A DNA stretch of 64,000 bases from a bacterium (GTDB lineage: Bacteria > Fidelibacterota > Marinisomatia > Marinisomatales > JAHJCW01): assembly GCA_028282845.1 (NCBI GenBank), contig JANQGY010000015.1, positions 77,372 through 141,371 on the forward strand. The letters run 5' to 3'. The notes below the pieces were generated by a model, which did not search any database, had not been told where the DNA came from, and was given only the letters and a program-made list of their open reading frames with translations. Positions 1 to 64,000 of this stretch are shown piece after piece. Numbering within the stretch: position 1 is the first letter of the stretch; every line of letters begins with the position of its first letter. A program made the position numbers and the translations under genes.

Positions 1-1469
1 TCAAAATAAGCTAAATCATTTTTATATTCAATTAATTCGTAGTATTTTGATTTTTTATCGATTGAGTTGATAATCACCACCACTAATTCGGATATGTAGT
101 ACAGTATTAGGCTGGGGTCATTTAGATAGTATTTTCTTGTTTTAAATATTTTTTTCCTTTTAGTAGTTGTCTCGGAACGACGACATTTTGAAATATCATT
201 TTCAGTAAAATTTTCAATATCATCTATCAATTTATTATATAATTGGTCAATGCCATCGTGAATAGAATCATATTTATTATCAAATGATGTGTTTAGACTT
301 AAATATTCAACTAATTCATTTTTTGTAATATTATACATAAAATCTATACTATTGGTCATTGCAAAATCGTTATTAATTTTTTTGGAGTCAATATCTTCCA
401 CAATGGTATTGCTATAATCAACAACAAGATTGACTTTTGAATATTTTGTTAACAAAATTCCAAAGGATAGCATTATTGCACGGGGTGCTATGATAAATAT
501 TATTGCAGTTAATGACCATAAATGTATCCATTGTCCAGCGTTTTCTGACCCGCGATTGATATTAATATTTGAAAGATCAATAGCTGTTGGTAAATCAAAA
601 TTTATAGCGTTTGCTGCTGGTGTTAAAACCACATTGAGTATTTTTTCAACAATATGTGCATTTAGAAATGTACTCTCCCAGTTCACTCTATACTCATTTG
701 TCAGTGAACTAAAATACATCCCAAGAATTATCCCTAGACATAATCCAATAGAATACAAATTTAATCCAATTTTGACTTTCCTAATTATTTGTTTTTCAAA
801 TACTTTTAAATATTCATTAATATATTTATTAGTTGCATTAGTAAAAACTTCGCTCAATGAGAATTGAATACTTTTAAGTTTATTTTTTTTATCTTTATCT
901 ATTTTCTTTTCTAAAATCCATAAAATACTTCTAACTATAAATCCCCTTTTCTGACCTTTATAATGTTCTGCTTTCTTATTATACTTGGTCGAAAAAATGT
1001 TTATTAAATTATTTATTAATTTATAAATTGAATTTACTTTAGATTTTATTTGGTTCTCCGCAAGAACAACAAATACATTTAAATATCTAAATATTTTTAA
1101 TGAAATTATTCCTATATTCCAAAATATCAATGATAATATTGGTACAGACAATAAATTAATTTGTTTGCTCTCTCCGAGTCCACTTGTAAAAGTACCTAAT
1201 AGAATAAAAATAAAAAACAGTGCTATCACAAGTATAGTTGGTACAAAATTAATGCCTAAAACAATATTTACAGGAATTTTCTGATTTAGTAAGTAATCAT
1301 ATATTGTATTTGTTCTTTTAATGAGTCTTCTGGATATATTTTCTTCAGATTGGACATCTTTTGCAGCAGAAAATTTTATCTGGGAGGGGATTAATTCACT
1401 ATGTCTGTCGACACTTTCAAATGAATTAATTAATAATATTTTGGACGCTATTTTTGAATCAAATTTCAC
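1..1469 (-). CDS. Hypothetical multi-pass membrane protein, C-terminal end beyond the window (489 codons visible); possibly DUF2868-like
   Basis: Hand translation of the minus strand gives an uninterrupted frame from GTG 1469-1467 (preceded by in-frame TAA) to position 1. It is absent from the ORF track because it has no stop in the window. Hydrophobic helices include VPTILVIALFFIFILLG, LSVPILSLIFWNIGIISL, IGLNLYSIGLCLGIILGMYF and WIHLWSLTAIIFIIAP. YRVNWESTFLNAH...GQWIHLWSLTA recalls DUF2868 from memory only. Confidence 0.55.
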   Translation of the reverse strand, partial: MKFDSKIASKILLINSFESVDRHSELIPSQIKFSAAKDVQSEENISRRLIKRTNTIYDYLLNQKIPVNIVLGINFVPTILVIALFFIFILLGTFTSGLGESKQINLLSVPILSLIFWNIGIISLKIFRYLNVFVVLAENQIKSKVNSIYKLINNLINIFSTKYNKKAEHYKGQKRGFIVRSILWILEKKIDKDKKNKLKSIQFSLSEVFTNATNKYINEYLKVFEKQIIRKVKIGLNLYSIGLCLGIILGMYFSSLTNEYRVNWESTFLNAHIVEKILNVVLTPAANAINFDLPTAIDLSNININRGSENAGQWIHLWSLTAIIFIIAPRAIMLSFGILLTKYSKVNLVVDYSNTIVEDIDSKKINNDFAMTNSIDFMYNITKNELVEYLSLNTSFDNKYDSIHDGIDQLYNKLIDDIENFTENDISKCRRSETTTKRKKIFKTRKYYLNDPSLILYYISELVVVIINSIDKKSKYYELIEYKNDLAYF

Positions 1470-1539
1470 AACTAATTAAAAATTCCTGTGTTTTTTTCTT
1501 CATAAAATGACGAGATAGGTAATTTAACAAATCAAAGTG

Positions 1540-1614
1540 TCGGGGCGGCGAGATTTGAACTCGCGACCTCTTGACCCCCAGTCAAGCGCGCTAACCGGGC
1601 TGCGCCACGCCCCG
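1540..1614 (-). tRNA. tRNA-Pro (anticodon GGG)
   Basis: Reverse complement CGGGGCG-TG-GCGC...GCGC-CTTGA-CTGGGGG-TCAAG-AGGTC-GCGAG-TTCAAAT-CTCGC-CGCCCCG-A folds as a 75-nt cloverleaf. The anticodon loop is CT-GGG-GG. No CCA is encoded. Confidence 0.9.
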
Positions 1615-1648
1615 TGCATAAAAATTCAATGGGAAATTACTGATAATA

Positions 1649-2038
1649 TTAATTATTAATCAGATCTAATATTGATTTTAGCTGATCACGAACTTCTAAT
1701 AAGACCGAAGCTTCTTTGGGACTTGGAGATGATTTTTCCTTTTCAACTTTTGAAGGAGTTTCCTCCTTTGGCTTTTCAACTATCTGTGGTGTAATCGCCA
1801 ACTGGTTCCGCGCACCTTCGATTGTAAATTTTTTATCATACAATAATTCTTTAATCCGCAAGATAATATCAATATCTTTTTTGCGGTAGGTCCGGTTTCC
1901 CGCTCTATTTTTTGGCGGTCTTAGCTCCCGAAATTCAGTCTCCCAGTACCGCAACACATAAGATTTTAAACCGGTAAGATTGCAAGCCTCCCCTATTGAA
2001 TAATACAATTTCTTAATATCGGTGTTCTTTTCTTCCAT
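1649..2038 (-). CDS. MerR-family HTH transcriptional regulator
   Basis: 129 aa. The N-terminal YSIGEACNLTGLKSYVLRYWETEF...RTYRKKDI is the MerR winged-HTH signature. ATG start. Confidence 0.85.
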   Translation of the reverse strand: MEEKNTDIKKLYYSIGEACNLTGLKSYVLRYWETEFRELRPPKNRAGNRTYRKKDIDIILRIKELLYDKKFTIEGARNQLAITPQIVEKPKEETPSKVEKEKSSPSPKEASVLLEVRDQLKSILDLINN

Positions 2039-2130
2039 AATAATTATTTAAAGTATTACTTCATATTAATAATAATATATTATTTAAGCAATACTTTAAT
2101 GAAGTAGTGGATATGTTTTAATAACCGTAT

Positions 2131-3528
2131 CTATTGATTGACATATTTATTATGAAAATCTATCCATTTTGGCAATACATTTTGAAGCAAAGCTTTAGAA
2201 GGTAGAAATGCAATTCGTAAATGGTGCGTATCGGATTTTTGACCGAAACCTGATCCGTTGACAACACAAAGTCCGGTTTCTTCCAATAAACTCATGCAAT
2301 AATCGAAATCTGTTTTGCCACTAGCCAGATGATTGATCCTTGGAAATAGGTATAATGCTCCGATTTTTCCGAAACATTCCATTCCATCCATTTCTTTAAA
2401 AGAATTGCGTATTATTGTTGCTTTTTCAAACAGCTCATCCAATATCTGTTTTTTCTCGCTGTTGAAAGAAGAAAATTCATCACTGTTTTGGTCGGGAGGA
2501 TTGACCATTAAATAAACTAATGCCTGTCCAATGGTATTAGAACAAAGATTAACCGATGATACTTTAAATAATAGTTCTATGAATGATAGTTCTGAATTCT
2601 CAACATCGGGTGGATTTCTAACTTCCAAATATCCGCCTCTTTGTCCGCATTCACCGTAAAATCCCTTCGAAACACTATGCAGACTGAACAAAGGTATTTT
2701 GCGATCACCGATCGCTTTCGCAAATGAAGTAAATATTCCACCATATAAATTTTCCTGATAAACCTCGTCAGCGATAATCGCAAGATCATGCTTACCAGCG
2801 AAGTCAATAACTTGCTTGATGCTATCATCGTTAAGTATCGCCCCGGTTGGATTAGCGGGATTTATCACAACGATTGCTTTAACGTTTATACCATCGCTGA
2901 TAGCGGCATTAATAGAGTCCTCTAAATTTTCTATATTCAAAGACCAATCATCGTCTTCATCAGGATAATAGTTTACCTGTGCTCCACCACAACGTCGAAT
3001 TGTTGCCGAATATAATGGATATTGCGGAATCGGGATCATAATTCCGTCTTTATTATTTGTGATAAGTAATTCCAAAACGGCTTTAGCGCCTTCGCTTGCA
3101 CCATCTGTCAAGAAAATATTATCCGGATTTGATTGTAAATTCGGTTGCGAAGAGTCAATTCCATCACGCTTATCAATATACTTAGCTACGGACTCACGAA
3201 TAAAAGAAAATCCCTTACTTTCAGTGTATGCCCCCAAACCCGTTTCCATTTGTGTTAATAAATCGTCGGCTAAGTCAAGTGCATAGTTCGAAATTGATTT
3301 TAACTCGCCGATCTTTCTTTCTCTTAAAATCAATTTGGGATTTTCGAGAAGTGATAGAATATCACGGTAAAATGTAATCGGCTTTTGGCCAAGTGCTTGC
3401 GGATTTCCGATATTACAGGGAATAATCTGCTTTCCCTCTTTTTTCAATACCGCTGCTCTTTGAGGAATCCTCCCCCGCACCGCGTATTCTAATTCAACAA
3501 TATTTTTATTAACAATAATACTTTTCAT
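2131..3528 (-). CDS. PLP-dependent aminotransferase, alanine aminotransferase (ALT/GPT)-like
   Basis: 465 aa. The PLP-lysine region SVSKGFYGECGQRGGY matches the ALT-type SxSKG..GECG.RGGY signature. INPANPTG is present. Confidence 0.85.
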   Translation of the reverse strand: MKSIIVNKNIVELEYAVRGRIPQRAAVLKKEGKQIIPCNIGNPQALGQKPITFYRDILSLLENPKLILRERKIGELKSISNYALDLADDLLTQMETGLGAYTESKGFSFIRESVAKYIDKRDGIDSSQPNLQSNPDNIFLTDGASEGAKAVLELLITNNKDGIMIPIPQYPLYSATIRRCGGAQVNYYPDEDDDWSLNIENLEDSINAAISDGINVKAIVVINPANPTGAILNDDSIKQVIDFAGKHDLAIIADEVYQENLYGGIFTSFAKAIGDRKIPLFSLHSVSKGFYGECGQRGGYLEVRNPPDVENSELSFIELLFKVSSVNLCSNTIGQALVYLMVNPPDQNSDEFSSFNSEKKQILDELFEKATIIRNSFKEMDGMECFGKIGALYLFPRINHLASGKTDFDYCMSLLEETGLCVVNGSGFGQKSDTHHLRIAFLPSKALLQNVLPKWIDFHNKYVNQ

Positions 3529-3540
3529 TTTATCTCACCA

Positions 3541-3567
3541 ATTAAAAAGGGCGAATATTTTCGCCCT
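3541..3567 (-). terminator. Rho-independent terminator after pnp
   Basis: Minus strand AGGGCGAA-AATA-TTCGCCCT followed by TTTTAAT, starting 6 nt after the pnp stop. Confidence 0.6.
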
Positions 3568-3573
3568 GATTAT

Positions 3574-5751
3574 TTATCTGTTTCTTTTGAAAGAATTGCC
3601 CCTTCCGCGATTATTATGTTTTCTTTTATTCCTATCGCGATTTCCGCGATCCTTTTTCTCGGGCTCGCGATAACCTTCCGGTTTCGGTAGCAATACTTTC
3701 CGGCTTAGGTCCAAACGTCCTTGATCATCTATTTTGATCAGTTTAACTTTGATCATATCGCCGGTTTTTACGACATCCTCAACTTTTTCGGTACGTTTCC
3801 AATCAAGCTCAGAAATATGGCATAAGCCTTCCTTCCCTGGAGCTATTTCAACAAAAGCTCCAAAAGTCATAAGCCGTGTCACAATTCCATCAAACTCCAT
3901 TCCGACTTCGGGTTCAAAAGTACTGGCTTTCACTAATTCAAGCGCATCGTTGCATTTGGCAACATCATCGCCTGCGATCGAGACCAATCCTTCATCATCT
4001 ACATCTATTTCGCACTCGGTATCGGCAATAATTTGTTTGATGTTTTTACCACCGGGACCGATCAATGCACCGATCTTGTCAGGATCAATCTGCAGGAACA
4101 GTATTCGAGGAGCGTATTCCGAAATTTCATTCGGATCTGGCGCTGCTGTATTCATTAAATCCAAAATATGCAGTCTGCCACGTCTCGCTTGCTCAAGCGC
4201 TTCTTCCATTAATTCAAATGAAATACCGTCAATTTTTAGATCCAACTGGATTGCAGTTATACCGTCTTCAGTGCCAGCTACTTTGAAATCCATATCACCT
4301 AAATGGTCTTCGACGCCCAAGATATCGCTGAGTATAGCGTATTTCTGATCTTCAAGGATCAAGCCCATAGCGATTCCGGCGACATGCTTCTCAATATTGG
4401 CTCCGGCATTCATCAATGCCAATGATCCTCCACAAACTGAAGCCATTGAAGACGAACCGTTTGACTCCGTTATTTCCGAAACTAATCTTATCGTATATGG
4501 GAAATCATCATATCTCGGCAATACCGGTTTTAAAGCCCTCTCCGCCAAATTACCATGGCCAATTTCACGCCGACTGGTAAATCCAATCCTACCAACTTCA
4601 CCAACCGAATATGGCGGAAAATTATAATGTAACATGAACTGTTTTTTATAATCCTCTTCCATTCCGTCAATGATCTGTTCATCGCGTTTGGTGCCTAAAG
4701 TAGCCACAACAAGAGCCTGCGTCTCACCGCGGGTAAATAGCGTTGAACCATGCGTACGCGGTAATATCCCCTGCTCAATAGTGATTTGTCTTATATCGGT
4801 TAATTTTCTTCCGTCGGAACGTACTTTTTTCGCAAGAATTTGGTCTCTGAAAGCAGTCTTCAGTTTATCATTAATGATATTATTAATATCCTTTTCCTGC
4901 TCAGGAAAATCCTCTTCTAATTTTTCGATAGCTGTCTCGTGCAATGCATCAGTAGCATTCTGACGCTCTAATTTGTCAGCTATTTTAATTATTTTAGCAA
5001 TTTCCTTATCAACAAGCTCACTTACCTTCTTCTCAAGATTTTCATCTTTTTCGATCGGGACAACTTCTCGCTTGCTCACTTTAAGATCTTTGTGCATTTC
5101 TTTTTGCAGTTCAATGATCTGAACGATGCTTTCATAGGCAAATTTTAAAGCATCAATCAATTGATCCTCAGTAATAATCTTTGCTTCGCCTTCTACCATC
5201 ACAATCGAGTTTTCATTGCCGGAAACGATCAGATCAATTTGTGATTCCTCCATCTCTTTAATAGTTGGGAACACAATAAACTTGTTGTCAATCATTCCAA
5301 CCGAAACGGTGGCGATCGGACCTTCCCAAGGTATATCGGATACGGTCAATGCCGCCGATGCACCAATACCGGCTAATACACCGGCCGAATTTTTACCATC
5401 GCTTGCTAAAGCGGTAACAATTACCTGAGTTTCATTTCTATAATCTTTTGGAAATAGCGGTCTGATCGGACGATCTGTCAATCGGCTTGTCAATACCTCT
5501 TTTTCGGACGGTTTAGCTTCACGCTTAAAAAAGCCGCCCGGAATTTTTCCACCGGCATAATGCCGCTCACGATATTCTACTTGCAGCGGGAAATAATCTA
5601 AATCTTCCCGTATTTCTTTTGCTGAATTAACGGCAGCTAAAATCGTGGTTTCGCCATAAGTTACCAGTACTGCCCCATCGGATTGCCGTGCAATACGACC
5701 GGTTTCAATACTAAGCGTTCTTCCGCCAATTTCCTTTTTATATAATTTCAT
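3574..5751 (-). CDS. pnp: Polyribonucleotide nucleotidyltransferase (PNPase)
   Basis: 725 aa with two RNase PH domains, then KH and S1 (GMEFDGIVTRLMTFGAFVEI) and a basic tail. It lies directly downstream of rpsO, as is usual. Confidence 0.97.
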   Translation of the reverse strand: MKLYKKEIGGRTLSIETGRIARQSDGAVLVTYGETTILAAVNSAKEIREDLDYFPLQVEYRERHYAGGKIPGGFFKREAKPSEKEVLTSRLTDRPIRPLFPKDYRNETQVIVTALASDGKNSAGVLAGIGASAALTVSDIPWEGPIATVSVGMIDNKFIVFPTIKEMEESQIDLIVSGNENSIVMVEGEAKIITEDQLIDALKFAYESIVQIIELQKEMHKDLKVSKREVVPIEKDENLEKKVSELVDKEIAKIIKIADKLERQNATDALHETAIEKLEEDFPEQEKDINNIINDKLKTAFRDQILAKKVRSDGRKLTDIRQITIEQGILPRTHGSTLFTRGETQALVVATLGTKRDEQIIDGMEEDYKKQFMLHYNFPPYSVGEVGRIGFTSRREIGHGNLAERALKPVLPRYDDFPYTIRLVSEITESNGSSSMASVCGGSLALMNAGANIEKHVAGIAMGLILEDQKYAILSDILGVEDHLGDMDFKVAGTEDGITAIQLDLKIDGISFELMEEALEQARRGRLHILDLMNTAAPDPNEISEYAPRILFLQIDPDKIGALIGPGGKNIKQIIADTECEIDVDDEGLVSIAGDDVAKCNDALELVKASTFEPEVGMEFDGIVTRLMTFGAFVEIAPGKEGLCHISELDWKRTEKVEDVVKTGDMIKVKLIKIDDQGRLDLSRKVLLPKPEGYREPEKKDRGNRDRNKRKHNNRGRGNSFKRNR

Positions 5752-5759
5752 TAACTATT

Positions 5760-6029
5760 TTATCCTCTTATTCCCAAGTCCTTAATCAATTTGGTATATG
5801 ATTCCGGATTGGTTTTTATTAAATATTTCATCAATTTTTTACGTTGAGAAACTAATTTTACAAGGCCATGCCTTGAATGATTATCTTTTTTATGAACTTT
5901 TACATGTTCAGTTAAATCTCGAATCCTTTGAGTCAATAATGCTATTTGCGCTTCGGTTGAACCGGAGTCTTTTGCATCTTTACCAAATTTCTCGATTATT
6001 TCTTTTTTCTTTTCTCCACTAAGTGGCAT
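5760..6029 (-). CDS. rpsO: 30S ribosomal protein S15
   Basis: [34 protein letters not shown] is typical S15. I moved the start to ATG 6029, which has GGAGG 4 nt upstream; the track start 6044 lies inside the ribF stop region. Confidence 0.95.
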
Positions 6030-6040
6030 TTTTCCTCCTA

Positions 6041-6979
6041 TCATATCTGCATATATTTATTTAGCAGATTTTTACATAGTTTTTCATCTTTAATTAATTG
6101 TTGCTTTAAATCTTCTTTAGATTCAAACTTATTCTCATCACGAATTCTTTCCAAAAATTCGATATAAATCTCTTTATCATACAGATTGGTGATCTGCGGA
6201 TTAAAAAAGTGGACCTCCATTGTCAATTTGCGCTCACCGAATGTCGGTCTGACGCCAAAATTACACATTCCATACAATTGATGTCCATTAACTCTTCCGC
6301 GCGTGAAATACACCCCTGGCTTAGGCAATAATTGATTTTTATCAACCGGATCAAGATTTGCCGTTGGATAATCTAATTCATGTCCCCTGCCCTTACCTTC
6401 GACAACCATTGCTTTATAGCCAAAAACACTGCCCAACTCAAACGATGCCCGCCGGACAAATCCATTTTTGATCAATTCCCTAATACCACTGCTTGATATT
6501 TTATTTCCTTCATCAGATACCGGATCAACAATATCCAAATCAATATTATTCGTAGCACAGTATTTTTTCAGATATTCCGGAGAGCCCTGCCGGTCCTTAC
6601 CAAAATGATGGTCAAATCCAATAACGATATGAATTGGATTCAATTTTTCCACTATGATCTTATCCAAAAATTCTCGGGCGGTGGTAGTGGAAAATTCAAA
6701 AGTAAACGGTATGACCAATACTCTGTTGACCTGTAGCCTATCCAAAATATCCAATTTTTGATCTAATGATTGAATTAAGGAAATATTTTCATCGGACAAC
6801 ACCTGCCTTGGATGAGGATCAAATGTAACCACGACCGATTCAGTATCCTTTGCTTTACCAATAGATACTAAATGTTTCAATATTTCCTGATGACCGCGAT
6901 GCAATCCATCAAAAGTACCAATGGTAACTACACTTTTGTCGAGTGTTGGAAATTTATCTATAGAGAAATATTTTTCCAT
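6041..6979 (-). CDS. ribF: Bifunctional riboflavin kinase / FAD synthetase
   Basis: 312 aa with [11 protein letters not shown] (nucleotidyltransferase) and a C-terminal riboflavin kinase region (PTANL, E.H). Confidence 0.93.
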
Positions 6980-7611
6980 TGCTTCTCGAATGTTTCAATC
7001 TTTATCGAATCATCTATTCGATAATTTCCAACCGCATTGCGAACAAGTTTTATCAAATGCCCAACAGTTCCAAGCGCTTTGGCTATATCACTACCCAATA
7101 CTCTAATATAGGTTCCTTTGGAGCAAGTTACGGAAAATTCAATGAGATCATTTTCAAGTTTGATCAATTTAAGGTCATAAATCTCAATTTCAATTGATTG
7201 GCGTTTAATTTCAATATTTTTGCGAGCAAGATCATACAATTTTTTCCCACCCACCTTTTTAGCTGAAAACATCGGTGGTATCTGTTTCTGCTTGCCAATA
7301 AAACCATTTAATATTTTTTCAACCATTTTAATTGACAATTCGGGTACCGCCGACCGATTTACTATTTTACCTTCAATGTCAAGTGTATCGGTTTCAACAC
7401 CTAACTTTAGTGTTGCAGTGTAGGATTTATTCTCTGAACTAACTGCAGTTAATTGTTTAGTATCTTTACCTGTACCGACTATCAAAACTCCCTCGGCGAA
7501 TGGATCCAATGTTCCGCCATGGCCAACTTTTTTCTCTTTCGTAAGATTACGTATCTTTTTAACTACATCAAAAGATGTCCAATCAACCGGCTTATATATA
7601 TTATAAATCAT
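6958..7611 (-). CDS. truB: tRNA pseudouridine(55) synthase
   Basis: KPVDWTSFDVV...GHGGTLDPFAEGVL contains the catalytic Asp motif. The track start 7635 is TTG; ATG 7611 gives the usual N-terminus. Confidence 0.92.
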   Translation of the reverse strand: MIYNIYKPVDWTSFDVVKKIRNLTKEKKVGHGGTLDPFAEGVLIVGTGKDTKQLTAVSSENKSYTATLKLGVETDTLDIEGKIVNRSAVPELSIKMVEKILNGFIGKQKQIPPMFSAKKVGGKKLYDLARKNIEIKRQSIEIEIYDLKLIKLENDLIEFSVTCSKGTYIRVLGSDIAKALGTVGHLIKLVRNAVGNYRIDDSIKIETFEKQWKNISL

Positions 7612-7969
7612 TTGAGCTTTGGTGTATAGTATCAATTAACCGGTCAATTTTCTCTGAATATTCAATTGTTTCATCATAATAAAATGTCAATTCAGGTATA
7701 TTTTTAATATGTAATTCAGGTGCTAAATATTTACGAAACGTACCTTTCAGCAAATTTAATCCGGCGGTTATTTCTTCCGTATCTAAACGGGGTTTCAGAA
7801 CGCTATAAAATACTTTAGCCATTCGTAAATCCGGTGTGATCTTAGCAGATGTAAAGGTAATAAATCCTAAATGTGACAGGTCAATATATCTAACTTTTAT
7901 CTCGCCGAGAATTTCTAATAATTGATGTTCGATCCTCTCGGTACGCTTGTACGGTTTTTCTGATCTCAA
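7601..7969 (-). CDS. rbfA: Ribosome-binding factor A
   Basis: 122 aa in the position typical for RbfA between infB and truB. Only a TTG start is available (7969), overlapping the infB stop as TTGA. Confidence 0.88.
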   Translation of the reverse strand: MRSEKPYKRTERIEHQLLEILGEIKVRYIDLSHLGFITFTSAKITPDLRMAKVFYSVLKPRLDTEEITAGLNLLKGTFRKYLAPELHIKNIPELTFYYDETIEYSEKIDRLIDTIHQSSNDL

Positions 7970-10485
7970 GATGCTTCAAGCTTCCGTTTTACTTTAATGA
8001 TTTCATAAGCTTCTATGATATCGTTCTCATTATATTTCTTTACCTCTTCCAATCCAATACCGCATTCCAATCCTTCTTTTACTTCCTTGGCATCATCTTT
8101 AAAACGCTTAAGCGATGTAATGGCTTGATTGTCAAACAGTATTTCGTCATCACGTATCAGCCTTGCTTTAGCATTACGCGAAATAAGGCCTTCTTCTACC
8201 TTAGCGCCTGCAATAAATCCGATTTTGGGAATTTTGAATTGCGTCAGTACGATAGCCCTGCCAAGTATTTCTATTTTCTGCTCCGGTTCCAACAAACCTT
8301 CTAAAGCAAGTTTAAGTTCTTCAACCGCTTTATATATAATATTATAAGTGCGAATATCAACACCGGTACGTTTGGCTTGTAATTTCGCATTGGAACCGAC
8401 CTGAACATTAAAACCGACAATTACCGCTTTAGATGCTTCAGCAAGCAGCACATCCGATTCGGCAACCATTCCGACTGATTTATGAATTATATTAAGGCCT
8501 ACTTCACCGGTATTTAATTTCATTAAGGTTTCGGATAAAGCTTCAATCGAGCCGTCCACATCACCTTTAATAATCAGCGGCAACTCCTTCATACTACCTT
8601 CTTTGATCATAGCTGACATAGAATCTAAAGTATGGGCCACAATTTTCTTTTGGTCAATTTCACGGCTTCTGCGCTGACGTTCATTGGCAATTCTTTTTAA
8701 TTCGCGTTCATCTTCCAACGCTACGAATATATCGGCAGCCTGCGGTACTTTATCAAATCCCAAGATTTGTACCGAATCAGATGGAAACGCTTTTTTGATG
8801 CGCTTCCCTCTCTCATTCATAATCGCTCTCACTTTTCCGGGGTAATTACTACATAAGAATGGGTCGCCGACATTTAAAGTACCTTTCTGAATAAGTATGG
8901 TAGCAATTGGTCCATAACCTTTATCAAGCCGTGAATCAACAACAGTTCCTTTTGCCAAGGTATCTTTATTGGCTCTCAATTCCAACATTTCCGCTTCTAA
9001 TAATATTGCGGTCATCAGGTCATCTATCCCGGTTCCGTTTTTAGCCGAAGTTGGAATACTTTGTACTTTTCCGCCCCAACTTTCTACCAATACATTGTGA
9101 TCGGCAAGTTGACGCTTAACTCTTTCTTCATCGGCGCCCGGCTTATCAATTTTATTGATCGCCACCACAATTGGTGCATCGGCAGCTTTGGCGTGATCAA
9201 TAGCCTCAATTGTTTGCGGCATAACGGCATCATCGGCGGCGACAACTAACACAACAATATCGGTAACCTGAGCGCCGCGTGCCCGCATTGCGGTAAAAGC
9301 CTCATGTCCGGGAGTATCAATGAAGGTTATCGTTTTACCATCTTCCAATTCAACTTTGTAAGCGCCGATATGCTGAGTAATGCCGCCGGATTCACCTGCC
9401 ACTACATTTTCATTACGGATAAAATCTAAAATTGAGGTTTTACCATGATCAACATGACCCATTACCGTAACAACCGGAGCTCTTGAAACAGCATTATCGT
9501 CATCTTCTTCAGTGGTATCCAAAGAAAATAATTCGCCTTCATCAGTACTTTCCTGTTCAGCTTTATAACCAAATTCCTCAGCGATTAACTCGATAACATC
9601 CCATTCGAGCCTTTGATTAATGGTTGCCATTATTCCCAAACCAAAACAGGTCTTGATGATTTCACCGGACGGAACATCTAACAATTTTGACAACTCGTCA
9701 ACACTGGCAAATTCAGTGATTTTGATTTTATTAGGTTCATCGACATCCTGACCGTCAATTCTTTCGCCTTTATCTTTTTTATACTGCTTCTTCTTTTTCC
9801 GTGAATCTATTTTAGCCAAAGTTTGTCGAACAGTATCCTTGGTTTTCTGTGCCGTCTTATCCTCTTTTTTCGTACCGGATTTTTCCTTCTTGGGGCTTTT
9901 TCCTTTGCTATCTAAATCAGATAGGCTAATCTTTCTTAATTTGCGTTTTTTGGCGGGTTTCTCTTTGGGAGAATCACTTTTTGCAGGTTGTTTTGCATCC
10001 GTCTCCTGCTTAATCTCGGAAGGTTTTTGTTCTACTTCTTCTAAGTCTTTTTCTACTTTAGCTTCTACCGCTTTTTGTTGTTCTAATTCAGCTTTTTTTA
10101 ATTGTTCAGCGGCTTCTCGTTCTTTTTTCTCTCGGGCTATTTGTTTTTGTTTGGCTAATTCCGCCTCTTTAATACTCTTGGCTTCTTTTTTCTCAAGGTC
10201 GCGCTGCTCATCAAGGGAAAGTAATTTTAATTTTTTGCCACTGGCTTGTTTTTCTTTTATGCGTTCATCTTGAATTTCCCTGCGAATCTGATCCTTACGG
10301 TAACGTTCCACATTCTCTTTGTCTTTAGCAAATTCGGATAATATAATTTGATGGGTATTCTCATCTACCGGAGACATGTGGCTGGCAACTTCCACACCTT
10401 GATTCTTCAGAAACTCTAAAATCTCAGTGTGAGAAATATTCAGTTCCTTGGCAATTTGAAATATTCTTAATGGTTTATTTGCCAT
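7966..10485 (-). CDS. infB: Translation initiation factor IF-2
   Basis: 839 aa with a K/E-rich N-terminal region, a GTPase domain (GHVDHGKTS, DTPGH, NKID) and C-terminal IF-2 domains. Confidence 0.97.
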   Translation of the reverse strand: MANKPLRIFQIAKELNISHTEILEFLKNQGVEVASHMSPVDENTHQIILSEFAKDKENVERYRKDQIRREIQDERIKEKQASGKKLKLLSLDEQRDLEKKEAKSIKEAELAKQKQIAREKKEREAAEQLKKAELEQQKAVEAKVEKDLEEVEQKPSEIKQETDAKQPAKSDSPKEKPAKKRKLRKISLSDLDSKGKSPKKEKSGTKKEDKTAQKTKDTVRQTLAKIDSRKKKKQYKKDKGERIDGQDVDEPNKIKITEFASVDELSKLLDVPSGEIIKTCFGLGIMATINQRLEWDVIELIAEEFGYKAEQESTDEGELFSLDTTEEDDDNAVSRAPVVTVMGHVDHGKTSILDFIRNENVVAGESGGITQHIGAYKVELEDGKTITFIDTPGHEAFTAMRARGAQVTDIVVLVVAADDAVMPQTIEAIDHAKAADAPIVVAINKIDKPGADEERVKRQLADHNVLVESWGGKVQSIPTSAKNGTGIDDLMTAILLEAEMLELRANKDTLAKGTVVDSRLDKGYGPIATILIQKGTLNVGDPFLCSNYPGKVRAIMNERGKRIKKAFPSDSVQILGFDKVPQAADIFVALEDERELKRIANERQRRSREIDQKKIVAHTLDSMSAMIKEGSMKELPLIIKGDVDGSIEALSETLMKLNTGEVGLNIIHKSVGMVAESDVLLAEASKAVIVGFNVQVGSNAKLQAKRTGVDIRTYNIIYKAVEELKLALEGLLEPEQKIEILGRAIVLTQFKIPKIGFIAGAKVEEGLISRNAKARLIRDDEILFDNQAITSLKRFKDDAKEVKEGLECGIGLEEVKKYNENDIIEAYEIIKVKRKLEAS

Positions 10486-10499
10486 ATAAAAGTTACCTA

Positions 10500-11804
10500 T
10501 TAGCTATTTGGTATTTCGTCCTGATCTGTTGTCTCTTCTTCGGATTCTTCTTTTTTATCAACTTCAATTAGCGATTGGATCAAATCATAAATTTGTTCAA
10601 GATTATCCTCGTTGATCTTATCAGCGCTGAGCAATTTATCCTCACTGGCTGATAATAATTCGGCGACATTGGTAACGTTTATTTTCGCCAAACTTTTCGC
10701 AATATCTTTCGGTATTTCCGATAAACTGCTCAATGTTATTTCTTGATTGCGTTGATAAATTTTATATTCGTCAGGAGCAAAAGCATCAATTTTATAGTCA
10801 ATTAATCTTGAGGCTAAGTTAATGTTCACACCGCCTTTGCCGATCGCAGTCTCAAGCTCTTCCTTATCAAACAAGGCAACGCAATATTTTCTTTCATCGT
10901 CAATATGCAATTCGGTTGGCTTCGCCGGAGACAGTGCTCTCGTGATAAGTACTTCCGGCTTATCGCTATGATTCACAATATCTATTTTCTCATTGTTCAG
11001 TTCACGTACGATTGCCTGAATACGGCTGCCGCGCATTCCAACGCAGGCGCCAACGGCATCAATCCTTCGATCATGAGAACGTACAATGATTTTAGCCCTT
11101 TCACCGGGATGACGGGCAATCTTGGTTATTTCGATTATTCCATCCTCGATTTCAGGTACTTCCATTTCAAAAAGTTTATACAGAAAATGGTTGTCCGCTC
11201 TTGATACGACAATATCCGGCCCCTTCGCTGTAATTTCAACCGATTTGATCACAGCCCGTGTCGTATCGCCGCGGCGGAAACGTTCCGATGGAATTTGCTC
11301 TTTGCGGGGCATTCGCAACTCGGCATGATCAATATTGATGAAAATATTATCGCGTTGCACTTGATGAACAACTCCGATAATGATCTCGCCCACGCGATTG
11401 GCATAATCCTCATAAATATATTTTCGCTCAACATCTACGATTCTTTGTGAGAAGAATTGTTTAGCATGCGCAATTATGCGACGGCTGAAAATGCGCGGAT
11501 CAATCACTTCAACAAACGGATCACCAATTTGCAGATCGCTCAAATCTGGATCAAGTTTCAATACTTCATCTAAAGTTATTTCAAAATTTGGATCACTAAC
11601 TTTATCCACGATTGTTTTTTCAGCGTATATCTCAATTTCTCCTTTATCAATATTCACAATGACGCTACAATTAGAAGAATCGCCATTTTGTTTTTCAATG
11701 ATGTATAGGAACAACTGTTCAATAATTGAACCTAATTCACTGCGATCAACATTTTTATCCCGTGCTATTTCCGAAAATACTTCGATTAATTCTCTGTTTA
11801 TCAA
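10500..11804 (-). CDS. nusA: Transcription termination/antitermination factor NusA
   Basis: 434 aa with an S1 domain and two KH domains. The start codon is TTG, preceded by GGAGGAG. Confidence 0.95.
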   Translation of the reverse strand: MINRELIEVFSEIARDKNVDRSELGSIIEQLFLYIIEKQNGDSSNCSVIVNIDKGEIEIYAEKTIVDKVSDPNFEITLDEVLKLDPDLSDLQIGDPFVEVIDPRIFSRRIIAHAKQFFSQRIVDVERKYIYEDYANRVGEIIIGVVHQVQRDNIFINIDHAELRMPRKEQIPSERFRRGDTTRAVIKSVEITAKGPDIVVSRADNHFLYKLFEMEVPEIEDGIIEITKIARHPGERAKIIVRSHDRRIDAVGACVGMRGSRIQAIVRELNNEKIDIVNHSDKPEVLITRALSPAKPTELHIDDERKYCVALFDKEELETAIGKGGVNINLASRLIDYKIDAFAPDEYKIYQRNQEITLSSLSEIPKDIAKSLAKINVTNVAELLSASEDKLLSADKINEDNLEQIYDLIQSLIEVDKKEESEEETTDQDEIPNS

Positions 11805-11817
11805 AACTCCTCCAATA

Positions 11818-12252
11818 CTAACTAAATGATATTATAACATTTGCCTGCTTAATATTGGCATAATCCACATGACTGATTTTAGACTTTTCCTCGATGAAAA
11901 TCCCCTTACCATCAATATCTTTAAGGATGGCTTTAACAACATTGATCTTTTCACCATCAATAATTTTTATTTTCAGTTTTCTACCGATATTTTTTCGATA
12001 CTGAAACGGTTTCTCCAAATTTGCCGTAACTCCGGCAGAGGTTACTTCCATTTTGTACCCATCCGGATAATACTTGTCAATTACTTCCGAATCCCTGATA
12101 ACCTTAGTTAAATCAGTAATTTCATCAATACTGATCGAGCGTTCAGAATCAACTACAATTCGCACTGCATCATACTGATGATTCTCCTGAACAGCCATCA
12201 AATGCAAATCCGGAGTAAGCAATTTTTTTATATTTTTTTCTAATTCATCCAT
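11818..12252 (-). CDS. rimP: Ribosome maturation factor RimP
   Basis: It sits upstream of nusA with typical RimP length. I chose ATG 12252 (MDELEKN...), because the GTG extension at 12285 lies inside the upstream terminator hairpin. Confidence 0.88.
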   Translation of the reverse strand: MDELEKNIKKLLTPDLHLMAVQENHQYDAVRIVVDSERSISIDEITDLTKVIRDSEVIDKYYPDGYKMEVTSAGVTANLEKPFQYRKNIGRKLKIKIIDGEKINVVKAILKDIDGKGIFIEEKSKISHVDYANIKQANVIISFS

Positions 12253-12261
12253 GTTATGTAA

Positions 12262-12286
12262 ACAAAAAGTGGGCAAAGCACCCACT
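12262..12286 (-). terminator. Rho-independent terminator upstream of rimP
   Basis: Minus strand AGTGGG-TGCTTTG-CCCACT followed by TTTTTG. Confidence 0.5.
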
Positions 12287-12342
12287 TTCCATCTCGCAAA
12301 TTTACCTGTTAAAATTAATTTTTACAAGCGATTAACTATCGG

Positions 12343-13017
12343 TCAACCTTCAATTTTACCTTTTAATTCTTCAGCCATTTTCTGGGTCGAAAATAATAAG
12401 TCATCCTCTTCCAAAATACGATTTACGATCTTCAGCGCTTTATCTGATTTTCCGTTAGAATTTAATTGGTTGGCATATAATAATGTTATTTCATGGCTGT
12501 AAACAGTACCATTTGCGATAGCGGCTCCTTTTGAATAATATTCCTCCGCTAAATCATTGTTGCCGTTTCCTTGAGCAATATCAGCTAACATTTTATAAGC
12601 CGCAGTCAATAACTCCGGTGCTTCACCTTTCTTAATAAAATCAGTTAAGTATTTATCAGCCTCAGCATGATCAGCTTCATCATATAACAGTTTTCCCAAA
12701 TAATAACTCCCCTGTTTGCCAGCTGTGGTGCCGCTGTAATCGTCAATTAATGTTTGCAGTTGAAAACGGGAATTTTCAAAATCTCCTAAGTCTTGTGATA
12801 ACATAGCTTTGCCCAATAAAGCATTGGCTTCGGTATTGCTGTTAGCACGGCTGTTTCCGGTCAAATAAATCATAATAATAACCGCCGCAATTCCTATCGC
12901 TACGCGGTAAATCAATTTTTTCCTTTCAGAAAACCAATTCTGAGCATCATTAACAAATTCCAAAAAGGGGTCTTTCTTCAATTCCTTCTTAGTCATCTTC
13001 TTTTTCGGTTTTAACAT
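12343..13017 (-). CDS. Membrane-anchored TPR protein (YfgM/UPF0070-like)
   Basis: 224 aa with a basic N-terminus, one TM helix (VAIGIAAVIIMIYL), then TPR-like repeats (GSYYLGKLLY, AAYKMLADIAQ). Confidence 0.7.
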   Translation of the reverse strand: MLKPKKKMTKKELKKDPFLEFVNDAQNWFSERKKLIYRVAIGIAAVIIMIYLTGNSRANSNTEANALLGKAMLSQDLGDFENSRFQLQTLIDDYSGTTAGKQGSYYLGKLLYDEADHAEADKYLTDFIKKGEAPELLTAAYKMLADIAQGNGNNDLAEEYYSKGAAIANGTVYSHEITLLYANQLNSNGKSDKALKIVNRILEEDDLLFSTQKMAEELKGKIEG

Positions 13018-13044
13018 TCAATTCTCCATTATTATTAAAGCCTG

Positions 13045-13116
13045 TGAGCTCGAGAGGAATCGAACCTCTATCTAATCCTTAGGAGGGACTTGTTCTATCC
13101 GTTGAACTACGAGCCC
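13045..13116 (-). tRNA. tRNA-Arg (anticodon CCT)
   Basis: Reverse complement GGGCTCG-TA-GTTC-AACGGATA-GAAC-A-AGTCC-CTCCTAA-GGATT-AGAT-AGAGG-TTCGATT-CCTCT-CGAGCTC-A, a 72-nt cloverleaf. Confidence 0.85.
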
Positions 13117-13225
13117 GTTGCATAAAATAGCGTGCGAAAGTTACTGCATTACTTTTTTTTACAAAAGTAATATACTCTACACTTTAGTGAAACAATTTCT
13201 CATAAATTCAATTAAACATAACATC

Positions 13226-14146
13226 ATGAAAAATATATTTATAGTTACAATAATTACAATTGGAGTGATAGCCTTGATGTCTCAGACCAAAGATACTAAA
13301 TACAATAAACTTACGCCTGAAGAAGAACAAGTGGTCATTCACAAAGGTACCGAGCGTCCTTTCAGCGGTGAATATGACCTCCATTTTGAGAAAGGTACTT
13401 ATTTATGTAAACGCTGCGATGCACCGCTTTACCTGTCGGAAGATAAATTCAATGCTCATTGCGGTTGGCCTAGCTTTGATGATGAAATAGCAGGTGCCGT
13501 AAAGCGATTACCCGATCCCGATGGTTTTCGGACTGAAATTGTCTGCGCAAATTGCGATGCCCACCTCGGACACGTATTTGCAGGCGAGGGTTTTACTGAT
13601 AAAAATATTAGACATTGTGTTAACTCAATCTCCTTAAATTTCGACCCTATGAAAGTTGCTAACAAAACCGAAAGAGCGCTATTTGCCTCAGGATGTTTTT
13701 GGGGCACCGAATATCATCTATCAAAGGTTGATGGTGTAATCTCGACTACAGTCGGTTACACCGGTGGTCATAAAGCTAATCCCACTTATCAGGAAGTATG
13801 CACCGGAAATACCGGACATGCCGAAGCAACTGAAGTGATCTACAACCCAAGCAAGGTTAGTTACGAAGAACTTGCCCGACTATTTTTTGAAACTCACGAT
13901 CCGACGCAAGTAAATCGCCAAGGACCCGATATTGGCACGCAATACCGGTCGGCAATTTTTTATTTAGATGATGAGCAAAAGCAAACTGCCAAAAAATTAA
14001 TTGCATTACTTGAAGAGAAGGGATTGAAAATCGCTACCGAAGTAACCGAAGCAGCAAAATTTTGGGAAGCTGAAGACTACCATCAGGATTATTATGACAT
14101 TAAGGGCACTACCCCCTATTGTCATTTTTATACTAAACGATTTTAA
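13226..14146 (+). CDS. msrAB: Fused peptide-methionine sulfoxide reductase MsrB-MsrA with N-terminal hydrophobic signal/anchor
   Basis: The MsrB part has CxxC...CxxC zinc motifs and RHCVNS. The MsrA part has GCFWG. The track start 13118 is TTG and overlaps the tRNA-Arg region; ATG 13226 gives MKNIFIVTIITIGVIALMSQ. Confidence 0.92.
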   Translation: MKNIFIVTIITIGVIALMSQTKDTKYNKLTPEEEQVVIHKGTERPFSGEYDLHFEKGTYLCKRCDAPLYLSEDKFNAHCGWPSFDDEIAGAVKRLPDPDGFRTEIVCANCDAHLGHVFAGEGFTDKNIRHCVNSISLNFDPMKVANKTERALFASGCFWGTEYHLSKVDGVISTTVGYTGGHKANPTYQEVCTGNTGHAEATEVIYNPSKVSYEELARLFFETHDPTQVNRQGPDIGTQYRSAIFYLDDEQKQTAKKLIALLEEKGLKIATEVTEAAKFWEAEDYHQDYYDIKGTTPYCHFYTKRF

Positions 14147-14155
14147 TTTGTAATC

Positions 14156-14379
14156 GTCATTCTAAACGAAGCCCACAGAGTGGACAAGTGAAGAATCCAT
14201 AGATTCTTCGGCACTATGTTTCTCAGAATGACAAGTTCTTTGTTATGGTTGCGAAAACTTATGCGCAGTAATGTACGGAAATCCAATTTGGATATAGATT
14301 CCCAATCAAGTTGGGAATGACAAAAGGATTATGAACATTATTCTTAATTATAGTGTTCTCCCCTTTATAAGGGGGAGAA
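14156..14379. repeat. Island of nested palindromic repeat units (GTCATT...AATGAC family)
   Basis: Unit 14156-14232 runs GTCATTCT...GAAGAATC-CATA-GATTCTTC...AGAATGAC. Unit 14297-14321 is GATTCCCAA-TCAAG-TTGGGAATGAC. Hairpin 14356-14379 is TTCTCCCC-N8-GGGGAGAA. Related units occur at 31.3, 34.5 and 59.8-60.1 kb. Confidence 0.8.
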
Positions 14380-14542
14380 TTAAAGAGGGGGTATAAATTT
14401 GTTACAGATTCTCCCATTTACCTATTTAGCAAATTTAAGCATGGCAGTTTTGACACGCGCCTTCACTCTGTGATGCTCCTTTTCCATCAGAAGGTAACAG
14501 GCAAGTGTGGTACGACAAGTGCGTTTGCCGTTGATGTAGGAA

Positions 14543-15349
14543 CTAACCCTGTCCGATCGTTCCGGTGGAATAATTCAACTCCGATCCGAAAGCGCTGTGT
14601 GGAATAGAAAATATTATCAACATCACAATGGCAGCTATGATCGTTAAATAAGTACGCTCCTTCTTCCAATTTCCGAAAACCGCAATCACCCAAAATATGA
14701 AAGCGACCAAAGTCTTATTATCGGTCAAATCCCATCCGAAAGGAACGCCGGTCCATAAGTCTCCAAAAGCACATTTTTGAACGACAGGACCAAGAATCAT
14801 TCCGCCAAGCGTAAGGAATATTAAAGTAATTATTCCGTACAATTTGTACTTCTCCCGTTTGGCTAAAGCTAATATCCCTGATAGATTGGATAACAACATG
14901 GCAAAAAACATAAAGAAAATGTGCGGAGTGAGCACTGCTGACGGAACATCGCCTTTAAAGCGGATTATGATATGTTCAGTCTCAAATATCATATTATCAG
15001 TATTTACATCATATAATGAAATAAAATATTCCAATTTTCCGGCCGGTGGTTGATTGGGTAAAACTCCTTCCAATACATCATTAACGCGAACCAATTCAAC
15101 TTTGGTAAAATCGTCAGCGGTTGGATATTTTCTATAATATAAATTACCGATTACATTAAAATCGGATATTTCCAATATAACCGGAGCCGGTTGGGAAGTG
15201 CTGTGGCTGCGAAGTAATTCAAGTTTGTGTTCCACCCCATTATACGTAAATGCAATTCTCTTTTCATAGGTCGGACCTGTGGTGCGTTGATAAACCGCAG
15301 CGCTCAAAGTAATGATAATAGCCAACAACCAAAACAAAAAAGTTTTCAT
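14543..15349 (-). CDS. Membrane protein with N-terminal signal/anchor, extracytoplasmic domain and C-terminal polytopic region
   Basis: 268 aa, ATG start overlapping the upstream small ORF (ATGA). The C-terminal TM region contains AFGDLWTGVPFGWDLTDNKT. Confidence 0.7.
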   Translation of the reverse strand: MKTFLFWLLAIIITLSAAVYQRTTGPTYEKRIAFTYNGVEHKLELLRSHSTSQPAPVILEISDFNVIGNLYYRKYPTADDFTKVELVRVNDVLEGVLPNQPPAGKLEYFISLYDVNTDNMIFETEHIIIRFKGDVPSAVLTPHIFFMFFAMLLSNLSGILALAKREKYKLYGIITLIFLTLGGMILGPVVQKCAFGDLWTGVPFGWDLTDNKTLVAFIFWVIAVFGNWKKERTYLTIIAAIVMLIIFSIPHSAFGSELNYSTGTIGQG

Positions 15350-15519
15350 TCATTTATTCCTTTATTCAGTAATTTGTAAAGATTTATTCCAACCAACATT
15401 CCGCAAAATATAAATATTAAAAATTCTGCTACCGTTGCTGTACTTCTTGTCAAAAATATAAGTGCAACACCAAGAAATACCACAACGTAAGCATAATATC
15501 TAAAGTTTGTTTTTTTCAT
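15346..15519 (-). CDS. Small 2-TM membrane protein (57 aa), not in the ORF track
   Basis: Hand translation: MKKTNFRYYAYVVVFLGVALIFLTRSTATVAEFLIFIFCGMLVGINLYKLLNKGINE. The start overlaps the upstream stop by 1 nt and the stop overlaps the downstream ATG (ATGA). It resembles the adjacent 62-aa protein in layout and termini. Confidence 0.5.
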   Translation of the reverse strand: MKKTNFRYYAYVVVFLGVALIFLTRSTATVAEFLIFIFCGMLVGINLYKLLNKGINE

Positions 15520-15707
15520 CAAATGTCCTGATTATATTTTGTCTTTTTCCAATTCAAATAAGCGTTGATAAAAAATAATGCTGCGGCCGTCAAACTCAGT
15601 GCAACACTGCGCTTTTCACCGAACAATATAAGTGGCATCAACAAAAAAATGCAGCCGAATAATAACCACATTATAGTTAGAAACCTATAGATCTTGGTAT
15701 TATTCAT
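15519..15707 (-). CDS. Small 2-TM membrane protein (62 aa)
   Basis: MNNTKIYRFLTIMWLLFGCIFLL...AAALFFINAYLNWKKTK has two hydrophobic helices. It is tightly coupled to its neighbours. Confidence 0.55.
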   Translation of the reverse strand: MNNTKIYRFLTIMWLLFGCIFLLMPLILFGEKRSVALSLTAAALFFINAYLNWKKTKYNQDI

Positions 15708-15710
15708 TGA

Positions 15711-16076
15711 TTATAGAATATCAACAAGGAAAAGCGAGTAAATACCTATTCCAAATGATAGAATCGAAGTGGCGCGATGGGTTAGCTGCATTGTTCTATT
15801 CTCCGATTTATTGCTAATTAAAATAGAGCCCGATACTACCGAAACTATAAAGAACGCGACGGTGAACATCGCTGTTAACAGCGGGAGAAATGTTATTTCC
15901 CAAGTTTTAATCTGCACATAAACAGCTAAGATGTAGATCAAGCCCAAAGCAAATGAAGTTATTTTGTGAAGAGTTGAAAGTAATGGTTTGTACGGCATGC
16001 CCTTGCGCGACATCACGACGCCCGACAAAATTGAAAGGATACTTAAAATCAACATCCATATAACTGCATTATTCAT
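15711..16076 (-). CDS. 4-TM membrane protein (121 aa)
   Basis: Four hydrophobic segments; no recognisable motif. Confidence 0.65.
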   Translation of the reverse strand: MNNAVIWMLILSILSILSGVVMSRKGMPYKPLLSTLHKITSFALGLIYILAVYVQIKTWEITFLPLLTAMFTVAFFIVSVVSGSILISNKSENRTMQLTHRATSILSFGIGIYSLFLVDIL

Positions 16077-16088
16077 AATTTTACCTAA

Positions 16089-16931
16089 TCATCTAGTTTG
16101 TGCTAATGAATCAATTATATTTTTACATCCACCGTTATTCAAATGATCCGTATGTTCCTGTATAGTATCAAATTTTTTGCCACAAATTTTTTCGCATTCC
16201 ATTTCATAATCTGATGCTTGATAAAACTTCTCGATAAGCTCATCAAATGTAGGATTACTTAGTGAATATTTCCACTCGCCTTTTTTTACTAACTCTAAAG
16301 TAATCTTCCACATTGCTGCCGCTAATGCACCGCAACCGCTGCCACGAAAACCAATTCCTCCGGCAAAACCGGCAACCATCACGGCTTCCTCATCGGAACC
16401 ACCCATTCTTTTGACCACTTCGGAAGCACAGCTTTTAGATTCCTTGGCATTAGGTGGCAATTCCAACGCCAGTCCCTGATGCGCGACTTCAATGGCATCA
16501 GGAGCCCATTTTGCTGCGAGATTAAAGCATCCGATCGCCTTACCGGTGAGCATATATTTTGCAAGTTGAAGCTTACTGCCAAAATCAGTTTCGGTTATTT
16601 CCTCACATTCGGTACTATTGGATTTTGTTAAAAAAGACTCTACCATGTGCTTAGTGGCAATTAGCGCCATTGCGATTGCTTCACCTTGTTCCTCTTTTCT
16701 TCTATAAGCTTCAGTCCCTAAAGCTAGCGCCGCACCCCACAGCATACCGCATTGATAGCCTTGTTGGTAAATACCTCCGGCAAGCGGATCAATAGCCTGC
16801 TCTTCAGCTTCTTTTGGATTACCGAACTCACGGTTCAGTATATAACTGAAGGTCCTGCTACAAGTACCTTTCTTTAGAAATGTTCTTCTTACTTTTAGTT
16901 TCGACATCTGATTACACTTTGATAATTTCAC
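16089..16931 (-). CDS. C_GCAxxG_C_C-family putative redox protein (two-domain)
   Basis: It contains QCGMLWGAALALG and GSGCGALAAAMW cores with flanking Cys residues. GTG 16931 overlaps the upstream stop (GTGA); ATG 16907 is an alternative start. Confidence 0.75.
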   Translation of the reverse strand: MKLSKCNQMSKLKVRRTFLKKGTCSRTFSYILNREFGNPKEAEEQAIDPLAGGIYQQGYQCGMLWGAALALGTEAYRRKEEQGEAIAMALIATKHMVESFLTKSNSTECEEITETDFGSKLQLAKYMLTGKAIGCFNLAAKWAPDAIEVAHQGLALELPPNAKESKSCASEVVKRMGGSDEEAVMVAGFAGGIGFRGSGCGALAAAMWKITLELVKKGEWKYSLSNPTFDELIEKFYQASDYEMECEKICGKKFDTIQEHTDHLNNGGCKNIIDSLAQTR

Positions 16932-17599
16932 TTTTTCCTAATAGTATAATATCTTGATCTAAATTGTGTGGGATCTTCTTTATACATTTCAACTTCTTTA
17001 ATATCAGATTTAAATAATTCTAATAGATCACTATTCTCAATTTTAGAAATGTTATTTTCTAGACATGAGCAGTATTTATCCCACCAAATATTCTCATCCA
17101 AACTGAATGAATCAAGAATTTCACAATTATTATTTCCAATGAGTTTAGTCTTTTCATCATTACCTTGATAATCATCATGAATTATGAAATACCCATTTGG
17201 TTTTAAATGTTTCAGTAGGTTAATAAAACCCTTCTCGAAACCGATTACATTCAAAAAGCCTTCGGCAAGAATAATATCGAAATAATTGATTTTGGGGTTA
17301 ACATCATTTAATGAACTATTATGGATAGTGAATTTTTCTTGATAATTGAGTTCCTTCACCTTCCTTTGGAACTCATTAATAGACCTTCTATCAATATCTA
17401 TAGCTGTAACATGGCTATCGAACTTCTCAACAATAAAAAGCGAAGGCACTCCTGAGCCGCAGCCTACGTCCAATACTTTACAATCTTTAATTTGTGGAAT
17501 TAGCGAAATCGCATTATCTAAATATGGCAATAATTGTTTTCTACACTTATCTCTTACGCGAAAATATTGCGTTTCTAATTTTTGTTCTGACACTAACAT
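16928..17599 (-). CDS. Class I SAM-dependent methyltransferase
   Basis: Motif I is VLDVGCGSGVPS, with acidic D at the end of beta-2 (AIDID). Confidence 0.85.
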   Translation of the reverse strand: MLVSEQKLETQYFRVRDKCRKQLLPYLDNAISLIPQIKDCKVLDVGCGSGVPSLFIVEKFDSHVTAIDIDRRSINEFQRKVKELNYQEKFTIHNSSLNDVNPKINYFDIILAEGFLNVIGFEKGFINLLKHLKPNGYFIIHDDYQGNDEKTKLIGNNNCEILDSFSLDENIWWDKYCSCLENNISKIENSDLLELFKSDIKEVEMYKEDPTQFRSRYYTIRKK

Positions 17600-17965
17600 T
17601 TAAAATAATCCGTATTCATTTGGTGAATCATCAATCGCTTCCTGCGATGCTTCCCACGATTCAACTATCTTGCCATTTTCGAATCGGAAAAGGTGTAATA
17701 CCGAGTATTCTTTTGAATCGAGCACAATCCTGCCATGGACAGTAACTAATTCACCTTCCGCCACCGTTCTGAGCGGTTCGTAAATTTTATCAGAATATTG
17801 TTTATGGGCATCTTCCATTGCTTCCAAAAGTGATTGTCGATCACCTTTGAAATAAGGCATGTGATGTTTGAAATCAGGATGCACATATTTAGCATAAGCT
17901 TCTTTGATCTTTCCTGCTTGAACCTCAGTCAAAAAGGCAATTGCTATTTCTTTATTTGTCATCAT
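17600..17965 (-). CDS. NTF2-fold (SnoaL-like) protein
   Basis: About 121 aa from ATG 17965 (MMTNKEIAIAFL...). The alpha+beta cone pattern ends with FRFENGKIVESWE. Confidence 0.65.
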   Translation of the reverse strand: MMTNKEIAIAFLTEVQAGKIKEAYAKYVHPDFKHHMPYFKGDRQSLLEAMEDAHKQYSDKIYEPLRTVAEGELVTVHGRIVLDSKEYSVLHLFRFENGKIVESWEASQEAIDDSPNEYGLF

Positions 17966-18009
17966 TCCCTCTATTTTTAAATAATCAATGTACAATCGCT
18001 AATCAATTT

Positions 18010-19074
18010 TTAGAATCCGAATCCGCGTTTAGCCAATTGGTGAGCGATCCAATCGGAAGCTGCGTAAACTGAAATTGAAATAATTAAGAATCCCGTCAAT
18101 CCAATTTCCACGCCATACAACACAACTGCCAACCACCCGATTAGCACCCAATGGAAAAAGTAAATTTCCGTTACATTTCTGCTCCAACGCTTAAATTGAT
18201 CAATGATGAATTGCGGTAGAATTTTTGTTACCACAAATAATAGACTGATCCAAAATAAGCAGAATAATAGGTACACAATATTTGCCGACAAGTCGTGGTG
18301 ATAATAACCCGTTTCAGTGGCCATACCAAGGTCCAGCTTGAAAATACCAACAAATATGAAAATGAATATCATCATAAGAATAAAAGAAACAAACAACAAA
18401 ATTTTATAAAATGAATTTTTATTAGCAACTCGTATCAGATAAGTCGCAAAGAGATAGCCCGTGATCGGATAGAAAATCCAAGTTAAAAACGAGAAGGAAC
18501 TATGCTCGTTTGAGCCCCAAAACAGGCCGGTTACAGCCTGTAAAATGTATCCTTCAACTTGGATGTTTAGCATAACAAAATTCAGTAAAGCGAATGCCAA
18601 GCCAAGCAAGCCAATCCCTAAAGGATCTATCTTTGACCATTTGATAAAACCAAAAAACATCATACTTAGTCCAGCGAATTGCAAAATATCTATTTCGATC
18701 AGCATTTCTATGGCCGAATACAAATGTTCGGGATCGTCAAGCGCTATATAACCAAGTAATTCAGGCAGGAATCCACGTAGAAAGTTGAGCAAGTAACCGG
18801 TAAGTAAAATTGTAACGCCGCGTTTGATAAAGTATTTGTAATCGGTTTGGCGGGTATATAAAAACCCAATGCCCATCAGGAACATAAATATCGGAGCAGC
18901 CGGGATTCCGCCAAAAAACTCGACCGTCATTCCAATCACAGATTCCACCACTTCCTCTTTGGAGAATATCATTTGGACATGAACGAGCACCATGAATATA
19001 ACCGCGAGACCGCGGGCAATATCCAACTCAAGTTGCCGACCGGCATTAACCTTATCTGTTGCGAATAATTTCAT
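18010..19074 (-). CDS. Polytopic membrane acyltransferase-like protein (DUF1624/HGSNAT-like)
   Basis: 354 aa. The N-terminal RQLELDIARGLAVIFMVLVH motif is followed by about 10 TM helices. Confidence 0.65.
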   Translation of the reverse strand: MKLFATDKVNAGRQLELDIARGLAVIFMVLVHVQMIFSKEEVVESVIGMTVEFFGGIPAAPIFMFLMGIGFLYTRQTDYKYFIKRGVTILLTGYLLNFLRGFLPELLGYIALDDPEHLYSAIEMLIEIDILQFAGLSMMFFGFIKWSKIDPLGIGLLGLAFALLNFVMLNIQVEGYILQAVTGLFWGSNEHSSFSFLTWIFYPITGYLFATYLIRVANKNSFYKILLFVSFILMMIFIFIFVGIFKLDLGMATETGYYHHDLSANIVYLLFCLFWISLLFVVTKILPQFIIDQFKRWSRNVTEIYFFHWVLIGWLAVVLYGVEIGLTGFLIISISVYAASDWIAHQLAKRGFGF

Positions 19075-19176
19075 TTTACGGTTTGTAAACTAAATAGAAT
19101 TATAGGATATCAGACAGGATAATTTGTGCTACAAATTTGTGCAAACACTATAGTCTTTATTTTCTGTTCTAGATTA

Positions 19177-20463
19177 TCACCATATTTTTATACGCTGATC
19201 AGTGGGGATAAAGTATTTTGAATTTTCATCTATTTTAAATGAATTATAAAATTCATTCCGATTATAAATTGGACCAATGGCACGATATTTCTGCGGTGTA
19301 TGCGCTCTTGTTATTGTTGATTTTTCAAATTCGGGAGTAGCTTTTTCCCTCCAAAATCTCGCTAATTGAATAAAGTAATTTTCAATTTCTGCAGAGATAT
19401 GATCGTCGGAAATCTTATTGGAATTATTCTCTATGTTTAGCTTTAGCGCTAATAAGGATACTTCCACACCGCCAATATCAGCAATATTTTCTTGGAGAGT
19501 GGCTTTTCCATTTACAAATAAACTATCCTGAATTGTGTATTGGCTATACTGCTCAATTATATCAGAATATATATTGTCCCAATCATTTTTGTCAAAAATC
19601 AAACCTGATAAAATTTTCTTAAGTATATTAATATGTTTTCCATCCGCATTGTAGTTTCTACCAACATTATCAAACGCATGGGTCATTTCATGAGCAATTG
19701 TCCGGCCAATGGTTCCATACAAATAGGCATTATTATCTGCTAGGTCTAATTGAGCATCAAATAAAATACCGGCATGAATCTTCACCATATTTTCTTTAAA
19801 ATTGTAGGCACAATAAGTCTCAAATGGCGGAACTGCCCAATTATCTACATTCCCTTCAATTTCTGATTTATAATCATTCGATAATCGTATATTATTTTTA
19901 TAATCATTTGAACTCAATAAAGGTATCTTTGGAAAATTAGATAATTTTGGCGCTCCAATTTTAAATTTCATATTATCCAATTTTGAAATAAATAATTCTT
20001 TATATTTCTCTCCTATCTTGTTACTATCGATAATTTTGATTTGGTAGGCTTCTTTCAAATGTTCAATTACATCATTTAACTTGTCTTCTTCTTTCTGCGA
20101 AAATGTTATTTTTGAGAAAACAATTCCAAGTAGTGTGGGAAATTTGGTTTGAACCATTTCAACTCTTTGTCTATCATTGCCAAATTTGCCGGATGAACTT
20201 TCATATAAATTCCGCAATTGCGATAACACAAATTGATGTTCTTCATCAAGTTCGTAGCTTTGTTCCTTAGAAAGTATCTCAGCAGATTTGATCATTATAT
20301 CATCCCAAAGGATTCCCCAATTATTAACGACAGTGCCACCCCCAGGGATTTTGGTATTTTGTAGCCATTCGGCATTTGCGTATTCATAAAAATCAGCTAT
20401 AGAATCTGATGCTTGTCCGAATACTAAATTTCCGATTATTAAAATTATTACAAACTGTTTCAT
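19177..20463 (-). CDS. Short M13-family (neprilysin/PepO-like) zinc metallopeptidase
   Basis: It has a signal peptide, HEMTHAFD (HExxH), ENIADIGG (third zinc ligand motif) and a C-terminal ...IKIW. At 428 aa it is much shorter than classical M13 enzymes. Confidence 0.8.
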   Translation of the reverse strand: MKQFVIILIIGNLVFGQASDSIADFYEYANAEWLQNTKIPGGGTVVNNWGILWDDIMIKSAEILSKEQSYELDEEHQFVLSQLRNLYESSSGKFGNDRQRVEMVQTKFPTLLGIVFSKITFSQKEEDKLNDVIEHLKEAYQIKIIDSNKIGEKYKELFISKLDNMKFKIGAPKLSNFPKIPLLSSNDYKNNIRLSNDYKSEIEGNVDNWAVPPFETYCAYNFKENMVKIHAGILFDAQLDLADNNAYLYGTIGRTIAHEMTHAFDNVGRNYNADGKHINILKKILSGLIFDKNDWDNIYSDIIEQYSQYTIQDSLFVNGKATLQENIADIGGVEVSLLALKLNIENNSNKISDDHISAEIENYFIQLARFWREKATPEFEKSTITRAHTPQKYRAIGPIYNRNEFYNSFKIDENSKYFIPTDQRIKIW

Positions 20464-20520
20464 AACTATCCTTAATTCACCAAATGTTCAGCTAAATTTT
20501 AGTATGCATTTTTACTATGT

Positions 20521-21033
20521 TCATAAATCATTCTGCTGCATTTTTTTCCGAATGTACAAAATCTTTGTTACCGATGCGACCGATTCGTCTTTCTCATCTT
20601 TTATTTGAGCTTCAAGTTTATGGTGATATTTTTTACCGTTTTCTGTATTCTTTAAAATTGTTTTAATATTATCGTCAGTAATTAAGAATCTAGCCGTAAC
20701 AGTACCAATCCCCGGTTTGACAAAATCAATGTTAGCACTCTGATCCCAAACTACGTAGCCTTTACCCAAAATTTGGATCAACATTAACATAAAAAACGGA
20801 TCGGCCATTGAATATAAAGAACCGCCAAAATGTGTTTTAACATAATTGTGATTATACCAGCTCAACTTCATTTCAACAATTATTTCTTTAAAATCCGGGG
20901 AAATATACTTAACAATAATACCTGTCCCCCAATATGGCGGGTAAATATTTAACATGAATTTTAATAATTTGGATTTCATAATTCTGATGGCGGTTGCATC
21001 TAAACCAAAATGTTCTTTAAATAGTTTTTTCAA
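20521..21033 (-). CDS. Hotdog-fold protein (DUF4442/PaaI-like thioesterase)
   Basis: YPPYWGTGI...THFGGSLYSMADPFFMLM is typical of this family. The track start is TTG; ATG 20979 is an alternative. Confidence 0.7.
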   Translation of the reverse strand: MKKLFKEHFGLDATAIRIMKSKLLKFMLNIYPPYWGTGIIVKYISPDFKEIIVEMKLSWYNHNYVKTHFGGSLYSMADPFFMLMLIQILGKGYVVWDQSANIDFVKPGIGTVTARFLITDDNIKTILKNTENGKKYHHKLEAQIKDEKDESVASVTKILYIRKKMQQNDL

Positions 21034-21087
21034 TAATCAATATTTAATAAAAAATAATCAATAATCAATCAACAATCAACAATCTGA
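21034..21087. repeat. AATCA-rich short tandem repeat tract
   Basis: The tract reads caataatcaat...aataatcaataatcaatcaacaatcaacaatc. A similar tract lies at 31396-31432. Confidence 0.6.
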
Positions 21088-21124
21088 TTATTCCACCCAA
21101 TGCCGGGCGAGTCCATCGCTTTAG
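21088..21124 (-). repeat. Decayed duplicate of the 3' end of the GNAT gene (direct repeat of 22597-22634)
   Basis: ttattccacccaatgc-cgggcgagtccatcgctttag aligns with ttattccacccaatgctcgggcgaatccatcgctttag, with 1 indel and 1 substitution. Confidence 0.8.
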
Positions 21125-21168
21125 TCTAAGTAAGTTTAACAATTTAGGATTCTGATAAAGAACAGTCA

Positions 21169-22476
21169 TTATATCCCATGTTTAGATCTAGTTGTGCCGT
21201 CTTTTTCACCTATCATCAATAATTTGTATCCATTTACCTGATTTGATTCATCCCTTACGAATTGTACAATGTAATCTTCAGAGTCACTAAAAACAAATGA
21301 ATCTTCGTCGAATGGAAGTAAAACAAATTCTTCATTAATGCCCTGATGCCAAAACAAATAATTATCTCTCAGAATTATTTGTTGGTCTTTACCATATACT
21401 CCAACATATTCATCCAGAACAACAGTATTTTGTAATAAATCTTGATATTTTTTTTCTGCAATCAATAAATACCATTCTAATTCTTCAATCTTTTTGCTAT
21501 CCTCATTACTATCTATTAAATCACTTAGTGCAGTTATATACGCTTTTCTGTATGCTAAATATTCATATATTTCAATATCCGGTTGTATTCCCTTACCTTC
21601 CCAATCTTTGAAAAATGGTCGGCCGATCGGCATTTTAATTTCAAGCATTATATCAGGATAATAATAATACTCTCTCCAATGAGCCGCACCCTTTGTTCGT
21701 TCACCAATTATTTTAGCTCTTTTATTTCTTTGCATCATTGAACTGAATGATTCAGCCGCTGAAGCTGTTTGTATGCTGGTAAGTATATATAGTTTAGTAT
21801 CAGAAAGAATTTTACCGGAGACTTCATGAGTCCAAGATTGCCCGAGAGAATCTGTTTCGGGAAAGTACAAACTGCTTGTTATTGTTGGTTCTTCAAAAAA
21901 GTAACTGGATAGTAAATCAACCATTGTACCATGTCCTCCAAAATTGTATCGCAGATCTAATATTATTGCATCCGTATTTGATAGATATTCCATTGCTGCA
22001 ATTGCCGTTTCACCTGCGTATTTTGGATCACTAAATCTATCAAATCTTAAATAGCCAATATTTCCGGAGAGGATTTCTATATTTTTAAAATAATAATTTT
22101 TCTTGGCAAGTTGTACCACTTTTTCAGATGTTAAACTTATTTTATTTTTATTCTTATTCGATTCAGAGTTTTTTATAATGCTAAAACCAATATGATAATC
22201 TTCAACAAGATCATAAATATCAGAATCTATTTTTTCTATTAATTCTTCATATTCGTATATATCATTATATTGTCCTGTCTTTAGATTGTCTAATAAACCT
22301 TCCTTTATAATTTTTGCTTTTTCAGGATATACATAATGCTTTTCAAAACTATTTATAATTGTATTTACGACAGTCTCAATTTTTGCATTATCAAGTTCAA
22401 TATTGTTATAATTACCTTGTCCAAATGATAGGAATGGGATAAGAATTGTACAAATTAGTAAAGTTATCTTTTTCAT
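21169..22476 (-). CDS. S41-family peptidase (tail-specific protease-like), secreted
   Basis: It has a signal peptide, DLRYNFGGHG and the Ser-containing motif LTSIQTASAAESF. Confidence 0.85.
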   Translation of the reverse strand: MKKITLLICTILIPFLSFGQGNYNNIELDNAKIETVVNTIINSFEKHYVYPEKAKIIKEGLLDNLKTGQYNDIYEYEELIEKIDSDIYDLVEDYHIGFSIIKNSESNKNKNKISLTSEKVVQLAKKNYYFKNIEILSGNIGYLRFDRFSDPKYAGETAIAAMEYLSNTDAIILDLRYNFGGHGTMVDLLSSYFFEEPTITSSLYFPETDSLGQSWTHEVSGKILSDTKLYILTSIQTASAAESFSSMMQRNKRAKIIGERTKGAAHWREYYYYPDIMLEIKMPIGRPFFKDWEGKGIQPDIEIYEYLAYRKAYITALSDLIDSNEDSKKIEELEWYLLIAEKKYQDLLQNTVVLDEYVGVYGKDQQIILRDNYLFWHQGINEEFVLLPFDEDSFVFSDSEDYIVQFVRDESNQVNGYKLLMIGEKDGTTRSKHGI

Positions 22477-22596
22477 AGGATTTCCTTAATTATTTGTTGA
22501 TTAATTCTACTGAGAAATTTGCTAATTAGATACTTATTTGTGGATATGGTTGTCCACTCTATTAGCTAATAACATTAAGTATTTAACAGATATCCG

Positions 22597-23139
22597 TTAT
22601 TCCACCCAATGCTCGGGCGAATCCATCGCTTTAGCGCAAATAACTTTTCCTTTATTAATCAGCCCTTCGGAAGTAAGCGGCATTACCATCCAAGCATCTT
22701 TCACCGCTTCAGGAATGGGATAAGGCGCGGGGTAGCCCAAATTGCCGGCATCGTTAATAAAACCATGCTTGGGGTAGTATGTGATGTGACCCAAAACAAA
22801 CACAACCTTTGAACCAATTTCCTTGAGCCTTCTAAGCCCCGCCTTAATCAGCATACCGCCAATTCCCTTATTCTGATATTCAGGAAGCACCGCCAAAGGA
22901 GCCAAAATGTGCATTAAAGTGTTGTCATCGCCATTTTCAATTGTGGCTTTAGTAAATAGAATGTGCCCTATCGGTTTATCACCATCAAAAGCAAGCAAGG
23001 AAATACGCGGTTCGGCAGTATCGTCTTTTAAAAGGTCAGCAGTTAAATCGGCTACCGAGTCTTCGTTAAAAGATTCATATTGGATATTAATAATATCATA
23101 AATATCGTTTTGAAGACTTTGTCTAAATGTAATAATCAT
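22597..23139 (-). CDS. GNAT-family N-acetyltransferase
   Basis: The acetyl-CoA binding motif is QNKGIGGMLIKAGL. ATG 23139 is used because the track start is TTG one codon upstream. Confidence 0.88.
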   Translation of the reverse strand: MIITFRQSLQNDIYDIINIQYESFNEDSVADLTADLLKDDTAEPRISLLAFDGDKPIGHILFTKATIENGDDNTLMHILAPLAVLPEYQNKGIGGMLIKAGLRRLKEIGSKVVFVLGHITYYPKHGFINDAGNLGYPAPYPIPEAVKDAWMVMPLTSEGLINKGKVICAKAMDSPEHWVE

Positions 23140-23193
23140 CAAAAAGTTATTGTACTCAAAATTGAATTATAGAGATAGAATGAAATGTGGTAA

Positions 23194-24126
23194 TCAATTA
23201 GAATTCTTATTCATTTTCAATTTTACGGTGTTTTGTTCCATACCAGATATATATTTGCTAAAATAATCAATTCTATAAGTAATTCTTCTGTTGATTTCAC
23301 TAAGTGATACATCAAACGGAATTTCTATTTTGCTTTTAGCAGATATTATCTCCGCTGTTGTTCCTATTGCAATTAACCTAAAAGACTGCTTTTGATCTAC
23401 TTTTCTATATTTTTTAAATTTTTCCTGTTCAGCATCCAATAATATATTTTGAGGAATGAATATAAATATTGTGCGAATATTTGCTTCGATATTTCCCGAG
23501 TTTTCTAATATTATTTCATTTATCTTTATTGAATCGCCAGTCTGAGTTGTATCTTTAAAATACATGTTAAGAATAGGTTTACGAGAAAATTCATCAAGTA
23601 GAATACTTTGTTGCTCCTTCCAAATTTCTAATTGTTTATCAGTCGATTCAACTATCTTATTCAACTGATTATTATATTTATTAATGTTTTCTTCAAACAT
23701 ATTTAGTGATGAAGAAAAGTTATTGACAGAGCTATTTAATGTTTTTGTATTCGTTTTGTAATTATCACTTTGGTTTATAACTATTCTATTTAATGTATCA
23801 ATACTGTTTGAAAAATTATCGATTTGAACAGGAAGTTCTTTTAATTTATGCGACAGCTCATCTATAGCACCACCTATTTCTGAGATATTATTTTTATAAC
23901 CTTCCAAATTTTCAAATAGTTTTTCTGTGTTTTGATTTGTGGACAAAATAGTGTACACTGAAATCCATAATGCTATAAAAATAAATATGGTTTGCAGCAA
24001 TTTTGATAAAGAATCAAAATATGATCGGTAATATTTTACAGTATCACGGAAATAGACAATAACAGTTGCAATTATTGCTAGTATAAAGATTATTGTAATT
24101 GTAATTATTAATGGAGATGTTGTCAC
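23194..24126 (-). CDS. Uncharacterised 2-TM protein with long coiled-coil and C-terminal beta-rich domain (island gene X1)
   Basis: 310 aa. The only possible start that keeps the TM helices is GTG 24126, overlapping the X2 stop (GTGA). TM helices span about aa 5-25 and 44-62. An N/S/K-rich heptad region spans about aa 65-180. I recognise no motif. Confidence 0.7.
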   Translation of the reverse strand: MTTSPLIITITIIFILAIIATVIVYFRDTVKYYRSYFDSLSKLLQTIFIFIALWISVYTILSTNQNTEKLFENLEGYKNNISEIGGAIDELSHKLKELPVQIDNFSNSIDTLNRIVINQSDNYKTNTKTLNSSVNNFSSSLNMFEENINKYNNQLNKIVESTDKQLEIWKEQQSILLDEFSRKPILNMYFKDTTQTGDSIKINEIILENSGNIEANIRTIFIFIPQNILLDAEQEKFKKYRKVDQKQSFRLIAIGTTAEIISAKSKIEIPFDVSLSEINRRITYRIDYFSKYISGMEQNTVKLKMNKNSN

Positions 24127-25091
24127 AATGCTGATTTAAACAAATTTTCAAATTCGTTCTTGTCAATTATTTTTACTAAATCGGTTTCAAGCTTTCTATA
24201 ACTTTGTGGTATACGTTCATTTGAAACAATGTATCCTAAATTTGCGTTATTTTCACCAATCTCATACTCTATACGTTTTATTATTTTCCTGATAGTAGTA
24301 TGTGGAATCCTGACGAGAGTATTTTTTACTTCTATTAAAATTTTATTACCCTTGAAAATGATTTCAAAATCATAATGCCCTTTATATATTTCTTTAAAAT
24401 CGATTTTAAGCTTTTTAAACATATTGTGAATATTTTTTTCAAATTCAATACCTGAAGCAATTGTTTGCATTGGTTTAGGTTCAATTGATCTTCCTAGGCG
24501 GAAAAAATATGAAATAAATACAATTGTTATTAATCCTATAATAAATACAGATGTAATTATAAATTGATTATTTATCGAAAATGTACTATTTATGGATTGC
24601 ATTATTTCAATAGTAGTTGCTATAATTGCCGTTGCAACAACAGACGAGGTAAGTGCAATTACTGTTTCTGCATACTTATTCTTTTTTACTTTTATTTCAC
24701 TTTTATAATCATCTATTATATTTTCTTCAATCTCATTTATGTTACCATAAGTTCTTCTTAAGTTTTGAATAATGTTCTTTCTATTATTAGCATTAATAAA
24801 ATCGTTTTGAATAATGTTAGAATAGAGTTCAGATACAATCTCTTCAACATTTAATAAAGCTTCTTGCTTGATTCGATGTTCTCGCGATTTTGATTGAAGT
24901 AAATACTCTATTTCATTTTCTTTATAGTAAGAATTCTCTAATACAATTCTTTTTAATATTGTTGAAATTACATCATGGTTTGCTATCATTGCTCTTTCAT
25001 CTTTAGCGCCAATAGTTTTTTTTCTACTAATTAGATAAATCAGTATTGTGATAAGTATTCCACTAATTGTAAGAATTAAACTAAAATCCAT
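24123..25091 (-). CDS. Uncharacterised 3-TM protein with C-terminal PD-(D/E)xK (Mrr-cat/restriction endonuclease-like) domain (island gene X2)
   Basis: 322 aa with TM helices at about aa 3-22, 143-163 and 176-197. The C-terminal GIEFEKNIHNMF...HYDFEIIFKGNKILIEVKN...LGYIVSNERIP places D241-x12-E254-x-K256 in a restriction-endonuclease-like pattern. Confidence 0.72.
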   Translation of the reverse strand: MDFSLILTISGILITILIYLISRKKTIGAKDERAMIANHDVISTILKRIVLENSYYKENEIEYLLQSKSREHRIKQEALLNVEEIVSELYSNIIQNDFINANNRKNIIQNLRRTYGNINEIEENIIDDYKSEIKVKKNKYAETVIALTSSVVATAIIATTIEIMQSINSTFSINNQFIITSVFIIGLITIVFISYFFRLGRSIEPKPMQTIASGIEFEKNIHNMFKKLKIDFKEIYKGHYDFEIIFKGNKILIEVKNTLVRIPHTTIRKIIKRIEYEIGENNANLGYIVSNERIPQSYRKLETDLVKIIDKNEFENLFKSAL

Positions 25092-25153
25092 AGCAAATCC
25101 AATTAATAGGCTTTCTCTTTCTTCAAATCCCTTGTTATTAATTCTATAAAATT

Positions 25154-26254
25154 TTATTTACCGGCTTTTGTACGATTATCCTTTTTACATAACATTTGGC
25201 AATTTTCTGCAATTGTCTTTCCGCCCTCATGCCAAGGAGTAATATGATCTGCTTCCATCTCAGTAATATCAAATTTCTCTCCACACTTAACACAAACTCC
25301 TTTTTGTTTTTCGTATGCCTCTCTCTTCATGTTATCAGAAAATGCACGTATTGAAAGATATTTTTCTTCTCCTGTAAAGATATACGGATAAATACCTGCT
25401 TTTTTTGTAACATCTTCATCTTGCATTAATTCGGCGACTTTAACTTCTATTTTATCTGAATTATATTTTTCTTTATTAAATTGATTATATAGATTGCCCC
25501 AATTGACTGTTGACATTTCATTTCGATATATTGTAAAGTTCTCTCGTACCCAAGCAATTACTTTTTGGAAATAATGCCACAACTCATCAGAATTCTTGTC
25601 ATTTTGATGTTTTGCCATATATTCAGCAACATTCCCATTATTTATCCAAGAAATTGCTGTTTCAAGATATTCTTGTCTAATTGGTTTTCCTTTAATCAAT
25701 AATCCACCGTCTTTCGCTAATAGATATGCCGCGCAATTTGATTTACTAAATTTTAACTTAGCATCTGAAAGCCAAGGTCCGGTGTAAACAGCATTTCGAA
25801 GCTCTTGATCAGTTAATTTTTCACCCGCTATGTTTATAATTTTAAACCAATCCAACCTCTCTTTATCAGTTCCCTCACAAAAATATATCATCAATTCATA
25901 GTTTAATATTTGGTTTTGTTCTTCATCAGTTAGATTATGAAAATATTTATCTAGATTCCCATCTTTTAAGGAAAAATCTCCATTCACATATTGTCCGATA
26001 CTTATGGTACGTTGTTGACCGTCTAACATTTCAAATCCATCTTTATTCTTTAACCAGTACATAACATTTAGTGGAAAATTTTTCTTTATGGATTTGATGA
26101 CTTCTTTTCTTTGTTTGTCATTATAAACAAATTCACGTTGATATTTGGGACGTACATCAAGTTTGCCACTATAAGCAACAACACCTTCTTCCGCATTATC
26201 TTTATATCCTTCAATTACTTCACGAACAGTAATACGATTTAATTCAATTTCCAT
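25154..26254 (-). CDS. DUF262 (ParB/Srx-like, DGQQR) - HNH endonuclease fusion protein
   Basis: The N-terminus has KYQREFVY...LDGQQRTISIGQY. The C-terminus has CVKCGEKF...ADHITPWHEGGKTIAENCQMLCKKDNRTK (HNH). Confidence 0.9.
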   Translation of the reverse strand: MEIELNRITVREVIEGYKDNAEEGVVAYSGKLDVRPKYQREFVYNDKQRKEVIKSIKKNFPLNVMYWLKNKDGFEMLDGQQRTISIGQYVNGDFSLKDGNLDKYFHNLTDEEQNQILNYELMIYFCEGTDKERLDWFKIINIAGEKLTDQELRNAVYTGPWLSDAKLKFSKSNCAAYLLAKDGGLLIKGKPIRQEYLETAISWINNGNVAEYMAKHQNDKNSDELWHYFQKVIAWVRENFTIYRNEMSTVNWGNLYNQFNKEKYNSDKIEVKVAELMQDEDVTKKAGIYPYIFTGEEKYLSIRAFSDNMKREAYEKQKGVCVKCGEKFDITEMEADHITPWHEGGKTIAENCQMLCKKDNRTKAGK

Positions 26255-26261
26255 TTCGTTT

Positions 26262-27299
26262 TTATATTTTTCTATTTTTTATAATTACTCTTGCATAAGG
26301 CACTTCAACAACTCCATCATTAATCATATAAAGATCGCCATCAACTGCACCTCTTTTTTGAATATTTTTTCTATATTCTTTATGTTCTTCTTTGTAAGGT
26401 TTAACACCAATTTCAATTCCTGAATTGGAAATACCTAATCCAATAATTTCAAATTGATCCGGATTATACTTATCTAAAAATGTAATTGGTACCCCCATTG
26501 CGCCATTAAAGTCACAAGGAATATCGGTATATTTATTTACATTTATAGCATCATAGTTTTCATATTTGGGGTAATCCTCAGGACTATATTTCTTATATAA
26601 AGTAATATTTTCTTTATGTTTTTCAACCTCCAAGTTTGTGAACCAACACGAAGTTGAGACACGAGCTATTTTATTGCCATATTCATCTTTATGATGAAAT
26701 TTTTCCCAATCATCTGGAACTATAAAAAACATACCTACATTAAAATTCGTGTAACCTGTTCTAATATTATCTTCTTTGAACAGTTTAAAAATCTCCCTAT
26801 ATGTCATTGCGTTAGTATTGCCGATGATTAAATAATCCTTTTTATATTTTTCTAATTGTCCTACATATTCACGGAACATAGAAAATGGTGGATTGGTTAC
26901 AACAATATCCGCTTCTTCAAGTAATTCAATACATTCTTTACTGCGGAAATCCCCTGTCCCAATCATTTCAGTAATAAATTCCTCTGGATCAGGCATACGA
27001 TTATTGTTTTTATCACCGGTATATTCCAGTTTATATGGTGGTTCTTGGGAAAACAAATTTGCTTCTTTGTAATGTGTAGCAATTAATTTTTTTAACCCTA
27101 AATGCTCAAAATTTAAACTGAAATACTTTACAAAATTGCTTTCTCTTGGATCGTCGCAATTACAAAAGACCACCTTACCTTTGAATTGATCTTTATAGTT
27201 ACGTAGCTCTTTTTCAATGTCATCAAGTTGGGTATAAAACTCATCTTTCTTTTCTTTACTTGCTATATGCAAATTTTTATTAGAAGACAGTTTTGTCAT
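26262..27299 (-). CDS. Adenine-specific DNA methyltransferase, EcoRI-methylase-like family
   Basis: It has DEFYTQLDDIEKEL..Y...GKVVFCNCDDP and the catalytic VVTNPPFS (NPPF). ATG 27299 is used because the track start is GTG one codon upstream. Confidence 0.85.
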   Translation of the reverse strand: MTKLSSNKNLHIASKEKKDEFYTQLDDIEKELRNYKDQFKGKVVFCNCDDPRESNFVKYFSLNFEHLGLKKLIATHYKEANLFSQEPPYKLEYTGDKNNNRMPDPEEFITEMIGTGDFRSKECIELLEEADIVVTNPPFSMFREYVGQLEKYKKDYLIIGNTNAMTYREIFKLFKEDNIRTGYTNFNVGMFFIVPDDWEKFHHKDEYGNKIARVSTSCWFTNLEVEKHKENITLYKKYSPEDYPKYENYDAINVNKYTDIPCDFNGAMGVPITFLDKYNPDQFEIIGLGISNSGIEIGVKPYKEEHKEYRKNIQKRGAVDGDLYMINDGVVEVPYARVIIKNRKI

Positions 27300-27307
27300 C
27301 ACTTTTT

Positions 27308-27351
27308 AATAAACCTTCTCTTTCATCTACATTCCGTTACGATTGACAAGT
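27308..27351. repeat. Tail half of the bipartite island repeat (copy C), overlapping the 3' end of the 27327-28277 gene
   Basis: Minus strand CTTGTCAATCGTAACGGAATGTAGATGAAAGAGAAGGTTTATT aligns with copy A CTTGTCAATCATAAAGTGTAGATTGAAGAGAAGGTTTATT. Confidence 0.75.
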
Positions 27352-28277
27352 CCTTGCCATTCTTTGGGGTATTTACCGTTTTTATCAGAATTTGATGGCA
27401 CATATATTGGTTTATCAATTGGTCTTAATTTTAGTTCGCCATTTATCAGTTGTTTAATTCTTTTTTTAGATACATCACAATAAGATTTCTCTTTATCAAT
27501 ACCAACAACGTTTCTTTCATTTTTTAAAGCAGCAATTGCTGTTGAACCTACTCCAACAAATGGATCCAGTACCCAACTATTCTTATTTGTAAGGGCCAAT
27601 AAACATCTTTCTACTAATTCAACAGGAAACTGACATGGATGCTCGGTTTTTTCAGGGTGATTCGATTTTACATTTGGTATGTTCCACAGTCCGGTTTCCC
27701 AATCTTTTAACACAATATTCCAAATATCTGATGGATTTTTGCCTTTCGGATTTCCGGATAGTTTACCTTTATTCGGTCCTTTGAAGTGTTTTTTCCCCGG
27801 ATATTTTGATGGAATTCTAACATCGTCCAAATTAAATATATAGTTATCAGATTTTGTGAACCACAAAATTGTTTCATATCTTCCTGAAAATCTATTTGAC
27901 GCATGTAGCCCGTGTCCGAAATGCCATATAATTCTATTTCTTAATTTTAGACCGAATTTTTTAAATATATCATAATAAAAAATATCTAAGGGAAATATTT
28001 CTCCTTTATTTACATAATTTCCAACCTGCCAACAAATACTTCCTTCATTTGACAAAACCCTCACAAGTTCAGAAATTATATTCTCTTGGAAATTTAAATA
28101 TTCACTTATCGTGGTTTTATTTTCATACGATTTGCCAATATTGTATGGTGGTGAGGTAATTATTAAATCAAAATGATTTTCTTCTAAACTTTTTAATGCG
28201 TTGAGCGCATCATCACAAACTATTGAATACTCTATATTTGGGTTTATATAATTAAATAATGATTCTTTACTTTTCAT
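27327..28277 (-). CDS. Beta-class N4-cytosine/N6-adenine DNA methyltransferase (N6_N4_Mtase family)
   Basis: Motif IV DLIITSPPYN is N-terminal and motif I DPFVGVGSTAIAA is C-terminal, which is the beta-class order. Confidence 0.9.
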   Translation of the reverse strand: MKSKESLFNYINPNIEYSIVCDDALNALKSLEENHFDLIITSPPYNIGKSYENKTTISEYLNFQENIISELVRVLSNEGSICWQVGNYVNKGEIFPLDIFYYDIFKKFGLKLRNRIIWHFGHGLHASNRFSGRYETILWFTKSDNYIFNLDDVRIPSKYPGKKHFKGPNKGKLSGNPKGKNPSDIWNIVLKDWETGLWNIPNVKSNHPEKTEHPCQFPVELVERCLLALTNKNSWVLDPFVGVGSTAIAALKNERNVVGIDKEKSYCDVSKKRIKQLINGELKLRPIDKPIYVPSNSDKNGKYPKEWQGLVNRNGM

Positions 28278-28318
28278 AATTAGAATTTAATGAACTTTTT
28301 ATTTCTTTAAACTTATCG

Positions 28319-28555
28319 TTATTGATTAGTATGAATTTCAGAATTATTATCACATTCCTCACAAATAAAATCACCCTTTGGATTAATCCTGTTATTGGCA
28401 ATGCAAGTTTGAATATTGTTCAGGTCAAATAGGCGATTGACAAATTTACCGGAACCAAAAGCGACGCTATTTCCACAATGGTTGCATATCTCGGTTTGTA
28501 TATTTTTTGCGTTCTTTGTGTCTTCGTGGTTAATCAATATATTTTCTTTCTTCAA
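28319..28555 (-). CDS. Small zinc-ribbon protein (about 78 aa)
   Basis: CNHCG...x41...CEEC gives four Cys in two CxxC pairs. Only TTG starts are available; TTG 28555 overlaps the upstream stop (TTGA). The 5' part overlaps a head-type repeat copy. Confidence 0.45.
   Translation of the reverse strand: MKKENILINHEDTKNAKNIQTEICNHCGNSVAFGSGKFVNRLFDLNNIQTCIANNRINPKGDFICEECDNNSEIHTNQ
28501..28550. repeat. Head half of the bipartite island repeat (copy C')
   Basis: Minus strand AAATATATTGATTAACCACGAAGACACAAAGAACGCAAAAAATA aligns with copy B GGTATATTGATTAACCACAAAGGCACAAAGGACACAAAGAATTA. Confidence 0.65.
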
Positions 28556-28938
28556 ATCTTTTTAATAAAATCAACAATTAAATATAAAGCCCCGAAAGCG
28601 GCTCCGCCAAAAATTAATATATTTGATGATAAAGCATTAAACTCATAGCCCTCGGCGTTCATGTATAATATATGTAACAGGGCATGCAAAATTAGAAAAA
28701 TACTTATGCCAATTCGTGTACCATTCATTACTTTTTCATTTTTGCTCGCAACAAGAGCAACTATAGTTGAAAATATGGGGATATGTAAGAATAGAAAGAC
28801 TAATTTACCATTTTCATCCGATAGCCAATTTGTAATTGGCAATACCCTCCATTCATGATTCAGCATGGCGTCCAATTCATGCGTGAATAATATACCAAGA
28901 CCGATATAAAAAATAATATTTAACCAAGATTTAGACAT
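28552..28938 (-). CDS. 4-TM membrane protein (128 aa)
   Basis: It has four hydrophobic helices and a THELDAMLNHEW motif after TM1. ATG start. Confidence 0.65.
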   Translation of the reverse strand: MSKSWLNIIFYIGLGILFTHELDAMLNHEWRVLPITNWLSDENGKLVFLFLHIPIFSTIVALVASKNEKVMNGTRIGISIFLILHALLHILYMNAEGYEFNALSSNILIFGGAAFGALYLIVDFIKKI

Positions 28939-28949
28939 TTAATACACCT

Positions 28950-29050
28950 AATAAACCTTCTCTTCAATCTACACTTTATGATTGACAAGTTTTTGATTGT
29001 TATAATTCTCTGTGTTCTCTGTGGCTTCATAATCTATCAATATACCTTTT
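28950..29050. repeat. Bipartite island repeat, copy A (head plus tail)
   Basis: It lies between the RES gene stop and the next start codon. The head has tandem ACACAGAGA units. The tail has hairpin TCAATC-N10-GATTGA followed by AGAGAAGG. Confidence 0.8.
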
Positions 29051-29058
29051 CCGATATT

Positions 29059-29520
29059 TTATTTAAAAATTCTATCGTCAAATGGAAACGGTGTTTTTGT
29101 TTTAATCTTAACATTTTTGAAATCCGTATGCTTAGGATTTATAAGAATATTGAAGTCGCCTTTAGTTACAGCTGATGGAACCTGCATTAAACAAAATTTG
29201 TTTTCTACTACAAAATTATCACCGATAGATTGAGTTCTTTTTGAATAAGGATTCCACTCTTTCCAATCTTTAGGTAATTTTGAAATATGTACTTTTTTTA
29301 TTTTTAACGAATCGGGTATTTCAACTTCAACCATATAATAATCAGACGGTAAAGTTGATATTGAAAAGTGTACGGCAATCTCTGCCATTGCCAGCGATCG
29401 GTTTTGAGCTGTATAGATTAATTCTGTTCCGGGTGAATTCCATCTTGCTCCTTTTTTTGCTGCACCTTTTCCTGAAAGAGTTCTTAAATATTTTTTCCTC
29501 GTTAAGCGATATACAATCAT
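29059..29520 (-). CDS. RES-domain toxin (NAD+-targeting toxin family)
   Basis: 153 aa with GARWNSPG (R), SLAMAEI (E) and MQVPSAV (S). The start overlaps the antitoxin stop by 1 nt. Confidence 0.9.
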   Translation of the reverse strand: MIVYRLTRKKYLRTLSGKGAAKKGARWNSPGTELIYTAQNRSLAMAEIAVHFSISTLPSDYYMVEVEIPDSLKIKKVHISKLPKDWKEWNPYSKRTQSIGDNFVVENKFCLMQVPSAVTKGDFNILINPKHTDFKNVKIKTKTPFPFDDRIFK

Positions 29521-30017
29521 CAGGCAAAAATGCCATGATCAATTCTTGTTAATTCTCCGATCACCATTTCCTTACCATAAGAATCTTTTAATAAATCCAT
29601 TGGCCTTAAACTACGGAGAGCATAATTCGGCGTTCTTAACCATTGTTTAAATTGTTCTTCACTGTCAAAAATATCATAACCCAATTCAACAACTTCAGCG
29701 ATTTCAATAATTTTTTCTGAATGGATGGGTTTAAAACTTTTTTTATCCAATTTATATCTATTAATTGTTTTGGTAGAGGTATCAAGATATTTAGCAAATT
29801 CAGCAAGTGTAAAGGTAGATTTCTCTCTAATTAGTTCAAAGATTGGGAATGGAATACCGGTTTGGATAGCAATTACAATTAAATGTATATTATTTAAGAA
29901 TTCATCAAAAGTAATGTTTTTACCTTTCAATAAGTTTTTCTGACTTTTCTTTTCAATGGAATTAAAAAATAATCTGATTTCATTGTCTAATTTATCATCA
30001 ATATTTTTAGTTTTCAT
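29520..30017 (-). CDS. Xre-type antitoxin with C-terminal DUF2384 (MbcA/ParS-like) toxin-binding domain
   Basis: It has an HTH-like middle part (TLAEFAKYLDTSTKTINRY) and a C-terminal WLRTPNYALRSLRPMDLL...GELTRIDHGIFA. ATG 30017 is used because the track start is TTG. Confidence 0.88.
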   Translation of the reverse strand: MKTKNIDDKLDNEIRLFFNSIEKKSQKNLLKGKNITFDEFLNNIHLIVIAIQTGIPFPIFELIREKSTFTLAEFAKYLDTSTKTINRYKLDKKSFKPIHSEKIIEIAEVVELGYDIFDSEEQFKQWLRTPNYALRSLRPMDLLKDSYGKEMVIGELTRIDHGIFA

Positions 30018-30037
30018 ATGCAACCTGCTAATTATTA

Positions 30038-30076
30038 ATAGGACTATTGTCCTATATATTATGACATATGTCCTAT
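30038..30076 (-). promoter_or_regulatory. Candidate operator of the Xre-RES operon
   Basis: ATAGGAC-TATT-GTCCTAT (30038-30055) is a perfect inverted repeat. A second GTCCTAT half-site lies 21 bp away inside ATGACATATGTCCTAT (30061-76). The sites are 20-60 bp upstream of the antitoxin ATG. Confidence 0.45.
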
Positions 30077-30120
30077 TTGATGCAAGGAATATTAATTAAA
30101 TAAAAAATATTGGATTAGTA

Positions 30121-30232
30121 AACTTTTTCCTTCTTCCTATCTACGCTAAAACTACGATAGGCAAGCTTTTATTTGATATAATTCTTTGTGTCCTTTGTGC
30201 CTTTGTGGTTAATCAATATACCTTCTCCTTTT
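30121..30232. repeat. Bipartite island repeat, copy B (head plus tail), overlapping the gpsA stop
   Basis: The head has three tandem CACAAAGG units. The tail has hairpin CCTATC-N14-GATAGG followed by AAGAAGG. Confidence 0.8.
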
Positions 30233-31211
30233 TCAGATCGCGCGTCATTAATTCTTTAACCTTGTCAACCGGATTCTCACCGTGGAATAATACCGATTCC
30301 ATAGCTTCAGCTATAGGCATGTGAACTTTGTATTTGTCACGCAGTTGCAGCATGGATTTGGCAGTCTTCACCCCTTCCGCCACCATCTTCATTTCAGCAA
30401 GGATGTCATCCAATTTACGCCCCTTGCCAAGCTCCTCGCCCACATAGCGGTTACGGCTGTGCTTGCTCAGGCAGGTTGCCATCAGGTCGCCAATTCCGCT
30501 CAAACCAAAAAAAGTTTCCGGCTTAGCGCCCATAATTACGCCGAGGCGGGTCATCTCGGTCAGTCCGCGGGTGATGAGGGCGGCTTTGGTATTGTCGCCG
30601 TAGCCCATTCCGTCACAGATTCCCGCCGCAATGGCGATGACGTTCTTCAGCGATCCGGCAAGTTCCACGCCTAAAATATCAGTATTAGTATATATGCGCA
30701 AATCTTGCGATGCAAACTCGTGCTGCACAATTTTGGCGGTTTCGGTATGTTCACAAGCGGCAACTAGGATTGTGGGCATTTTAAGTGCGACTTCCTCAGC
30801 ATGACTTGGTCCGTATAAAGTAACGATGCGCTCCTTTTCAATTCCGCCCGCTTCCGCGATGACTTGGCTCATCGTTTCCAAGCTGTCATTCTCAACACCT
30901 TTAGCCAAGTTCACGATTATTGCATTATCTTTAATGAATGGTACACTTTCACCAATTATTCCGCGCACAATGTGAGATGGTGTTGCCACCACAACTATTT
31001 CAGCGTCTTTTAATGCAAATTCAAGATCAACCGTTAATTCAATCTCTTTGGATATCTTTAACTGCGGTATCAAATTATGTTGGCGGGTCTTCTGCATCTC
31101 GCGCACTTCGTCCTCGAATTTGTGCCACCCAATCACTTTATGACCATTATCGCTCAAATGCTGAGCCATTGTTCCGCCCCAAGAACCAAAACCTAGTACT
31201 GTAATGTTCAT
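30213..31211 (-). CDS. gpsA: NAD(P)H-dependent glycerol-3-phosphate dehydrogenase
   Basis: 332 aa with N-terminal VLGFGSWGGTMA (Rossmann fold) and GLSGIGDLMATC. Confidence 0.95.
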   Translation of the reverse strand: MNITVLGFGSWGGTMAQHLSDNGHKVIGWHKFEDEVREMQKTRQHNLIPQLKISKEIELTVDLEFALKDAEIVVVATPSHIVRGIIGESVPFIKDNAIIVNLAKGVENDSLETMSQVIAEAGGIEKERIVTLYGPSHAEEVALKMPTILVAACEHTETAKIVQHEFASQDLRIYTNTDILGVELAGSLKNVIAIAAGICDGMGYGDNTKAALITRGLTEMTRLGVIMGAKPETFFGLSGIGDLMATCLSKHSRNRYVGEELGKGRKLDDILAEMKMVAEGVKTAKSMLQLRDKYKVHMPIAEAMESVLFHGENPVDKVKELMTRDLKKEKVY

Positions 31212-31257
31212 TGTCTATTTATTATTGTTTATTGATTAATTTTTTGTAATCAGTTTT

Positions 31258-31348
31258 GTCATTCCTGCGAAAGCTTGCTCGCCTTGGGTGGCTTATGTGC
31301 AGTGGCGTGCAGGAATCCATTATAGGTTCCCGTTTTCACGGGAATGAC
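31258..31348. repeat. Palindromic repeat units (GTCATT...AATGAC family)
   Basis: GTCATTCCTGC...GCAGGAAT (31258-31316) is followed by TTCCCGT-TTTC-ACGGGAATGAC (31327-31348). Confidence 0.75.
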
Positions 31349-31430
31349 AATGCGTATTTGATCTCTTGAATATAAACTATTATATTTTTCCGAATAATGC
31401 CGATCATCAATAATCAATCGTCAATCAGAA

Positions 31431-33230
31431 TCAATCAAGGTCTTCGTATATCTTATCTATTATATCAACGTAGTTCTTGAGAACTTCCTTGCGTTTTACA
31501 CTTAGCTTTGGTGTGGTTTCACCGCTTTCAATCGTCCACTCATTTGGCAATACGGTAAATTTTTTGATCCGTTCATATTTGCTGAATTTTTCCATAGTGA
31601 CGGCAACTTCTTTTTCAAGCAATTCATACACCAAGTGATGGTCAACCAAGGCTTGCCTATCGGAAGTATCAATATCTTTTTCTTTTGCCCATTCTTCCAA
31701 TACTTCAAAGGAAGGCACTAACAATGCCGCAACGAACCTGCGTTTGTCACCAATTGCCAAAGCTTGTTCAATATATTTCGATGATGTAAGTGCAATTTCT
31801 AGCGGCGCCGGGGCAACATTCTTTCCGCCGGCAGTTACCAAGATAGCTTTCTTTCTGTCCGTGATCATCAGATAATTGTCTTCATCAAATTTTCCAATGT
31901 CGCCGGTATGGAACCAACCGTCTTTGTCAATTGCTTCGGCGGTCGCTTCGGGATTTTTGTAATATCCTTTCATAACATTGGGACCTTTACAAAGTATTTC
32001 ACCATCATCGGCAATCTTGACTTCTACTTTTTCAAGTAAGCAGCCCACCGTTCCAAACTTATAGAGTTTTTCTTGGTTAGCGGAAATAACCGGACTTGTT
32101 TCGGTTAATCCATAACCTTCTAAGATTGGAATATTGGCTGAAGCAAAGAATTCGCCGACTTCCTTGGAAAGCGGAGCGCCACCGCTAACGAAGAAACGCA
32201 GCTTGCCGCCTACCCTATCCTTAAGTTTAGAGAATACTAATTTATCAGCAAACCGGAATTTGAAGGCTAAGAACCCACTTGGTTCACTGCCACGAGTCAG
32301 GAATTTGGCTGCCTGACCACCGACGCCAACAGCCCACCAAAATATTTTTTGTCTAATCGCCGGATCTCCCGCTACTTTGTCTAAGACACGAGCATGGATC
32401 TTTTCAAATACGCGCGGTACGGAGATCACTAAGGTTGGTTTCACTTCCGCCATATTTTCACCGACGGTATCAACGCTCTCAGCATAATAAGTTTGTGCGC
32501 CAAGCGAGAAACCGGTATAATGACCGGTCATTCTTTCAAACACATGACTAAGCGGCAGGAATGAAAGGAAGGTGTCATCGGGTCCAAAGTTGATATGTTT
32601 TTGTCCGGCTAACACGTTTGAGACTAAATTATCATGGGTGAGCATTACGCCTTTTGGATTTCCGGTTGTTCCGCTTGTATAGATCAATGTTAACAGATCA
32701 TCCGGTTTAATATCTTTGGAAGATTCTTTAATATTGAATTTAGTATCTTTAATATGCTTTTCGCCTAATTCAAGCAGATGGTCAAAACTGATAATATTTT
32801 TTGATGGATCATGGGTATTGTCCATGGCAATAATGCCTTTCAGATTGGGGCTGTCATTGATGAATTCCAATACCTTATCAGTTTGCGATTGATCTTGGGT
32901 GATTACATACAACGAATCGGAATCATCAATAATATACTTGATTTGAGAAGCTATCAGGGTCGGATAAACCGTAACCGAGACGGCACCGATACATGCAATG
33001 GCATAGTCACTGAAAGCCCATCTTGGACAATTAGTGGATTGAATGGCAACTTTATCATCTTTGCCAATACCAAGCGTTGCAAGTCCTGCTGCGAATTTCT
33101 CAACAATATCTCTTACTTCACTGAATTTATATCCTTTCCATTCACCATTTACTTTTTCAAAATATGCTGAACGGTCTGCGTTTGCATCAGTGGAATAAAT
33201 AAACATACCGGGGATTGTTGTATATGACAT
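31431..33230 (-). CDS. Long-chain fatty acid-CoA ligase (AMP-forming)
   Basis: 599 aa with the AMP-binding motif LIYTSGTTGNPKGVMLTH and GYGLTETS. Confidence 0.92.
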   Translation of the reverse strand: MSYTTIPGMFIYSTDANADRSAYFEKVNGEWKGYKFSEVRDIVEKFAAGLATLGIGKDDKVAIQSTNCPRWAFSDYAIACIGAVSVTVYPTLIASQIKYIIDDSDSLYVITQDQSQTDKVLEFINDSPNLKGIIAMDNTHDPSKNIISFDHLLELGEKHIKDTKFNIKESSKDIKPDDLLTLIYTSGTTGNPKGVMLTHDNLVSNVLAGQKHINFGPDDTFLSFLPLSHVFERMTGHYTGFSLGAQTYYAESVDTVGENMAEVKPTLVISVPRVFEKIHARVLDKVAGDPAIRQKIFWWAVGVGGQAAKFLTRGSEPSGFLAFKFRFADKLVFSKLKDRVGGKLRFFVSGGAPLSKEVGEFFASANIPILEGYGLTETSPVISANQEKLYKFGTVGCLLEKVEVKIADDGEILCKGPNVMKGYYKNPEATAEAIDKDGWFHTGDIGKFDEDNYLMITDRKKAILVTAGGKNVAPAPLEIALTSSKYIEQALAIGDKRRFVAALLVPSFEVLEEWAKEKDIDTSDRQALVDHHLVYELLEKEVAVTMEKFSKYERIKKFTVLPNEWTIESGETTPKLSVKRKEVLKNYVDIIDKIYEDLD

Positions 33231-33350
33231 AGATTCACCTCTTAGTTATTAGATTACAGATAATTGGATAATATTGTCTTCAAGCTAATCAATTATTATT
33301 TTTAAATATAGCTAAATATATTGACAATCCTTTTTAATAACATCTATTTT

Positions 33351-33380
33351 TTGACCCGATATTTTTGACAGTTCTATGAT
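33351..33380 (+). promoter_or_regulatory. Candidate sigma70-type promoter of tRNA-Leu
   Basis: TTGACC (33351-56), an 18-nt spacer and TATGAT (33375-80). The mature tRNA 5' end lies 8 nt downstream. Confidence 0.4.
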
Positions 33381-33387
33381 TTTGATT

Positions 33388-33471
33388 GCCGGGGTGGCGG
33401 AACTGGTAGACGCGCCGGTCTCAAAAACCGGTCTCAGCAATGAGGTGTCGGTTCGATTCCGACCCTCGGCA
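33388..33471 (+). tRNA. tRNA-Leu (anticodon CAA)
   Basis: GCCGGGG...CCGGT-CTCAAAA-ACCGG with a long variable arm (TCTCAGCAATGAGGTG), a GGTTCGATTCC T-arm and acceptor CCTCGGC-A. 84 nt. Confidence 0.9.
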
Positions 33472-33475
33472 CAAT

Positions 33476-33504
33476 AAAAAAGCCTCCAAATTGGAGGCTT
33501 TTTT
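33476..33504. terminator. Bidirectional Rho-independent terminator
   Basis: AAAAA-AGCCTCC-AAATT-GGAGGCT-TTTTT lies between tRNA-Leu (+) and the end of the 33523-34035 gene (-). Confidence 0.7.
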
Positions 33505-33522
33505 ATTCATCAAATTAATAGA

Positions 33523-34035
33523 TTATTTATCTTCTTCTTTTTCCCGGGCTTTCTGAATAATCGTCAGACCTTCCAAATCATCAACACTGTTCTTGACTGT
33601 TGTCAGCTGTTGTTCGATATCAGTCAATCTCCGTGAAGTCCTGCGACGCTCACTGTCAACATCGGCGCGTAAGTCGCCGAGATCACGATCCAAACCTGAA
33701 ATCTCATTGTTAATGGTCCGGACTGCCTCATCAAGATCGTAAGCAACATCTTCAATTTTACTCGTTAAATCAGCGCTTACGGCATTCACAAGATTGGTGT
33801 TAGCAACTATGTCTTGCTGCGCCGTTTGCAAATGCTTACCTCTACCGATAAATTGCAGATCAAGACGTTTTAAATTATCTCTGAACTCTTTGTTCACTTC
33901 ATCAATATGTGTGAACTGCTGTTTCTCCATTTCATCCATACGATCCATAACTACGGTATAGGTATAATAAACATATACACCACCCACTAATAATAAGATC
34001 ATAAGAAGTAGAATTATTTTGTCTTTTACGCTCAT
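33523..34035 (-). CDS. Membrane-anchored coiled-coil protein
   Basis: 170 aa with one N-terminal TM helix (IILLLMILLLVGGVYVYY) followed by heptad-rich sequence. Confidence 0.6.
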   Translation of the reverse strand: MSVKDKIILLLMILLLVGGVYVYYTYTVVMDRMDEMEKQQFTHIDEVNKEFRDNLKRLDLQFIGRGKHLQTAQQDIVANTNLVNAVSADLTSKIEDVAYDLDEAVRTINNEISGLDRDLGDLRADVDSERRRTSRRLTDIEQQLTTVKNSVDDLEGLTIIQKAREKEEDK

Positions 34036-34057
34036 TGGTTCCTCGTTGTGATTTAAT

Positions 34058-34372
34058 TTACTTTAAAGTTTTTGCTCTTGATTTTGTACTTTTTGCTTTA
34101 GAAGTACTAGGCCTTTTCTTGGCAGTACCGAGTCTTTTAGAAGCACTAGTTCTTTTCACCGGGGCTTTTTTTCTGACAATTCCGGTTTTTTTTGCGGATG
34201 GTTGATTAAGATTACCAATCATTGCTTTAAAATCTTTATTAAAATCGTTGATCGTCGCATCAATGCGATTGATCAATTCATCCAATATAGACTGACTATA
34301 ATAATCGTCTATACCGGTAAAGATTTCATCCAATTTTCCCTGCAATTGATTAAGTTTTTCTTTTTGACCCAT
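34058..34372 (-). CDS. Small protein with helical N-terminus and lysine-rich, histone H1-like tail
   Basis: 104 aa. The C-terminal KKAPVKRTSASKRLGTAKKRPSTSKAKSTKSRAKTLK is strongly basic. Confidence 0.55.
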   Translation of the reverse strand: MGQKEKLNQLQGKLDEIFTGIDDYYSQSILDELINRIDATINDFNKDFKAMIGNLNQPSAKKTGIVRKKAPVKRTSASKRLGTAKKRPSTSKAKSTKSRAKTLK

Positions 34373-34509
34373 ATTCTCTAATTAGTTTACGCACAAACTT
34401 AACTAAACTATCCTAAAAATTGAAAGTTAATTTGTTATGGAAAAATGATAGAGAGCAATTTCTATTTTATCTCTATTATTTCGCTAAAGTGATGGCTGCT
34501 AAAACCATT

Positions 34510-34615
34510 GTGATTCTGAACACAGTTTAGAATCTATATATGGATTCTTCGTTTTACTTAGAATGACAAAACTATTGCACTGCCATTGCGAAGAGTGTAG
34601 CGATGAAGTAATCCT
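34510..34615. repeat. Palindromic repeat units (GTCATT...AATGAC family)
   Basis: GTGATTCT...GAATC-TATATAT-GGATTC...AGAATGAC spans 34510-34567. GCCATTGCGAAGAG...GAAGTAATCC (34582-34615) is a half copy of the 59828-59909 unit. Confidence 0.75.
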
Positions 34616-34689
34616 GTAGTAAGAACAAGATTGTTTCTCCATGACTCAAAGGGTGTTATAGAGACATAAGATATTACGTCTCTGTAAAG

Positions 34690-35664
34690 TTATTGAATTA
34701 CTGTTCCAATTCGGTTGAACCGGGGAATCCATGTCTTTAGGTTCAATGAAAAATATACGAATAGCGCTTCGCCTAATATATATTCTTCCGGTACAAAACC
34801 CCAAAATCTTGAATCCAAACTGTCATCACGGTTATCACCCATTGCCCAATAATAATTTTGCTCAACAATATAATAATCCATATCCGTTATTGCTACACCG
34901 TCAATATGTAAAAATCTGAAATCGGCGGCGTTGATTGATCCCATCCATGGATTTAATAAATTGCCCTGCGGATAGTAGTCATCATAGACAAACGGTTTAC
35001 CTTTTCGCCGATAAAGATCATTGGGATCAATATTTGTAAATTGGTATTCTACAGTACTGTTTCTTAGTGATGCCGAATGTCCATCGTATAAAATAATCGG
35101 CAACCAATAACGCCAATTGGTATCTTGGTCAATACGGACTGTATCACCCGCTTGCGGAATGCGAATCTTTTTGAAGAAATCCTTGTTGCCGTTATCAGGT
35201 AAAAACAGATCCTGCTGTTGGTAATCGGTTGTCAATAAAGGACCAAGAAATTTACCGTTTTCAGATAGCGGCACTAACACATCATTAACATATACTTCCC
35301 GGTTTATAATCTCAATTGTGTCGCCTGGTCCCGCTATGCAGCGCTTGACATATTTATGGTAAACATCATGGGGATATTTGAATATTATTACCTCCCCGGG
35401 CCGCGGTTCCTTAAACTTTGGGAATCTCGTATAAGGAATATTGAAGCCCTTGTCAGTATAAGGAATTCCAATCCAATCCGGTGTTCGCATACCATATACA
35501 AAGCGGTTCCCGATGAGAAAGTCACCGGTCATAATGGTGTTCTCCATACTGCCGGTGGGTACAATATAGGCTTCAATTATTGTTACTTTTAGCAACAAGG
35601 CGATAATAATTATGGTACCCCAAGATTTAACTTCTTTTATTACTTTTTCTGTTTTATTGTTCAT
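34690..35664 (-). CDS. lepB: Signal peptidase I
   Basis: It has PTGSMENTI (catalytic Ser), KRCIAGPGD (Lys) and GDNRDDSLDSRFWGFV. Confidence 0.93.
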   Translation of the reverse strand: MNNKTEKVIKEVKSWGTIIIIALLLKVTIIEAYIVPTGSMENTIMTGDFLIGNRFVYGMRTPDWIGIPYTDKGFNIPYTRFPKFKEPRPGEVIIFKYPHDVYHKYVKRCIAGPGDTIEIINREVYVNDVLVPLSENGKFLGPLLTTDYQQQDLFLPDNGNKDFFKKIRIPQAGDTVRIDQDTNWRYWLPIILYDGHSASLRNSTVEYQFTNIDPNDLYRRKGKPFVYDDYYPQGNLLNPWMGSINAADFRFLHIDGVAITDMDYYIVEQNYYWAMGDNRDDSLDSRFWGFVPEEYILGEALFVYFSLNLKTWIPRFNRIGTVIQ

Positions 35665-35683
35665 TTCCGTTTCAAGCTAAAAA

Positions 35684-36619
35684 TTAATGGGTGAAATTTA
35701 GTTCGATTCCCTCGAATTTCTTAAGCCTATATTTCTTACCCAAAGTAACGGCAATGCCGTCAAGCCGAATATCCTGTTGTATATTATTAGTACCAAGATA
35801 ATGATAAATAGCCTTTTCGAGTTTTTTGAGTTTGGGCATATCTATTTTTAATTCCGGTGAACCGATTTGTTCCTTGGCAAAGGTTTTTACCTCATTAAAA
35901 ATCAATATTCCATTTTTTTCTGAAATAATGTCAATCTCACCATAAGGATGACAGTTTTCATTCATCCCTATAATCCAATGTCCATCATTCATTAACCTGC
36001 ACGCTGCAAGTTGTTCTCCGACTTTCCCTATTCGTTTATTTTCCGCAAGCCACTTGATTGAAGGTAAGTTCTGTTTTACCGGTTTGAATGACTTGCGGTG
36101 GATTGGCGTCGCTTTGAATTTAATAAGCGTCTCGATATGACTTTTGGTACCATATCCTTTATGTTTGGCAAATTCAAATTCCGGAAATATTATGTCATAA
36201 TTCTGCATGATTCTATCACGTGTAACCTTAGCAATAATTGATGCTGCCATGATCTCTTTAACCTTAGTATCACCCTTAACAATGCCCTCATTCTTAATTA
36301 TTTGATTGGGCAGTTGATAGCCGTCAATTAAAGCTAAGCTTGGTTTTTGATTGAGCCTGCCAAGTGCCATTTGCATCGCTTTATGAGTAGCCGCAAGGAT
36401 ATTCAGTCGGTCGATTTCAGTTTCATTGATAATTCCAATCCCAACTGAACTTGCCGCTGACTGAATTTCTTCAAATAGTAATTCCCGTTTTTTAGGAGTC
36501 AATTTTTTGGAATCACGTAGTCCTTCAATTTCTGCACCGTCTAAAATAACGGCAGCAGCCACCACTGGACCCGCTAACGGGCCCCTACCCGCTTCATCCA
36601 CACCGGCTATTATCGCCAA
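35684..36619 (-). CDS. rnhB: Ribonuclease HII fused to a YraN-family (UPF0102) endonuclease-like domain
   Basis: The N-terminal IAGVDEAGRGPLAGPVV... is RNase HII through about aa 190. The C-terminal GKVGEQLAACRL...GEIDIISEKNGILIFNEVKT matches the YraN pattern. TTG start overlaps the comEC end. Confidence 0.88.
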   Translation of the reverse strand: MAIIAGVDEAGRGPLAGPVVAAAVILDGAEIEGLRDSKKLTPKKRELLFEEIQSAASSVGIGIINETEIDRLNILAATHKAMQMALGRLNQKPSLALIDGYQLPNQIIKNEGIVKGDTKVKEIMAASIIAKVTRDRIMQNYDIIFPEFEFAKHKGYGTKSHIETLIKFKATPIHRKSFKPVKQNLPSIKWLAENKRIGKVGEQLAACRLMNDGHWIIGMNENCHPYGEIDIISEKNGILIFNEVKTFAKEQIGSPELKIDMPKLKKLEKAIYHYLGTNNIQQDIRLDGIAVTLGKKYRLKKFEGIELNFTH

Positions 36620-38940
36620 TTCCTAACCTCAATATTTTTATTTGATGAATTTAGCCAAACGGCGCCTTCCACTTCTGTTAATATTATTTTGAGTGGACCT
36701 ATTTTTAATATTTCTTCGATAGTTGGATTGTGTTTACTAATCCTTCTTCCTGTAACAACCATTATATCAGGATCAATTGCATTGATCAAATCTTGCAATT
36801 CATCGGTCAACTTCTTTGGATAACTTATCTTTAATATATCTGATTTCAGGACGTCATTATTTTCTAATAGTAACCGACATTCCTCAGCAGTAAGTTGGTC
36901 CAATATTAAAAACGTATTATTCTTATTTGTCAATCTTAGGGCATAATTATTTTTAGCATTTGTAGCATGCAACGGTAACAAAAATTGAATATAAGTCTGC
37001 TCATCAATTTGTAAAACATCACCACGCACTATTCTATTGTATTCTATACCTTTAATATCTAATAGATTTACCAAATAACTATCAAAACTTGAAGTAGAGT
37101 CAAACCCCACATCCCAAAAATTATTTATTGGCATTTTTTCAGAGAGTTTAACAGTACCGACTTTGTAATTGCTATTACCATAGGGTCTTATAAAATGATC
37201 TAATTCTCTTATTTTTAAATATTTCAAAACCGGTAAAATAGTTCTGTCAATATTGTTTGAGAACATACTATGTACACCATTATTGATTAATACAGAACTA
37301 TTGTTATTCTTTATAATTGCTGATTCGTTAGTTCCAAGATCCAAGAAAACTATATCGAGTCCATCCTTTACCAAAACCTTTGGCCAAATTATTAGATTCA
37401 GCAAAATGCTGCCAAATATCAAAATTCTGCTAATCTGCCATTTTATAAGTGAAAATACAATCAGCAATATTGATATATAAACTGATAATGACAGTATATC
37501 GAATTGAGGAGTAGCTAATGATGCAAACGGAAATTTATCAAATAGCGCTATTGAATCATAAATTGTTTCCTTTACCAACCAACTCATTTGATCAAAAAAA
37601 TAGCTCAATGGTGGTATCCAGAAGAATAATAGTTTTATGAAGCCAAGTGCGACAAATATTCCAATCAAAGGTATTACAATCAGATTAGCTATCACGGCAA
37701 TTAACGGTATCCGATCAAAATAGTACGCCGTAATCGGAATAGTACCTATTTGGGCTGATAGAGATATTAAGAATAATGTCCAGAAAAAACGCGCTATATC
37801 ACTCTTAATGTTAGTTGGACGAAGGAACTCAGGAAGAATTTTGTTAAATATGGAATAGAAATATACTATTGAAATTACCGCTGTAAAACTTAGCTGAAAT
37901 CCAAGATCGTAGATTGAGTTAGGATCAAATATCAAAATTATAAATGCCGCACTTGCCACAATATTCCAAGCGTTCGCACGCCTATTAAATATGGGTGCCA
38001 TGATATACAGTCCGGCCATGATAGATGCTCTAACAACACTTGGACGACCTCCTGATATTAACGAAAATGCAATCAATCCCAGAATGATGGCAATTTTATC
38101 CCAGCCCCATCGTATCCGCAAGGTTCGAACAAGCACAATCAAGATCAACATGACATAACCCACGTGTAAACCGGATACTGCCAGCACATGTACAACGCCA
38201 ACATTGGCAAATGATTCCCGTAAATCCTGATCTATTTTTGTTCGGTCCCCGACAATTAAGGCTGAGAAAAGTGCAGCAGTCTCAACATCCGAGTAGGCTG
38301 TCAACTTTTTTCTTATTGTCTCTCTGAGTGAATTAAGTGAGGAATTGAATGACCAATTTATTCGAGGATAATGGTTAATGATCTCTTTGGAATAAATTCT
38401 GCCGACTACATGTTGATTATGATAATATTTTTTGAAATCAAATTCGCCGAGATTGCGTATTCTTCCATATAGTCCAAACTTCCCCTTACCAATAATTGTA
38501 TCACCTATTGCTACCGAATAATTCTCTGCAGGATAAACTATATATCTGAATTTGCTTTCTAAAGTTTCATTTTCAAACGTGATCAGTAGATTTTCCAATA
38601 CATATCTTTGTTCGGTTGAAAAAACAGTAATATCTTGAATGATTCCTTTATACACCACGTTTTGGCCATCAATTTTGTTAGCTTCAATTACGCTATTAGA
38701 AAATTCATGGTTTTTACTATAATGGACTGCGTATCCAATTATGATACTAAGTAGGAAAATGACTATATATGAATTTTTCCATTTCCACCTCATAATCAGG
38801 ATTGTAAGTATTCCAATTGGAATTAATACAGATGATACTGATATGGTGAAATATTTTTCTGATAATAAACCGATTATAATTCCAATTACAATATGTGCCA
38901 TTGGAATTTGTTTCAACACGTCTTTAAGATTAGTTTTCAT
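36610..38940 (-). CDS. comEC: ComEC/Rec2-family DNA internalisation protein
   Basis: 776 aa with an N-terminal OB-like region, a polytopic competence domain (VHVLAVSGLHVG) and a C-terminal metallo-beta-lactamase-like region. Confidence 0.88.
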   Translation of the reverse strand: MKTNLKDVLKQIPMAHIVIGIIIGLLSEKYFTISVSSVLIPIGILTILIMRWKWKNSYIVIFLLSIIIGYAVHYSKNHEFSNSVIEANKIDGQNVVYKGIIQDITVFSTEQRYVLENLLITFENETLESKFRYIVYPAENYSVAIGDTIIGKGKFGLYGRIRNLGEFDFKKYYHNQHVVGRIYSKEIINHYPRINWSFNSSLNSLRETIRKKLTAYSDVETAALFSALIVGDRTKIDQDLRESFANVGVVHVLAVSGLHVGYVMLILIVLVRTLRIRWGWDKIAIILGLIAFSLISGGRPSVVRASIMAGLYIMAPIFNRRANAWNIVASAAFIILIFDPNSIYDLGFQLSFTAVISIVYFYSIFNKILPEFLRPTNIKSDIARFFWTLFLISLSAQIGTIPITAYYFDRIPLIAVIANLIVIPLIGIFVALGFIKLLFFWIPPLSYFFDQMSWLVKETIYDSIALFDKFPFASLATPQFDILSLSVYISILLIVFSLIKWQISRILIFGSILLNLIIWPKVLVKDGLDIVFLDLGTNESAIIKNNNSSVLINNGVHSMFSNNIDRTILPVLKYLKIRELDHFIRPYGNSNYKVGTVKLSEKMPINNFWDVGFDSTSSFDSYLVNLLDIKGIEYNRIVRGDVLQIDEQTYIQFLLPLHATNAKNNYALRLTNKNNTFLILDQLTAEECRLLLENNDVLKSDILKISYPKKLTDELQDLINAIDPDIMVVTGRRISKHNPTIEEILKIGPLKIILTEVEGAVWLNSSNKNIEVRNWR

Positions 38941-39102
38941 ATTGTGTGTAATTCATAATATTCAAACTTAGTAATTCTGTATTTTTAGAGAACAGCAAAC
39001 TAAAACATCAAAATCATATTACCATTATTGGATAAAGCTGTCGTAATTTAAGAAATAATTATACCTACCTAATGATTAATCTAAAAATACAAGGAATTAA
39101 AT

Positions 39103-39243
39103 ATGATCACATTCAGTGAACGACAATTACAAATCCCAAAGATGAGCAAGCCGGTTTATTTGGTGATAGGTGGTATGTTAAAATTTGGCAGCACCTACAC
39201 TCCGGCGATAAACCGGTTCAAATTTAAGCAGAAGGAGGCGTGA
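39103..39243 (+). CDS. Possible 46-aa upstream ORF coupled to the thiolase-like gene
   Basis: Hand translation: MITFSERQLQIPKMSKPVYLVIGGMLKFGSTYTPAINRFKFKQKEA. The stop TGA overlaps ATG 39243 (TGATG). Coding status is uncertain. Confidence 0.25.
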   Translation: MITFSERQLQIPKMSKPVYLVIGGMLKFGSTYTPAINRFKFKQKEA

Positions 39244-40349
39244 TGAATGTCGCAATCTTAGGAGTTGGATTTTGTGGATCCTTTCCAAAATCGGATGGGT
39301 TATCTTATCGAGAATTAATTCGTAGAGCAGCTACTCAAGCTTACGCGGATGCCGGCATAGAAGCCGCTGAGCTTGAAGGCGCTGTATCTTGCGAAGAAGA
39401 CTTCATCTCAGGCTATTCCATCTCCGACGAATATGTTCCCGATCAATTAGGTGTACAGATGAAATCCGTTTACACCATCTGCGGTGATTTTTTGCATGGA
39501 CTCTCCTCTGCTACAATGCAACTCAAGACCGGTCGTTTCAAACTTTTGGCTGTCGAGTCGTATTGTAAAGCCAGCAATATCCTCAATAAGGATGAAGTAT
39601 TAAACTTTGCATACGATCCTGTGTGGAATCGTTTTGATGTTACGCCCAATTATTTAGCAGGCATTGAAATGCAACAATTCCTCGAACGTTCCGAGTATTC
39701 CGCCGACGATGTGGCGAATGTTGTCACCGACGCCAAGGCTAAGGGTCTATCCAATAGTTTGGCACCCTACGGATCGCATCTGCCCAAGAATGAAATTCTT
39801 GACGGTCGGTCGGTAGCCAGTCCAGTGACAGAGGCTATGATTGCTAAACCGGCCGATGCTGCTGTCGTCTTCGTTCTTGGAACGCAAGAAGCGAATATTA
39901 AAAAAGCCCGCAAACCAGTCTTTATTTCAGGTACCGGATGGAGTTCAGGCAATTCTGTTCTAGAACGCCGTGATCATGCGACCTCTACAGGTACAGTTGA
40001 TGCAGCAAAAATGGCTTTTTTGGAAGCAGGCGTTTCAGATCCGAAGAAAGACTTGGATGCTATTTATGTTTCAGACTTATACGCCCACCGTGCTCTTATT
40101 CATTTAGAGGCAATGGGAATTAAAGGTGGCTTGAACGAAAAAATTAATCCTGATGGTGGCTCAATATCAACAGGTGATCTTATTGAAGCAAACGGTGGAG
40201 CCCGACTTTACGATGCTGTCCTTCAACTTCGAGGTGAAGCCGGTAGCCACCAACTACCCAATGTTAAACGTGCCGCTGCACAAGGATGGAGAGGACTTCC
40301 CACTGATTCCTGTGCTGTTGTAGTAATTGATCAAGAAAGGAGGAGCTAA
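39243..40349 (+). CDS. Thiolase-like (SCP-x/nsLTP type) protein, subunit 1
   Basis: MNVAILGVGF... and C-terminal INPDGGSISTGDLIEANGGARLYDAVLQLRGEAG follow the SCP-x thiolase layout. AAGGAGG lies 4 nt upstream of ATG 39243. Confidence 0.85.
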   Translation: MNVAILGVGFCGSFPKSDGLSYRELIRRAATQAYADAGIEAAELEGAVSCEEDFISGYSISDEYVPDQLGVQMKSVYTICGDFLHGLSSATMQLKTGRFKLLAVESYCKASNILNKDEVLNFAYDPVWNRFDVTPNYLAGIEMQQFLERSEYSADDVANVVTDAKAKGLSNSLAPYGSHLPKNEILDGRSVASPVTEAMIAKPADAAVVFVLGTQEANIKKARKPVFISGTGWSSGNSVLERRDHATSTGTVDAAKMAFLEAGVSDPKKDLDAIYVSDLYAHRALIHLEAMGIKGGLNEKINPDGGSISTGDLIEANGGARLYDAVLQLRGEAGSHQLPNVKRAAAQGWRGLPTDSCAVVVIDQERRS

Positions 40350-40351
40350 TC

Positions 40352-42547
40352 ATGAGTTCAGCTAATCGAGTAGGTGTTATTGGTGCGGGAATGACTCGTT
40401 TCGTCCGTCGGGCGAAAGAAGCTCCCGGAGAATTAGCGGCAAAAGCCGTAGAAATGGCTTTGAAAGATGCCGGATTAACCATCAACGACATTGATGCCGT
40501 TATTCATGGAACGGCTCCTGACGCGTTTGATGGCGTGCACATGAAAGGTGAACATTTGATCGCCGGTTCAGGTGGCGTCAACAAGCCGTACATGCGACAT
40601 TTCGTGGGCGGTGGAACAGGTGTATTCAGCCCCATTCATGGTTGGATGCATGTTGCTTCCGGCAAATTCAAGACTTGCTTGGTTGTTTGTGAAGAAAAGA
40701 TGTCTCCCTGTGTGCCCCACCCGGCTGGCGCATTCCTGACAATCTTTGATCATACGACGGAACAACCACTAAAGCTTACATTGCTTCATATTTTTGCCAT
40801 CGAGATGTGCCGCTTCATGCACAAGTATGGCTACACGGAAGAAGAACTTGCACGCATTTCGGTAATCAGTAAAAAGAATGCGCTCGGCCATCCTGCCGCG
40901 CAGGTTGCGAAAGAGACTAGCGTGGAAGAAGTTATGGCCTCCCCTGTCCTTTCATGGCCTGTCAAACGTTTGGACATCAGCCCGACCTCAGATGGTGCGG
41001 TTGCAATCGTATTAGCAAATGAAGAAGTCACGCGCAAGCATTGCAAAGCTCCTGCATATATTGACGGTGTTGGTTTCCGTCTGGATACAGCTTACTGGTG
41101 CACACGTGACTTAGCCTATCCCGAATACGTTGCCAGAGCGGCCGGCGATGCATATAAGATGGCGGGAATATCAAACCCGGAAAAAGAAATTGACTTCTGG
41201 GAACCCTACGATCCCTTTGATTACAAAGCCCTTCATCATATGAATGGCTTGCTCCAGGATCCCACCGGAAAGAGAGTGAAAGAACTCCTGCTTTCAGGCG
41301 CATTTGAAAAGGATGGTTCTCATCCAATCTGCCCATCTGGCGGAGCCTTGGGTGTAGGTAACCCGATTGCAGCCACCGGTCTCATGAAGATTGCCGAGCT
41401 TTACTTCCAATTGACCGGCCAAGCCGGTGCGCGGCAGTTAAAGGGAGACCTCCAACGCGGTATCGCCCAAGCCTGGGGTGATCTCATGCAAGTAGGTACG
41501 GTCGTAATTATGAACGCCGACAAAGGAACGGTCTCCAAATCAACGCTATGGAAGGAAATGACAAAAGAAAATCTTCCCGGTGGAACGCCTATTAAAGACG
41601 TAAAAGAAGTTCCGTATGTCGATTACAAGCCTGAAATCAATTATTCTTGGGATAACGGCATGGCTCTAACAACATACTTAGAAGGTTTCAAAGCTGGAAA
41701 GATTAGGGGAAGTAAATGCCCATCATGTGGACGCATGATGATTCCGGCTCGCGCTTTCTGTGAAGTTTGTAACTTAAAAGAAGTCACGGACTACTACGAT
41801 CTTCCCGATACTGGTACGGTCAAAACCTTCACCCTTTCAAATGTGGATTGGGACTCATCAATGCTAGGAGATGGCAAAGTGAACATCTTTGCCGTGATAG
41901 AGATTGATGGTACGCAAGAAAATATGGGACTTGTCCATCGCATAAAAGATGTTGATCCAAAAGACGTGAAAGTCGGCATGCGCGTGAAAGCCGTATGGAA
42001 ACCGGAAGAAGAACGCACGGGCAACGTCATGGATCTGGATTATTTCCGTCCCCTCAAGGATGGAGATGCCACCGACGTCGCACCAACACGTATCAAACCG
42101 GTGGAACTTAACCCGGTGACAGCGAAATCACATCCGGGGAGAATTCCCTTGGACTATCGTTACACGGCCGGAATAGCGGGAATCAAATTTTATGAGGATT
42201 TGGCCCAAGGTAAACTTACCGGAACTTTGAGCGACGATGGCAAAACGATTCACATACCTCCCACACAATTCGATGAAAGGAAAATGTGCAGCATGGATGT
42301 GATCGCTAATGCCAAAGAGATTGATCCCAAGAGTGGAAAAATTGTAGGCTACACTATAGTGACGGAAAATCGCCAAGGCGAAGAATTAGCTAAACCGCAA
42401 GTGATCGTACAAGTGGGTTTCGATGGAGTGCACGGCACAATCTTCGGCAAATTGGAAACTGACAATCCTGAGGGCGTCAAGACCGGCTTGAACGTGGCTC
42501 TACAGCCGACGAAAGAATGCGGACCTAACTACGTGCTTTTTAAATAG
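40352..42547 (+). CDS. Thiolase-like domain fused to two DUF35 (zinc-ribbon/OB-fold) domains, subunit 2
   Basis: Residues 1 to about 390 are thiolase-like (VGVIGAGMTRF, CPSGGALGVGNPIAATG, QLTGQAG). They are followed by CPSCGRMMIPARAFCEVC plus an OB fold (DUF35), then a second DUF35-like OB region without the Cys ribbon. Confidence 0.85.
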   Translation: MSSANRVGVIGAGMTRFVRRAKEAPGELAAKAVEMALKDAGLTINDIDAVIHGTAPDAFDGVHMKGEHLIAGSGGVNKPYMRHFVGGGTGVFSPIHGWMHVASGKFKTCLVVCEEKMSPCVPHPAGAFLTIFDHTTEQPLKLTLLHIFAIEMCRFMHKYGYTEEELARISVISKKNALGHPAAQVAKETSVEEVMASPVLSWPVKRLDISPTSDGAVAIVLANEEVTRKHCKAPAYIDGVGFRLDTAYWCTRDLAYPEYVARAAGDAYKMAGISNPEKEIDFWEPYDPFDYKALHHMNGLLQDPTGKRVKELLLSGAFEKDGSHPICPSGGALGVGNPIAATGLMKIAELYFQLTGQAGARQLKGDLQRGIAQAWGDLMQVGTVVIMNADKGTVSKSTLWKEMTKENLPGGTPIKDVKEVPYVDYKPEINYSWDNGMALTTYLEGFKAGKIRGSKCPSCGRMMIPARAFCEVCNLKEVTDYYDLPDTGTVKTFTLSNVDWDSSMLGDGKVNIFAVIEIDGTQENMGLVHRIKDVDPKDVKVGMRVKAVWKPEEERTGNVMDLDYFRPLKDGDATDVAPTRIKPVELNPVTAKSHPGRIPLDYRYTAGIAGIKFYEDLAQGKLTGTLSDDGKTIHIPPTQFDERKMCSMDVIANAKEIDPKSGKIVGYTIVTENRQGEELAKPQVIVQVGFDGVHGTIFGKLETDNPEGVKTGLNVALQPTKECGPNYVLFK

Positions 42548-42754
42548 ATCGTAAATAAAGGAACTATTGAGTACATTCGCTCCTTGTGGGTGAATGTACT
42601 CGAGTATCCGAAAGGCGGCTGTGTGAGCAATATTTCAAACGAAAAATCCAACCTATACAATTAGATATCTTGATTCGATTCCTGAATATTCTGATACCTA
42701 TTAACTGCCTGAAGGATTTTTATTTGAATAATTTACCAATATATTCTAATATAG

Positions 42755-42782
42755 GTGCCTCGAAAATTTTGAGGCGCTTTTT
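42755..42782 (+). terminator. Rho-independent terminator about 200 nt downstream of the thiolase operon
   Basis: GTGCCTC-GAAAATTTT-GAGGCGC followed by TTTTT. Confidence 0.55.
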
Positions 42783-42791
42783 ATTAAATTT

Positions 42792-43478
42792 ATGGATCAT
42801 AGCTTAGCAAAAAACGGAGATAACCAACTCATTATATTGCGCTTGACTTGCGTAATAATCTTCGCAATTGCGATGGGAATATTGGAAGCTATTTGCGTTG
42901 TTTATATTCGACAAATAATTTTCCCGCCCGATGGCATTATCACTTCAACACCAAGCGCTAATTTTAATTTCTCTTACGAGATAATCCGTGAATTAATGAC
43001 AATAATCATGCTGACTACAGTAGCTATGATATCTGCCTATAATTGGCGAACCAGACTCGCAATGTTCTTTTTAGCTTTTGGCACCTGGGATATTCTCTAC
43101 TATATCGGACTAAAAATATTTTTGAATTGGCCTGCCAACATCATGGAATGGGATACACTATTTTTGATACCAATCGCCTGGTACAGTCCGGTCATCGTGC
43201 CCGTATTAATAAGTGTTTACTTCATTGCAGGCAGTATTTTTATCATTACCCATGAAGGCAACGGCACTAAACTTAAATTCACTCCAATGGTCATTATTTT
43301 ACAACTAATTGCATTTTGTATATGGTTATTTACGTTTATGAATAATACATCGCAGATTACTGAATTTGGCTACACTGATGTAAAATATTCATGGATTCTA
43401 TTTAATGTTGCTTTGCTATTTGGTATTGCAAGTTTACGTTTATCTTTAACAAAATCTACAAAAGTTGACAATGTCTAA
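42792..43478 (+). CDS. Polytopic membrane protein (hypothetical)
   Basis: 228 aa with about 6 hydrophobic helices. ATG start. Confidence 0.65.
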
Positions 43479-44595
43479 ATCAATTGGTATTCTAACAGCC
43501 GGTGGAGATAGTCCCGGTTTGAACGCTGCGATTCGAGCGATCGGTAAAACGGCGGAAAAAACCTATAATATGAATGTTATCGGATTTCGCGATGGTTTCA
43601 GAGGATTAATGGAAAATAGATTTGTCAGACTTCATAGTCAGGAACTATCGGGAATTCTTACGCATGGCGGTACTATTCTTGGCGCTAACCGTGATAAACC
43701 GCACAAAATGCCGGTTGGCGATAAAATTTTAGATATGACCGATGTACTGGCACAAACTTATCATAAGCATCATCTTGATGCCTTAATTTGTATCGGGGGT
43801 GGTGGCACGCAAAAAAATGCCTATAGATTATTGAGAAAAGGATTGAATATTGTTACTCTTCCTAAAACTATTGATAATGATGTTTTCGGTACGGATTTTA
43901 CATTTGGCTTTGACACTGCCATGGGCATTGCAACTGCGGCAATTGACCGCCTGCACAGCACCGCGCACAGCCATCATCGAATTATCGTGGTTGAAATAAT
44001 GGGACATAATACCGGTTGGCTTACCCTCGGAGCGGGTTTAGCCGGCGGAGCTGATGTGATACTAACTCCTGAGATTCCCTACGACAGCGACATAATCGCT
44101 GCTGCGATAAAAAACAGACGGAAAGAAGGTAAAAATTTCAGCATCGTTGCGATAGCTGAAGGCGCCGTTACTAATAAATCAGCTAAAAAACTAACTGCTG
44201 TTCAACAGAAATATGAATCAGCCTCCAATAAAGATGACAAGGAAAATCTTAGAGTAGAATACAAATTAATCGAGAAAAAAGTTACAGGACAAACCATGAA
44301 ATTATCCTCAAAGCTTGAAGAGTTAACCGGATTGGAATCGCGCGTAACTATTTTAGGACATGTCCAAAGAGGCGGCACACCCTCGGCTTATGATCGAGCG
44401 CTCGCAACACAGCTTGGCACTGCGTGCGTTGATCTTATTGAACAGGAACAATACGGTATCATGGTTGCTTTAAATAATGGCAAAGCCGAGCCAATTCCCT
44501 TAAAGGATATTGTCGGAATTAGAAAAACGATTCCCTTAGATCATCCATGGATTGTGAGCGCACGAGAGATCGGTGTCTGTTTAGGGGATGAATAA
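43471..44595 (+). CDS. pfkA: 6-phosphofructokinase (phosphoryl donor not resolved)
   Basis: It has [26 protein letters not shown] and GHVQRGG. ATG 43471 is used because the track start is TTG. Confidence 0.92.
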
Positions 44596-44611
44596 GAGTA
44601 TATTTTTCAAT

Positions 44612-44640
44612 AAAAAAGGCTCAGATAACTGAGCCTTTTT
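44612..44640. terminator. Bidirectional Rho-independent terminator between convergent genes
   Basis: AAAAAA-GGCTCAG-ATAA-CTGAGCC-TTTTT. Confidence 0.75.
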
Positions 44641-44654
44641 GTATAGTTTAAAAT

Positions 44655-45701
44655 TTATTTTGAATTTAGAAACTTCTCTCTCTGATCCTTGAAATATTGA
44701 TCATTGGGTCGCAATTTAATACATTCATCAATTACCTTAATCGCTTCATCCGTTCTGCCCATCTTCCATAATATTTCGGCTTCGGTATCTTTATAACCTG
44801 CTACAGTTTCTCGGTCATAGGCCTTTGTCATTTTAATAGCATCTCGAATTTTTTCTAACGCTTTTTCAAGATTCATTTCCAATTCACTCATGCGCCAGGC
44901 AAAACTATTGTAAATACTTGCCGTATATGATTTGGTTAATTCCAATAGATTGATATATCGCCGCCAAGCATCAGCTTCGGCTTCTTTATCCTTTTGTTTC
45001 CTAAGAATTGAAATTACGCTTCTAAATGCGTACTGTGAATATTCACTATTTAAATTTTCCGCAATAAATATTTCAAGATCAGTTGCATCCTCAGCAATAA
45101 ATGAATTGAGTTCTACTAATTTATAATATACAAAATCCTTGTCACCTACACCGGCATCGGCAACCGTTTTCCAAACATCACGTGCGGCGACAAGATCACC
45201 CTTATCTTCATATTTACTTGCTAATTCCGTCCATAACTCAAAGTTATCCGGATCATTAGTGGTCTTACTTATGAGATCAGGAATTGTGCCTTCTCCACTT
45301 TGGATCCTCTTCAATTCTTTAAGAAATACATTGGATGGTCTATAACCGATAATGCGGTCTATTTCCGAACTATCCTGATCAACAAAAACAATTGATGGGA
45401 ATCCTCTGATATGATAATGATCCACTAAAGCTTTGCCTTCTTCCTCTTCAAGCCGCATTTTAACAGCAAGCATGTTCTCATTTAGAAAATCTATTACATC
45501 AAGATTTGTAAATACATCGGCATCCAGCCGGACACACCAGCTTCACCCGTCTTTTACAAAGTCTATCATTACATATTTATCACCGGCTGATTCTAATATT
45601 TCAGCAAATGTTTTACTTTTTTCCCATTTTATGGAAGGTTCTTTTTTCTGACATGAAAATAGAATTAGTAAGGCCAATAATATTGACAATCGTTTCATCA
45701 T
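44655..45701 (-). CDS. Thioredoxin-fold plus TPR lipoprotein with in-frame TGA at the CxxC position (candidate selenoprotein, U-S-W-C)
   Basis: The frame is continuous from ATG 45701 to stop 44655 except for TGA 45545-45543. The N-terminus is MMKRLSILLALLILFSC (lipobox), followed by ...MIDFVKDG-U-SWCVRLD... in a Trx fold. The start overlaps the upstream stop (ATGA). The track shows only the 272-aa distal part. Confidence 0.68.
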
Positions 45702-46096
45702 TTATCCTTTAGTATATTGATTATTTCCTTAGGAGGTTTAACCGCCTTTCCGATTTTATTGATGAAGGAATGAATGGTCTCGCCATTTGCGCACAAAATA
45801 TTACCCGATTTCATAACTTCATATTCAATTTTTAGTTTTGATCGAGGTCGATCTTTAATTTTTGTAATTATTATAATATCATCATCAAATTTAACCGGAT
45901 TTTTATAACTGCAATTACAGGCTATAACCGGTAAATAATACCCTGCTTTTTCTATGTCGGGGACACTGATCCCCACAGAGCGTAATAATTCCGTTCTTGC
46001 TTCTTCAAAATATTCAAAATAACGGGCATAATATACCACTCCCATTTGATCAACATCGCGGTAATAAACGTGTACTTTATGCTTATATTCAATCAT
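45698..46096 (-). CDS. Acyl-CoA thioesterase, YbgC/4HBT family
   Basis: VHVYYRDVDQMGVVYYARYFEYFEEARTELLR is a hotdog fold with the catalytic Asp. Confidence 0.85.
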   Translation of the reverse strand: MIEYKHKVHVYYRDVDQMGVVYYARYFEYFEEARTELLRSVGISVPDIEKAGYYLPVIACNCSYKNPVKFDDDIIIITKIKDRPRSKLKIEYEVMKSGNILCANGETIHSFINKIGKAVKPPKEIINILKDK

Positions 46097-47052
46097 GCTT
46101 CAACTGTAAAGGCACCGATCTTGTCATATCGTTCAATACGATTGTCAAATAATGATTCTTTGGGAATTTTTTTGAATGCTTTCAATTCGTCTTTCAAAAT
46201 TTTCTTCAACAATGCAAACATCTTATACGGATCACTATGCGCACCGCCGATTGGTTCCTTAATAATTTTATCGCAGATACCCATTTCTTCAAGGTCCGCG
46301 GAAGTAACTTTTAAAGCTTCGGCGGCTCGTTTGGCTTTCCCCGAATCATGCCATAGAATTGAGGCACAGCCCTCAGGAGTAATAACTGAATACCAAGAAT
46401 TCTCCAACATCAGCATCCGGTCACAAATACCAATTCCCAAAGCTCCGCCACTGGCTCCCTCACCTATTACAACCGCAATAATTGGCGTTTTCAATTTTGA
46501 CATTTCCAACAAATTCTTTGCAATGGCTTCGCCCTGTCCGCGTTCCTCAGCACCAATCCCCGGATAAGCTCCCGGAGTATCAATTAGGGATATGATCGGC
46601 AAATTATACTTTTCTGCTAATTTCATAATTCTCAACGCCTTGCGATAACCTTCCGGTCGCATCATGCCGAAATTGCGCGATATATTATCTTTTGTATTCC
46701 TTCCTTTTTGCTGTGCGACAAAAGCAACTTTATATTCATCTATTGATCCAATTCCAGTAATTACGGCGGCATCATCGCCAAAATGGCGATCACCATGTAA
46801 TTCAATAAAATCCGGAGCAAGCGCATTTATATAATCCAAACTATAGGGACGTTGCGGGTGGCGGGCTAATTGAACGCGCTGCCACCGGTTCAATTTTGAG
46901 TGAATCCCCGTAATAATTTTATCACGTTTCGATTCCAAGGCTGCCAAATCTGAATTACCGCCATTGCCCTTATCTATGAGTGCTTTGCGCTCAGCAATCT
47001 TATCATCAATATCTTTAATTGGCTTTTCAAAGTCCAAATATTCTCGGTCCAT
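46093..47052 (-). CDS. accA: Acetyl-CoA carboxylase carboxyltransferase alpha subunit
   Basis: LDFEKPI..., IDTPGAYPGIGAEERGQGEAIA. ATG 47052 is used because the track start is TTG four codons upstream. Confidence 0.95.
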   Translation of the reverse strand: MDREYLDFEKPIKDIDDKIAERKALIDKGNGGNSDLAALESKRDKIITGIHSKLNRWQRVQLARHPQRPYSLDYINALAPDFIELHGDRHFGDDAAVITGIGSIDEYKVAFVAQQKGRNTKDNISRNFGMMRPEGYRKALRIMKLAEKYNLPIISLIDTPGAYPGIGAEERGQGEAIAKNLLEMSKLKTPIIAVVIGEGASGGALGIGICDRMLMLENSWYSVITPEGCASILWHDSGKAKRAAEALKVTSADLEEMGICDKIIKEPIGGAHSDPYKMFALLKKILKDELKAFKKIPKESLFDNRIERYDKIGAFTVEA

Positions 47053-47053
47053 A

Positions 47054-49120
47054 TTAATTTCCAAAAATAGATTTTAATATTATTTCCATATCCAAAGTCA
47101 AGCTTTGATTTTGGACATAATAATGATCCAAAACATTCCTGTCCGACCGGCTATATTTTGATTTACGGAGTTTCGCCAATCCGGTAATACCGGGTTTGCA
47201 GATCAATTTTGGATCAGTTACATCAACAGGGACTAAGACTGTCCCCACAAAACTCATATCACCCTTTAAAACAGAAATCAAATATAATAATTTTTGTGCG
47301 AATCCGTTACCATGTTTATTAGTATTGATAACTATCTTACGGCCATTCATACCCCAATACACTCTTTTTGCGACTCTTTTTGAAATGAAATTAATAAATA
47401 CAATCGGCGAAAAAAGTATCAATAATATTATTGCTAAAACTATATCGAACAACCTTTTAGTGATCTTATGTAACTTATGAAACATATTGTATTCAATATT
47501 TACAAAAGAATAATCACCAACATCTTCTACGGAAGCTTTCCCTAATAGTACTTCCTGATTACGAGGAACCATCCGGTACGTCAAATGCAGATCTTTCGTA
47601 CTATCCATAATTTCCAATATTTCCTGATTAGAATATGAATCAGTGGAGAATATCATTTCATTAATACTGTGTTTCTTGATAATATCTCTTAAATCAGCAA
47701 TTGATCCTAAAAATGGCGCTACCAAACTATTACTGTCAATACTGAGATCATGATCAATAAATCCCACAATATCTAAACCTGTATCGAACCGATTTTGAAT
47801 GTTATTTGCAATCTTTAGCGCTTCCTTATCGGTTCCTATAATAACAGTCTTGCGAGTAAATAAGATATGATGCCTTTCTCTAGTTTGCTTGATAAATCCT
47901 TTCGACATCAAATAGTGCGCTAATATCCTCCAACCGGGGATTAAAACAGTGATAATCATAGTTGCGACAATAATTACTAATCTTGAAAAAGCATATTGTT
48001 TAAAGAAGAAAGTGAAAACAGCTGCTAAGAAGAAACCGGACAATGAAGCTAAAATCGCTCTTGTATATGATAATATATATTTTGAATACAGTTCAAACAT
48101 AGCACAGACAATAATCCAAAATATTATGTAAACACCGGGGATTAGTCCCTTACTAACCGTAAAAGCATCTAAACTGTTCAGCCGCAACGGGAAAGCAATT
48201 AAGAAAGCGATCAGGACTGCCAAACTATCAAACAGCACCGAAACTATTTGAGAGCGACGATTATTTATCAATGAAATAAATTTTCGAATAACTATCCCGC
48301 TTCTGATAACTAATTTGGTTAGAAATCCTTTACTTCTTGAAAAATGCTTCTCTGAAAATATAATCATCGCATTGTAAAACGCGTTTAGACTATCATACGG
48401 TGCAGATTTAACCGATTCGCCCTGATAATGAATAATTTGAGTTGTAGGTAAATAATGAATCTCAAAATCATGTTTATATATTTGGTAACATAAATCCAAA
48501 TCTTCTCCGAACATGAAATACTGCTCATCAAAACCGCCAATTTTGTTAAATAGCTCGCCCCGGATAAACATGCACGAACCACTGATTGCTTCAACGGTAT
48601 GAATTTTATCAGGATCTAAATAGTTCAGATTATATTTTCCGGTCCATTTTGATTTGGGAAATATTTTGTCCAATCCCAATATTTTAGGCAAAGCTACAGC
48701 GATTGTTGGAAATGATCGTTTGCAGCCTTTCTGCAACGATCCGTCAGAATTAACGATCTTAGGTCCGACCAAGCCCACATTTTTATTCTCTTGAAGATAT
48801 TTCACAAAGGTCGAGATTGTACCTTCTTCAATGATAGTGTCCGGATTAAGGATAAGTAAATAATCACCGGTTGCATTTTTAGCAGCCTGATTAACCGCTT
48901 TCCCAAAACCAACATTAGCATCATTTTGGATTGTAGCAACTTCACTATGCTTTAATTTTATCTCGGAAAGCGATCCATCAAAAGAATTATTATCAACTAC
49001 TATGATCTCTACATTGCCATTATAATCGGAACGTTTGATAGAATCAATACAATGAACAATGTATTGCTTAACATTGTAACTTACGATCAGAACAGATATT
49101 TTGGGGAGAGCTGAAGTCAC
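47054..49120 (-). CDS. Family-2 glycosyltransferase fused to a large polyprenyl-phosphate glycosyl-phosphotransferase (WbaP-like) module with degenerate catalytic motifs
   Basis: The N-terminal ISVLIVSYN...VVDNNSFDGS is GT2. It is followed by TM helices, a Rossmann-like segment (VIIGTDKEALKIA) and a Bac_transf-like C-terminus (VLKGDMSFVG, KPGITGLAKL). GTG start overlaps the upstream stop (GTGA). Confidence 0.82.
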   Translation of the reverse strand: MTSALPKISVLIVSYNVKQYIVHCIDSIKRSDYNGNVEIIVVDNNSFDGSLSEIKLKHSEVATIQNDANVGFGKAVNQAAKNATGDYLLILNPDTIIEEGTISTFVKYLQENKNVGLVGPKIVNSDGSLQKGCKRSFPTIAVALPKILGLDKIFPKSKWTGKYNLNYLDPDKIHTVEAISGSCMFIRGELFNKIGGFDEQYFMFGEDLDLCYQIYKHDFEIHYLPTTQIIHYQGESVKSAPYDSLNAFYNAMIIFSEKHFSRSKGFLTKLVIRSGIVIRKFISLINNRRSQIVSVLFDSLAVLIAFLIAFPLRLNSLDAFTVSKGLIPGVYIIFWIIVCAMFELYSKYILSYTRAILASLSGFFLAAVFTFFFKQYAFSRLVIIVATMIITVLIPGWRILAHYLMSKGFIKQTRERHHILFTRKTVIIGTDKEALKIANNIQNRFDTGLDIVGFIDHDLSIDSNSLVAPFLGSIADLRDIIKKHSINEMIFSTDSYSNQEILEIMDSTKDLHLTYRMVPRNQEVLLGKASVEDVGDYSFVNIEYNMFHKLHKITKRLFDIVLAIILLILFSPIVFINFISKRVAKRVYWGMNGRKIVINTNKHGNGFAQKLLYLISVLKGDMSFVGTVLVPVDVTDPKLICKPGITGLAKLRKSKYSRSDRNVLDHYYVQNQSLTLDMEIILKSIFGN

Positions 49121-49833
49121 TTATACCAACCGAATATCTTCCATAATCGGAAGCGCCATACATTGAACGCCGTCTCGATCATAATTGCCCGGTTCATTTT
49201 TGATTCACCGATTGTGCGATCAATAAATATAATCGGATGCTCATGAATCTTATATCCTTTTCGGTTGGCATGAAAATTCATCTCGATCTGAAAGGCATAA
49301 CCTTGCGAACGGATATTCTCAAGATCAATATTTTCTAATACTTCTCTTCGCCACACTTTGAATCCGGCTGTCAGATCTTTAATCTTCACTCCTGTAATTA
49401 CGCGCGAATAGAAATTGGCGCCATAACTCAGGAACAAGCGGCTCAAGGGCCAACGCACCACGCTAATTCCATCGCAATAGCGACTTCCGATAACTAAATC
49501 ATTATCTTTAATCAATTCCACCATTAGCGGTACGTCTTCGGGATTATGCGATAAATCTGCATCCATTTGGACAATTACTTGATAATCGCGTTTTAATGCC
49601 CATTCAAATCCAAAGCAATAGGCTGTTCCCAATCCGCGTTTTTTTGGGCGCTCGGCAATGAACAGATTTTTATAATTCTTTTGCAGTCTTTTGACAATTT
49701 GCGCTGTCCCGTCCGGGGAGTTATCGTCAACTACCAATATATGATAATCCTCATTGATTTTCATCAATAAGGAAATAAGAGCTTCAATATTCTTACTCTC
49801 ATTATAGGTCGGCGTGACGATTAGCGTTTTCAT
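49117..49833 (-). CDS. GT2 polyprenol-phosphate mannosyl/glycosyl transferase (Dpm1/Ppm1-like)
   Basis: It has IVTPTYNESKNI, VVDDNSPDGT and QMDADLSHNP. Confidence 0.88.
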   Translation of the reverse strand: MKTLIVTPTYNESKNIEALISLLMKINEDYHILVVDDNSPDGTAQIVKRLQKNYKNLFIAERPKKRGLGTAYCFGFEWALKRDYQVIVQMDADLSHNPEDVPLMVELIKDNDLVIGSRYCDGISVVRWPLSRLFLSYGANFYSRVITGVKIKDLTAGFKVWRREVLENIDLENIRSQGYAFQIEMNFHANRKGYKIHEHPIIFIDRTIGESKMNRAIMIETAFNVWRFRLWKIFGWYK

Positions 49834-50702
49834 CAATTCTTCCTAGATTTAATCTCTAATAAACTATCGCTTAATTTATTACTTTTTATATTTAAAGTTT
49901 GTTCAATTTTATCAGTTTTCAATCCACCTTTTAAGGGTCTCTTTGCCAATTGATTCAGTTCGGTAGTTTTAATCGGAATTATCAATTTGTGATCCAAATC
50001 AAATACGTCGGCTATCATTAATGCAAAATCATACCTGTTCAAATAATCAGCACCGCCATAATGATACAATCCTTTCACATCACGTTCAATAACAAGTTCA
50101 ATTATTTCTGCAAAATCATTTGTCCAAGTCGGATTATTAAACTGATCGTCAACAACATTAAGTTTTTGTCCATTCTTTAATGAATCTATTACCCATTTAA
50201 TAAAACTCGCTTTAGTTCCTTCTTGATAATCAAATAGAACATTAGTTCTAAGTATGCACCAATCCTTAAAATTCTGCGCAATAAATTTTTCAGCAGCCAA
50301 TTTTGTTTTTCCGTAAATGTTTATTGGCGAGGTTTTATCATCTTCACTATAGGGACCATTGCCGCCATCAAAAACATAGTCAGTTGATATTTGAATAAAT
50401 CTACAACTACAATATTGGGCTAAAAATTTGATGGAATTATAGTTGACATCTTCAGCTAAATCGGGCTGTTGCTCACACCGATCAACATCGGTGAACGCAG
50501 CAAGATTGATCACTATTTCAGGTGCATACCTTGAAAAAAATGTGTCTAATTCAGAAGGGTTCGTAATATCCAATTTTAAAATATTTTTATCCGCGTTTCC
50601 ATTTAAGTCAGTGAGAATCAAATCAAATTTAGTAGCAAGTTGAGAATGCAGTGCACTCCCCAACTGCCCCAAAGCGCCGGTGATCAATACCTGTTTACTC
50701 AT
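49833..50702 (-). CDS. rfbD: dTDP-4-dehydrorhamnose reductase
   Basis: It has VLITGALGQLG, STDYVFDG and YGKTKLAAE. ATG 50702 is used. Confidence 0.9.
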   Translation of the reverse strand: MSKQVLITGALGQLGSALHSQLATKFDLILTDLNGNADKNILKLDITNPSELDTFFSRYAPEIVINLAAFTDVDRCEQQPDLAEDVNYNSIKFLAQYCSCRFIQISTDYVFDGGNGPYSEDDKTSPINIYGKTKLAAEKFIAQNFKDWCILRTNVLFDYQEGTKASFIKWVIDSLKNGQKLNVVDDQFNNPTWTNDFAEIIELVIERDVKGLYHYGGADYLNRYDFALMIADVFDLDHKLIIPIKTTELNQLAKRPLKGGLKTDKIEQTLNIKSNKLSDSLLEIKSRKN

Positions 50703-50706
50703 TAGA

Positions 50707-51702
50707 TTATGTGGTCGAGAATGTATGAGCAATTACATCTAATTGTCTGATGAAAGTTGCCTTATCCTTGCCGGGGATAAACACCAACATATTCAGATTA
50801 TAAGTCCGATTGGTTTTTTCATCATACCATGTATAATTTAAAAACGGTCCGCCGGCAGCTTCATCGAGCGATTCCCAAATACCTTTAGTTCGCCAAGCCG
50901 ACCATTCATTAAGCCAAACCAACTCGGTCTCAAACTTATAGTCATTGTACTGGATACTCTTATAATAATTCAGTGGGAACTGTTTGGCATAAATTGCAGC
51001 TTCTTCTTTTTTCTCAAATAGGAAACCGTCTTCCCAATGAACGGAAAACCATTGATAAGGCAATTCACGCCCCAACCAAACAAAATTGCTGTCAGGAAGC
51101 TCTTTGATCACTTCCCATCCCCACGGAATTTGAAGTTCCCAACCATATTCTTGCTTAAGCCTTTCCGTAAGTTTTTTTAAACGGTCGCTACCAAGCAAAA
51201 ATTTGCTTTGTTTCTTTACGAACATCTCATCAAAGTATGCTCTGATAAAATCAGCTTTATCATCCAATTCCCGTTCAATCGAATTAATATCAGGACCGCT
51301 AATCACCATGAATAATTGTCCGCGTCCAAATTGGTCTTCTGAAAATATAACTTGGTCTTTTCCATTAATGGTTTCTTCGAAATTCTCTTCGCCTAAAAGT
51401 GATTGCACTAAGCTTGTTCCGGAAATATTCCGATCATTTCCAATGGAACCAACTACGAGATTCGATTGCCTTTTTAAATCGTTGAAACCCGCCGGATCGG
51501 CGTTAATGAATTTATAAAGAGGTTCGGGCTGCGGAGTATAAATGGTATCAGTAAAAATCTCAGCTAAAGCATTATTAATTGATTCTGAATGCTCTTCAGA
51601 CACGACGATCATAATTTCATCGGCTGCGCCGATGGTCTCGCGTTTTGTGCTACAACTAATGACCAAGCCCATCAAGAACAGGATAATGATATATTTTTTC
51701 AT
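50707..51702 (-). CDS. Lipoprotein, DUF4837-like
   Basis: It has the lipobox LVISC. The overall pattern (DEIMIVVSEE..., PQPEPLYKF) recalls DUF4837 from memory only. Confidence 0.55.
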   Translation of the reverse strand: MKKYIIILFLMGLVISCSTKRETIGAADEIMIVVSEEHSESINNALAEIFTDTIYTPQPEPLYKFINADPAGFNDLKRQSNLVVGSIGNDRNISGTSLVQSLLGEENFEETINGKDQVIFSEDQFGRGQLFMVISGPDINSIERELDDKADFIRAYFDEMFVKKQSKFLLGSDRLKKLTERLKQEYGWELQIPWGWEVIKELPDSNFVWLGRELPYQWFSVHWEDGFLFEKKEEAAIYAKQFPLNYYKSIQYNDYKFETELVWLNEWSAWRTKGIWESLDEAAGGPFLNYTWYDEKTNRTYNLNMLVFIPGKDKATFIRQLDVIAHTFSTT

Positions 51703-51798
51703 ATAATTCTCAAACAGTTTATTCTATAATGAGTTAATAAATTTAATTTATAATATACTTAAATGACAGTATCAATAAAATAGTTCACCGAATATATT

Positions 51799-53157
51799 TT
51801 ATATTTTCGTTAAAAATTGGATGTGGATTTTACCGTTGCTTAATTTATCCCCCCTACCAATACCATAGAATAATTTAAAAACCGAGTTTTTTGTAACTTG
51901 GATTAAACCTGTACCAACACCATAAGGTAAAGGACTATATTTAGTTTGGAAAGCTAAATCTGCAAACAGCGTAAATCTCTGACTTTGACTAAAATCAAAA
52001 TTATATTCAATATTTGAGATAATAACCCATTCGGATTTAAATGCGTCTTCTACATTACCTCTCAAATTATTAACACCGCCATAGCGAATAAGTTCTCCGT
52101 CATGAGTTTCTCCTTTACCAACCCGCTTCCCCTGTCCACTCAATTTGATAAAAATATTGGACTTTTGGGATAATTCAAAATACTTGCCAAATTCAGATGA
52201 TATACCCATACTCACCGTACTCGCGTCATTTTCAGTCCTTTCACCGACGTCGGCAAAAAGCCGTAACAAGTAACCGGAATTTGCTAACCAATAATTGTTC
52301 CGGTGATCAATTTGCCCTGATAAATAAATCGAACGGCTTTCCAGTTCGCCAATACCAAGTGAATCGCCTTTGGCAGTACTGCTAATTTTAGCAGATTTTC
52401 CTCCGAAACCGATCTTGGCAATCCCCGGCACGGTTTTGATGATGCCTACTGTTGATTCATTATTAACAAAATTCCCATCACGCAGATCTTGGCGATAGGT
52501 AACACTTACTCCAATCGGCAGTCCAAAGGGATGGGGTTCTTCAATAAGGAGATTTAATAATTGTGAATCTGAATTTAGACGCTTCCAATGTAAGTCAATC
52601 AGATTAGCCGAGCGCCATTGATTTTCCAAATGAAGATCAATTTGACCATTGATAATCCATTTATTATTGTTATTTGAGGCTCCGAATAAACCGGAAAAAT
52701 AATTGTTAAAATTTGTTTTCAGATTTAATACGGCACCGACTTTTTTACTATTTATCAGTCCATATTCAATTGTCGAACTATCGGTTATAAAAGAATTAAT
52801 ATTAACTATCCGTCTAAATTGATTATTGGTATTGATAAACGGTTTAATACCTAATAATGTTTTGCTGATCTGCTTGGATACGCGTTCATTGATAGCGTTA
52901 TTCTTATATATTAAAGTATCAAGATAAATCTCTTGTCGGATCGTATTATAATGGATGATACTATCGGAATTAATCTTATCCAATAAGAAATAATTACCTA
53001 AATCATCCCAGTTATATAATTTAGTCGTCAATTCATCTAAAATTGATTTAGCGGAATCAACCCGCAGACTATCCGAGTTATCTAAGATAATTAGCTTGGA
53101 TTGTCCGAACAAAAATATCGGAAATAATAAAGTCAATATATACCTAAAAATAGGCAC
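51799..53157 (-). CDS. Omp85-family outer-membrane beta-barrel protein
   Basis: It has a signal peptide and the C-terminal barrel motif RYGGVNNLRGN...EYNF. GTG start overlaps the upstream gene by 14 nt. Confidence 0.7.
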   Translation of the reverse strand: MPIFRYILTLLFPIFLFGQSKLIILDNSDSLRVDSAKSILDELTTKLYNWDDLGNYFLLDKINSDSIIHYNTIRQEIYLDTLIYKNNAINERVSKQISKTLLGIKPFINTNNQFRRIVNINSFITDSSTIEYGLINSKKVGAVLNLKTNFNNYFSGLFGASNNNNKWIINGQIDLHLENQWRSANLIDLHWKRLNSDSQLLNLLIEEPHPFGLPIGVSVTYRQDLRDGNFVNNESTVGIIKTVPGIAKIGFGGKSAKISSTAKGDSLGIGELESRSIYLSGQIDHRNNYWLANSGYLLRLFADVGERTENDASTVSMGISSEFGKYFELSQKSNIFIKLSGQGKRVGKGETHDGELIRYGGVNNLRGNVEDAFKSEWVIISNIEYNFDFSQSQRFTLFADLAFQTKYSPLPYGVGTGLIQVTKNSVFKLFYGIGRGDKLSNGKIHIQFLTKI

Positions 53158-56100
53158 GCAATTCTCCTGATATTGTCAAGAAATCATCATATCTTGAATT
53201 ATCTATATAGCTCAGACTGCTGTTCAATGATAGATTTTTGCCAATTAATATTTGTCCTTGGAAATTAAGCGCTAACGATTTGCCGATCGGCAGACCGTTT
53301 AACGCTTCCGGCGGAATTACAGTATTATTATTATTGTTAACGGTGTTGTAGAATTCAGCTAACACTTTTAAGCTTGTTGTAGATTTGATAAATCGTTTTC
53401 CTTCAAACTTTATTCCGTAAGCAAAAGCATCGAATTTTTGATTATTATGCAATCCGGCATCTTGGCCACCGGAAGTTGAAAGCGCAAATTGCCAGTTTTT
53501 ATCAATACTCCATTTGACTTGTTCCTCAACCCAAAATCCATTCACCATCCTATTGCGTAGTTCCGATATGTTGGATGAATTATCAATTTTATGATATTCG
53601 ATATTAAATAAAGAATTCATATTTTTGACGATGGGTTCGCGCCATTCCAAAACATATTCAGACTGCTTCCTCAAATCATTCCCGCGTGGGTCGGTTCCCG
53701 TTAGATTTTGTGAGAATATGTGCCAATTCCTGATCCTTCGCTTTGAAGTATTATAATCTATTTCATTTCTGATATTAATCTTGGAATTTGAAATTTGGTC
53801 ATCATTTGCAGACGGTGAAAATAGTTTTTCAATCGTCAGTATTTGTCCTCTATACTCAGCTTTAAAATCCGATCTAATATCAAAATCTTTTAATAATTTC
53901 GATTCAGTTTTACCAAAATCAATATAAAACCTTTGTGAACTATTAAAATGAGTGGTCAAATCCCTTGCTCCTGTCAAAACGGTATAACTTATATAATCCC
54001 CGTTCGAATCCGATATGTATTCGTTGAATTCTTCATCATATCTATAAGAACCCAATCCTGTACCAACAGAATCATAGACCACCGCCCGTGATTCAGTGTA
54101 AGTCTCTTCCAATTTTGCTAAGAGTTCCCACCTCACCGGACTCAGTTTGTTAACATATCTGAGGTTCGCTGTTCCGATTGCATAATTTAGTGCTTCATAG
54201 GTCTGCTGATTATTAGATATTCTTTTTTTGAAAATGATCTCTCCCGACCAATATTTGTTGACTTTTCCACTGATCTCAAATTCTCCGAATAAATCTTCCC
54301 TTGTTAATTCTAATTTGGAGGAATCAGCAATTGATGGTGCCTGATCTTTGCGTTGTGTTATTGATGCTGATAAAATATTTTTATTCTTAGAATAGATAAA
54401 TCCCAATCGGGTTACATCAAATCTATAACTTTCCTCTTCATATTCTCCGCTATAACTAAATGTCGGATGAAAATTGCCGGAGAACAATTGCGTATTAAAT
54501 ACATACTGATAGAAATCAGTACTGTCCGAATTAACGTGATTTATATTTGCATAATACTTTGGAATGAACTTTGTACCTCCTGAAATATCAAATACCAAGC
54601 GATCCCGACTGCCTTGATCGGATATATACTGCGATAAAGTTGTTGACGATTTTAATAATTCATTTAATTTCACATTAATATTTCCGGCCAACAATGATTC
54701 TTGGCCTTCTGGAGAATTATCAATATTCCATTCACGATTGAACAAGGGATCACGCTCGTTGCTTATTTCATTAAAATTTTTGTAGCGCTGCCAATTGATA
54801 ATTCCATAGTCAAATTCAGCATCTTGAAATAACTTAATTTCTGCACCGCTAATAGCGACATTATAAGCCAGTCCTAAATTATCATCGTCATTTACGTTGG
54901 AATAAATATTTTTGTCCAAATTGGACAACGAAATATCCCAAATAGTTTTGAATTTGTTAGTGGTATTAATACTTCCGAAAAACTGATATAATTCATGATT
55001 AACCGGTTTATTTACAGTTGTATAAGGAACGTAAAGATCAATATTATCGGCCCGATCAACTTCATTCACATATTCAAAATATATCTCGCCCAAATCACTA
55101 ATTTGGCGGATATACTCACCATTTTCATTATCATTTTGAAAAATAACAGAATATTTGGTTGCCGTTTGATTATCCGGTGAATAAATATATTTGCCATTAA
55201 GCAATATATATTTTCCGTCTTCATCCTGCTTAGCTCCGGAAGCAATCAAAATATTATCACCAACAATTTCCAATGAATCCAATATTACCGAATCGGAAAT
55301 TTCATCAGTATCTAATACATCTTTCTCCTTCAGCCAGGAAAAACCAATTGAACCCCACTTCCCCATCTTTCGTTTTATGGCACTGCTTATAACATTTCTG
55401 CTATATTGATAATCAGAATATTGGTATTCAACATAAATATCGGTATCAAAATCAATTAAGATTCGCGGCGTAAAAGTTATTTCAGCAGTACTGTAATCAA
55501 TTGTGTAATCAAAATTTTCGCCGCGCTTGACAATTTCGCCATTTACATAAACCTTTTCTGTACCCGCTAATACAATAATATCTCGATTTCCGGTTTCCGA
55601 TGTCAACGCATAAGGTCCCTGACTACCATCGGAACCCTTAAATTCTAATTTGAAATAGCGACCCTGTGAACTGGCTAAAGTTGCCTGAACTGCCCAATCA
55701 TTATATTCCAGCTCGCCGCGCAATCCTTCCAATTTTCTATTTACATTCAAATATTTGCCGGTATTTATTGAATAATCAATATCACCGGCTATTATCTGAA
55801 ATATCGGATGTTTAACATGCAAATAAACCTTATCAATTTCATCTAATGTTTGAGTTGTACCTTCCGGCTGAATTGGAATACTCTGATCCGATAAAACTCC
55901 GCTTACAGTTATATCATCGGATAATTGACCCTGCAATTGCAGTTGCAAGCCGCCGCTGAAATCCGAACCGCCGATCGGTGAAACGGAAATATTTCTGTAG
56001 ATGGTACCGGTCGTTGCTAATATGGTTTTTTGTTGTTCATCGTTATTCGGTAAAATGCGCCTAATACTTTCAATTGGTGGTTTATTTCTAACCATTAATG

Positions 56101-56422
56101 AATCTAAAGCCAGTAACTCTATATACAGTGGACCAATTTTTATCGGCAAAGGTTGCGCTAAGTATTTATACGATATTATATACTCTTCAGTATTTACGGC
56201 AGGTTTTGCTAATCTTATCTCGCCGGAAATTGTATTTAATACAAGATCATCAACAAGTTTACCTTTATTGAATACAAATAAACTTGAATCTATTATAAAA
56301 GGTTGTAGCATAATACTTTGTTGTCCCTTAGATACTTGAATAGTATCAACGGTGGAAATTGTCTGAGCTACAAGAAAATTGGTGACAATTATGAACGGGA
56401 AAAATCTATTCAAGACCAACAT
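53144..56422 (-). CDS. Very large outer-membrane protein (1092 aa), function unknown
   Basis: It has a signal peptide, alternating beta-strand-like sequence throughout, and a C-terminal ...GELRAYF (terminal aromatic residue typical of OMP beta-signals). Confidence 0.65.
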   Translation of the reverse strand: MLVLNRFFPFIIVTNFLVAQTISTVDTIQVSKGQQSIMLQPFIIDSSLFVFNKGKLVDDLVLNTISGEIRLAKPAVNTEEYIISYKYLAQPLPIKIGPLYIELLALDSLMVRNKPPIESIRRILPNNDEQQKTILATTGTIYRNISVSPIGGSDFSGGLQLQLQGQLSDDITVSGVLSDQSIPIQPEGTTQTLDEIDKVYLHVKHPIFQIIAGDIDYSINTGKYLNVNRKLEGLRGELEYNDWAVQATLASSQGRYFKLEFKGSDGSQGPYALTSETGNRDIIVLAGTEKVYVNGEIVKRGENFDYTIDYSTAEITFTPRILIDFDTDIYVEYQYSDYQYSRNVISSAIKRKMGKWGSIGFSWLKEKDVLDTDEISDSVILDSLEIVGDNILIASGAKQDEDGKYILLNGKYIYSPDNQTATKYSVIFQNDNENGEYIRQISDLGEIYFEYVNEVDRADNIDLYVPYTTVNKPVNHELYQFFGSINTTNKFKTIWDISLSNLDKNIYSNVNDDDNLGLAYNVAISGAEIKLFQDAEFDYGIINWQRYKNFNEISNERDPLFNREWNIDNSPEGQESLLAGNINVKLNELLKSSTTLSQYISDQGSRDRLVFDISGGTKFIPKYYANINHVNSDSTDFYQYVFNTQLFSGNFHPTFSYSGEYEEESYRFDVTRLGFIYSKNKNILSASITQRKDQAPSIADSSKLELTREDLFGEFEISGKVNKYWSGEIIFKKRISNNQQTYEALNYAIGTANLRYVNKLSPVRWELLAKLEETYTESRAVVYDSVGTGLGSYRYDEEFNEYISDSNGDYISYTVLTGARDLTTHFNSSQRFYIDFGKTESKLLKDFDIRSDFKAEYRGQILTIEKLFSPSANDDQISNSKINIRNEIDYNTSKRRIRNWHIFSQNLTGTDPRGNDLRKQSEYVLEWREPIVKNMNSLFNIEYHKIDNSSNISELRNRMVNGFWVEEQVKWSIDKNWQFALSTSGGQDAGLHNNQKFDAFAYGIKFEGKRFIKSTTSLKVLAEFYNTVNNNNNTVIPPEALNGLPIGKSLALNFQGQILIGKNLSLNSSLSYIDNSRYDDFLTISGELRAYF

Positions 56423-57209
56423 TGATCGTATAAATTTGGTCTTCTATTAAAAGGTATAACAAATTATCCGGTTGATGGATATCCATAATAGTTTTTTCTA
56501 TGGCTATTTTATCCTTTTTACCACTGATTAGATTTATGATAAAATTGAATTGGTCTATCGCAAACCACTCAACACCTTTTTTAAAAATAAAATTATAATC
56601 GCTGTTAGCGGGGAAAGATTTTTCCAACTGACCTAACCGATTAAAGATTACAACTGATTGCTCGTAAACCACTCCGATACTGCCGTCCTTTGCACTGTAT
56701 AGATATTTTGGAGATAATCGTGAAAAATTGTAGATGCTTAAATCAATAAATTGATTTAACTCGAAGGTAGTATTATCAATTTTATATATTTTATCTTCTA
56801 ATTCGGAGTATAATAAAATATTACCCCAGTCATCAATGGTGGTTGCGCTTGGGTAAATATCGCTGAACCCTATTGTTTCCAAATAATTCAATTTATGATC
56901 AAAGGCAATCAGTTTATTCTCTGTTCCGTCAACAATCCAAACATTCAACTTTGATGACAATATATCAATCGGATCAATAAAAGCATCACCGGTTGTACCG
57001 TAACCACCGGAATATTTTATGGAATTATCATTTCCAAAAAATGCAACTTGACGATTATCTGTATCTAATAAATAAATACCGGCATTGTTGACGCAAATTT
57101 TATTTGCAGCTACTTCAACATCATTAAATTGTAGTTTTAGATTGAGCAGCTCATTTTGCGAGAAAAGCAAATTAGCAAGCACTACAACTAAAATAATAAG
57201 ATTACGCAC
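56406..57209 (-). CDS. Secreted beta-propeller-like protein (NHL-repeat-like)
   Basis: It has a signal peptide (GTG start) and repeats such as FIDPIDILSSKLNVWIVDGTENKLIAFD. Confidence 0.5.
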   Translation of the reverse strand: MRNLIILVVVLANLLFSQNELLNLKLQFNDVEVAANKICVNNAGIYLLDTDNRQVAFFGNDNSIKYSGGYGTTGDAFIDPIDILSSKLNVWIVDGTENKLIAFDHKLNYLETIGFSDIYPSATTIDDWGNILLYSELEDKIYKIDNTTFELNQFIDLSIYNFSRLSPKYLYSAKDGSIGVVYEQSVVIFNRLGQLEKSFPANSDYNFIFKKGVEWFAIDQFNFIINLISGKKDKIAIEKTIMDIHQPDNLLYLLIEDQIYTINVGLE

Positions 57210-57220
57210 TGTACACCGTG

Positions 57221-57928
57221 CTACTGTTGTGCTATGATTATAAGGTTATAGAAACTATGCGTATAAGCAACGACACCAAATCCACGTATGGCATAAATAT
57301 ATCCCAAATAGATGCCTGCTAAAAAACGGATCATAAATGGGATCATGCTAATTTCATCGGCAAATTCGCCGATAAAATGAAAATAAGCAAAAATCGCTGC
57401 TGCGATAAAAACAGCGAAGGTCATTTTATACCAATACTTTTCTTTAAAGAATAAATTTAGAATCACTACTATGATCCCGATCAGTAATACCCGGAATAAA
57501 AATTCTTCAAATAATCCCGATCCGACTGCAAGGATAATCTGTTGTAATAATTGCCGACTGTTTTCGTTCAATAAAAATAATTGGCTTTGCAATAGAAAAA
57601 TGTGCAGTACCACTGCCCATAACAAGCTTTCAAATAATATAAACAGAAAATGCGTGCTCCGCAAACTTAACTTTCTGGACTTTTTTCTATTTAATATAAA
57701 TACTGCAAAAAGGCTTATGATTAAAATTATACTAATTACATAGATGCCTACTGTTCCAAGATTTTCAAAAATATTGCGAATTAATACATCAACGCTGTTC
57801 CGTACCGTAGGTAGATCATCTGATGAGACAAACAGAATTCCAAGCTCGTAAATTATGAACAACGGTAAAACATATATTGCACTGTTTAAGGGTGATTTGG
57901 TTTGTTTGAAATAACCGTTGACTAACAT
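57221..57928 (-). CDS. CPBP-family intramembrane glutamic endopeptidase (CAAX protease-like)
   Basis: It has the motifs EEFLFR, FAYFH and HSFYN in TM helices. Confidence 0.85.
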   Translation of the reverse strand: MLVNGYFKQTKSPLNSAIYVLPLFIIYELGILFVSSDDLPTVRNSVDVLIRNIFENLGTVGIYVISIILIISLFAVFILNRKKSRKLSLRSTHFLFILFESLLWAVVLHIFLLQSQLFLLNENSRQLLQQIILAVGSGLFEEFLFRVLLIGIIVVILNLFFKEKYWYKMTFAVFIAAAIFAYFHFIGEFADEISMIPFMIRFLAGIYLGYIYAIRGFGVVAYTHSFYNLIIIAQQ

Positions 57929-57930
57929 AC

Positions 57931-59733
57931 TTAATCGGTTTCAATTTGTAATACTGCGAGCAAAGCTTCCTGTGGTACTTCCACTTTTCCGATCATTTTC
58001 ATGCGCTTTTTACCTTCTTTCTGCTTCTCCCAAAGTTTTCTTTTACGCGTTATGTCCCCACCGTAGCATTTTGCTGTTACATTTTTCTTTATGGCTTTTA
58101 CAGTTGTCCGGGCAATCACTTTTGTACCCAAGGCTGCTTGAATAGCAACTTCAAACATTTGTCTTGGTATGAGTTCTTTTAATTTCCGGCAAAGCGCGTT
58201 ACCGCGATGGTAAGCGTCATCGGCGTGGCAAATAATTGAGAGCGCATCAACCGGTTCGGAGTGAATTAAAATGTCCAACTTCTTGAGATTCCCCGCTCGA
58301 AATTCAAATACTTCATAATCAAAAGAGGCATAACCGCGCGAGATGGATTTTAGTTTATCATAAAAATCAAAGATTATTTCACCAAGCGGCAATTCATAAT
58401 GCAATTGCGCTTTATCACTCGATAAATAGTTTGTATTCTTATAAATTCCTCTCTTCTTTTGGCAAAGAGTCATTATTCCGCCGATATATACTTTGGGAGT
58501 AATTATCTCGGCATTAACAAAGGGCTCCATTACTTCTGAAATATCCTTTGTAGCGGGCATTTTAGCCGGTGTATCTACTTCGATAATATCGCCTGAAGTT
58601 AATTTAACTTTGTAGCGAACATTTGGTGAAGTTGTAACAAGCGAAATATCAAATTCGCGTTCCAAGCGTTCCTGAATGATCTCCATGTGCAGTAAGCCAA
58701 GGAAACCGGCTCTAAAACCGAAGCCCAAAGCACCGCTTGTTTCGGGTTCATAAATCAAAGATGCATCATTGAGTTTTAACTTATCAAGTGCTTGTCGCAA
58801 TTGTTCAAAATCATCGGCATCAGCGGGATACAGCCCGGAAAATACCATCGGCTTGATTTTCTTATAGCCGGACAAACGCTCAGTTGCCTCATTCTGTTTT
58901 ACTGTTAATGTGTCGCCGGGCTCAATGTGTTCAACCTCGCGAATATTGGCAATTACATAACCCACATCACCTGCTTTTAATTCTTTGGTCGGAAGATGCT
59001 TTAATACAAAATGTCCGACCTCGGTTATCTCATAGCGTTCCGGGTGAGCGAAAAATTGAGCGGTCATACCGGCTTTAATTGATCCGTCAAATACCCGGAT
59101 ATACGGTATCGCACCGCGATAATTATCGTACATCGAATCAAATATCAAGGCTCGCGTTGGCTGCTCCTGATTATCAATTGGCGGTGGAATCAAGTCAACA
59201 ACAGCATCCAAAATATTTTGTACACCGGTTCCCTCTTTGGCGCTTACACGAATTATTTCATCCGCATTGCAGCCAACTAATTCCATGATCTGATGTGTAA
59301 CATCGTCTATTCGAGCACTTGATAGATCAACTTTGTTAATCACCGGTATTATAACAAGATCATTCTCAATCGCCAAATATGCATTGCTGACGGTCTGCGC
59401 CTCAACACCCTGTGCGGCGTCAACCAATAGAAGAGCCCCCTCGCAAGCTGCCAAAGAACGGGATACTTCGTAAGAGAAATCAACATGTCCGGGTGTATCA
59501 ATCAAATTTAAAATATAATCTTGTTCATCCGAATGTTTGTACTTCATTTGAATAGGATGGCTTTTGATGGTTATCCCCCGTTCACGTTCCAAGTCCATAT
59601 CATCAAGGACTTGAGCTTTCATCTCTTTTTTGTTAATTGTATTGGTCTCTTCCAATAACCTATCGGCAAGCGTTGATTTTCCATGATCAATGTGGGCAAT
59701 TATGCAAAAATTTCTTATTCGTTCAGTTGACAT
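57931..59733 (-). CDS. lepA: Elongation factor 4
   Basis: 600 aa with IRNFCIIAHIDHGKSTLADR, DTPGHVDF, NKVD and the LepA C-terminal domain. Confidence 0.97.
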   Translation of the reverse strand: MSTERIRNFCIIAHIDHGKSTLADRLLEETNTINKKEMKAQVLDDMDLERERGITIKSHPIQMKYKHSDEQDYILNLIDTPGHVDFSYEVSRSLAACEGALLLVDAAQGVEAQTVSNAYLAIENDLVIIPVINKVDLSSARIDDVTHQIMELVGCNADEIIRVSAKEGTGVQNILDAVVDLIPPPIDNQEQPTRALIFDSMYDNYRGAIPYIRVFDGSIKAGMTAQFFAHPERYEITEVGHFVLKHLPTKELKAGDVGYVIANIREVEHIEPGDTLTVKQNEATERLSGYKKIKPMVFSGLYPADADDFEQLRQALDKLKLNDASLIYEPETSGALGFGFRAGFLGLLHMEIIQERLEREFDISLVTTSPNVRYKVKLTSGDIIEVDTPAKMPATKDISEVMEPFVNAEIITPKVYIGGIMTLCQKKRGIYKNTNYLSSDKAQLHYELPLGEIIFDFYDKLKSISRGYASFDYEVFEFRAGNLKKLDILIHSEPVDALSIICHADDAYHRGNALCRKLKELIPRQMFEVAIQAALGTKVIARTTVKAIKKNVTAKCYGGDITRKRKLWEKQKEGKKRMKMIGKVEVPQEALLAVLQIETD

Positions 59734-59827
59734 GGACTGAAAATACGGTAATTGCCATTGATTTAGAATTTAAAATTATAGATGTCGTAGAATCCCGGTC
59801 AGGTCAAGGATGATAAAAACAGTGCAT

Positions 59828-60092
59828 TGTCATTGCGAGGAGTAGAACGACGAAGCAATCCTTCTGACTAAAATAAATTGAAGAGATTGCTTTGCTTCGC
59901 TCGCAATGACAGATTATTATTTTCCCCTCACCAATTAAGAAATGTCTTGATTGCGGTATGGGGTAGTCTTGACACACCCCGACCAGCTACGCAATCCATC
60001 CCCTCAAGAGGGGAATAAAAAACATGTCATTCTGATCGTAGTGAAGAATCTAATCTGATATTATATAGATCCCCAATGAAATCGGGGGTGAC
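59828..60092. repeat. Island of palindromic repeat units (GTCATT...AATGAC family)
   Basis: 59828-59909 is GTCATTGCGAGGAG..CGACGAAGCAATC / GATTGCTTTGCTTCGCTCGCAATGAC. Hairpin 59999-60014 is TCCCCT-CAAG-AGGGGA. 60026-60092 runs GTCATTCTGA..GAAGAATC...GATCCCCAATGAAATCGGGGGTGAC. Confidence 0.8.
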
Positions 60093-60105
60093 AAAAACAC
60101 TAAGT

Positions 60106-61020
60106 TCAATTATTTGCAATATCTTTGCTTACAAAAACTTCTAATTCCTCACGCAATACTTTAACGTTAATAGGCGTACTGCCAATCGTTTCGCCATCAC
60201 AGTTCAGCGGATCATGTTCGGTAGGAATAATGGAATAACTATCTACTTGTACATATTCAAGAATATCGGAATGGATGTGCTCACCCGTAAAAATCTTTGG
60301 AAACAAATTAAGCATTTCTTTGCGCGTGGCATCCCTTACAATTGATAAATCTATCAAACCATCATCAAGCTTTGCCTTGGGTCCCATACGCATTGAACTG
60401 CCGGTGTATTGTGTCATGCTCCCCAAAATAAAAGTGAACTTTTCATCGTATTTTTTACCGCCAAAAGAAACTTTTGCAGGTCTGAGTTTATGACTCATTA
60501 TCTCCATTAAAGCGGCGTAAGTATAGCGGTTCTCCCCCATCCATCTGACACCTTCCGCGCGCAAATTAATATCGGTTATCATTCCATAACCGATAATATT
60601 AAAAGCATATACTACTTTGTGCTCCATCGTTATTTCTGCTAAATCAATTTTTTTTGTATATCCTTTAACTATCCACTTGGTAGCCTCAATCGGGTCCAAA
60701 CATTGAAAATCATTCATCAGAGAATTGCCGGTGCCGGCCGGAATTAATCCGATGGGTAAACGCCTGTGATCTGAGCGCAACCACATGCCGTTAATGGTCT
60801 CGTGCATTGTACCATCTCCTCCCACCAAGCAGATGCTTTCAAATTCCTCAATTTCCATCGCCCTTGCGATATCTTTGGCATGTCCGGCATATTTTGTTAT
60901 GATAATTTCCAATTCGATTCCACCGGCTTCAAATACCGGTTTGATACTTTCCAATATTTTCAATCCATTGCGCAGCCCACCGGTGGGATTTACGACCAAT
61001 AAAATTCTTCTAACGCTCAT
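60106..61020 (-). CDS. Diacylglycerol/lipid kinase family protein (YegS/BmrU-like)
   Basis: It has LLVVNPTGG, LVGGDGTMHETING and IPAGTGNS. Confidence 0.88.
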   Translation of the reverse strand: MSVRRILLVVNPTGGLRNGLKILESIKPVFEAGGIELEIIITKYAGHAKDIARAMEIEEFESICLVGGDGTMHETINGMWLRSDHRRLPIGLIPAGTGNSLMNDFQCLDPIEATKWIVKGYTKKIDLAEITMEHKVVYAFNIIGYGMITDINLRAEGVRWMGENRYTYAALMEIMSHKLRPAKVSFGGKKYDEKFTFILGSMTQYTGSSMRMGPKAKLDDGLIDLSIVRDATRKEMLNLFPKIFTGEHIHSDILEYVQVDSYSIIPTEHDPLNCDGETIGSTPINVKVLREELEVFVSKDIANN

Positions 61021-61023
61021 ATT

Positions 61024-61476
61024 TTACTCTTTACGATAAATGTTATCACCGATTTTGAGAACTTCGATTTTGACCATTGCTGTGCCATTGCTGATAAAAC
61101 CTAATTTCACAGCCGCTCCATACGAGCAGTCGAGAATCCGATTCTTGATAAAAGGTCCGCGATCATTGATGCGCAGCTCGATAATTTTATTATTCTCAAG
61201 ATTGGTTACTTTAACTATTGAATTTAAGGGTAGGGTTTGATGAGCCGCCGAAATTCCATACATATTATATATCTCACCGTTAGCTGTTCTGCGTCCATGA
61301 AATTTATCGGCATAATAAGAGCTTATTCCGTATTGAATATCACCTACTTTTGACGGTTCTTGTATTCCATACTCGGTGGTTGATGTTATGGTTGGTTTGT
61401 TGCCGGCACAGCTAAATAGCAAAAGCATAAAAAAGAGGGCAAATAAATGACATACGATATATTTAATCTTATACAT
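61024..61476 (-). CDS. rlpA: RlpA-family lipoprotein (DPBB domain)
   Basis: It has the lipobox LLFSC and SYYADKFHGRRTANGEIY...VKVTNLENNKIIELRINDRGPF. Confidence 0.85.
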   Translation of the reverse strand: MYKIKYIVCHLFALFFMLLLFSCAGNKPTITSTTEYGIQEPSKVGDIQYGISSYYADKFHGRRTANGEIYNMYGISAAHQTLPLNSIVKVTNLENNKIIELRINDRGPFIKNRILDCSYGAAVKLGFISNGTAMVKIEVLKIGDNIYRKE

Positions 61477-62389
61477 ATAATTCTACCGCACCTATTAATT
61501 TGGAATAATGGGTTACAGATTGTTGCTTACAGTACTTAATTAAATTATGCTCTACATCTTTATAGAGATTTGGATTATTGAAATTGGCAGTTCCAATTTG
61601 AACGGCTGTGGCACCGGCTAACAAAAATTGGATTACATCCTGAGCATTTGAAATACCACCAATTCCAATGATTGGAATATGCACAACTTGCGCTATCTTG
61701 TGAACCATTGCCAAAGCAATCGGTCTGATTGCCGGCCCGGATAAACCGGCATAGGTTTGGTGAATCGCCGGTTTCTTTATATTGGTATCTATTTGCATTC
61801 CGACAACAGTATTAATAGCTGAAACTGCATCGGCACCGGCTCTTTCTACCGCAAGGGCGATTTTTGTAATGTCAGTAATATTTGGCGACAATTTTATGAT
61901 CAATAATTTCTGAGATAGTTTTCTTAGTTCTGTAGTCAGCTCAAATGATAGCTTTTCATCAACTCCGAATTCCATTCCGCCCCTGTCCACATTGGGGCAA
62001 GATATATTTATTTCATATCCTGTAATATCAGTACTTGAACTTTCTAATTCAGATAATACTTTAATATATTCATCAATCGTTGAGCCGGCAATATTTACAA
62101 TTATTTTGGTGCTCAATGAATCATACTTTGGGATTACATCATTGATAAAATTATTCAATCCGATATTTGCTAAACCGATTGAGTTTAGCATACCGCACGG
62201 TGTTTCCACGATTCTTGGCGGTGGATTTCCTTTGCGTTGCTCTAAAGTAATGGATTTGGTCACAATTGCCCCGATTTTGCTCACATCAACCATATCGGGA
62301 TAATCATGCCCGTAACCAAATGTGCCTGATGCCGTAAAGAGTGGATTATTAAATTCTACTGAGCCGATTTTGCATTTCAGATCAGTCAA
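61469..62389 (-). CDS. pyrD: Dihydroorotate dehydrogenase, class 1B catalytic subunit
   Basis: It has NPLFTASGTFGYG, NISCPN and GIGGI. TTG start overlaps the pyrK end. Confidence 0.92.
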   Translation of the reverse strand: MTDLKCKIGSVEFNNPLFTASGTFGYGHDYPDMVDVSKIGAIVTKSITLEQRKGNPPPRIVETPCGMLNSIGLANIGLNNFINDVIPKYDSLSTKIIVNIAGSTIDEYIKVLSELESSSTDITGYEINISCPNVDRGGMEFGVDEKLSFELTTELRKLSQKLLIIKLSPNITDITKIALAVERAGADAVSAINTVVGMQIDTNIKKPAIHQTYAGLSGPAIRPIALAMVHKIAQVVHIPIIGIGGISNAQDVIQFLLAGATAVQIGTANFNNPNLYKDVEHNLIKYCKQQSVTHYSKLIGAVELYV

Positions 62390-63143
62390 AACTTACCTCA
62401 TTATAATTAAAGACGGGACCATCTTTGCAAACTAAATAATAATTTTCACCATTTGAAATTGCGCAGCCCTGACAAAATCCAAAGCCGCAAGCCATATAGC
62501 TCTCCACCGAAAATTGTCCCGGCACTTTTAAACCGATCAAATATTTTTTAAGCGCCTTGAGCATCGGTTCAGGACCGCAGGCATAAACAAAAGGATTCTT
62601 AACAGAATTATTAATTCTATTTAAAACATCAATAACTGTTCCTTGTGTACCGGCTGAACCATCATCCGTACTTAAATACAAATTATCCTTGGGATAATTC
62701 TTGACAAAATGCTCTTCGGCAGTCTTTGCACCGATAATAGTAACGGGACGTTTGCCAACGTTATCAAAATATTCAGCTAAATTCAATATCGGGGCTAATC
62801 CAATTCCGCCGCCTACCAAAACCGGTGTATAGTCCATATCTTCAAGATTAAATGTATTTCCAAGCGGACCAAGGACCTCTACATAATCACCTTCATTAAG
62901 TGTTTTAAATGCTTGTGTTACAGAGCCGAATATTTTATAAATAATTGTAATGATATTATCTTTGGCGCCTGCGATGCTCATAGGTCTTCGAATCAAGTTC
63001 TCTTTGCGATTAATTACTGATAGAGTAATAAATTGCCCCGGTCCTCTATATTCCCTTGCTATTTCCGGCGCATAAAACTCCATCCGCCAAATGTTACGGG
63101 CTACTTCTGAATTATTACGAATTTCAGCTTGCGAGATTACCAT
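62382..63143 (-). CDS. pyrK: Dihydroorotate dehydrogenase electron-transfer subunit
   Basis: It has the FAD/NAD-binding RRPMSI and GGGIGLAP, plus the C-terminal 2Fe-2S Cys cluster CGFGFCQGC...C. Confidence 0.9.
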   Translation of the reverse strand: MVISQAEIRNNSEVARNIWRMEFYAPEIAREYRGPGQFITLSVINRKENLIRRPMSIAGAKDNIITIIYKIFGSVTQAFKTLNEGDYVEVLGPLGNTFNLEDMDYTPVLVGGGIGLAPILNLAEYFDNVGKRPVTIIGAKTAEEHFVKNYPKDNLYLSTDDGSAGTQGTVIDVLNRINNSVKNPFVYACGPEPMLKALKKYLIGLKVPGQFSVESYMACGFGFCQGCAISNGENYYLVCKDGPVFNYNEVSFD

Positions 63144-64000
63144 TAATTATTGTCGTTTTCAGTTAAACTTAAAATATCCAATTTTTGCTGAGCGACCTTG
63201 GCTTGCTCCGAATCAGGAAATTTTTTAGTGATCAGAGAATAATATTTGCTTGCGCTATCAGCAATAAATAGTTTGGATTCATATTCATTTGCTAAAAATA
63301 ATAATGCCCTAATTGCTGCTTCCGAATTATTTGCATAACCGATTTTCATGTATTCTTGAAGAGCAAGCTCCTTATTAATCAAATACATTTGTTCCGCTTC
63401 TTTTAATTTTTGCAAACTGCTTTTACCATATTCCATATTTTGATTGGTTGCTCTTAAATGCTCGGCATACTCCGAGTCCGGATATTTATCAATGATCTGC
63501 TTCTCTAATTCTAATGAATAATCTGTATCACCTGACTCCTTAGTAATTATACTCAAAGTATAAAGTGCCTTTGCTGCCATGTCGGAATCGGGATAGTTCG
63601 CAATAATCTTATTGAAGTGGATCATTGAAGTATCAAGCTGATCAAAATGGAATGCCTCCAATTCACCCAAAATATATATATGTTCTACGATCTTGGTTGT
63701 ATCAATTTCTTGCACACCCCCATTATCATCTTGATTGATCAAAATCGAGTTCAGATAATTCTTTGCAGCATTATATTGACTTATTTCTTTTAATCTGATT
63801 TTCGCTTCATCTGAAAAATCAGAATTAGTGTACTCTTTAGATACTTGTTGATAATAGTACTCAGCCTTTTCAAAATCCCTCAAGTTTGAGATATATTCTT
63901 CTCCCAAAAAGTAGAATGCCTCAGCGGATACTTCGGTTTTGGGAAATTGAACAACAATGTCATCAAGTTTTGCTATTGCAGACTCATTACCATTTTCTGA
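63143..64000 (-). CDS. TPR-repeat protein, N-terminus beyond the window
   Basis: The frame stays open to position 64000. The track start at 63907 is merely the first TTG. TPR-like repeats include AEYYYQQV and ALYTLSII. Confidence 0.7.
   Translation of the reverse strand, partial: SENGNESAIAKLDDIVVQFPKTEVSAEAFYFLGEEYISNLRDFEKAEYYYQQVSKEYTNSDFSDEAKIRLKEISQYNAAKNYLNSILINQDDNGGVQEIDTTKIVEHIYILGELEAFHFDQLDTSMIHFNKIIANYPDSDMAAKALYTLSIITKESGDTDYSLELEKQIIDKYPDSEYAEHLRATNQNMEYGKSSLQKLKEAEQMYLINKELALQEYMKIGYANNSEAAIRALLFLANEYESKLFIADSASKYYSLITKKFPDSEQAKVAQQKLDILSLTENDNN

What the first reader, a model, noticed from the sequence alone, without database searches (positions are those of the whole stretch)
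23194..25091. Uncharacterised overlapping gene pair in the defence island: extracytoplasmic coiled-coil 2-TM protein plus membrane-tethered PD-(D/E)xK nuclease-domain protein
Two genes are translationally coupled: the X2 stop and the X1 GTG start overlap as GTGA at 24126-24123. They lie directly downstream of, and co-directional with, the R-M-like module (62-bp gap). X2 (322 aa) has TM1, a helical region of about 120 aa, TM2-TM3, and a C-terminal domain with the layout of Mrr-cat/restriction endonuclease folds (FE...D241-x12-E254-V-K256...GYIVSN). X1 (310 aa) has two N-terminal TM helices with a basic loop between them. By the positive-inside rule this places the coiled-coil of about 120 aa and the beta-rich C-terminal domain outside the cytoplasm. 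I do not recognise this pairing as any named defence system. The architecture of an external sensor-like protein with a membrane-anchored nuclease-fold effector, together with the island context, suggests a candidate new anti-phage or abortive-infection module. Alternatively the pair could be an accessory part of the adjacent R-M system.
Basis: inference. Interest (0 to 1): 0.75.

Follow-up and report, generated by a model that had tools for sequence, protein, structure and literature searches.

The report
Membrane nuclease and envelope protein, chance-paired
Two overlapping membrane-protein genes beside a restriction system are real, but elsewhere each travels alone as a single-gene mobile cassette, so they are most likely two independent accessory (probably anti-phage) genes, one a membrane-anchored DNA-cutting enzyme, rather than a new two-part defence system.

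Summary
X2 (24123-25091, minus strand, 322 aa) and X1 (23194-24126, minus strand, 310 aa) are intact, overlap by GTGA, and lie 62 bp downstream of a type II restriction-modification (R-M) module.

X2 is the most divergent member of a family of at least 220 proteins of about 325 aa. The layout is TM1, a conserved basic cytoplasmic helical domain, a TM2-TM3 hairpin, then a cytoplasmic Mrr-type PD-(D/E)xK nuclease. E218, D241, E254 and K256 are conserved, 98 of 112 members hit Pfam Mrr_cat, and the model's fold matches are nucleases.

X1 belongs to a small family with a TM hairpin, a predicted extracytoplasmic coiled coil and an Ig-like beta-sandwich.

The pairing is not conserved: 0 of 20 X2 loci carry X1, and 0 of 9 X1 loci carry X2. 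Each gene instead occurs alone, mostly as a single-gene integron cassette (X2 11/20, X1 4/9; 1/83 window ORFs as control). One X2 homologue lies just downstream of the Q-like antiterminator gene in a lambdoid prophage. R-M homologues on plasmids lack both genes.

In the window the pair ends a 7-kb strain-variable insert.

Best reading: X2 is an autonomous membrane-tethered nuclease, analogous to SNIPE and to the integron cassette Epona, and X1 is an independent envelope protein. A lineage-specific sensor-effector pairing remains possible (about 0.15).

The parts
24123..25091 (-). X2: 322-aa membrane-anchored Mrr-type PD-(D/E)xK nuclease. It is the most divergent member of a family of at least 220 proteins of about 325 aa.
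   Evidence: ORF. Family and profile search. 98 of 112 family members hit Pfam Mrr_cat. Divergence measured.
25029..25085 (-). X2 TM1 (about residues 3-21). The N-terminus is predicted to lie outside the cytoplasm.
   Evidence: Hydropathy and AF2 helix. Family charge statistics: 0 K+R before TM1 and 4.4 K+R after it.
24672..25028 (-). X2 cytoplasmic helical domain (about residues 22-140). It holds most of the family's invariant residues: T26, G28, E32, R48, K68 and R104.
   Evidence: Alignments A1 and A3. AF2 helices with pLDDT 73-85 over residues 31-100. No Pfam or PDB match.
24501..24671 (-). X2 TM2-TM3 hairpin (about residues 141-197) with a short external loop.
   Evidence: Hydropathy. The loop is poor in K+R (1.1) and the segment after TM3 is richer (2.9).
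24126..24473 (-). X2 C-terminal PD-(D/E)xK (Mrr_cat-like) nuclease domain, residues 207-322. Catalytic residues are E218, D241, E254 and K256.
   Evidence: The AF2 model shows an alpha-beta-beta-beta-alpha-beta core at pLDDT about 80. Top Foldseek PDB matches are almost all PD-(D/E)xK nucleases: Cdn1, Can2, R.BspD6I, DdmD, EcoO109I, Hjc and AF1548, with E-values from 3e-3 to 0.2. Residue conservation.
24123..24126 (-). GTGA overlap: the X1 GTG start overlaps the X2 TGA stop.
   Evidence: Sequence. X1 homologues start 6 residues later with ATG, where the window has ATA (I7). GTG is therefore the only standard start codon that keeps TM1.
23194..24126 (-). X1: 310-aa membrane protein from a small family. 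135 cluster representatives match at E<=1e-3 among 1.84 billion.
23941..24114 (-). X1 TM hairpin (about residues 5-62) with a basic cytoplasmic loop.
   Evidence: The loop averages 3.7 K+R against 1.3 after TM2.
23587..23940 (-). X1 long coiled-coil or helical stalk (about residues 63-180), predicted extracytoplasmic.
   Evidence: AF2 helix 89-180. Database hits here are only coiled-coil noise: STAT_alpha, EzrA and tape-measure families.
23221..23571 (-). X1 C-terminal Ig-like beta-sandwich (residues 186-302).
   Evidence: AF2 pLDDT about 90. Foldseek PDB gives generic sandwiches: TMEM106B luminal domain, integrin domains, GAE and ApaG, at E about 3e-4.
25154..28277 (-). Adjacent type II R-M module: REase (DUF262/GmrSD_N+HNH, 25154-26254), EcoRI-family MTase (26262-27302) and N6_N4 MTase (27327-28277).
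   Evidence: The same MTase+REase pair sits on plasmids without X2 or X1.
23039..30214 (.). Strain-variable insert between gpsA and the GNAT gene. It carries the Xre/RES toxin-antitoxin pair, DUF6713, the R-M module, X2 and X1.
   Evidence: blastn against related-strain contig L041 aligns only 30215-31211 (gpsA) and 22597-23038 (3' part of GNAT). The relative carries an 831-aa HSDR_N-like/AAA NTPase in this interval instead. Low GC shown.

Best explanation
X2 and X1 are two separate accessory genes that lie next to each other, and are probably co-expressed, only in this lineage.

X2 is a divergent member of a widespread family of inner-membrane-anchored Mrr-type nucleases. The predicted topology is N-terminus out, TM1, a conserved basic helical domain in the cytoplasm, a TM2-TM3 hairpin, and then a PD-(D/E)xK nuclease on the cytoplasmic face. 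Elsewhere the family spreads as a self-contained single gene, mostly as an integron gene cassette. It also occurs once just downstream of the Q-like antiterminator gene of a lambdoid prophage, and in variable islands. The protein must therefore work without a dedicated partner.

The most likely activity is cleavage of DNA at the inner face of the membrane. That would be phage or other incoming DNA, with the membrane tether keeping the nuclease away from the chromosome. This is the logic shown for SNIPE, and the architecture reported for the validated integron cassette Epona.

X1 is an independent membrane-anchored protein whose coiled coil and Ig-like domain face the periplasm. It is also cassette-borne elsewhere, and its activity is unknown; an envelope-level phage-exclusion role is a guess.

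Shown here: gene structure, family membership, nuclease fold and motif, lack of co-occurrence, cassette status of homologues, and the strain-variable locus.

Inferred: topology, the anti-phage role and the substrate.
For: 1. Nuclease. E218, D241, E254 and K256 are conserved across 112 family members. 98 of 112 members hit Pfam Mrr_cat, best E 5e-11. The AF2 core fold and the Foldseek hits are PD-(D/E)xK nucleases.

2. Topology. Positive-inside statistics over the family.

3. Autonomy. There are 20 distinct X2 loci without X1 and 9 X1 loci without X2. No family recurs among 140 neighbouring ORFs.

4. Mobility as single genes.
- An exact complementary R'/R'' box pair brackets the gene in 11 of 20 X2 loci and 4 of 9 X1 loci, against 1 of 83 window ORFs.
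- Several X2 loci from different taxa (Salinicola, Marinobacter, an Alteromonadaceae MAG, a Chlorobiaceae MAG, a Melioribacteraceae MAG) carry the same box: GTTATAC about 13-32 nt upstream and GTATAAC at or within a few nt of the stop.
- Arrays of about 189-nt attC repeats flank the homologues in L010 and L023.
- An X2 homologue lies about 1.1 kb downstream of the Q-like antiterminator gene in an IMG/VR prophage.

5. Defence-type surroundings. The window insert also carries a RES/Xre toxin-antitoxin pair and an R-M module. In a related strain the same interval holds a nuclease-like AAA/STAND-like NTPase. Neighbours of homologues include TIR, ThsB-like, PsyrTA, HEPN/AbiU2 and BrnTA genes.

6. 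Precedents. SNIPE is an N-out membrane-anchored nuclease that cuts phage DNA during injection (bioRxiv 10.1101/2025.11.03.685801). Epona is an anti-phage integron cassette with Mrr_cat plus 2 TM helices (bioRxiv 10.1101/2024.07.02.601686).
Against: - No experiment bears on either family.
- X2 itself gets no direct Pfam or PADLOC hit. It is the most divergent family member, with mean identity 24% and only 29 of 51 highly conserved columns retained, so its activity could have changed.
- The 4-nt overlap argues for co-expression with X1 and leaves room for a local functional link. So does the loss of X1's ancestral ATG in favour of a GTG inside X2's stop.
- Some X2 homologues sit among ordinary metabolic genes (L025, L045).
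- Integron cassettes encode many functions other than defence.
- The topology is predicted, not measured.
Confidence: 0.55

Rival explanations
1. X1 and X2 form a real, lineage-specific two-component system. The periplasmic coiled-coil and Ig-like part of X1 senses an envelope event such as phage adsorption or injection. It then signals through the membrane to release or position the X2 nuclease. On this reading the system was assembled recently from two formerly independent cassette genes.
For: - The GTGA overlap, with X1's start moved onto X2's stop.
- Complementary predicted topologies.
- X2 here is the most divergent family member, as expected after adaptation to a new partner.
- No terminator-like site lies between the R-M genes, X2, X1 and the GNAT gene.
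Against: - There is no co-occurrence in 29 other loci, and each family is fully functional-looking on its own.
- A 4-nt overlap is common between unrelated neighbouring genes in compact operons.
- No interaction evidence could be produced here.
Confidence: 0.15
2. The pair is an accessory part of the adjacent R-M system, for example a membrane-localised second nuclease or a regulator that depends on the system's methylation.
For: The genes are co-directional with a 62-bp gap and no terminator-like site. GC content is similarly low.
Against: The same EcoRI-family MTase + DUF262-HNH REase module on plasmids is a two-gene unit. In the Aeromonas and Sulfitobacter records unrelated genes lie downstream; the Chryseobacterium locus ends at the REase, so its downstream side was not seen. 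X2 and X1 homologues are not next to such R-M genes in any of 29 loci.
Confidence: 0.05
3. X2 and/or X1 have no role in defence. X2 could be a membrane-associated DNA-processing or addiction-type toxin nuclease that stabilises cassette arrays. X1 could be an ordinary envelope structural or adhesion protein. Their presence in variable regions would then simply reflect cassette mobility.
For: Most integron cassettes are of unknown and diverse function (papers). Some homologues lie beside metabolic genes. No defence-database hit was found.
Against: The catalytic nuclease residues are conserved, and the family is found as single-gene cassettes across several taxa and once just downstream of the Q-like antiterminator gene in a prophage. 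Validated precedents exist for TM+nuclease cassettes in phage defence. Defence and toxin-antitoxin genes are nearby.
Confidence: 0.25

Closest known systems
Epona (anti-phage integron cassette of the Vibrio cholerae sedentary chromosomal integron; Darracq et al., bioRxiv 10.1101/2024.07.02.601686)
   Same: The paper describes it as a single-gene integron cassette with an Mrr_cat nuclease domain fused to a 2-TM (holin-like) domain and with tested anti-phage activity. The X2 family also has Mrr_cat plus TM helices and is cassette-borne.
   Different: Epona's sequence could not be obtained here, so homology is untested. The paper reports Epona almost only in V. cholerae, whereas the named X2-family hits come from many other phyla and none is a Vibrio. 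X2 has three TM helices, with a conserved cytoplasmic domain of about 120 aa inserted between TM1 and TM2.
SNIPE (membrane-bound nuclease that cleaves phage DNA during injection; bioRxiv 10.1101/2025.11.03.685801)
   Same: A single protein with an N-out membrane anchor, a middle cytoplasmic domain with a basic surface, and a C-terminal cytoplasmic nuclease. Tethering to the membrane is what protects host DNA.
   Different: SNIPE has one TM helix, a DUF4041 middle domain and a GIY-YIG nuclease. X2 has three TM helices, an unrelated helical domain and a PD-(D/E)xK nuclease, with no hit to DUF4041 or GIY-YIG. It is an analogue, not a homologue.
Mrr/Mrr_cat (PF04471) type IV and type II restriction endonuclease catalytic domain
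   Same: Same fold and catalytic motif. 98 of 112 family members hit the Pfam model, and fold matches include AF1548, Hjc and EcoO109I.
   Different: X2 has no DNA-recognition (winged-helix) N-terminal domain as in Mrr, is membrane-embedded, and itself scores below detection against PF04471.
Integron gene cassettes (attC-bounded single-gene mobile units)
   Same: Homologues of both genes are bounded by an upstream R' box and their own attC, whose R'' box is complementary to it. They lie in arrays of co-directional small genes.
   Different: The window copies have no attC or R-box signature, overlap each other, and lie in a chromosomal hotspot next to an R-M module. No integron integrase was seen in any fetched locus.

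Membership tests
PD-(D/E)xK nuclease superfamily / Pfam Mrr_cat (PF04471) | Alpha-beta-beta-beta-alpha-beta core fold | tested here: met
   The AF2 model has H207-227, E231-233, E242-246, E249-256, H264-280 and E285-290 at pLDDT about 80. Top Foldseek PDB hits are PD-(D/E)xK nucleases, with probability 0.9-1.0 and E from 3e-3 to 0.2.
PD-(D/E)xK nuclease superfamily / Pfam Mrr_cat (PF04471) | Catalytic signature E ... D ... (D/E)-x-K | tested here: met
   E218, D241 and E254-V-K256 are present. D241 is invariant and the others are conserved in at least 90% of 112 sequences.
PD-(D/E)xK nuclease superfamily / Pfam Mrr_cat (PF04471) | Significant match of the protein itself to the Pfam model | tested here: inconclusive
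   X2 has no Mrr_cat hit at E<=1. It is full-length homologous (phmmer 2e-24 to 4e-19) to proteins that do hit, and 98 of 112 family members match, best E 5.2e-11.
Conserved two-gene (X1+X2) system | The two genes co-occur and are adjacent in other genomes | tested here: not met
   0 of 20 distinct X2 loci and 0 of 9 X1 loci hold the other gene. The only exceptions are contigs of the window's own genome, L008 and L009.
Integron gene cassette | The gene is followed by an attC site whose R'' box is complementary to the R' box upstream of the gene | tested here: not met
   Not met for the window copies: no box pair for X2, X1, the pair, or R-M plus the pair. Met for homologues: 11/20 X2 loci and 4/9 X1 loci, against 1/83 window ORFs.
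Integron gene cassette | An integron integrase (IntI) with attI at the head of the array | not tested
   No IntI-specific model was run. The fetched flanks (at most 10 kb) showed tyrosine recombinases only in L001, next to IS91 elements. The arrays would count as attC clusters without an integrase.
SNIPE | DUF4041 domain and GIY-YIG nuclease | tested here: not met
   No such Pfam hits for X2 or for 112 family members.
SNIPE | N-out membrane anchor with the nuclease in the cytoplasm | tested here: inconclusive
   Predicted from positive-inside statistics only. No topology predictor or reporter fusion was available.
SNIPE | Cleaves phage DNA during genome injection | not testable with these tools
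   Needs infection assays.
Epona (V. cholerae integron cassette) | Sequence homology to the Epona protein | not testable with these tools
   The sequence or locus tag is not in the held text or supplement.
Epona (V. cholerae integron cassette) | Mrr_cat nuclease fused to a 2-TM holin-like domain in a single cassette gene | tested here: inconclusive
   Mrr_cat and a TM2-TM3 hairpin are present, and homologues are cassettes. However, only 1 of 112 members gives a weak holin hit (PF07332, 8.5e-4), and X2 has an extra TM1 plus a cytoplasmic domain of about 120 aa.
Accessory subunit of the adjacent R-M type (EcoRI-family MTase + DUF262-HNH REase) | Found with that R-M module elsewhere | tested here: not met
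   44 plasmid records hold the REase at 80% coverage or more. Three were inspected; the Aeromonas and Sulfitobacter records have unrelated genes downstream, and the Chryseobacterium locus ends at the REase. X2 and X1 give no tblastn match in 72,556 plasmids.
Named defence systems in PADLOC-DB v2 (incl. Shedu, Zorya, Kiwa, CBASS/Pycsar TM effectors) | Significant match to a system's HMM | tested here: not met
   X2 has no hit at E<=1. X1 has only a coiled-coil-level DruC hit at 8.7e-4. Across 112 X2-family members there are only scattered hits at 1e-3 to 1e-5 (TmtA 9, 2TM effector 4, ZorD 3).

The most novel reading that the evidence does not exclude
In this lineage two formerly independent integron-cassette genes have been welded into one operon: a membrane Mrr-type nuclease and a periplasm-facing coiled-coil/Ig-like protein. 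The weld involved loss of the intervening attC and moved X1's start onto X2's stop. The result would be a new trans-envelope sensor-effector defence system. It would also be a caught-in-the-act example of how multi-gene defence systems are assembled from single-gene cassettes. Separately, the X2 family itself would be a widespread, undescribed single-gene membrane-nuclease defence that integrons spread across many phyla.
Probability: 0.15. Interest if true: 0.75.

Novelty: new variant of a known kind. Interest (0 to 1): 0.45.

Why it matters
If X2-type proteins are anti-phage nucleases, they would be a second route, independent of SNIPE, to the same strategy. The fold differs (PD-(D/E)xK rather than GIY-YIG), but the idea is the same: tether a non-specific nuclease to the inner membrane so that it meets incoming DNA and not the chromosome.

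The family is compact (about 325 aa, one gene) and has at least 220 members. It is carried as an integron cassette with a conserved recombination box in taxa ranging from Gammaproteobacteria to Chlorobiaceae and Melioribacteraceae MAGs. That makes it an easy candidate for cassette-based phage screens.

The result also corrects the original claim. The X1-X2 pair is not a conserved system, so experiments should test each gene alone as well as together. The X1 family remains a real unknown: a cassette-borne periplasmic coiled-coil/Ig-like protein.

Tried and rejected
- **Direct family searches.** Pfam, NCBIfam, PHROGs and PADLOC gave nothing significant for X2. For X1 they gave only coiled-coil noise (STAT_alpha, EzrA, tape-measure, DruC).
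- **PDB sequence-profile searches.** Profiles of 4 and of 112 X2-family sequences gave no significant hit. The best were BetP at 0.5, a Pcc1 fusion at 0.006 and Hjc at 0.14.
- **First attC scanner.** It used RYYYAAC ... GTTRRRY with a strict fold requirement and a 150-nt limit. It missed the real sites of about 189 nt.
- **Relaxed duplex-energy attC scanner.** It found them, but in GC-rich loci it was no better than shuffled sequence. I rejected it as a counting tool and replaced it with the exact R'/R'' complementarity test, whose background is 1/83 in the window.
- **Viral and plasmid collections.**
  - No X1 relative in IMG/VR.
  - No X2 or X1 match in the plasmid collection.
  - The typical family member P0027 gave no match in the INPHARED phage collection and one hit on a Pandoraea megaplasmid.
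- **Epona.** I tried to obtain its identity or sequence from the paper and its supplement, without success.
- **Promoter and terminator scan.** Promoter-like sites were at background (44 against 38 expected). No terminator-like site lies between the R-M genes and the GNAT gene.
- **Organism.** Exact look-ups returned no names. The window's source remains an unnamed assembly.
- **Shedu-like reading.** I considered a TM-bearing PD-(D/E)xK nuclease of the Shedu type. Neither DUF4263 nor SduA models hit.
Full report
**1. The observation**

The ORF list shows X2 at 24123-25091 (minus strand, ATG, 322 aa) and X1 at 23194-24126 (minus strand, GTG, 310 aa). The sequence shows X2's TGA stop and X1's GTG start sharing GTGA.

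Upstream on the same strand, after a 62-bp gap, lie three genes:
- a DUF262/GmrSD_N+HNH endonuclease (PADLOC REase_II, 1.8e-137, full length);
- an EcoRI-family adenine methyltransferase (1.7e-122);
- an N6_N4 methyltransferase (8e-58).

Further upstream are DUF6713 and a RES/Xre toxin-antitoxin pair. Downstream is a GNAT acetyltransferase.

- X2 has TM1, about 120 helical residues, a TM2-TM3 hairpin and an alpha/beta C-terminal domain.
- X1 has a TM hairpin, a helix of about 90 residues and a nine-strand beta-sandwich.

**2. What X2 is**

X2 alone has no significant hit in Pfam, NCBIfam, PHROGs or PADLOC. A sequence search found only three full-length relatives at 27-29% identity, all carrying Mrr_cat. 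A profile of these four sequences retrieved 220 proteins, nearly all 320-335 aa and matching over 85-98% of the query. Named sources include Thermodesulfobacteriota, Melioribacteraceae, Phycisphaerales, Acidobacteriota, Chloroflexi, Rossellomorea and Priestia. A genome scan added Salinicola, Marinobacter, Lysinibacillus, Chlorobiaceae, Desulfobulbus and others.

In an alignment of 112 members, T26, G28, E32, R48, K68, R104 and D241 are invariant. E218, E254 and K256 are conserved in at least 90%. 98 of the 112 hit Pfam Mrr_cat (best 5e-11), and smaller numbers hit the related NOV_C, NA-iREase1 and Hjc models.

The AF2 model has mean pLDDT 66, about 80 in the C-terminal domain. It shows the alpha-beta-beta-beta-alpha-beta core. 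Its Foldseek PDB matches are almost all PD-(D/E)xK nucleases: Cdn1, Can2, R.BspD6I, DdmD, EcoO109I, Hjc, AF1548, XisH, Card1 and Cap4. The E-values are modest (3e-3 to 0.2) but probabilities are 0.9-1.0.

The nuclease assignment therefore rests on three legs: motif, family-level HMM hits and fold.

Charge statistics over the family put 0 K+R before TM1, 4.4 after it, 1.1 in the TM2-TM3 loop and 2.9 after TM3. By the positive-inside rule, the N-terminus is outside and both soluble domains are cytoplasmic. This is an inference.

The window's X2 is the most divergent of the 112. Its mean identity is 24% against a family median of 42%. It matches 29 of 51 highly conserved columns, but keeps every catalytic residue.

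**3. What X1 is**

X1 has about ten relatives at 36-47% identity in the word-indexed search. An exhaustive profile search of 1.84 billion representatives found 135 hits at E<=1e-3 and 29 at E<=1e-30. It is a small family.

The AF2 model (pLDDT 75, about 90 in the C-terminal domain) shows a TM hairpin, a long helix and a beta-sandwich. Fold matches are generic Ig-like sandwiches: TMEM106B luminal domain, integrin domains, GAE, ApaG and YcnI, at about 3e-4. All sequence-family hits are coiled-coil noise.

The inter-TM loop is basic (3.7 K+R against 1.3 after TM2). Longer variants of about 450 aa replace the hairpin by a soluble N-terminal domain of about 180 aa followed by one TM. Both observations point to the coiled coil and sandwich lying outside the cytoplasm. 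This is also an inference.

**4. The pairing is not conserved**

I collected 20 distinct X2-family loci:
- metagenome contigs L001, L002, L043 and L045;
- 14 genome contigs, L015-L028;
- one IMG/VR contig, L037;
- Rossellomorea, L042.

I also collected 9 distinct X1-family loci: L010, L012, L013, L029, L030, L032, L034, L035 and L036.

HMM searches of all ORFs, plus a six-frame tblastn, found the two families together only in contigs of the window's own genome (L008, L009).

Among 140 ORFs within 4 kb of X2 homologues, no Pfam or PADLOC family recurs in more than three. Immediate neighbours differ from locus to locus:
- a membrane protein with an FtsK-gamma domain in a Bacteroidales MAG;
- a HerA-like ATPase in Rossellomorea;
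- PsyrTA in Salinicola.

**5. Each gene travels alone as an integron cassette**

L010 (X1 homologue) and L023 (X2 homologue, a Melioribacteraceae MAG) are arrays of co-directional small genes. The genes are separated by repeats of about 189 nt that begin (R)YYTAAC and end GCAACGCCGTTAGGC or GTTATAC.

The diagnostic feature of a cassette is that the R' box left upstream of the gene is the exact reverse complement of the R'' box that opens the gene's own attC. I tested this directly, asking for GTTNNNN within 130 nt upstream and its exact complement within 130 nt after the stop. The results were:
- 11 of 20 X2 loci;
- 4 of 9 X1 loci;
- 1 of 83 ORFs in the window;
- 34 of 543 other ORFs in the fetched loci, many of which are themselves cassettes.

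Seven X2 loci share the same box: GTTATAC about 13-32 nt before the start and GTATAAC at or within a few nt of the stop. They are from Salinicola, Marinobacter, a Pseudomonadota MAG (L021), an Alteromonadaceae MAG, a Chlorobiaceae MAG and a Melioribacteraceae MAG (L016, L021, L022, L023, L026, L027), while a Lentimicrobiaceae MAG (L020) shows the upstream box only. The intervening attC sequences fold as typical imperfect hairpins of 61-190 nt.

One X2 homologue lies in an IMG/VR lambdoid prophage. It sits about 1.1 kb downstream of the Q-like antiterminator gene, after Ant, HNH and RusA-like genes, in the late-region slot where lambdoid phages often carry accessory genes (my own knowledge, not tested here).

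No integron integrase was seen within the fetched flanks.

**6. The window locus**

The window copies have no attC or R-box signature.

A contig from a related strain (L041) aligns at 79-91% nt identity to four stretches:
- the AMP-binding gene;
- gpsA (30215-31211);
- the 3' 442 nt of the GNAT gene (22597-23038);
- the M13 peptidase gene.

Between gpsA and GNAT the relative carries a 61-aa ORF and an 831-aa protein with AAA/STAND-like P-loop hits and a weak N-terminal HSDR_N_2 hit. Window 23039-30214 is therefore a strain-variable insert with low GC, and X2-X1 is its last element.

The R-M type occurs on many plasmids as a two-gene MTase+REase unit. In the Aeromonas and Sulfitobacter examples unrelated genes lie downstream; the Chryseobacterium locus ends at the REase. 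Neither X2 nor X1 has a match in 72,556 plasmids.

**7. Mechanism**

Because the X2 family is mobilised as one gene, it must function without a fixed partner. The architecture is a membrane anchor, a conserved basic cytoplasmic domain and a catalytically intact nuclease on the cytoplasmic face.

This architecture has two precedents:
- It resembles SNIPE, where the tether protects host DNA and the nuclease cuts phage DNA as it enters.
- It matches the description of Epona, an experimentally validated anti-phage cassette of the V. cholerae integron with Mrr_cat plus two TM helices.

Integron cassettes are now known to be rich in compact defence genes (papers). I therefore rate 'autonomous membrane-tethered nuclease acting on incoming DNA' as the most likely function. 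The substrate, trigger and self/non-self discrimination are all inferred.

X1's function is unknown. A periplasm-facing protein carried as a cassette could act in envelope-level exclusion, but nothing tests that here.

**8. The residual case for a local partnership**

X1 homologues start with ATG six codons downstream of the window's GTG. At that position the window has ATA. X1 translation here therefore depends on a start codon embedded in X2's stop.

Taken with X2's unusual divergence and the opposite-facing topologies, a lineage-specific sensor-effector pairing cannot be excluded. It could have been built from two cassettes after loss of the attC between them. I put it at about 0.15.

**9. 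Comparison and novelty**

X2 is a member of the PD-(D/E)xK/Mrr_cat superfamily: fold and motif are met, and its own HMM score is not. It is not a member of SNIPE, because DUF4041 and GIY-YIG are absent. It matches no PADLOC system. Homology to Epona could not be tested.

The kind, a membrane-anchored nuclease defence carried as a cassette, is known. This 3-TM family with its conserved inserted cytoplasmic domain matched no model in PADLOC-DB v2, Pfam, NCBIfam or PHROGs, and I did not meet it in the papers read. The proposed two-gene system, as a conserved entity, is not real.

Noticed in passing
window 23039-30214, compared with L041 3717-7005: The gpsA-GNAT interval is a strain-variable hotspot. 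The window holds a RES/Xre toxin-antitoxin pair, DUF6713, R-M, X2 and X1. A relative at 79-91% nt identity instead holds an 831-aa protein with a weak HSDR_N-like N-terminus and an AAA/STAND-like NTPase, itself a plausible defence gene. The first ~100 nt of the GNAT ORF are also not shared.
   Followed up: partly
window 20521-22476: The S41 peptidase and DUF4442 genes between GNAT and the M13 peptidase are absent from the related strain contig L041. This is a second indel in the same neighbourhood.
   Followed up: no
window 29059-30023: A RES-domain toxin (6e-24) and an Xre/MbcA/ParS-type antitoxin (7.7e-12) overlap by one base. This is a canonical RES-Xre toxin-antitoxin pair at the head of the insert.
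   Followed up: no
window 25154-28277: The R-M module has two methyltransferases (N6_N4 and EcoRI-family) and a DUF262+HNH endonuclease. The plasmid homologues inspected show only the EcoRI-family MTase plus the REase, so the second MTase is an addition here.
   Followed up: partly
L010 1-13704 and L023 2800-11200: Two unrelated contigs share the same unusually long attC type of about 189 nt (... GGGCGGCGG.TTA...GCAACGCCGTTAGGC). L010 carries an X1 homologue and L023 an X2 homologue. The L010 array also carries HEPN_AbiU2 and HEPN cassettes.
   Followed up: partly
L025 8170-9429: In a Bacteroidales MAG, the X2 homologue is followed after 19 nt by a 419-aa protein. It has an N-terminal coiled coil, two TM helices and a C-terminal FtsK-gamma DNA-binding domain (4.5e-13). 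This is a different membrane protein partner, seen once.
   Followed up: partly
L001 567-5625 and 14694-19583: A block made of an IS91-family transposase plus the same run of small ORFs is duplicated on either side of the X2 homologue. Three consecutive tyrosine recombinase genes lie at 11248-14407.
   Followed up: no
P0159, P0160, P0166 (X1-family variants, about 450 aa): Some X1 relatives replace the N-terminal TM hairpin with a soluble domain of about 180 aa that has no Pfam match, followed by a single TM helix. P0224 keeps the N-terminal domain and the sandwich but lacks most of the coiled coil.
   Followed up: partly
L042 2859-5862: In Rossellomorea vietnamensis the X2 homologue lies 139 nt downstream of a 405-aa unknown protein and a 606-aa HerA-like DUF87 ATPase. 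This may be another defence-type pair.
   Followed up: no
window 33388-33471, 13045-13116, 1540-1614: Three tRNA genes were found. The one at 33388-33471 lies about 3 kb from the variable insert. I did not examine it as a possible integration site.
   Followed up: no

Follow-up and report, generated by a model that had tools for sequence, protein, structure and literature searches.

A bacterial locus that very probably joins two restriction-modification systems: an apparent orphan BstYI-type methylase beside a mobile cassette of an EcoRI-family methylase and a DUF262-HNH nuclease

The locus described here raises the question of what kind of restriction-modification (R-M) arrangement places two methylases of different class in front of a nuclease with a DUF262 domain. 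It lies in a 64,000-nucleotide stretch of bacterial DNA (the window; GCA_028282845.1, JANQGY010000015.1:77372-141371), and consists of three co-directional genes, here called M1, M2 and R, separated by 24 nt between M1 and M2 (27 nt if M2 starts at its ATG) and by 7 nt between M2 and R. The initial annotation read them as a single module, in which two methylases protect one asymmetric site, or alternatively as a Type IV enzyme beside orphan methylases. Our analysis indicates that the three genes are two systems and not one module. The explanation that we prefer, to which we give a probability of roughly 0.6 as a whole, is that a cassette of M2 and R, with its specificity carried by M2, has been spliced onto what is left of another system. 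The features are as follows.

27327-28277, minus strand: M1, 316 aa, beta-class methyltransferase (PF01555 N6_N4_Mtase, E = 8e-58)
28143-28154, minus strand: SPPY motif of M1, residues 42-45
27543-27560, minus strand: FVGVGS motif of M1, residues 240-245
27304-27351, minus strand: left boundary repeat and recombination breakpoint (from blastn against sister strain L096, the junction view and repeat alignment)
26262-27302, minus strand: M2, EcoRI-family N6-adenine methyltransferase (PF13651 EcoRI_methylase, E = 1.7e-122, full length)
27147-27167, minus strand: motif I of M2, FCNCDDP
26883-26894, minus strand: motif IV of M2, NPPF, residues 137-140
26277-26822, minus strand: C-terminal half of M2, residues ~161-342, resembling a target-recognition domain (from the conservation profile, discrete types and co-variation)
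26301-26438, minus strand: hypervariable exchangeable module of M2, residues 289-334, flanked by the anchors QFEIIG and YARVIIK
25154-26254, minus strand: R, 366 aa, DUF262 (ParB/Srx-like NTP-binding)-helical-HNH nuclease
25784-26155, minus strand: DUF262/GmrSD_N domain of R, residues 34-157 (PF03235, E = 3.8e-17)
26129-26143, minus strand: YQR motif of R, nucleotide-binding signature
26009-26023, minus strand: DGQQR motif of R, residues 78-82, nucleotide-binding signature
25166-25294, minus strand: HNH nuclease domain of R, residues 321-363 (PF01844, E = 3.4e-12)
25283-25294, 25232-25249 and 25175-25189, minus strand: CxxC, catalytic DH and C..N elements of the HNH domain
25101-25149, minus strand: right boundary repeat, directly past the R stop codon

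All three ORFs are present where the initial annotation placed them, on the minus strand, and its gene spacings and the 366-aa length of the third protein hold. Its reading of the products is also borne out by the profile matches and motif positions listed above: a beta-class methylase with SPPY and FVGVGS, an EcoRI-methylase-like protein with NPPF, and a protein joining DUF262, with DGQQR, to a C-terminal HNH motif. Judged by the strength of these family matches, the ORFs are not chance. M2 is 346 aa long from a GTG codon, or 345 aa from an ATG at 27299, the latter being the public gene call, and proteins identical to those of the locus are found on other public contigs. The genes lie within a region of low GC content (23144-30212; 29% GC vs 36% for the window), which is a small defence island inserted beside gpsA.

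M1 has its closest connections elsewhere. Its relatives at 73-77% identity are always followed by a gene for a 203-204-aa PF09195 nuclease, which overlaps the methylase gene, and these nucleases match R.BstYI (PDB 1sdo) over the full length with E = 1.9e-71. The same two-gene arrangement is found in the sister strain, which has 93% DNA identity to the window and still has a BstYI-type nuclease at this locus. In L096 the M1 protein is 96% identical and is accompanied by the PF09195 nuclease, without M2 and R, and on both sister contigs (L096 and L097) the gene order is gpsA-Xre-RES-M1-BstYI-like REase. In the window M1 is intact, while the BstYI-type nuclease gene is absent from the locus and no remnant of it was detectable in the window. 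Because the nuclease has gone without remnant whereas relatives and the sister strain keep the methylase-nuclease pair, M1 is, on sequence grounds, an orphan: a solitary methylase of the BstYI/BglII-type family, standing outside the M2-R cassette. M1-like genes adjoin R in none of 80 related loci, nor on any of the plasmids inspected. The proposal that M1, M2 and R form one module, with two methylases for one asymmetric site, is thus contradicted both by this count and by the pairing of M1 kin with BstYI-type nucleases. The site of M1 would be the palindrome RGATCY; the two methylases appear to have unrelated sites, which the initial annotation had itself named as evidence against a shared one.

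The point at which the two systems meet can be located to the base. Synteny with L096 stops at window position 27351, 8 codons short of the M1 stop codon (blastn), and the final codons and stop codon of M1, together with the spacer up to M2, make up one copy of a repeat specific to the island (repeat alignment). Copies of this boundary repeat occur inside the island only. At the other edge, the repeat at 25101-25149 is a degenerate copy of the 3' end of gpsA (30211-30259; repeat family D4, 49 nt, 76% identical), and is 85% identical to the gpsA 3' end of the sister strain. Both edges of the M2-R segment carry related repeats of ~48 nt. We consider it very likely that the locus is a splice of two R-M systems and that M1 is an orphan. 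A foreign M2-R cassette would have recombined in at the island-specific boundary repeat, with loss of the BstYI-type nuclease gene, and M1 was probably kept on as a solitary protective methylase. The locus would then be a clear, base-resolved case in which one R-M system displaces the nuclease of another, leaving the earlier methylase behind as an orphan.

M2 and R, by contrast with M1, are found together. In 76 of the 80 related loci, R has a same-strand M2 homologue directly upstream of it. The spacing from the stop codon of M to the start codon of R is -11 to +25 nt in 50 of 72 loci, and the two codons often overlap; the remaining 22 loci have one gene inserted between M and R, and there are no intermediate spacings. 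The pair also occurs on plasmids of 7.5-39 kb from four phyla (Bacillota, Pseudomonadota, Actinomycetota and Bacteroidota), some of them minimal and carrying little else. Across loci, R identity follows M identity (Spearman 0.81), and at 34-36% identity the linkage is seen in two of the three distant members sampled. The methylase and the nuclease are encoded by separate, adjoining genes, both of which match PADLOC Type II profiles: R matches the REase_II profile PDLC03418 (E = 1.8e-137, positions 1-365 of 372) and M2 the MTase_II profile PDLC03297 (E = 2.9e-110). The match of M2 to PF13651 scores 409.5 bits against a gathering cutoff of 26.4, and covers profile positions 1-344 of 345. A natural fusion of EcoRI_methylase, DUF262 and HNH in a single ORF (P0376) is known from one contig of one metagenome; its methylase motifs are degenerate and the domain looks dead, and we have counted it for the association of M with R. 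Two relatives have an intact R beside an M2 that appears to be broken across two frames; if that break is genuine, these hosts tolerate R in the absence of M.

It is concluded that M2-R is an autonomous, self-contained and horizontally mobile cassette belonging to a very large family, with M2 as the cognate methylase of R. Their linkage, free of M1, appears to be obligate in the loci compared, and we hold with good confidence that the two are a genuine R-M pair. The suggestion that the DUF262-HNH protein is the nuclease of a modification-protected system is supported by the EcoRI-family methylase gene that precedes it on the same strand in 76 of 80 loci and on plasmids of four phyla. The initial annotation regarded such an R subunit as unusual, a view that has to be tempered, given that PADLOC holds a full-length 'Type II REase' profile and that a 2022 paper flagged a homologous pair as a candidate new R-M system.

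R has the pattern CxxC...DH...N...C...N in its HNH region, in which C321, C324, D336, H337, N351, C356 and N360 are invariant. In an alignment of 55 R sequences, down to 40% identity, the YQR and DGQQR motifs are likewise invariant, save for G79, which is at least 90% conserved; the invariant residues of the N-terminal part are P36, Y38, Q39, R40, E75, D78, Q80, Q81 and R82. All catalytic and NTP-binding motifs are intact in the window copy. The HNH domain matches Gme HNH (PDB 4h9d) with E = 3e-4, and also matches PF14279 HNH_5. No DUF1524 (PF07510) was found in a Pfam search, and no domain beyond DUF262 and HNH was found in R, including an SF2 helicase-like ATPase or a PD-(D/E)XK nuclease. 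In the structure model of R the HNH domain has a pLDDT of about 90 or higher, while the N-terminal domain is poor (34-67). The best fold matches of this N-terminal part are CTP/CDP-bound ParB and Noc, but they are weak, none reaching E = 1e-3 (6sdk, 7bnr, 7ol9 and 8qa9, from ParB, Noc and KorB, E = 2e-3 to 0.25). The resemblance to these CTP-dependent DNA clamps is therefore that of a ParB/Srx nucleotide-binding fold, weakly matched in a low-confidence part of the model; clamp closure, sliding and CTP binding are features of the clamps, and are not read from R.

Another comparison is with GmrSD, BrxU and SspE. R shares with them the N-terminal DUF262 (ParB/Srx-like) domain with its QR and DGQQR motifs, a C-terminal His-Me-finger nuclease, residence in a defence island and, as far as the motifs indicate, a single polypeptide that is predicted to be both NTPase and nuclease. 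BrxU matches R at both nucleotide-binding motifs, with a marginal match overall (sequence E = 0.083, fold E = 0.035). R is unlike these enzymes in that its nuclease is a zinc-bound PF01844 HNH domain and not DUF1524, that it has ~366 aa vs 587 aa for the BrxU chain, and that it is tied to a methylase in 76 of 80 loci, which implies attack on unmodified and not modified DNA. With HNH Type II enzymes (KpnI, Hpy99I, PacI, MnlI, Eco31I and HphI) it has in common an HNH catalytic domain and a separate cognate methylase gene. These enzymes read their own site, and to our knowledge none of them has a DUF262/ParB-like domain.

M2 belongs to the M.EcoRI family over its full length, retains motifs I and IV, and is 50% identical to the genuine M.EcoRI of an annotated EcoRI system. 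The EcoRI system differs in its nuclease, R.EcoRI being a PD-(D/E)XK enzyme and the partner here DUF262-HNH, and in its gene order, which is R then M rather than M then R. The hypervariable module of M2 falls into at least 26 discrete types among 77 sequences. Module identity between types is 0.18, on scaffolds that are 0.62 identical, whereas modules of one type are constrained across phyla. The modules are exchanged between scaffolds: the nearest scaffold neighbour bears a different type in 28 of 64 cases, and the EcoRI-type module of eight R-linked relatives is 69-94% identical to that of genuine M.EcoRI on scaffolds only 51-61% identical. Loci with the EcoRI-type module showed no avoidance of GAATTC. 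The window M2 has a 'type 2' module, common to L019, L020, L022, L024, L025 and L062; since this is not the type of M.EcoRI, its site is probably not GAATTC. The 2022 paper mentioned above reported PacBio data for the host of the homologous pair, with a strain-specific m6A motif GGCATC and unmethylated GAATTC. That pair is 55% identical and has a module type other than M.EcoRI's, and the assignment of GGCATC to it is only a suggestion of those authors.

The nuclease does not follow the module. Of the 509 locus pairs whose R proteins exceed 85% identity, 469 have an unrelated variable M2 segment (v2 <35% or v1 <30% identity), and R proteins that are 85-93% identical accompany methylase scaffolds that are merely 62-70% identical. 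R identity is 0.771 for pairs of the same module type and 0.768 for pairs of different type. Per-column AMI with module type exceeded 0.3 at 24 columns of the M2 scaffold, mostly within residues 161-260 (~100 residues), whereas among 9 well-sampled types no R column rose above the permutation null. The discreteness and exchange of the modules, and their co-variation with the rest of M2, are the behaviour of recognition domains and not of loops, and suggest that the C-terminal half of M2 is an exchangeable target-recognition domain. As no R position co-varies with module type, R probably has no specificity of its own.

We propose that M2 would methylate host DNA at N6-adenine and that R, through the zinc-bound HNH domain at its C-terminus, would cut DNA lacking the mark. 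Specificity would reside in M2, and R, a constant module, would probably join it in an M-R complex through which M2 recruits or licenses the nuclease, much as Mod does with Res in Type III systems and the methylase core with HsdR in Type I systems. The invariant ParB/Srx-type motifs suggest a need for NTP in cleavage, and the DUF262 domain is probably an NTP-dependent switch that controls HNH. We put targeting of R by M2 with NTP gating just short of an even chance. What we infer in this scheme is that methylation protects, that M2 and R form a complex and that NTP is needed, as well as the sequence recognised and the position of the cut. The proposed arrangement, in which a methylase whose recognition domain can be exchanged directs a constant, NTP-dependent nuclease that has no specificity itself, resembles Type III (Mod/Res, for example EcoP15I) and Type I systems, and GGCATC of the homologous pair hints at an asymmetric motif with m6A on one strand, as in Type III. 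It is unlike them in that R has neither an SF2 helicase/translocase nor a PD-(D/E)XK nuclease, the cassette has no S subunit, the putative NTP-binding domain is ParB/Srx-like, and the M2-R complex itself is a proposal; the methylase, moreover, is of the EcoRI family with a C-terminal recognition domain, whereas Mod is beta-class with a central one. M2-R may be an unrecognised R-M class, a constant ParB-like NTP-switch/HNH nuclease without specificity that is aimed by an EcoRI-family methylase with a freely swapped recognition domain, so that a single nuclease would serve many specificities. Should the sites be asymmetric, with only one strand methylated as GGCATC hints, the ParB-like domain may give NTP-dependent one-dimensional communication between sites, and the pair would be a functional analogue of Type III built of entirely different parts. 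We offer this tentatively, as possible but on the doubtful side.

The most serious alternative is a classical two-gene Type II system, in which R reads a fixed site itself, all M2 variants methylate that same site, DUF262 serves in DNA binding or dimerisation with no NTP role, and the variable M2 segments are lineage-specific decoration. Among HNH Type II enzymes, KpnI, Hpy99I and PacI are established examples that recognise their sites themselves. PADLOC lists the family among Type II REases, Type II pairs typically show this M-R order and overlap, the high conservation of R is what one kept site would lead one to expect, and the missing co-variation of R is expected if all module types read one sequence. 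We found no experimental structure for an EcoRI-family methylase, and no contact between an M2 module and DNA in any structure. Decoration does not sit well, however, with modules that are discrete, constrained by type across phyla, exchanged, and co-varying with a further ~100 residues of M2, nor does a single site with one module type being that of genuine M.EcoRI (GAATTC) while the 55%-identical pair of another type is in a host with GGCATC methylated and GAATTC not. Where R proteins 85-93% identical accompany divergent scaffolds, an R that recognised DNA by itself would have killed the cell after such reassortment, had the specificities been different. R also has no part co-varying with the methylase recognition domain, and its NTP-binding motifs are invariant. 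We therefore regard the classical reading as unlikely, though by no means far-fetched. The cassette might instead be mainly a selfish addiction element of mobile DNA, acting by post-segregational killing more than in phage defence, with an R that may be inactive in the window. Members are frequent on small cryptic plasmids and have spread horizontally to an extreme degree (66-76% identity across phyla), and the authors of a paper on another small-plasmid R-M module suggest addiction there. This concerns biological role rather than working and is compatible with an R-M mechanism, while the motifs of the window R are all intact, the cassette is part of a defence island on the chromosome, and its copies in relatives host defence-type hitch-hiker genes; we think it improbable.

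A GmrSD-like, modification-dependent Type IV enzyme, with M2 a mere neighbour or its mark ignored, would account for the shared DUF262 and DGQQR, the defence island, and the two relatives in which M2 looks disrupted beside an intact R. It is very improbable in view of the same-strand adjacency to one methylase family, even on minimal plasmids, the co-inheritance of R and M, the natural fusion, the PF01844 HNH domain in place of DUF1524, and the marginal BrxU match. The initial annotation's alternative of a Type IV enzyme beside orphan methylases was thus right about M1 as an orphan, but not about R, which has M2 upstream. Least credible, to the point of being nearly excluded, is a single Type IIS-like system in which R cuts an asymmetric site with one strand protected by M1 and the other by M2. 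Type IIS systems with two methylases exist, the three genes are co-directional and closely spaced, and for the homologous M2-R pair the motif may be asymmetric. Against this, genes like M1 are beside R in 0 of 80 loci and on none of the plasmids inspected, while genes like M2 are there in 76; the M1 family is tied to BstYI-type nucleases; and the sister strain has M1 and such a nuclease without M2-R, with the breakpoint within the last codons of M1.

The M2-R cassette belongs to a family with at least 8000 clusters at 90% identity, 475 at 50% identity (E <= 1e-30), and 490 matches among GTDB species representatives. The pair is dominant in Patescibacteria, and is found also on plasmids of enterococci, lactic acid bacteria, staphylococci and proteobacteria. 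A literature search found no biochemical study of, or experiment on, any family member, and the sources that name the family use generic labels only. The architecture of R was already known through the full-length PADLOC profile; what is new here is that the C-terminal half of M2 occurs in at least 26 discrete, exchanged types with which no R position co-varies. If R is targeted by the methylase, the two genes would form a compact system that could be given new specificities through exchange of a 16-62-residue module within a ~180-residue domain, which is of interest for enzyme engineering. It would also explain transformation barriers in many hard-to-handle bacteria, and would extend the role of the ParB/Srx NTP-binding domain from Type IV (modification-dependent) to modification-protected restriction.

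The genes lodged between M and R in relatives are unrelated defence genes (RhuM, Fic, Bro-N and an AAA ATPase). They argue against strict translational coupling of M and R, and Type I operons show the same, with unrelated defence genes lodged between M and R.

The three open reading frames named in the initial annotation were confirmed, all on the minus strand and separated by gaps of 24 nt (M1-M2) and 7 nt (M2-R), and every motif it had listed (SPPY, FVGVGS, NPPF, DGQQR and HNH) was found. The genes and domains, with their Pfam matches, are:

27327-28277, minus strand: M1, beta-class methylase, 316 aa; PF01555, E = 8e-58
26262-27302, minus strand: M2, EcoRI-family methylase, 346 aa from GTG; PF13651 EcoRI_methylase, E = 1.7e-122, full length
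25154-26254, minus strand: R, DUF262-HNH nuclease, 366 aa (ORF)
R residues 34-157, minus strand: DUF262 domain; PF03235 GmrSD_N/DUF262, E = 3.8e-17
R residues 321-363, minus strand: HNH domain; PF01844 HNH, E = 3.4e-12

The public gene call starts M2 at the following ATG instead, which gives 345 aa. The genes lie in a defence island beside gpsA, with a GC content of 29% vs 36% window-wide. Other genes of this island encode a RES/Xre toxin-antitoxin pair, a DUF6713 protein and two membrane proteins. A scan of the island for promoters and terminators gave numbers that match the shuffled expectation.

The family of R is very large. Among 90%-identity clusters it has at least 8000 matches, and the top 120 of these, from a wide range of phyla, share 74-87% identity with it; among 50%-identity clusters there are 475 matches with E ≤ 1e-30, and the GTDB species representatives contain 490 relatives. 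Eighty loci, chiefly from Patescibacteria and also covering Bdellovibrionales, Gammaproteobacteria, Bacteroidetes, Clostridia, Mucispirillaceae and one Woesearchaeote, were searched with the proteins of the window. R is preceded, on its own strand, by an M2-like gene in 76 of these loci; in the remaining four, the sequence available before R is no longer than 882 nt. Even at the edge of the family (34-36% identity) an EcoRI-family gene precedes R in two of the three members sampled, the third having just 534 nt of sequence upstream of R. The identities of R and M2 are correlated across loci (Spearman 0.81), and the two genes are therefore co-inherited. The methylase-then-nuclease pair recurs on plasmids of Bacillota, Pseudomonadota, Actinomycetota and Bacteroidota, where stop and start codons often overlap and the pair is sometimes nearly the sole cargo. 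We conclude with high confidence that M2-R is an autonomous two-gene restriction-modification cassette of a huge mobile family.

Of 72 loci, 50 have M2 and R spaced by -11 to +25 nt, and the remaining 22 (within L022-L076) have one co-directional gene inserted between them; intermediate spacings are absent. The junction is thus an insertion hot-spot for single, mutually unrelated genes, which include RhuM, Fic, Bro-N, T5orf172, an AAA_15/AAA_21 ATPase and DUF2130, the others being membrane or coiled-coil proteins without a known family. This pattern resembles that of Type I restriction-modification operons, which host similar kinds of inserted genes. In two loci, L003 (Chryseobacterium plasmid NZ_CP034172.1) and L109 (2758-3730), the M2-type gene is frame-split or unannotated and R is intact, which reflects either a sequencing error or an R that is tolerated without its methylase.

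The initial annotation had treated M1, M2 and R as one module. This fails, because an M1-like gene adjoins R in none of the 80 loci and the relatives of M1 pair with a PF09195 gene; the two-methylase Type IIS reading is likewise not supported. M1 is a member of a large family of its own. Four lineages with a 73-77% identical M1 were inspected, and in all four a PF09195 gene of 203-204 aa overlaps and follows the methylase. Its product is a full-length homologue of R.BstYI (PDB 1sdo, E = 1.9e-71). The same arrangement is seen in a sister strain, represented by metagenomic contigs L096 and L097, whose island DNA is ~93% identical to that of the window and whose gene order is gpsA, Xre, RES, M1 (96% identical) and the BstYI-type nuclease. 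No remnant of this nuclease was detected in the window by tblastn (best E = 0.3). M1 is, with high confidence, the orphan methylase of a BstYI-type system. BstYI cuts at RGATCY, and members of this family of sites are mildly under-represented in the window, though with small counts (O/E 0.67 for AGATCT; 0.61 for GGATCC, GGATCT and AGATCC); GATC itself is not (O/E 0.98).

The point at which the two systems meet can be located. The window and the sister strain are identical up to "...AAAGAATGGCAAGGA" (KEWQG) near the 3′ end of M1. Past that point the sister strain enters the overlapping nuclease gene (ATGAAAATAGCA, MKIA...), whereas the window continues into a 48-nt element made up of the last eight codons of M1, its stop codon and the spacer before M2. 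The repeats found in the island are:

25101-25149: right boundary repeat, 49 nt, after the R stop codon and at a module boundary; resembles the gpsA 3′ end and is related to the 48-nt element
27304-27351, 28945-28995, 30115-30170 and 30211-30259: island repeats at module boundaries
28502-28547, 29005-29050 and 30181-30226: further island repeats

Copies of the 48- and 49-nt boundary elements are confined to the island. Given the breakpoint in the 3′ end of M1 and the boundary repeats at both edges of the cassette, M2-R entered the locus by splicing at one such repeat, and we have high confidence that the locus is a splice of two restriction-modification systems. The insertion displaced the BstYI-type nuclease, and M1 stayed behind.

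Every module boundary in the series gpsA / Xre-RES / DUF6713-78-aa ORF-M1 / M2-R / X322-X310 (the last being genes for 322-aa and 310-aa proteins 3′ of R) is marked by a repeat, and at their ends the repeats imitate the final codons of gpsA and its stop (...GAGAAGGTATATTGA). The arrangement has the look of successive insertions into a single attachment site that overlaps the 3′ end of gpsA; no integrase is present within the island. Between the window and L096, gpsA (30217-31244) has ~85% DNA identity, whereas the island genes Xre, RES and M1 (27351-30136) have ~93%. The greater similarity of the island than of the flanking gpsA suggests island transfer or recombination at gpsA.

Conservation was profiled over 73 loci with full-length M2-R pairs. 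Along R, conservation is even, with 0.46-0.93 identity to the protein of the window in blocks of 20 residues and no hypervariable stretch; M2 has two variable segments, v1 and v2. The C-terminal one is bounded by the anchors QFEI(I/L)G and YARI(L/I)IK, and falls into 26 discrete module types in 77 sequences, with type-characteristic lengths of 16 to 62 residues. In pairwise alignments the identity between module types is 0.18, on scaffolds (the rest of M2) that are 0.62 identical, and the closest scaffold neighbour bears another module type in 28 of 64 cases. Types cross phyla, one being common to Patescibacteria, a Woesearchaeote and a Mammaliicoccus plasmid. Another comparison used genuine M.EcoRI, whose sequence came from an E. 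coli plasmid with an annotated EcoRI system. It bears one of these types, and eight R-linked methylases carry its module at 69-94% identity on scaffolds that are only 51-61% identical.

R does not follow these changes. Of the 509 locus pairs in which R identity exceeds 85%, 469 have a variable segment of M2 that is essentially unrelated between the two loci (v2 <35% or v1 <30% identity). R identity is 0.771 in pairs of the same module type vs 0.768 in pairs of different type, and differs by at most 0.02 in all 20-residue windows. No column of R is associated with module type beyond the null (per-column AMI against label permutation), its maximum AMI of 0.15 being the 95th percentile of permuted maxima. 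In the M2 scaffold, 24 columns outside the module have AMI >0.3; these are concentrated at residues 161-260, with none in the catalytic N-terminal half. Given the associations in M2 and their absence from R, the C-terminal half of M2 (approximately 161-342) behaves as a target-recognition domain that has no counterpart in R.

We read R, with low to moderate confidence, as a constant, NTP-gated HNH nuclease that relies on M2 for target selection. The logic proposed is like that of Type I and Type III systems, although the component parts are different. The chief competing reading, a conventional Type II enzyme with a single site shared by M2 and R, is less likely but keeps some weight, because the DNA-reading role of the variable half of M2 is inferred from its behaviour. 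The literature searched gave nothing usable on the DNA-reading part of M.EcoRI. Site avoidance was uninformative as a proxy for specificity, both for GAATTC (O/E 1.00 for loci whose module is of the EcoRI type, 0.75 for the others) and for GGCATC in type-4 loci (21 observed vs 28 expected). The window as a whole has a GAATTC O/E of 0.53, a mild under-representation based on small counts. A 17-kb plasmid of Sulfitobacter indolifex carries a homologous pair whose R shares 55% identity with that of the window. In this strain a published PacBio study found GAATTC unmethylated and a strain-specific asymmetric m6A motif, GGCATC; methylation of GGCATC by this pair is the suggestion of the authors (PMC9025767).

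An alignment of 55 R sequences, down to 40% identity, has invariant DUF262 nucleotide-binding motifs (P36/Y38-Q39-R40 and E75/D78-Q80-Q81-R82, with G79 at least 90% conserved) and invariant HNH residues (C321, C324, D336, H337, N351, C356 and N360). The AlphaFold2 model of R has a mean pLDDT of 75, and is confident at 200-360 and weak in the N-terminal domain. A Foldseek search of the PDB with this model gave nothing with E ≤ 1e-3. The weak matches were to CDP/CTP-bound ParB, Noc and KorB for the front part and to the HNH domains of Gme-HNH, McrA and Cas9 for the end, with BrxU at E = 0.035. A PDB profile search gave Gme-HNH at E = 3e-4 and BrxU at E = 0.083, the latter on the two DUF262 motifs. 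From the weak fold matches and the marginal BrxU profile match, R is a distinct DUF262 branch and not a close relative of GmrSD, and the suggestion that it might be a Type IV enzyme found no support.

One protein, P0376 (locus L106, 6001-8067), is a natural 688-aa single-frame fusion of EcoRI_methylase, DUF262 and HNH. Its organism reads UGA as Trp, since the apparent stops coincide with invariant tryptophans of the family. The methylase motifs are degenerate (NPPF to FPSF, FCNCDDP to FCNAGDG), and no separate methylase was seen on the single available contig, where the gene lies in a segment of 22.6% GC adjoining ABC-transporter genes. This fits a methylase fold serving as the DNA-recognition partner of the nuclease.

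The PADLOC profile PDLC03418 (REase_II; Type II REase) covers R (E = 1.8e-137, positions 1-365 of 372), and the architecture is therefore already catalogued. PADLOC has no name for it more specific than 'REase_II', neither R nor M2 is covered by an NCBIfam family model, and other sources call R only 'DUF262 domain-containing' or 'HNH endonuclease family'. No characterised member was found in the literature, a search that did not cover REBASE. The M2-R pair is widespread, and has a specific, testable peculiarity.

X322/X310, DUF6713 and the 78-aa ORF were rejected as parts of the cassette, since they have homologues beside R in none of the 80 loci and are set apart from R by a boundary repeat. 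X322 (24123-25091, minus strand) encodes a 322-aa membrane protein directly 3′ of R, and overlaps the gene for X310 (23194-24126, minus strand), a 310-aa membrane/coiled-coil protein. The C-terminal 120 residues of X322 contain a PD-(D/E)XK-like motif (YDFEIIF...IEVKN), with a sub-threshold match to Mrr_cat (E = 0.0068, 17 bits vs a cutoff of 21). The two may form a separate defence module. Between RES and M1 (28319-28938, minus strand) are the DUF6713 membrane protein (128 aa) and the Cys-rich 78-aa ORF, a stretch that in the sister strain contains a 67-aa ORF alone; the 78-aa ORF may not be a real gene, because its start overlaps a copy of the island repeat. The RES toxin and Xre-ParS antitoxin pair (29059-30023, minus strand), at the gpsA-proximal end of the island, is complete, with both NCBIfam matches over cutoff (NF049844, 178.5 bits; NF049845, 116.3 bits), and is kept in the sister strain.

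Follow-up and report, generated by a model that had tools for sequence, protein, structure and literature searches.

The two-gene unit examined here encodes a pair of thiolase-like proteins, S1 and S2, in which the usual catalytic residues are missing. It lies in a 64,000-nucleotide stretch of bacterial DNA, referred to below as the window.

Organisation of the S1/S2 unit

Both open reading frames were confirmed, and the earlier note's description of two adjacent plus-strand genes, each preceded by an AAGGAGG Shine-Dalgarno sequence, is correct (Table 1). Only 2 nt separate the S1 stop codon from the S2 ATG, and S1 and S2 are translationally coupled in the window. The unit is a self-contained bicistronic operon, in which four modules (thiolase-like, thiolase-like, DUF35a and DUF35b) are carried on two polypeptides.

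Table 1. Features of the S1/S2 unit, in positions of the window.
Feature	Position	Strand	Description	Basis
Shine-Dalgarno AAGGAGG of S1	39232–39238	+		pattern location, sequence reading
S1 gene	39243–40349	+	368 aa, degenerate thiolase-fold subunit, PRK06066-like	ORF, Pfam, NCBIfam, AF2, Foldseek
S1 acidic loop EEDFISGYSISDEYVPDQLG, aa 51–70	39393–39452	+	conserved; partly poorly modelled as monomer	
S1 TICGD, aa 78–82	39474–39488	+	Cys80 in nucleophile column	alignment
S1 SDLY, aa 277–280	40071–40082	+	at HDCF motif site; lacks catalytic Tyr/Cys	alignment, column counts
S1 TGDL, aa 310–313	40170–40181	+	at GHP site	HMMER alignment to 4yzo, column counts
Shine-Dalgarno AAGGAGG of S2	40337–40343	+	within 3' end of S1	pattern location
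S2 gene	40352–42547	+	731 aa, thiolase-like domain followed by two DUF35 modules	
S2 thiolase-like domain, aa 1–395	40352–41536	+	PRK06065 family; putative catalytic subunit	
S2 GGGTG, aa 86–90	40607–40621	+	Gly87 at nucleophile Cys position	HMMER alignment to 7yvy ACASG
S2 YDPF, aa 286–289	41207–41218	+	invariant; at HDCF site	direct alignments to SCP2 thiolases
S2 CPSGGALGVGNP, aa 327–338	41330–41365	+	Cys327 invariant; Asn337 at GHP His position	
DUF35 module a, aa 422–570	41615–42061	+	zinc ribbon and OB fold	limits from AF2 secondary structure
Zinc ribbon C456-x2-C459-x10-C470-x2-C473	41717–41770	+	canonical DUF35 spacing	
DUF35 module b, aa 593–731	42128–42544	+	OB fold; ribbon cysteines lost	
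Module b former ribbon region GTLSDDGKTIHIPPTQFDERKMC	42221–42289	+	lacks ribbon cysteines	
Terminator-like hairpin and T-run	42753–42789	+	3' limit of bicistronic operon	

Thiolase folds without the canonical catalytic residues

S2 matches the Pfam models Thiolase_N, Thiolase_C_1, zf-ChsH2 (aa 444–473) and OB_ChsH2_C (aa 482–550, plus a second stretch), and scores 531.9 bits against the NCBIfam model PRK06065, above the cutoff of 455. S1 matches Thiolase_C_1 (55 bits) and reaches 311.6 bits against PRK06066, below the cutoff of 516. The AlphaFold2 monomer model of S1 (pLDDT 87, pTM 0.90) is closest by Foldseek to the archaeal thiolase 6et9/6esq (TM 0.87–0.88), and the best matches of the S2 model are 7yvy, 6esq, 4yzo, BbsB, Ltp2 and Sal. 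As modelled, S1 and the N-terminal domain of S2 each adopt a complete SCP2/archaeal-type thiolase fold, in agreement with the SCP-x-type folds that the earlier note had assigned to both. In the Foldseek searches with S1 and S2, aldolases cannot be told apart from true thiolases.

HMMER alignments to solved thiolases bear out the earlier reading of S2, with GGGTG at the nucleophile motif and GNP in place of GHP; a Cys occupies the nucleophile position in 0 of 51 family members. Within YDPF, Tyr286-Asp287 match the catalytic Tyr-Asp found in Ltp2 as YDHF and in Sal as YDCY. At each of the three canonical catalytic positions, S2 has an invariant substitute. Residues 335–337 have pLDDT < 50 in the monomer model. 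No part of the system is more strongly conserved than the S2 thiolase-like domain, which keeps 73–82% identity across phyla and exceeds the DUF35 scaffold modules in this respect.

S1 orthologues share 57–92% identity. The earlier note held that S1 keeps a Cys at the expected nucleophile position (TICGDF), and Cys80 does stand in that column, but it is conserved in only 22 of 44 orthologues, the remainder having Pro (15), Asn (3), Gly (2) or Thr (2), while Thr78 and Gly81 are invariant and Asp82 is nearly so. Because Cys80 is not conserved, it offers no evidence of a residual nucleophile, and it is dispensable. GDL does replace the GHP histidine motif, as had been noted, and its Gly311-Asp312 is invariant. 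The acidic loop retains invariant E52, D53, G57, Y58, I60, D62, E63, Y64, P66, D67 and Q68, with pLDDT < 50 for aa 53–58 in the monomer model. An intact Cys-His-Cys triad, by which the earlier note would have recognised ordinary thiolases, is absent from the HMMER and SCP2-thiolase alignments, and the sequences show that the pair is incapable of Cys-dependent thiolysis or Claisen condensation.

Two DUF35 modules fused to S2

The C-terminal half of the earlier description, a complete DUF35 module followed by a second one lacking the ribbon cysteines, is upheld by Pfam and by comparison of the modules with each other. Module a matches zf-ChsH2 (28–30 bits) and OB_ChsH2_C (42–60 bits), and has 3irb and PhlB as PDB matches. 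The position first given for its zinc ribbon was exact; the spacing is C-x2-C-x10-C-x2-C, not the x12 of CPSC-x12-CEVC. These cysteines are lost in Desulfobulbales-type family members. Module b of the window falls below the OB_ChsH2_C gathering score (24.2 versus 27.1 bits, E = 3.2e-5), and BLASTP aligns it in register with module a (E = 2e-6), indicating that the two are homologous. The C-terminal regions do belong to DUF35. A stand-alone orthologue of module b (locus L075) passes both DUF35 models, and other fused members keep CxxC...CxxC in this module. In solved DUF35 complexes, each subunit of the thiolase-fold dimer is capped by one DUF35, and by analogy S1 and S2 likely form a heterodimer flanked by two non-identical DUF35 modules.

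Distribution and gene neighbourhoods

The thiolase-DUF35-DUF35 fusion singled out by the earlier note is present, but it is not peculiar to this genome: the fused two-gene unit is found at 62–93% identity in 535 or more species genomes from many phyla, with a mean column identity across phyla of 73–75%, and S1 lies immediately 5' of S2 wherever the contig reaches far enough upstream. Relatives at 47–57% identity have an unfused form, with the modules on four genes (thiolase-like, thiolase-like, DUF35, DUF35); for the unfused pair of locus L075, the scores are 642 bits (PRK06065) and 487 bits (PRK06066). NCBIfam thus already models the pair, under the name "thiolase domain-containing protein" and without a functional name, as proteins of ~390 aa, whereas S2 here is a 731-aa DUF35-DUF35 fusion. 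A literature search found no paper on the PRK06065/PRK06066 pair. S1/S2 is a widespread, highly conserved and uncharacterised enzyme complex.

Recurrent neighbours overall are isovaleryl-CoA dehydrogenase (IVD), acetoacetate-CoA ligase (AACS), BCAT, a short-chain ACAD and MCM/MeaB. Genes for isovaleryl-CoA dehydrogenase (607 bits to IVD 4o5m) and acetoacetate-CoA ligase (948 bits, above cutoff) lie divergent to the fused pair in Desulfobulbales. An acyl-CoA ligase, BCAT and a 2-oxoacid oxidoreductase of the POR/VOR family are also found there within 10 kb; the IVD/AACS link was seen in this one lineage. Beside the unfused forms, a Bcd-like ACAD, both MCM subunits (large and small), MeaB and a corrinoid adenosyltransferase recur. 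In about 10 loci the MCM subunits, MeaB and adenosyltransferase lie directly upstream. By sequence reading, the neighbouring mutase retains, in RQY...VARGT, the Tyr and Arg by which MCM binds the carboxylate of its substrate. The genes around the fused form are varied, with 117 Pfam families represented in 132 proteins. No ACAD, mutase or AACS gene was found in the window, where S1/S2 is surrounded by housekeeping genes.

A possible non-thiolytic C-C lyase

We propose, with a probability of roughly 0.4, that S1/S2 is a heteromeric, non-thiolytic C-C lyase that acts in an aldolase-type reaction on short or branched beta-hydroxyacyl-CoAs. The S2 thiolase-like domain would be the catalytic subunit, with Gly at the nucleophile position and Tyr286-Asp287 placed as in Ltp2 and Sal, which likewise have Gly at the nucleophile position and the catalytic Tyr in YDHF/YDCY (PMC12329534). 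Asn337 of S2, together with the backbone, may stabilise the acyl-CoA enolate, and S1, a diverged partner, would complete the dimer and might supply its acidic loop. In the proposed retro-aldol-type cleavage, a beta-hydroxyacyl-CoA would give a carbonyl compound together with an acyl-CoA. YDPF and Gly87 favour this reading, whereas Pro288 in place of Sal Cys304 and Asn337 in place of Ltp2 Tyr344 speak against it; the catalytic-acid positions of Ltp2/Sal are not kept in S2, and aldolase chemistry is therefore plausible, not established. The invariant Tyr-Asp and the Gly at the nucleophile position lend support to the earlier suggestion of a dedicated C-C bond complex, possibly aldolase-like. The most specific candidate comes from a single lineage, where the gene context suggests a step of leucine/isovalerate catabolism resembling that of HMG-CoA lyase; this step would yield acetoacetate and acetyl-CoA. 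The neighbours in Desulfobulbales and around the unfused forms favour this class of substrates, while the varied neighbourhoods of the fused form, the housekeeping surroundings in the window and the origin of the IVD/AACS link in one lineage weigh against the lyase reading.

An unconventional thiolase or condensing enzyme that converts two acyl-CoAs to and from acetoacetyl-CoA or a different 3-ketoacyl-CoA would suit the closest solved relatives, the archaeal DUF35-associated acetoacetyl-CoA thiolases, as well as the adjoining Desulfobulbales acetoacetate-CoA ligase, whose product acetoacetyl-CoA requires a thiolase. CoA might attack directly at a second CoA site shaped by DUF35, or another nucleophile might serve, such as S2 Cys327 (invariant) or Cys120 (nearly invariant, at least 90% conserved). 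We nevertheless find this doubtful, since the Cys / His-Asp-Cys / His machinery is wholly replaced by invariant residues, and we know of no described thiolase that lacks the nucleophile Cys. Sal, with the same Gly, is incapable of thiolysis (PMC12329534). A thiolase-fold decarboxylase of methylmalonyl-CoA, malonyl-CoA or a related carboxy-acyl-CoA, in which a Tyr/Asn oxyanion hole would stabilise the enolate left by CO2 release, connecting MCM with propionyl-CoA, is unlikely. It would account for the genes directly upstream in about 10 loci and the Tyr/Arg retained by the mutase, and the E. coli scpA-argK-scpB operon, a mutase-MeaB-decarboxylase arrangement, provides a precedent; however, the window and most loci of the fused form lack the mutase linkage, and the IVD/AACS context would be left unexplained. 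Cys-less relatives point both ways, as malonyl-CoA is decarboxylated weakly by TbSLP (cited in PMC12329534) but not by Sal (PMC12329534).

The loss of canonical catalytic residues from S1 and S2 alike could also mean that a thiolase/DUF35 enzyme has given rise to a protein without catalytic function, serving as a scaffold, as a binder or carrier of acyl-CoA, or in regulation; part of the family manages without the zinc ribbons, and related heteromers of steroid degradation often include catalytically inert partners (PMC11321319). This is quite unlikely given that conservation peaks at the former active-site loops GGGTG, YDPF and CPSGGALGVGNPIAATG, that about 10 His are invariant or nearly so, a pattern typical of a working active site, and that the S2 thiolase-like domain is conserved above the scaffold modules. 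A PhlABC/MucABC-type multicomponent C-acyltransferase (Friedel-Crafts acylase) of secondary metabolism is highly improbable, even though PhlC, PhlB and MucABC subunits are among the sequence and fold matches and these enzymes likewise join two different thiolase-superfamily subunits with DUF35. Catalysis by PhlC reportedly requires Cys88 (PDB entry 9skm is described as its C88S variant), which has no counterpart in S1/S2. Moreover, S1 is SCP2-thiolase-like rather than KAS III/HMGCS-like, biosynthetic genes were not found in the window or the neighbourhoods examined, and strong conservation across phyla is unsuited to secondary metabolism.

Relationship to known systems

Among the known systems closest to S1/S2 are the steroid side-chain retro-aldolases Ltp2-ChsH2(DUF35) (6ok1) and Sal-Shy(DUF35) (9myr), which share with S2 the SCP2-thiolase fold, a nucleophile position occupied by Gly, Tyr-Asp at the His-Asp of HDCF and a DUF35 partner, obligatory in Ltp2/Sal; the GHP position holds a non-His amide in both Sal (Gln352) and S2 (Asn337). 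Whereas S1/S2 pairs unlike thiolase-like subunits and carries two distinct DUF35 modules on S2, Ltp2 and Sal are homodimers that use one DUF35 type, from a MaoC hydratase, and act on steroid-CoA esters. S1/S2 has no hydratase partner, its context points to short or branched acyl-CoAs, both catalytic-acid positions of S2 are changed (Pro288, Asn337), and identity to Ltp2/Sal is only about 20–24%.

The best sequence and fold matches of both subunits are the archaeal DUF35-associated thiolases, in which DUF35 bridges thiolase-superfamily dimers that act on acetoacetyl-CoA and HMG-CoA. These keep the Cys/His machinery and have a true HMG-CoA synthase partner or are alpha2-beta2 (bioRxiv 10.1101/2024.07.05.601840), whereas both subunits here are Cys-less thiolase paralogues and HMGCS is absent. 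BbsAB benzoylsuccinyl-CoA thiolase (7pxp) and PhlABC/MucABC (5m3k, 9vbo) also combine DUF35 with SCP2-type thiolase folds at comparable fold scores. BbsB and PhlC each rely on an active-site Cys, which S1/S2 lacks, and PhlA/MucA are KAS III/HMGCS-like in contrast to the SCP2-thiolase-like S1/S2.

Actinobacterial Ltp3/Ltp4, like S1/S2, are encoded by two adjacent paralogous SCP2-thiolase-like genes, and Wilbrink et al. (2012) reportedly proposed an aldol-lyase role for them and described them as lacking canonical residues. They are not orthologous to S1/S2, which score only 74–95 bits against the "lipid-transfer protein" models PRK07937 (cutoff 419) and PRK07855 (cutoff 469), from their lengths presumably of Ltp4- and Ltp3-type, respectively. 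Ltp3/Ltp4 belong to steroid degradation, where they are required for breaking down C24-branched sterol side chains (Wilbrink et al. 2012, cited in PMC10398937). Against aldolase chemistry in S1/S2, no hydratase gene was found beside PRK06065/66-type clusters in the neighbourhoods examined. More distant Cys-less pairs (loci L083–L085) lend that chemistry some support: they carry YD in one subunit or in both, an enoyl-CoA hydratase gene lies directly 3', and at L083 MaoC-like and CoA-transferase genes also lie near the pair.

Architecture and Fold of the Thiolase-Like Pair

S1 and S2, two adjacent thiolase-like genes of which the second continues into two DUF35 modules (DUF35a and DUF35b), are best described as a heteromeric, Cys-less, tandem-DUF35 variant of the DUF35-scaffolded thiolase-fold complexes. 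Such complexes are an emerging, versatile platform for C–C bond chemistry, with known examples at the entry to the archaeal mevalonate pathway, in archaeal fatty-acid synthesis, among steroid side-chain aldolases, in benzylsuccinate degradation and among Friedel-Crafts acylases. The Shine-Dalgarno sequence of S2 is located in the last codons of S1, whose stop is followed after just 2 nt by the S2 ATG; the two genes are therefore translationally coupled. In every analyzed locus whose contig reaches upstream, S1 is found directly 5′ of S2.

Pfam assigns Thiolase_C_1 to S1, and Thiolase_N, Thiolase_C_1, zf-ChsH2 (aa 444-473) and OB_ChsH2_C (aa 482-550 and one further stretch) to S2. AlphaFold2 models of both proteins are confident (S1 pLDDT 87, pTM 0.90; S2 pLDDT 84, pTM 0.85) and adopt the five-layer α–β–α–β–α duplicated thiolase fold of the SCP2/archaeal type. 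Foldseek groups both thiolase-like parts with SCP2/archaeal-type folds that have a DUF35 partner, S1 reaching TM 0.87-0.88 to 6et9/6esq and S2 a target-normalized TM of 0.89 to 7yvy. The top matches are the P. furiosus thiolase (7yvy), the thiolase of the M. thermolithotrophicus HMGCS complex (6esq/6et9) and ST0096 (4yzo), together with BbsB, SCP2 thiolases, Ltp2, Sal, TbSLP and PhlC. Archaeal thiolases, BbsB, SCP2 thiolases, Ltp2, Sal, TbSLP and PhlC score alike, and the fold search does not separate an aldolase from a thiolase ancestry.

Features of the S1/S2 locus and its surroundings (window positions unless residues are given)
Feature	Position	Strand	Remark
S1	39243-40349	+	ORF, 368 aa
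S2	40352-42547	+	ORF, 731 aa
AAGGAGG Shine-Dalgarno sequences	39232 (S1), 40337 (S2)	+	located by pattern
DUF35a	S2 aa 422-570	+	zinc ribbon and OB fold
Cys4 zinc ribbon, C456-x2-C459-x10-C470-x2-C473	41717-41770	+	canonical DUF35 spacing
DUF35b	S2 aa 593-731	+	OB_ChsH2_C 24.2 bits vs gathering 27.1; no ribbon match
Hairpin and T-run	42753-42789	+	end of the unit (terminator)
228-aa ORF	42792-43478	+	runs at its 3′ end into the pfk ORF, as called from 43465
RNase HII (aa 1-185) + YraN/UPF0102 endonuclease-like (aa 192-305) fusion	35684-36619	-	single 311-aa ORF

Catalytic Positions

Residues of S2 were assigned from HMMER alignments to solved thiolases, which confirmed what an earlier note on this DNA had read by eye, namely GGGTG for the nucleophile loop and GNP for the GHP motif. 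Gly87 of GGGTG occupies the nucleophile Cys column (ACASG), a position at which none of 51 family members has Cys. In alignments to the SCP2 thiolases of zebrafish and T. brucei, YDPF (Tyr286, Pro288) stands in the HDCF column; Asn337 occupies the GHP His column. Gly87, Tyr286-Asp287-Pro288-Phe289, Cys327 and Gly336-Asn337-Pro338 are invariant across the 51 members, and about ten histidines (63, 83, 96, 100, 123, 146, 180, 295, 296, 324) are invariant or nearly so. The active-site loops (aa 81-90, 120-140, 331-340) are invariant, yet poorly modelled in the monomer; such low confidence would fit loops that become ordered only in the complex or upon ligand binding.

S1 carries Cys80 (TICGD) in the nucleophile column, SDLY in the HDCF column, and GDL (Asp312) in the GHP column, where Gly311-Asp312 is invariant. 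The Cys and the GDL had both been noted earlier and are indeed there, but the cysteine is not conserved: position 80 is Cys in only 22 of 44 orthologues, the others having Pro (15), Asn (3), Gly (2), or Thr (2). Because it varies in this way, Cys80 cannot be an essential nucleophile. Intact Cys-His-Cys triads were sought and are absent in both subunits, so that the pair is non-canonical, as had been claimed. Measured against canonical thiolases (EC 2.3.1.9, EC 2.3.1.16, and the SCP2 type), the pair lacks a canonical nucleophile Cys, the HDCF motif, and the GHP His alike. These alignments show that the complex cannot work by a covalent Cys mechanism, and it is very probably a non-thiolytic enzyme.

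Family members are currently labelled ‘acetyl-CoA C-acetyltransferase’ (JGI and some NCBI records) or ‘thiolase domain-containing protein’. With the catalytic residues missing, the former label is unjustified by sequence and leads astray the metabolic reconstruction of groups that include Marinimicrobia, Desulfobulbales, Planctomycetota, and Myxococcota.

At equivalent positions, the two subunits also have conserved loops that are acidic or rich in His, S2 aa 55-63 (40514-40540; APDAFDGVH) and S1 aa 51-70 (39393-39452; EEDFISGYSISDEYVPDQLG). Both loops have low model confidence and are candidates for an interface or a metal site.

Tandem DUF35 Modules

The C-terminal part of S2 matches DUF35 profiles, as the earlier note had proposed. 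DUF35a scores above the gathering threshold for both Pfam models, zf-ChsH2 (PF12172; 28.1-30.3 bits against 23.2) and OB_ChsH2_C (PF01796; 42-60 against 27.1). Its zinc ribbon lies where it had been placed, but the central spacer is x10 and not x12. DUF35b stays just short of the OB_ChsH2_C gathering score, and its homology is supported by an in-register alignment to DUF35a (BLASTP E = 2e-6), in which all four ribbon cysteines are replaced. Its stand-alone orthologue in L075, a locus of the unfused form, passes both DUF35 models (42.8 and 29.3 bits), and several fused homologues retain CxxC...CxxC in DUF35b. In Desulfobulbales-type members it is DUF35a whose ribbon cysteines are missing. Such losses indicate that zinc binding is dispensable in parts of the family.

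Distribution of the Family

The best 120 S2 homologues are all 701-745 aa long, share a common Pfam architecture, and are 62-93% identical to S2. The family is abundant in metagenomes, with thousands of sequences; when each GTDB species was represented by one genome, at least 535 genomes were found to encode a relative. Relatives in Marinimicrobia are 85-93% identical, which makes this group the probable origin of the window, and others include those of Planctomycetota (including a Kuenenia MAG), Myxococcota, Bradymonadales, Desulfobulbales, Acidimicrobiia, Gemmatimonadota, Nitrospirales, SAR324, Anaerolineae, and Krumholzibacteriota. Organism-named matches come almost entirely from uncultured lineages. 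Cultured hosts were sought through cluster names and homology searches, and the matches listed carried only MAG names and generic annotations.

Two architectures account for the analyzed loci. The fused form (S1 followed by thiolase-DUF35a-DUF35b) was found at 47 (+2) loci, and a four-gene form at 14 (+1), the latter encoding two thiolase-like proteins (~383 and ~387 aa) and two DUF35 proteins (~176 and ~158 aa). A 355-aa DUF35-DUF35 protein (P0124) is also present among the library representatives. Across phyla, the fused family is conserved at ~75% column identity, with 73-82% identity for the S2 thiolase-like domain, 57-74% for DUF35a, ~57-68% for S1, and 40-53% for DUF35b. S2 scores above the cutoff of NCBIfam PRK06065 (531.9 bits, cutoff 455), and S1 below that of PRK06066 (311.6 bits, cutoff 516), which is still its best match by a wide margin; the unfused L075 pair reaches 642 and 487 bits, respectively. 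Both models carry just the name ‘thiolase domain-containing protein’. The unfused family has 5,710 matches at E ≤ 1e-30, and the names among the matches listed are those of MAGs only. A literature search for the S1/S2 family found no paper. The family is large, conserved, modelled in databases, and functionally uncharacterized.

More distant relatives (30-40% identity) are also Cys-less and have Asn at the GHP position; their genes form a thiolase-like pair with a single DUF35, after which comes an enoyl-CoA hydratase (ECH) gene (L083-L085), and in L083 both thiolase-like subunits have the YD motif. One protein, P0406, is labelled as coming from a ‘Candidatus Methanomethylicaceae archaeon’ MAG; it lies on a 3.6-kb contig, shares 97% identity with the bacterial S2-type protein of L075, and is probably a binning contaminant and not an archaeal member. 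Natural S1-S2 fusions of the Rosetta-stone kind were also considered, and the candidates, 800-1279 aa long and all from high-GC loci, were rejected as ORF-calling artefacts in which BLAST finds S2 modules only.

Gene Context and Substrate Class

The window contains no acyl-CoA dehydrogenase (ACAD), mutase, or acetoacetate-CoA ligase (AACS) gene, and its context is uninformative on the substrate; the neighbours of S1/S2 are comEC, an rnhB-yraN fusion, lepB, the 228-aa ORF, and pfk. In general, the genes around the fused form are heterogeneous. In Desulfobulbales (a complete 5.56-Mb genome and several MAGs), isovaleryl-CoA dehydrogenase (IVD), AACS, and an XRE-cupin regulator on one strand face an XRE-cupin regulator, S1, and S2. 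The ACAD is clearly an IVD (it scores 607 bits with 4o5m and 521 with human IVD, while the next class reaches 318), the ligase passes both acetoacetate-CoA ligase models, and within 10 kb lie BCAT, a 2-oxoacid:ferredoxin oxidoreductase of the pyruvate/2-ketoisovalerate family, and an acyl-CoA ligase. In leucine catabolism, IVD is the first committed enzyme and AACS stands at the end; the free acetoacetate arises from cleavage of HMG-CoA, a β-hydroxyacyl-CoA retro-aldol/Claisen reaction. Coming from one lineage, the IVD/AACS link counts as a single observation. In the Desulfobulbales locus L082, two divergent XRE-HTH/cupin regulators lie between IVD-AACS and S1-S2 (7384-8678 of that locus) and a third beside BCAT/acyl-CoA ligase, which suggests small-molecule control of the whole neighbourhood.

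In the unfused form, the large and small subunits of a methylmalonyl-CoA mutase (MCM)-type enzyme directly adjoin the pair upstream, with MeaB and an adenosyltransferase nearby; downstream, a Bcd-like short-chain ACAD directly adjoins, sometimes with HdrA-like flavoproteins. In a PDB search, the best match of the mutase is HcmA (578 bits), with MCM at 503 bits. The sequence keeps RQY and VARGT, whose Tyr and Arg bind the carboxylate in MCM, and the mutase is read as MCM-type. A 2-hydroxyisobutyryl-CoA mutase feeding a β-hydroxyacyl-CoA to an aldolase was considered and rejected, since RQY/VARGT are kept and MeaB co-occurs. Taken together, the Desulfobulbales and unfused contexts point to the catabolism of short or branched acyl-CoAs, in which the thiolase-like complex stands where a C–C cleaving enzyme is expected.

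At 852-5064 of L075, and likewise in L055, L058, and L080, lie genes for a pair of large flavo-iron-sulfur proteins (747 and 644 aa) that are HdrA-like/NfnB-like. Downstream of them come the adenosyltransferase, the MCM, the thiolase-like pair, both DUF35 genes, and the ACAD. This arrangement suggests an electron-bifurcating or confurcating partner of the Bcd-like ACAD.

Comparison With Known Systems and Possible Mechanism

Ltp2 and Sal are thiolase-fold steroid side-chain retro-aldolases with a DUF35 partner, in which the SCP2 HDCF motif became YDHF or YDCY, with the Tyr as catalytic base, and the nucleophile Cys became Gly (PMC12329534). S2 shares both features: Gly87 stands at the position of Sal Gly89, and the invariant Tyr286-Asp287 aligns to the HDCF His-Asp within a Y-D-x-(F/Y) motif. 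By the motif correspondence described for these enzymes, Tyr286 would be equivalent to Ltp2 Tyr294 and Sal Tyr302 (PMC12329534). Neither feature is present in S1. The catalytic acids are not matched, however, the Sal Cys at motif position 3 being Pro288 in S2 and the Ltp2 Tyr at the GHP-His position being Asn337; the +50 spacing from the motif Tyr would place Ltp2 Tyr344 and Sal Gln352 in this column. With Pro288 and Asn337 at the acid positions, a proton donor would have to lie elsewhere, candidates including Cys327, a conserved S2 His, the invariant Asp312 of S1, or the S1 acidic loop. Ltp2 and Sal also differ in having a MaoC hydratase partner and a steroid-CoA substrate, and we found no such partner for S1/S2: a MaoC or ECH gene is absent from the window and not recurrent beside PRK06065/66-type pairs.

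The Sal-Shy(DUF35) assembly is α–β–β–α, with one DUF35 per aldolase subunit (PMC12329534), and an archaeal ketothiolase/DUF35 pair is α2β2 (bioRxiv 10.1101/2024.07.05.601840). The four modules of S1/S2 likely form a complex, and their fixed 1:1:1:1 ratio would fit an S1:S2 heterodimer with a different DUF35 module on either side.

We hypothesize that this complex could be an aldolase-type lyase, a reading to which we give a probability of roughly 0.4, and in our judgement the cautious reading of the earlier note (a C–C bond complex, possibly aldolase-like) holds. An unconventional thiolase is a less probable rival, which would have to work without the covalent Cys mechanism. The archaeal thiolase/HMGCS/DUF35 complex differs in having an HMGCS partner and a competent thiolase, whereas S1/S2 have neither an HMGCS gene nor the catalytic residues, and the best matches of S1 are thiolase models, not HMGCS. 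A PhlABC-type acylase has PhlC among the structural matches on its side, but the PhlABC/MucABC enzymes carry their catalytic Cys in the PhlC-type subunit, where S2 has Gly87, and PhlA is KAS III-like while S1 is SCP2-thiolase-like. A (methyl)malonyl-CoA decarboxylase, a further rival, would suit the MCM-type mutase of the unfused loci but does not account for the IVD and AACS of Desulfobulbales. Another, a non-catalytic scaffold, would fit the loss of every canonical catalytic residue from this form with four distinct modules, yet purifying selection on it is very strong.

Should the complex prove to be an aldolase-type lyase of branched-chain acyl-CoA catabolism, a pathway gap would be filled and the thiolase fold would gain a new active-site solution. 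A role like that of HMG-CoA lyase is the most specific candidate, though of low probability. It is similarly improbable that PRK06066/PRK06065 with tandem DUF35 represent an unrecognized class of heterodimeric thiolase-fold C–C lyases, in which an active and a degenerate subunit would each be capped by a DUF35 of its own. With a Tyr/Asn active site unlike that of Ltp2/Sal, such an enzyme would be either an HMG-CoA lyase analogue outside the TIM-barrel fold or a related aldolase of short or branched β-hydroxyacyl-CoAs. Such a class would supply a missing or alternative leucine/branched-chain acyl-CoA step in many uncultured marine and anaerobic bacteria.

Flanking Sequence

A 46-aa ORF at 39103-39243 (+), MITFSERQLQIPKMSKPVYLVIGGMLKFGSTYTPAINRFKFKQKEA, is an annotated gene in the public assembly, and its TGA overlaps the S1 ATG (tgATG). 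It is kept at full length in two other Marinimicrobia-type loci (80% identity in L003, 63% in L002), with no clear match found beyond these, and its segment KPVYLVIGGMLKFG is similar to the thiolase N-terminal β-strand. Possible explanations are a leader or coupling uORF and the leftover of a partial duplication. About 20 nt past the S2 stop and 5′ of the real terminator lies a strong, nearly perfect hairpin without a T-run (42567-42603, +; GAGTACATTCGC...GTGAATGTACTC), and the whole 248-nt S2 3′ UTR has a folding z of -5.4. Neither the leader nor the 3′ UTR matched a riboswitch or other RNA family in Rfam.

The 228-aa ORF was considered as a third component of the system and rejected, as it matches no Pfam or NCBIfam family and its conservation does not extend beyond the closest relative, L003 (67%). 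The GC content of S1/S2 is 0.46-0.48 against ~0.36 in the flanks; it is weak evidence of horizontal transfer, since the excess falls mostly at codon positions 1 and 2 and the GC3 of S1 (0.36) is typical of window genes, that of S2 being 0.47. On the plus strand, S1 and S2 make up a block with the 228-aa ORF and pfk (39240-44595), while nearly all other window ORFs of at least 150 aa are on the minus strand.
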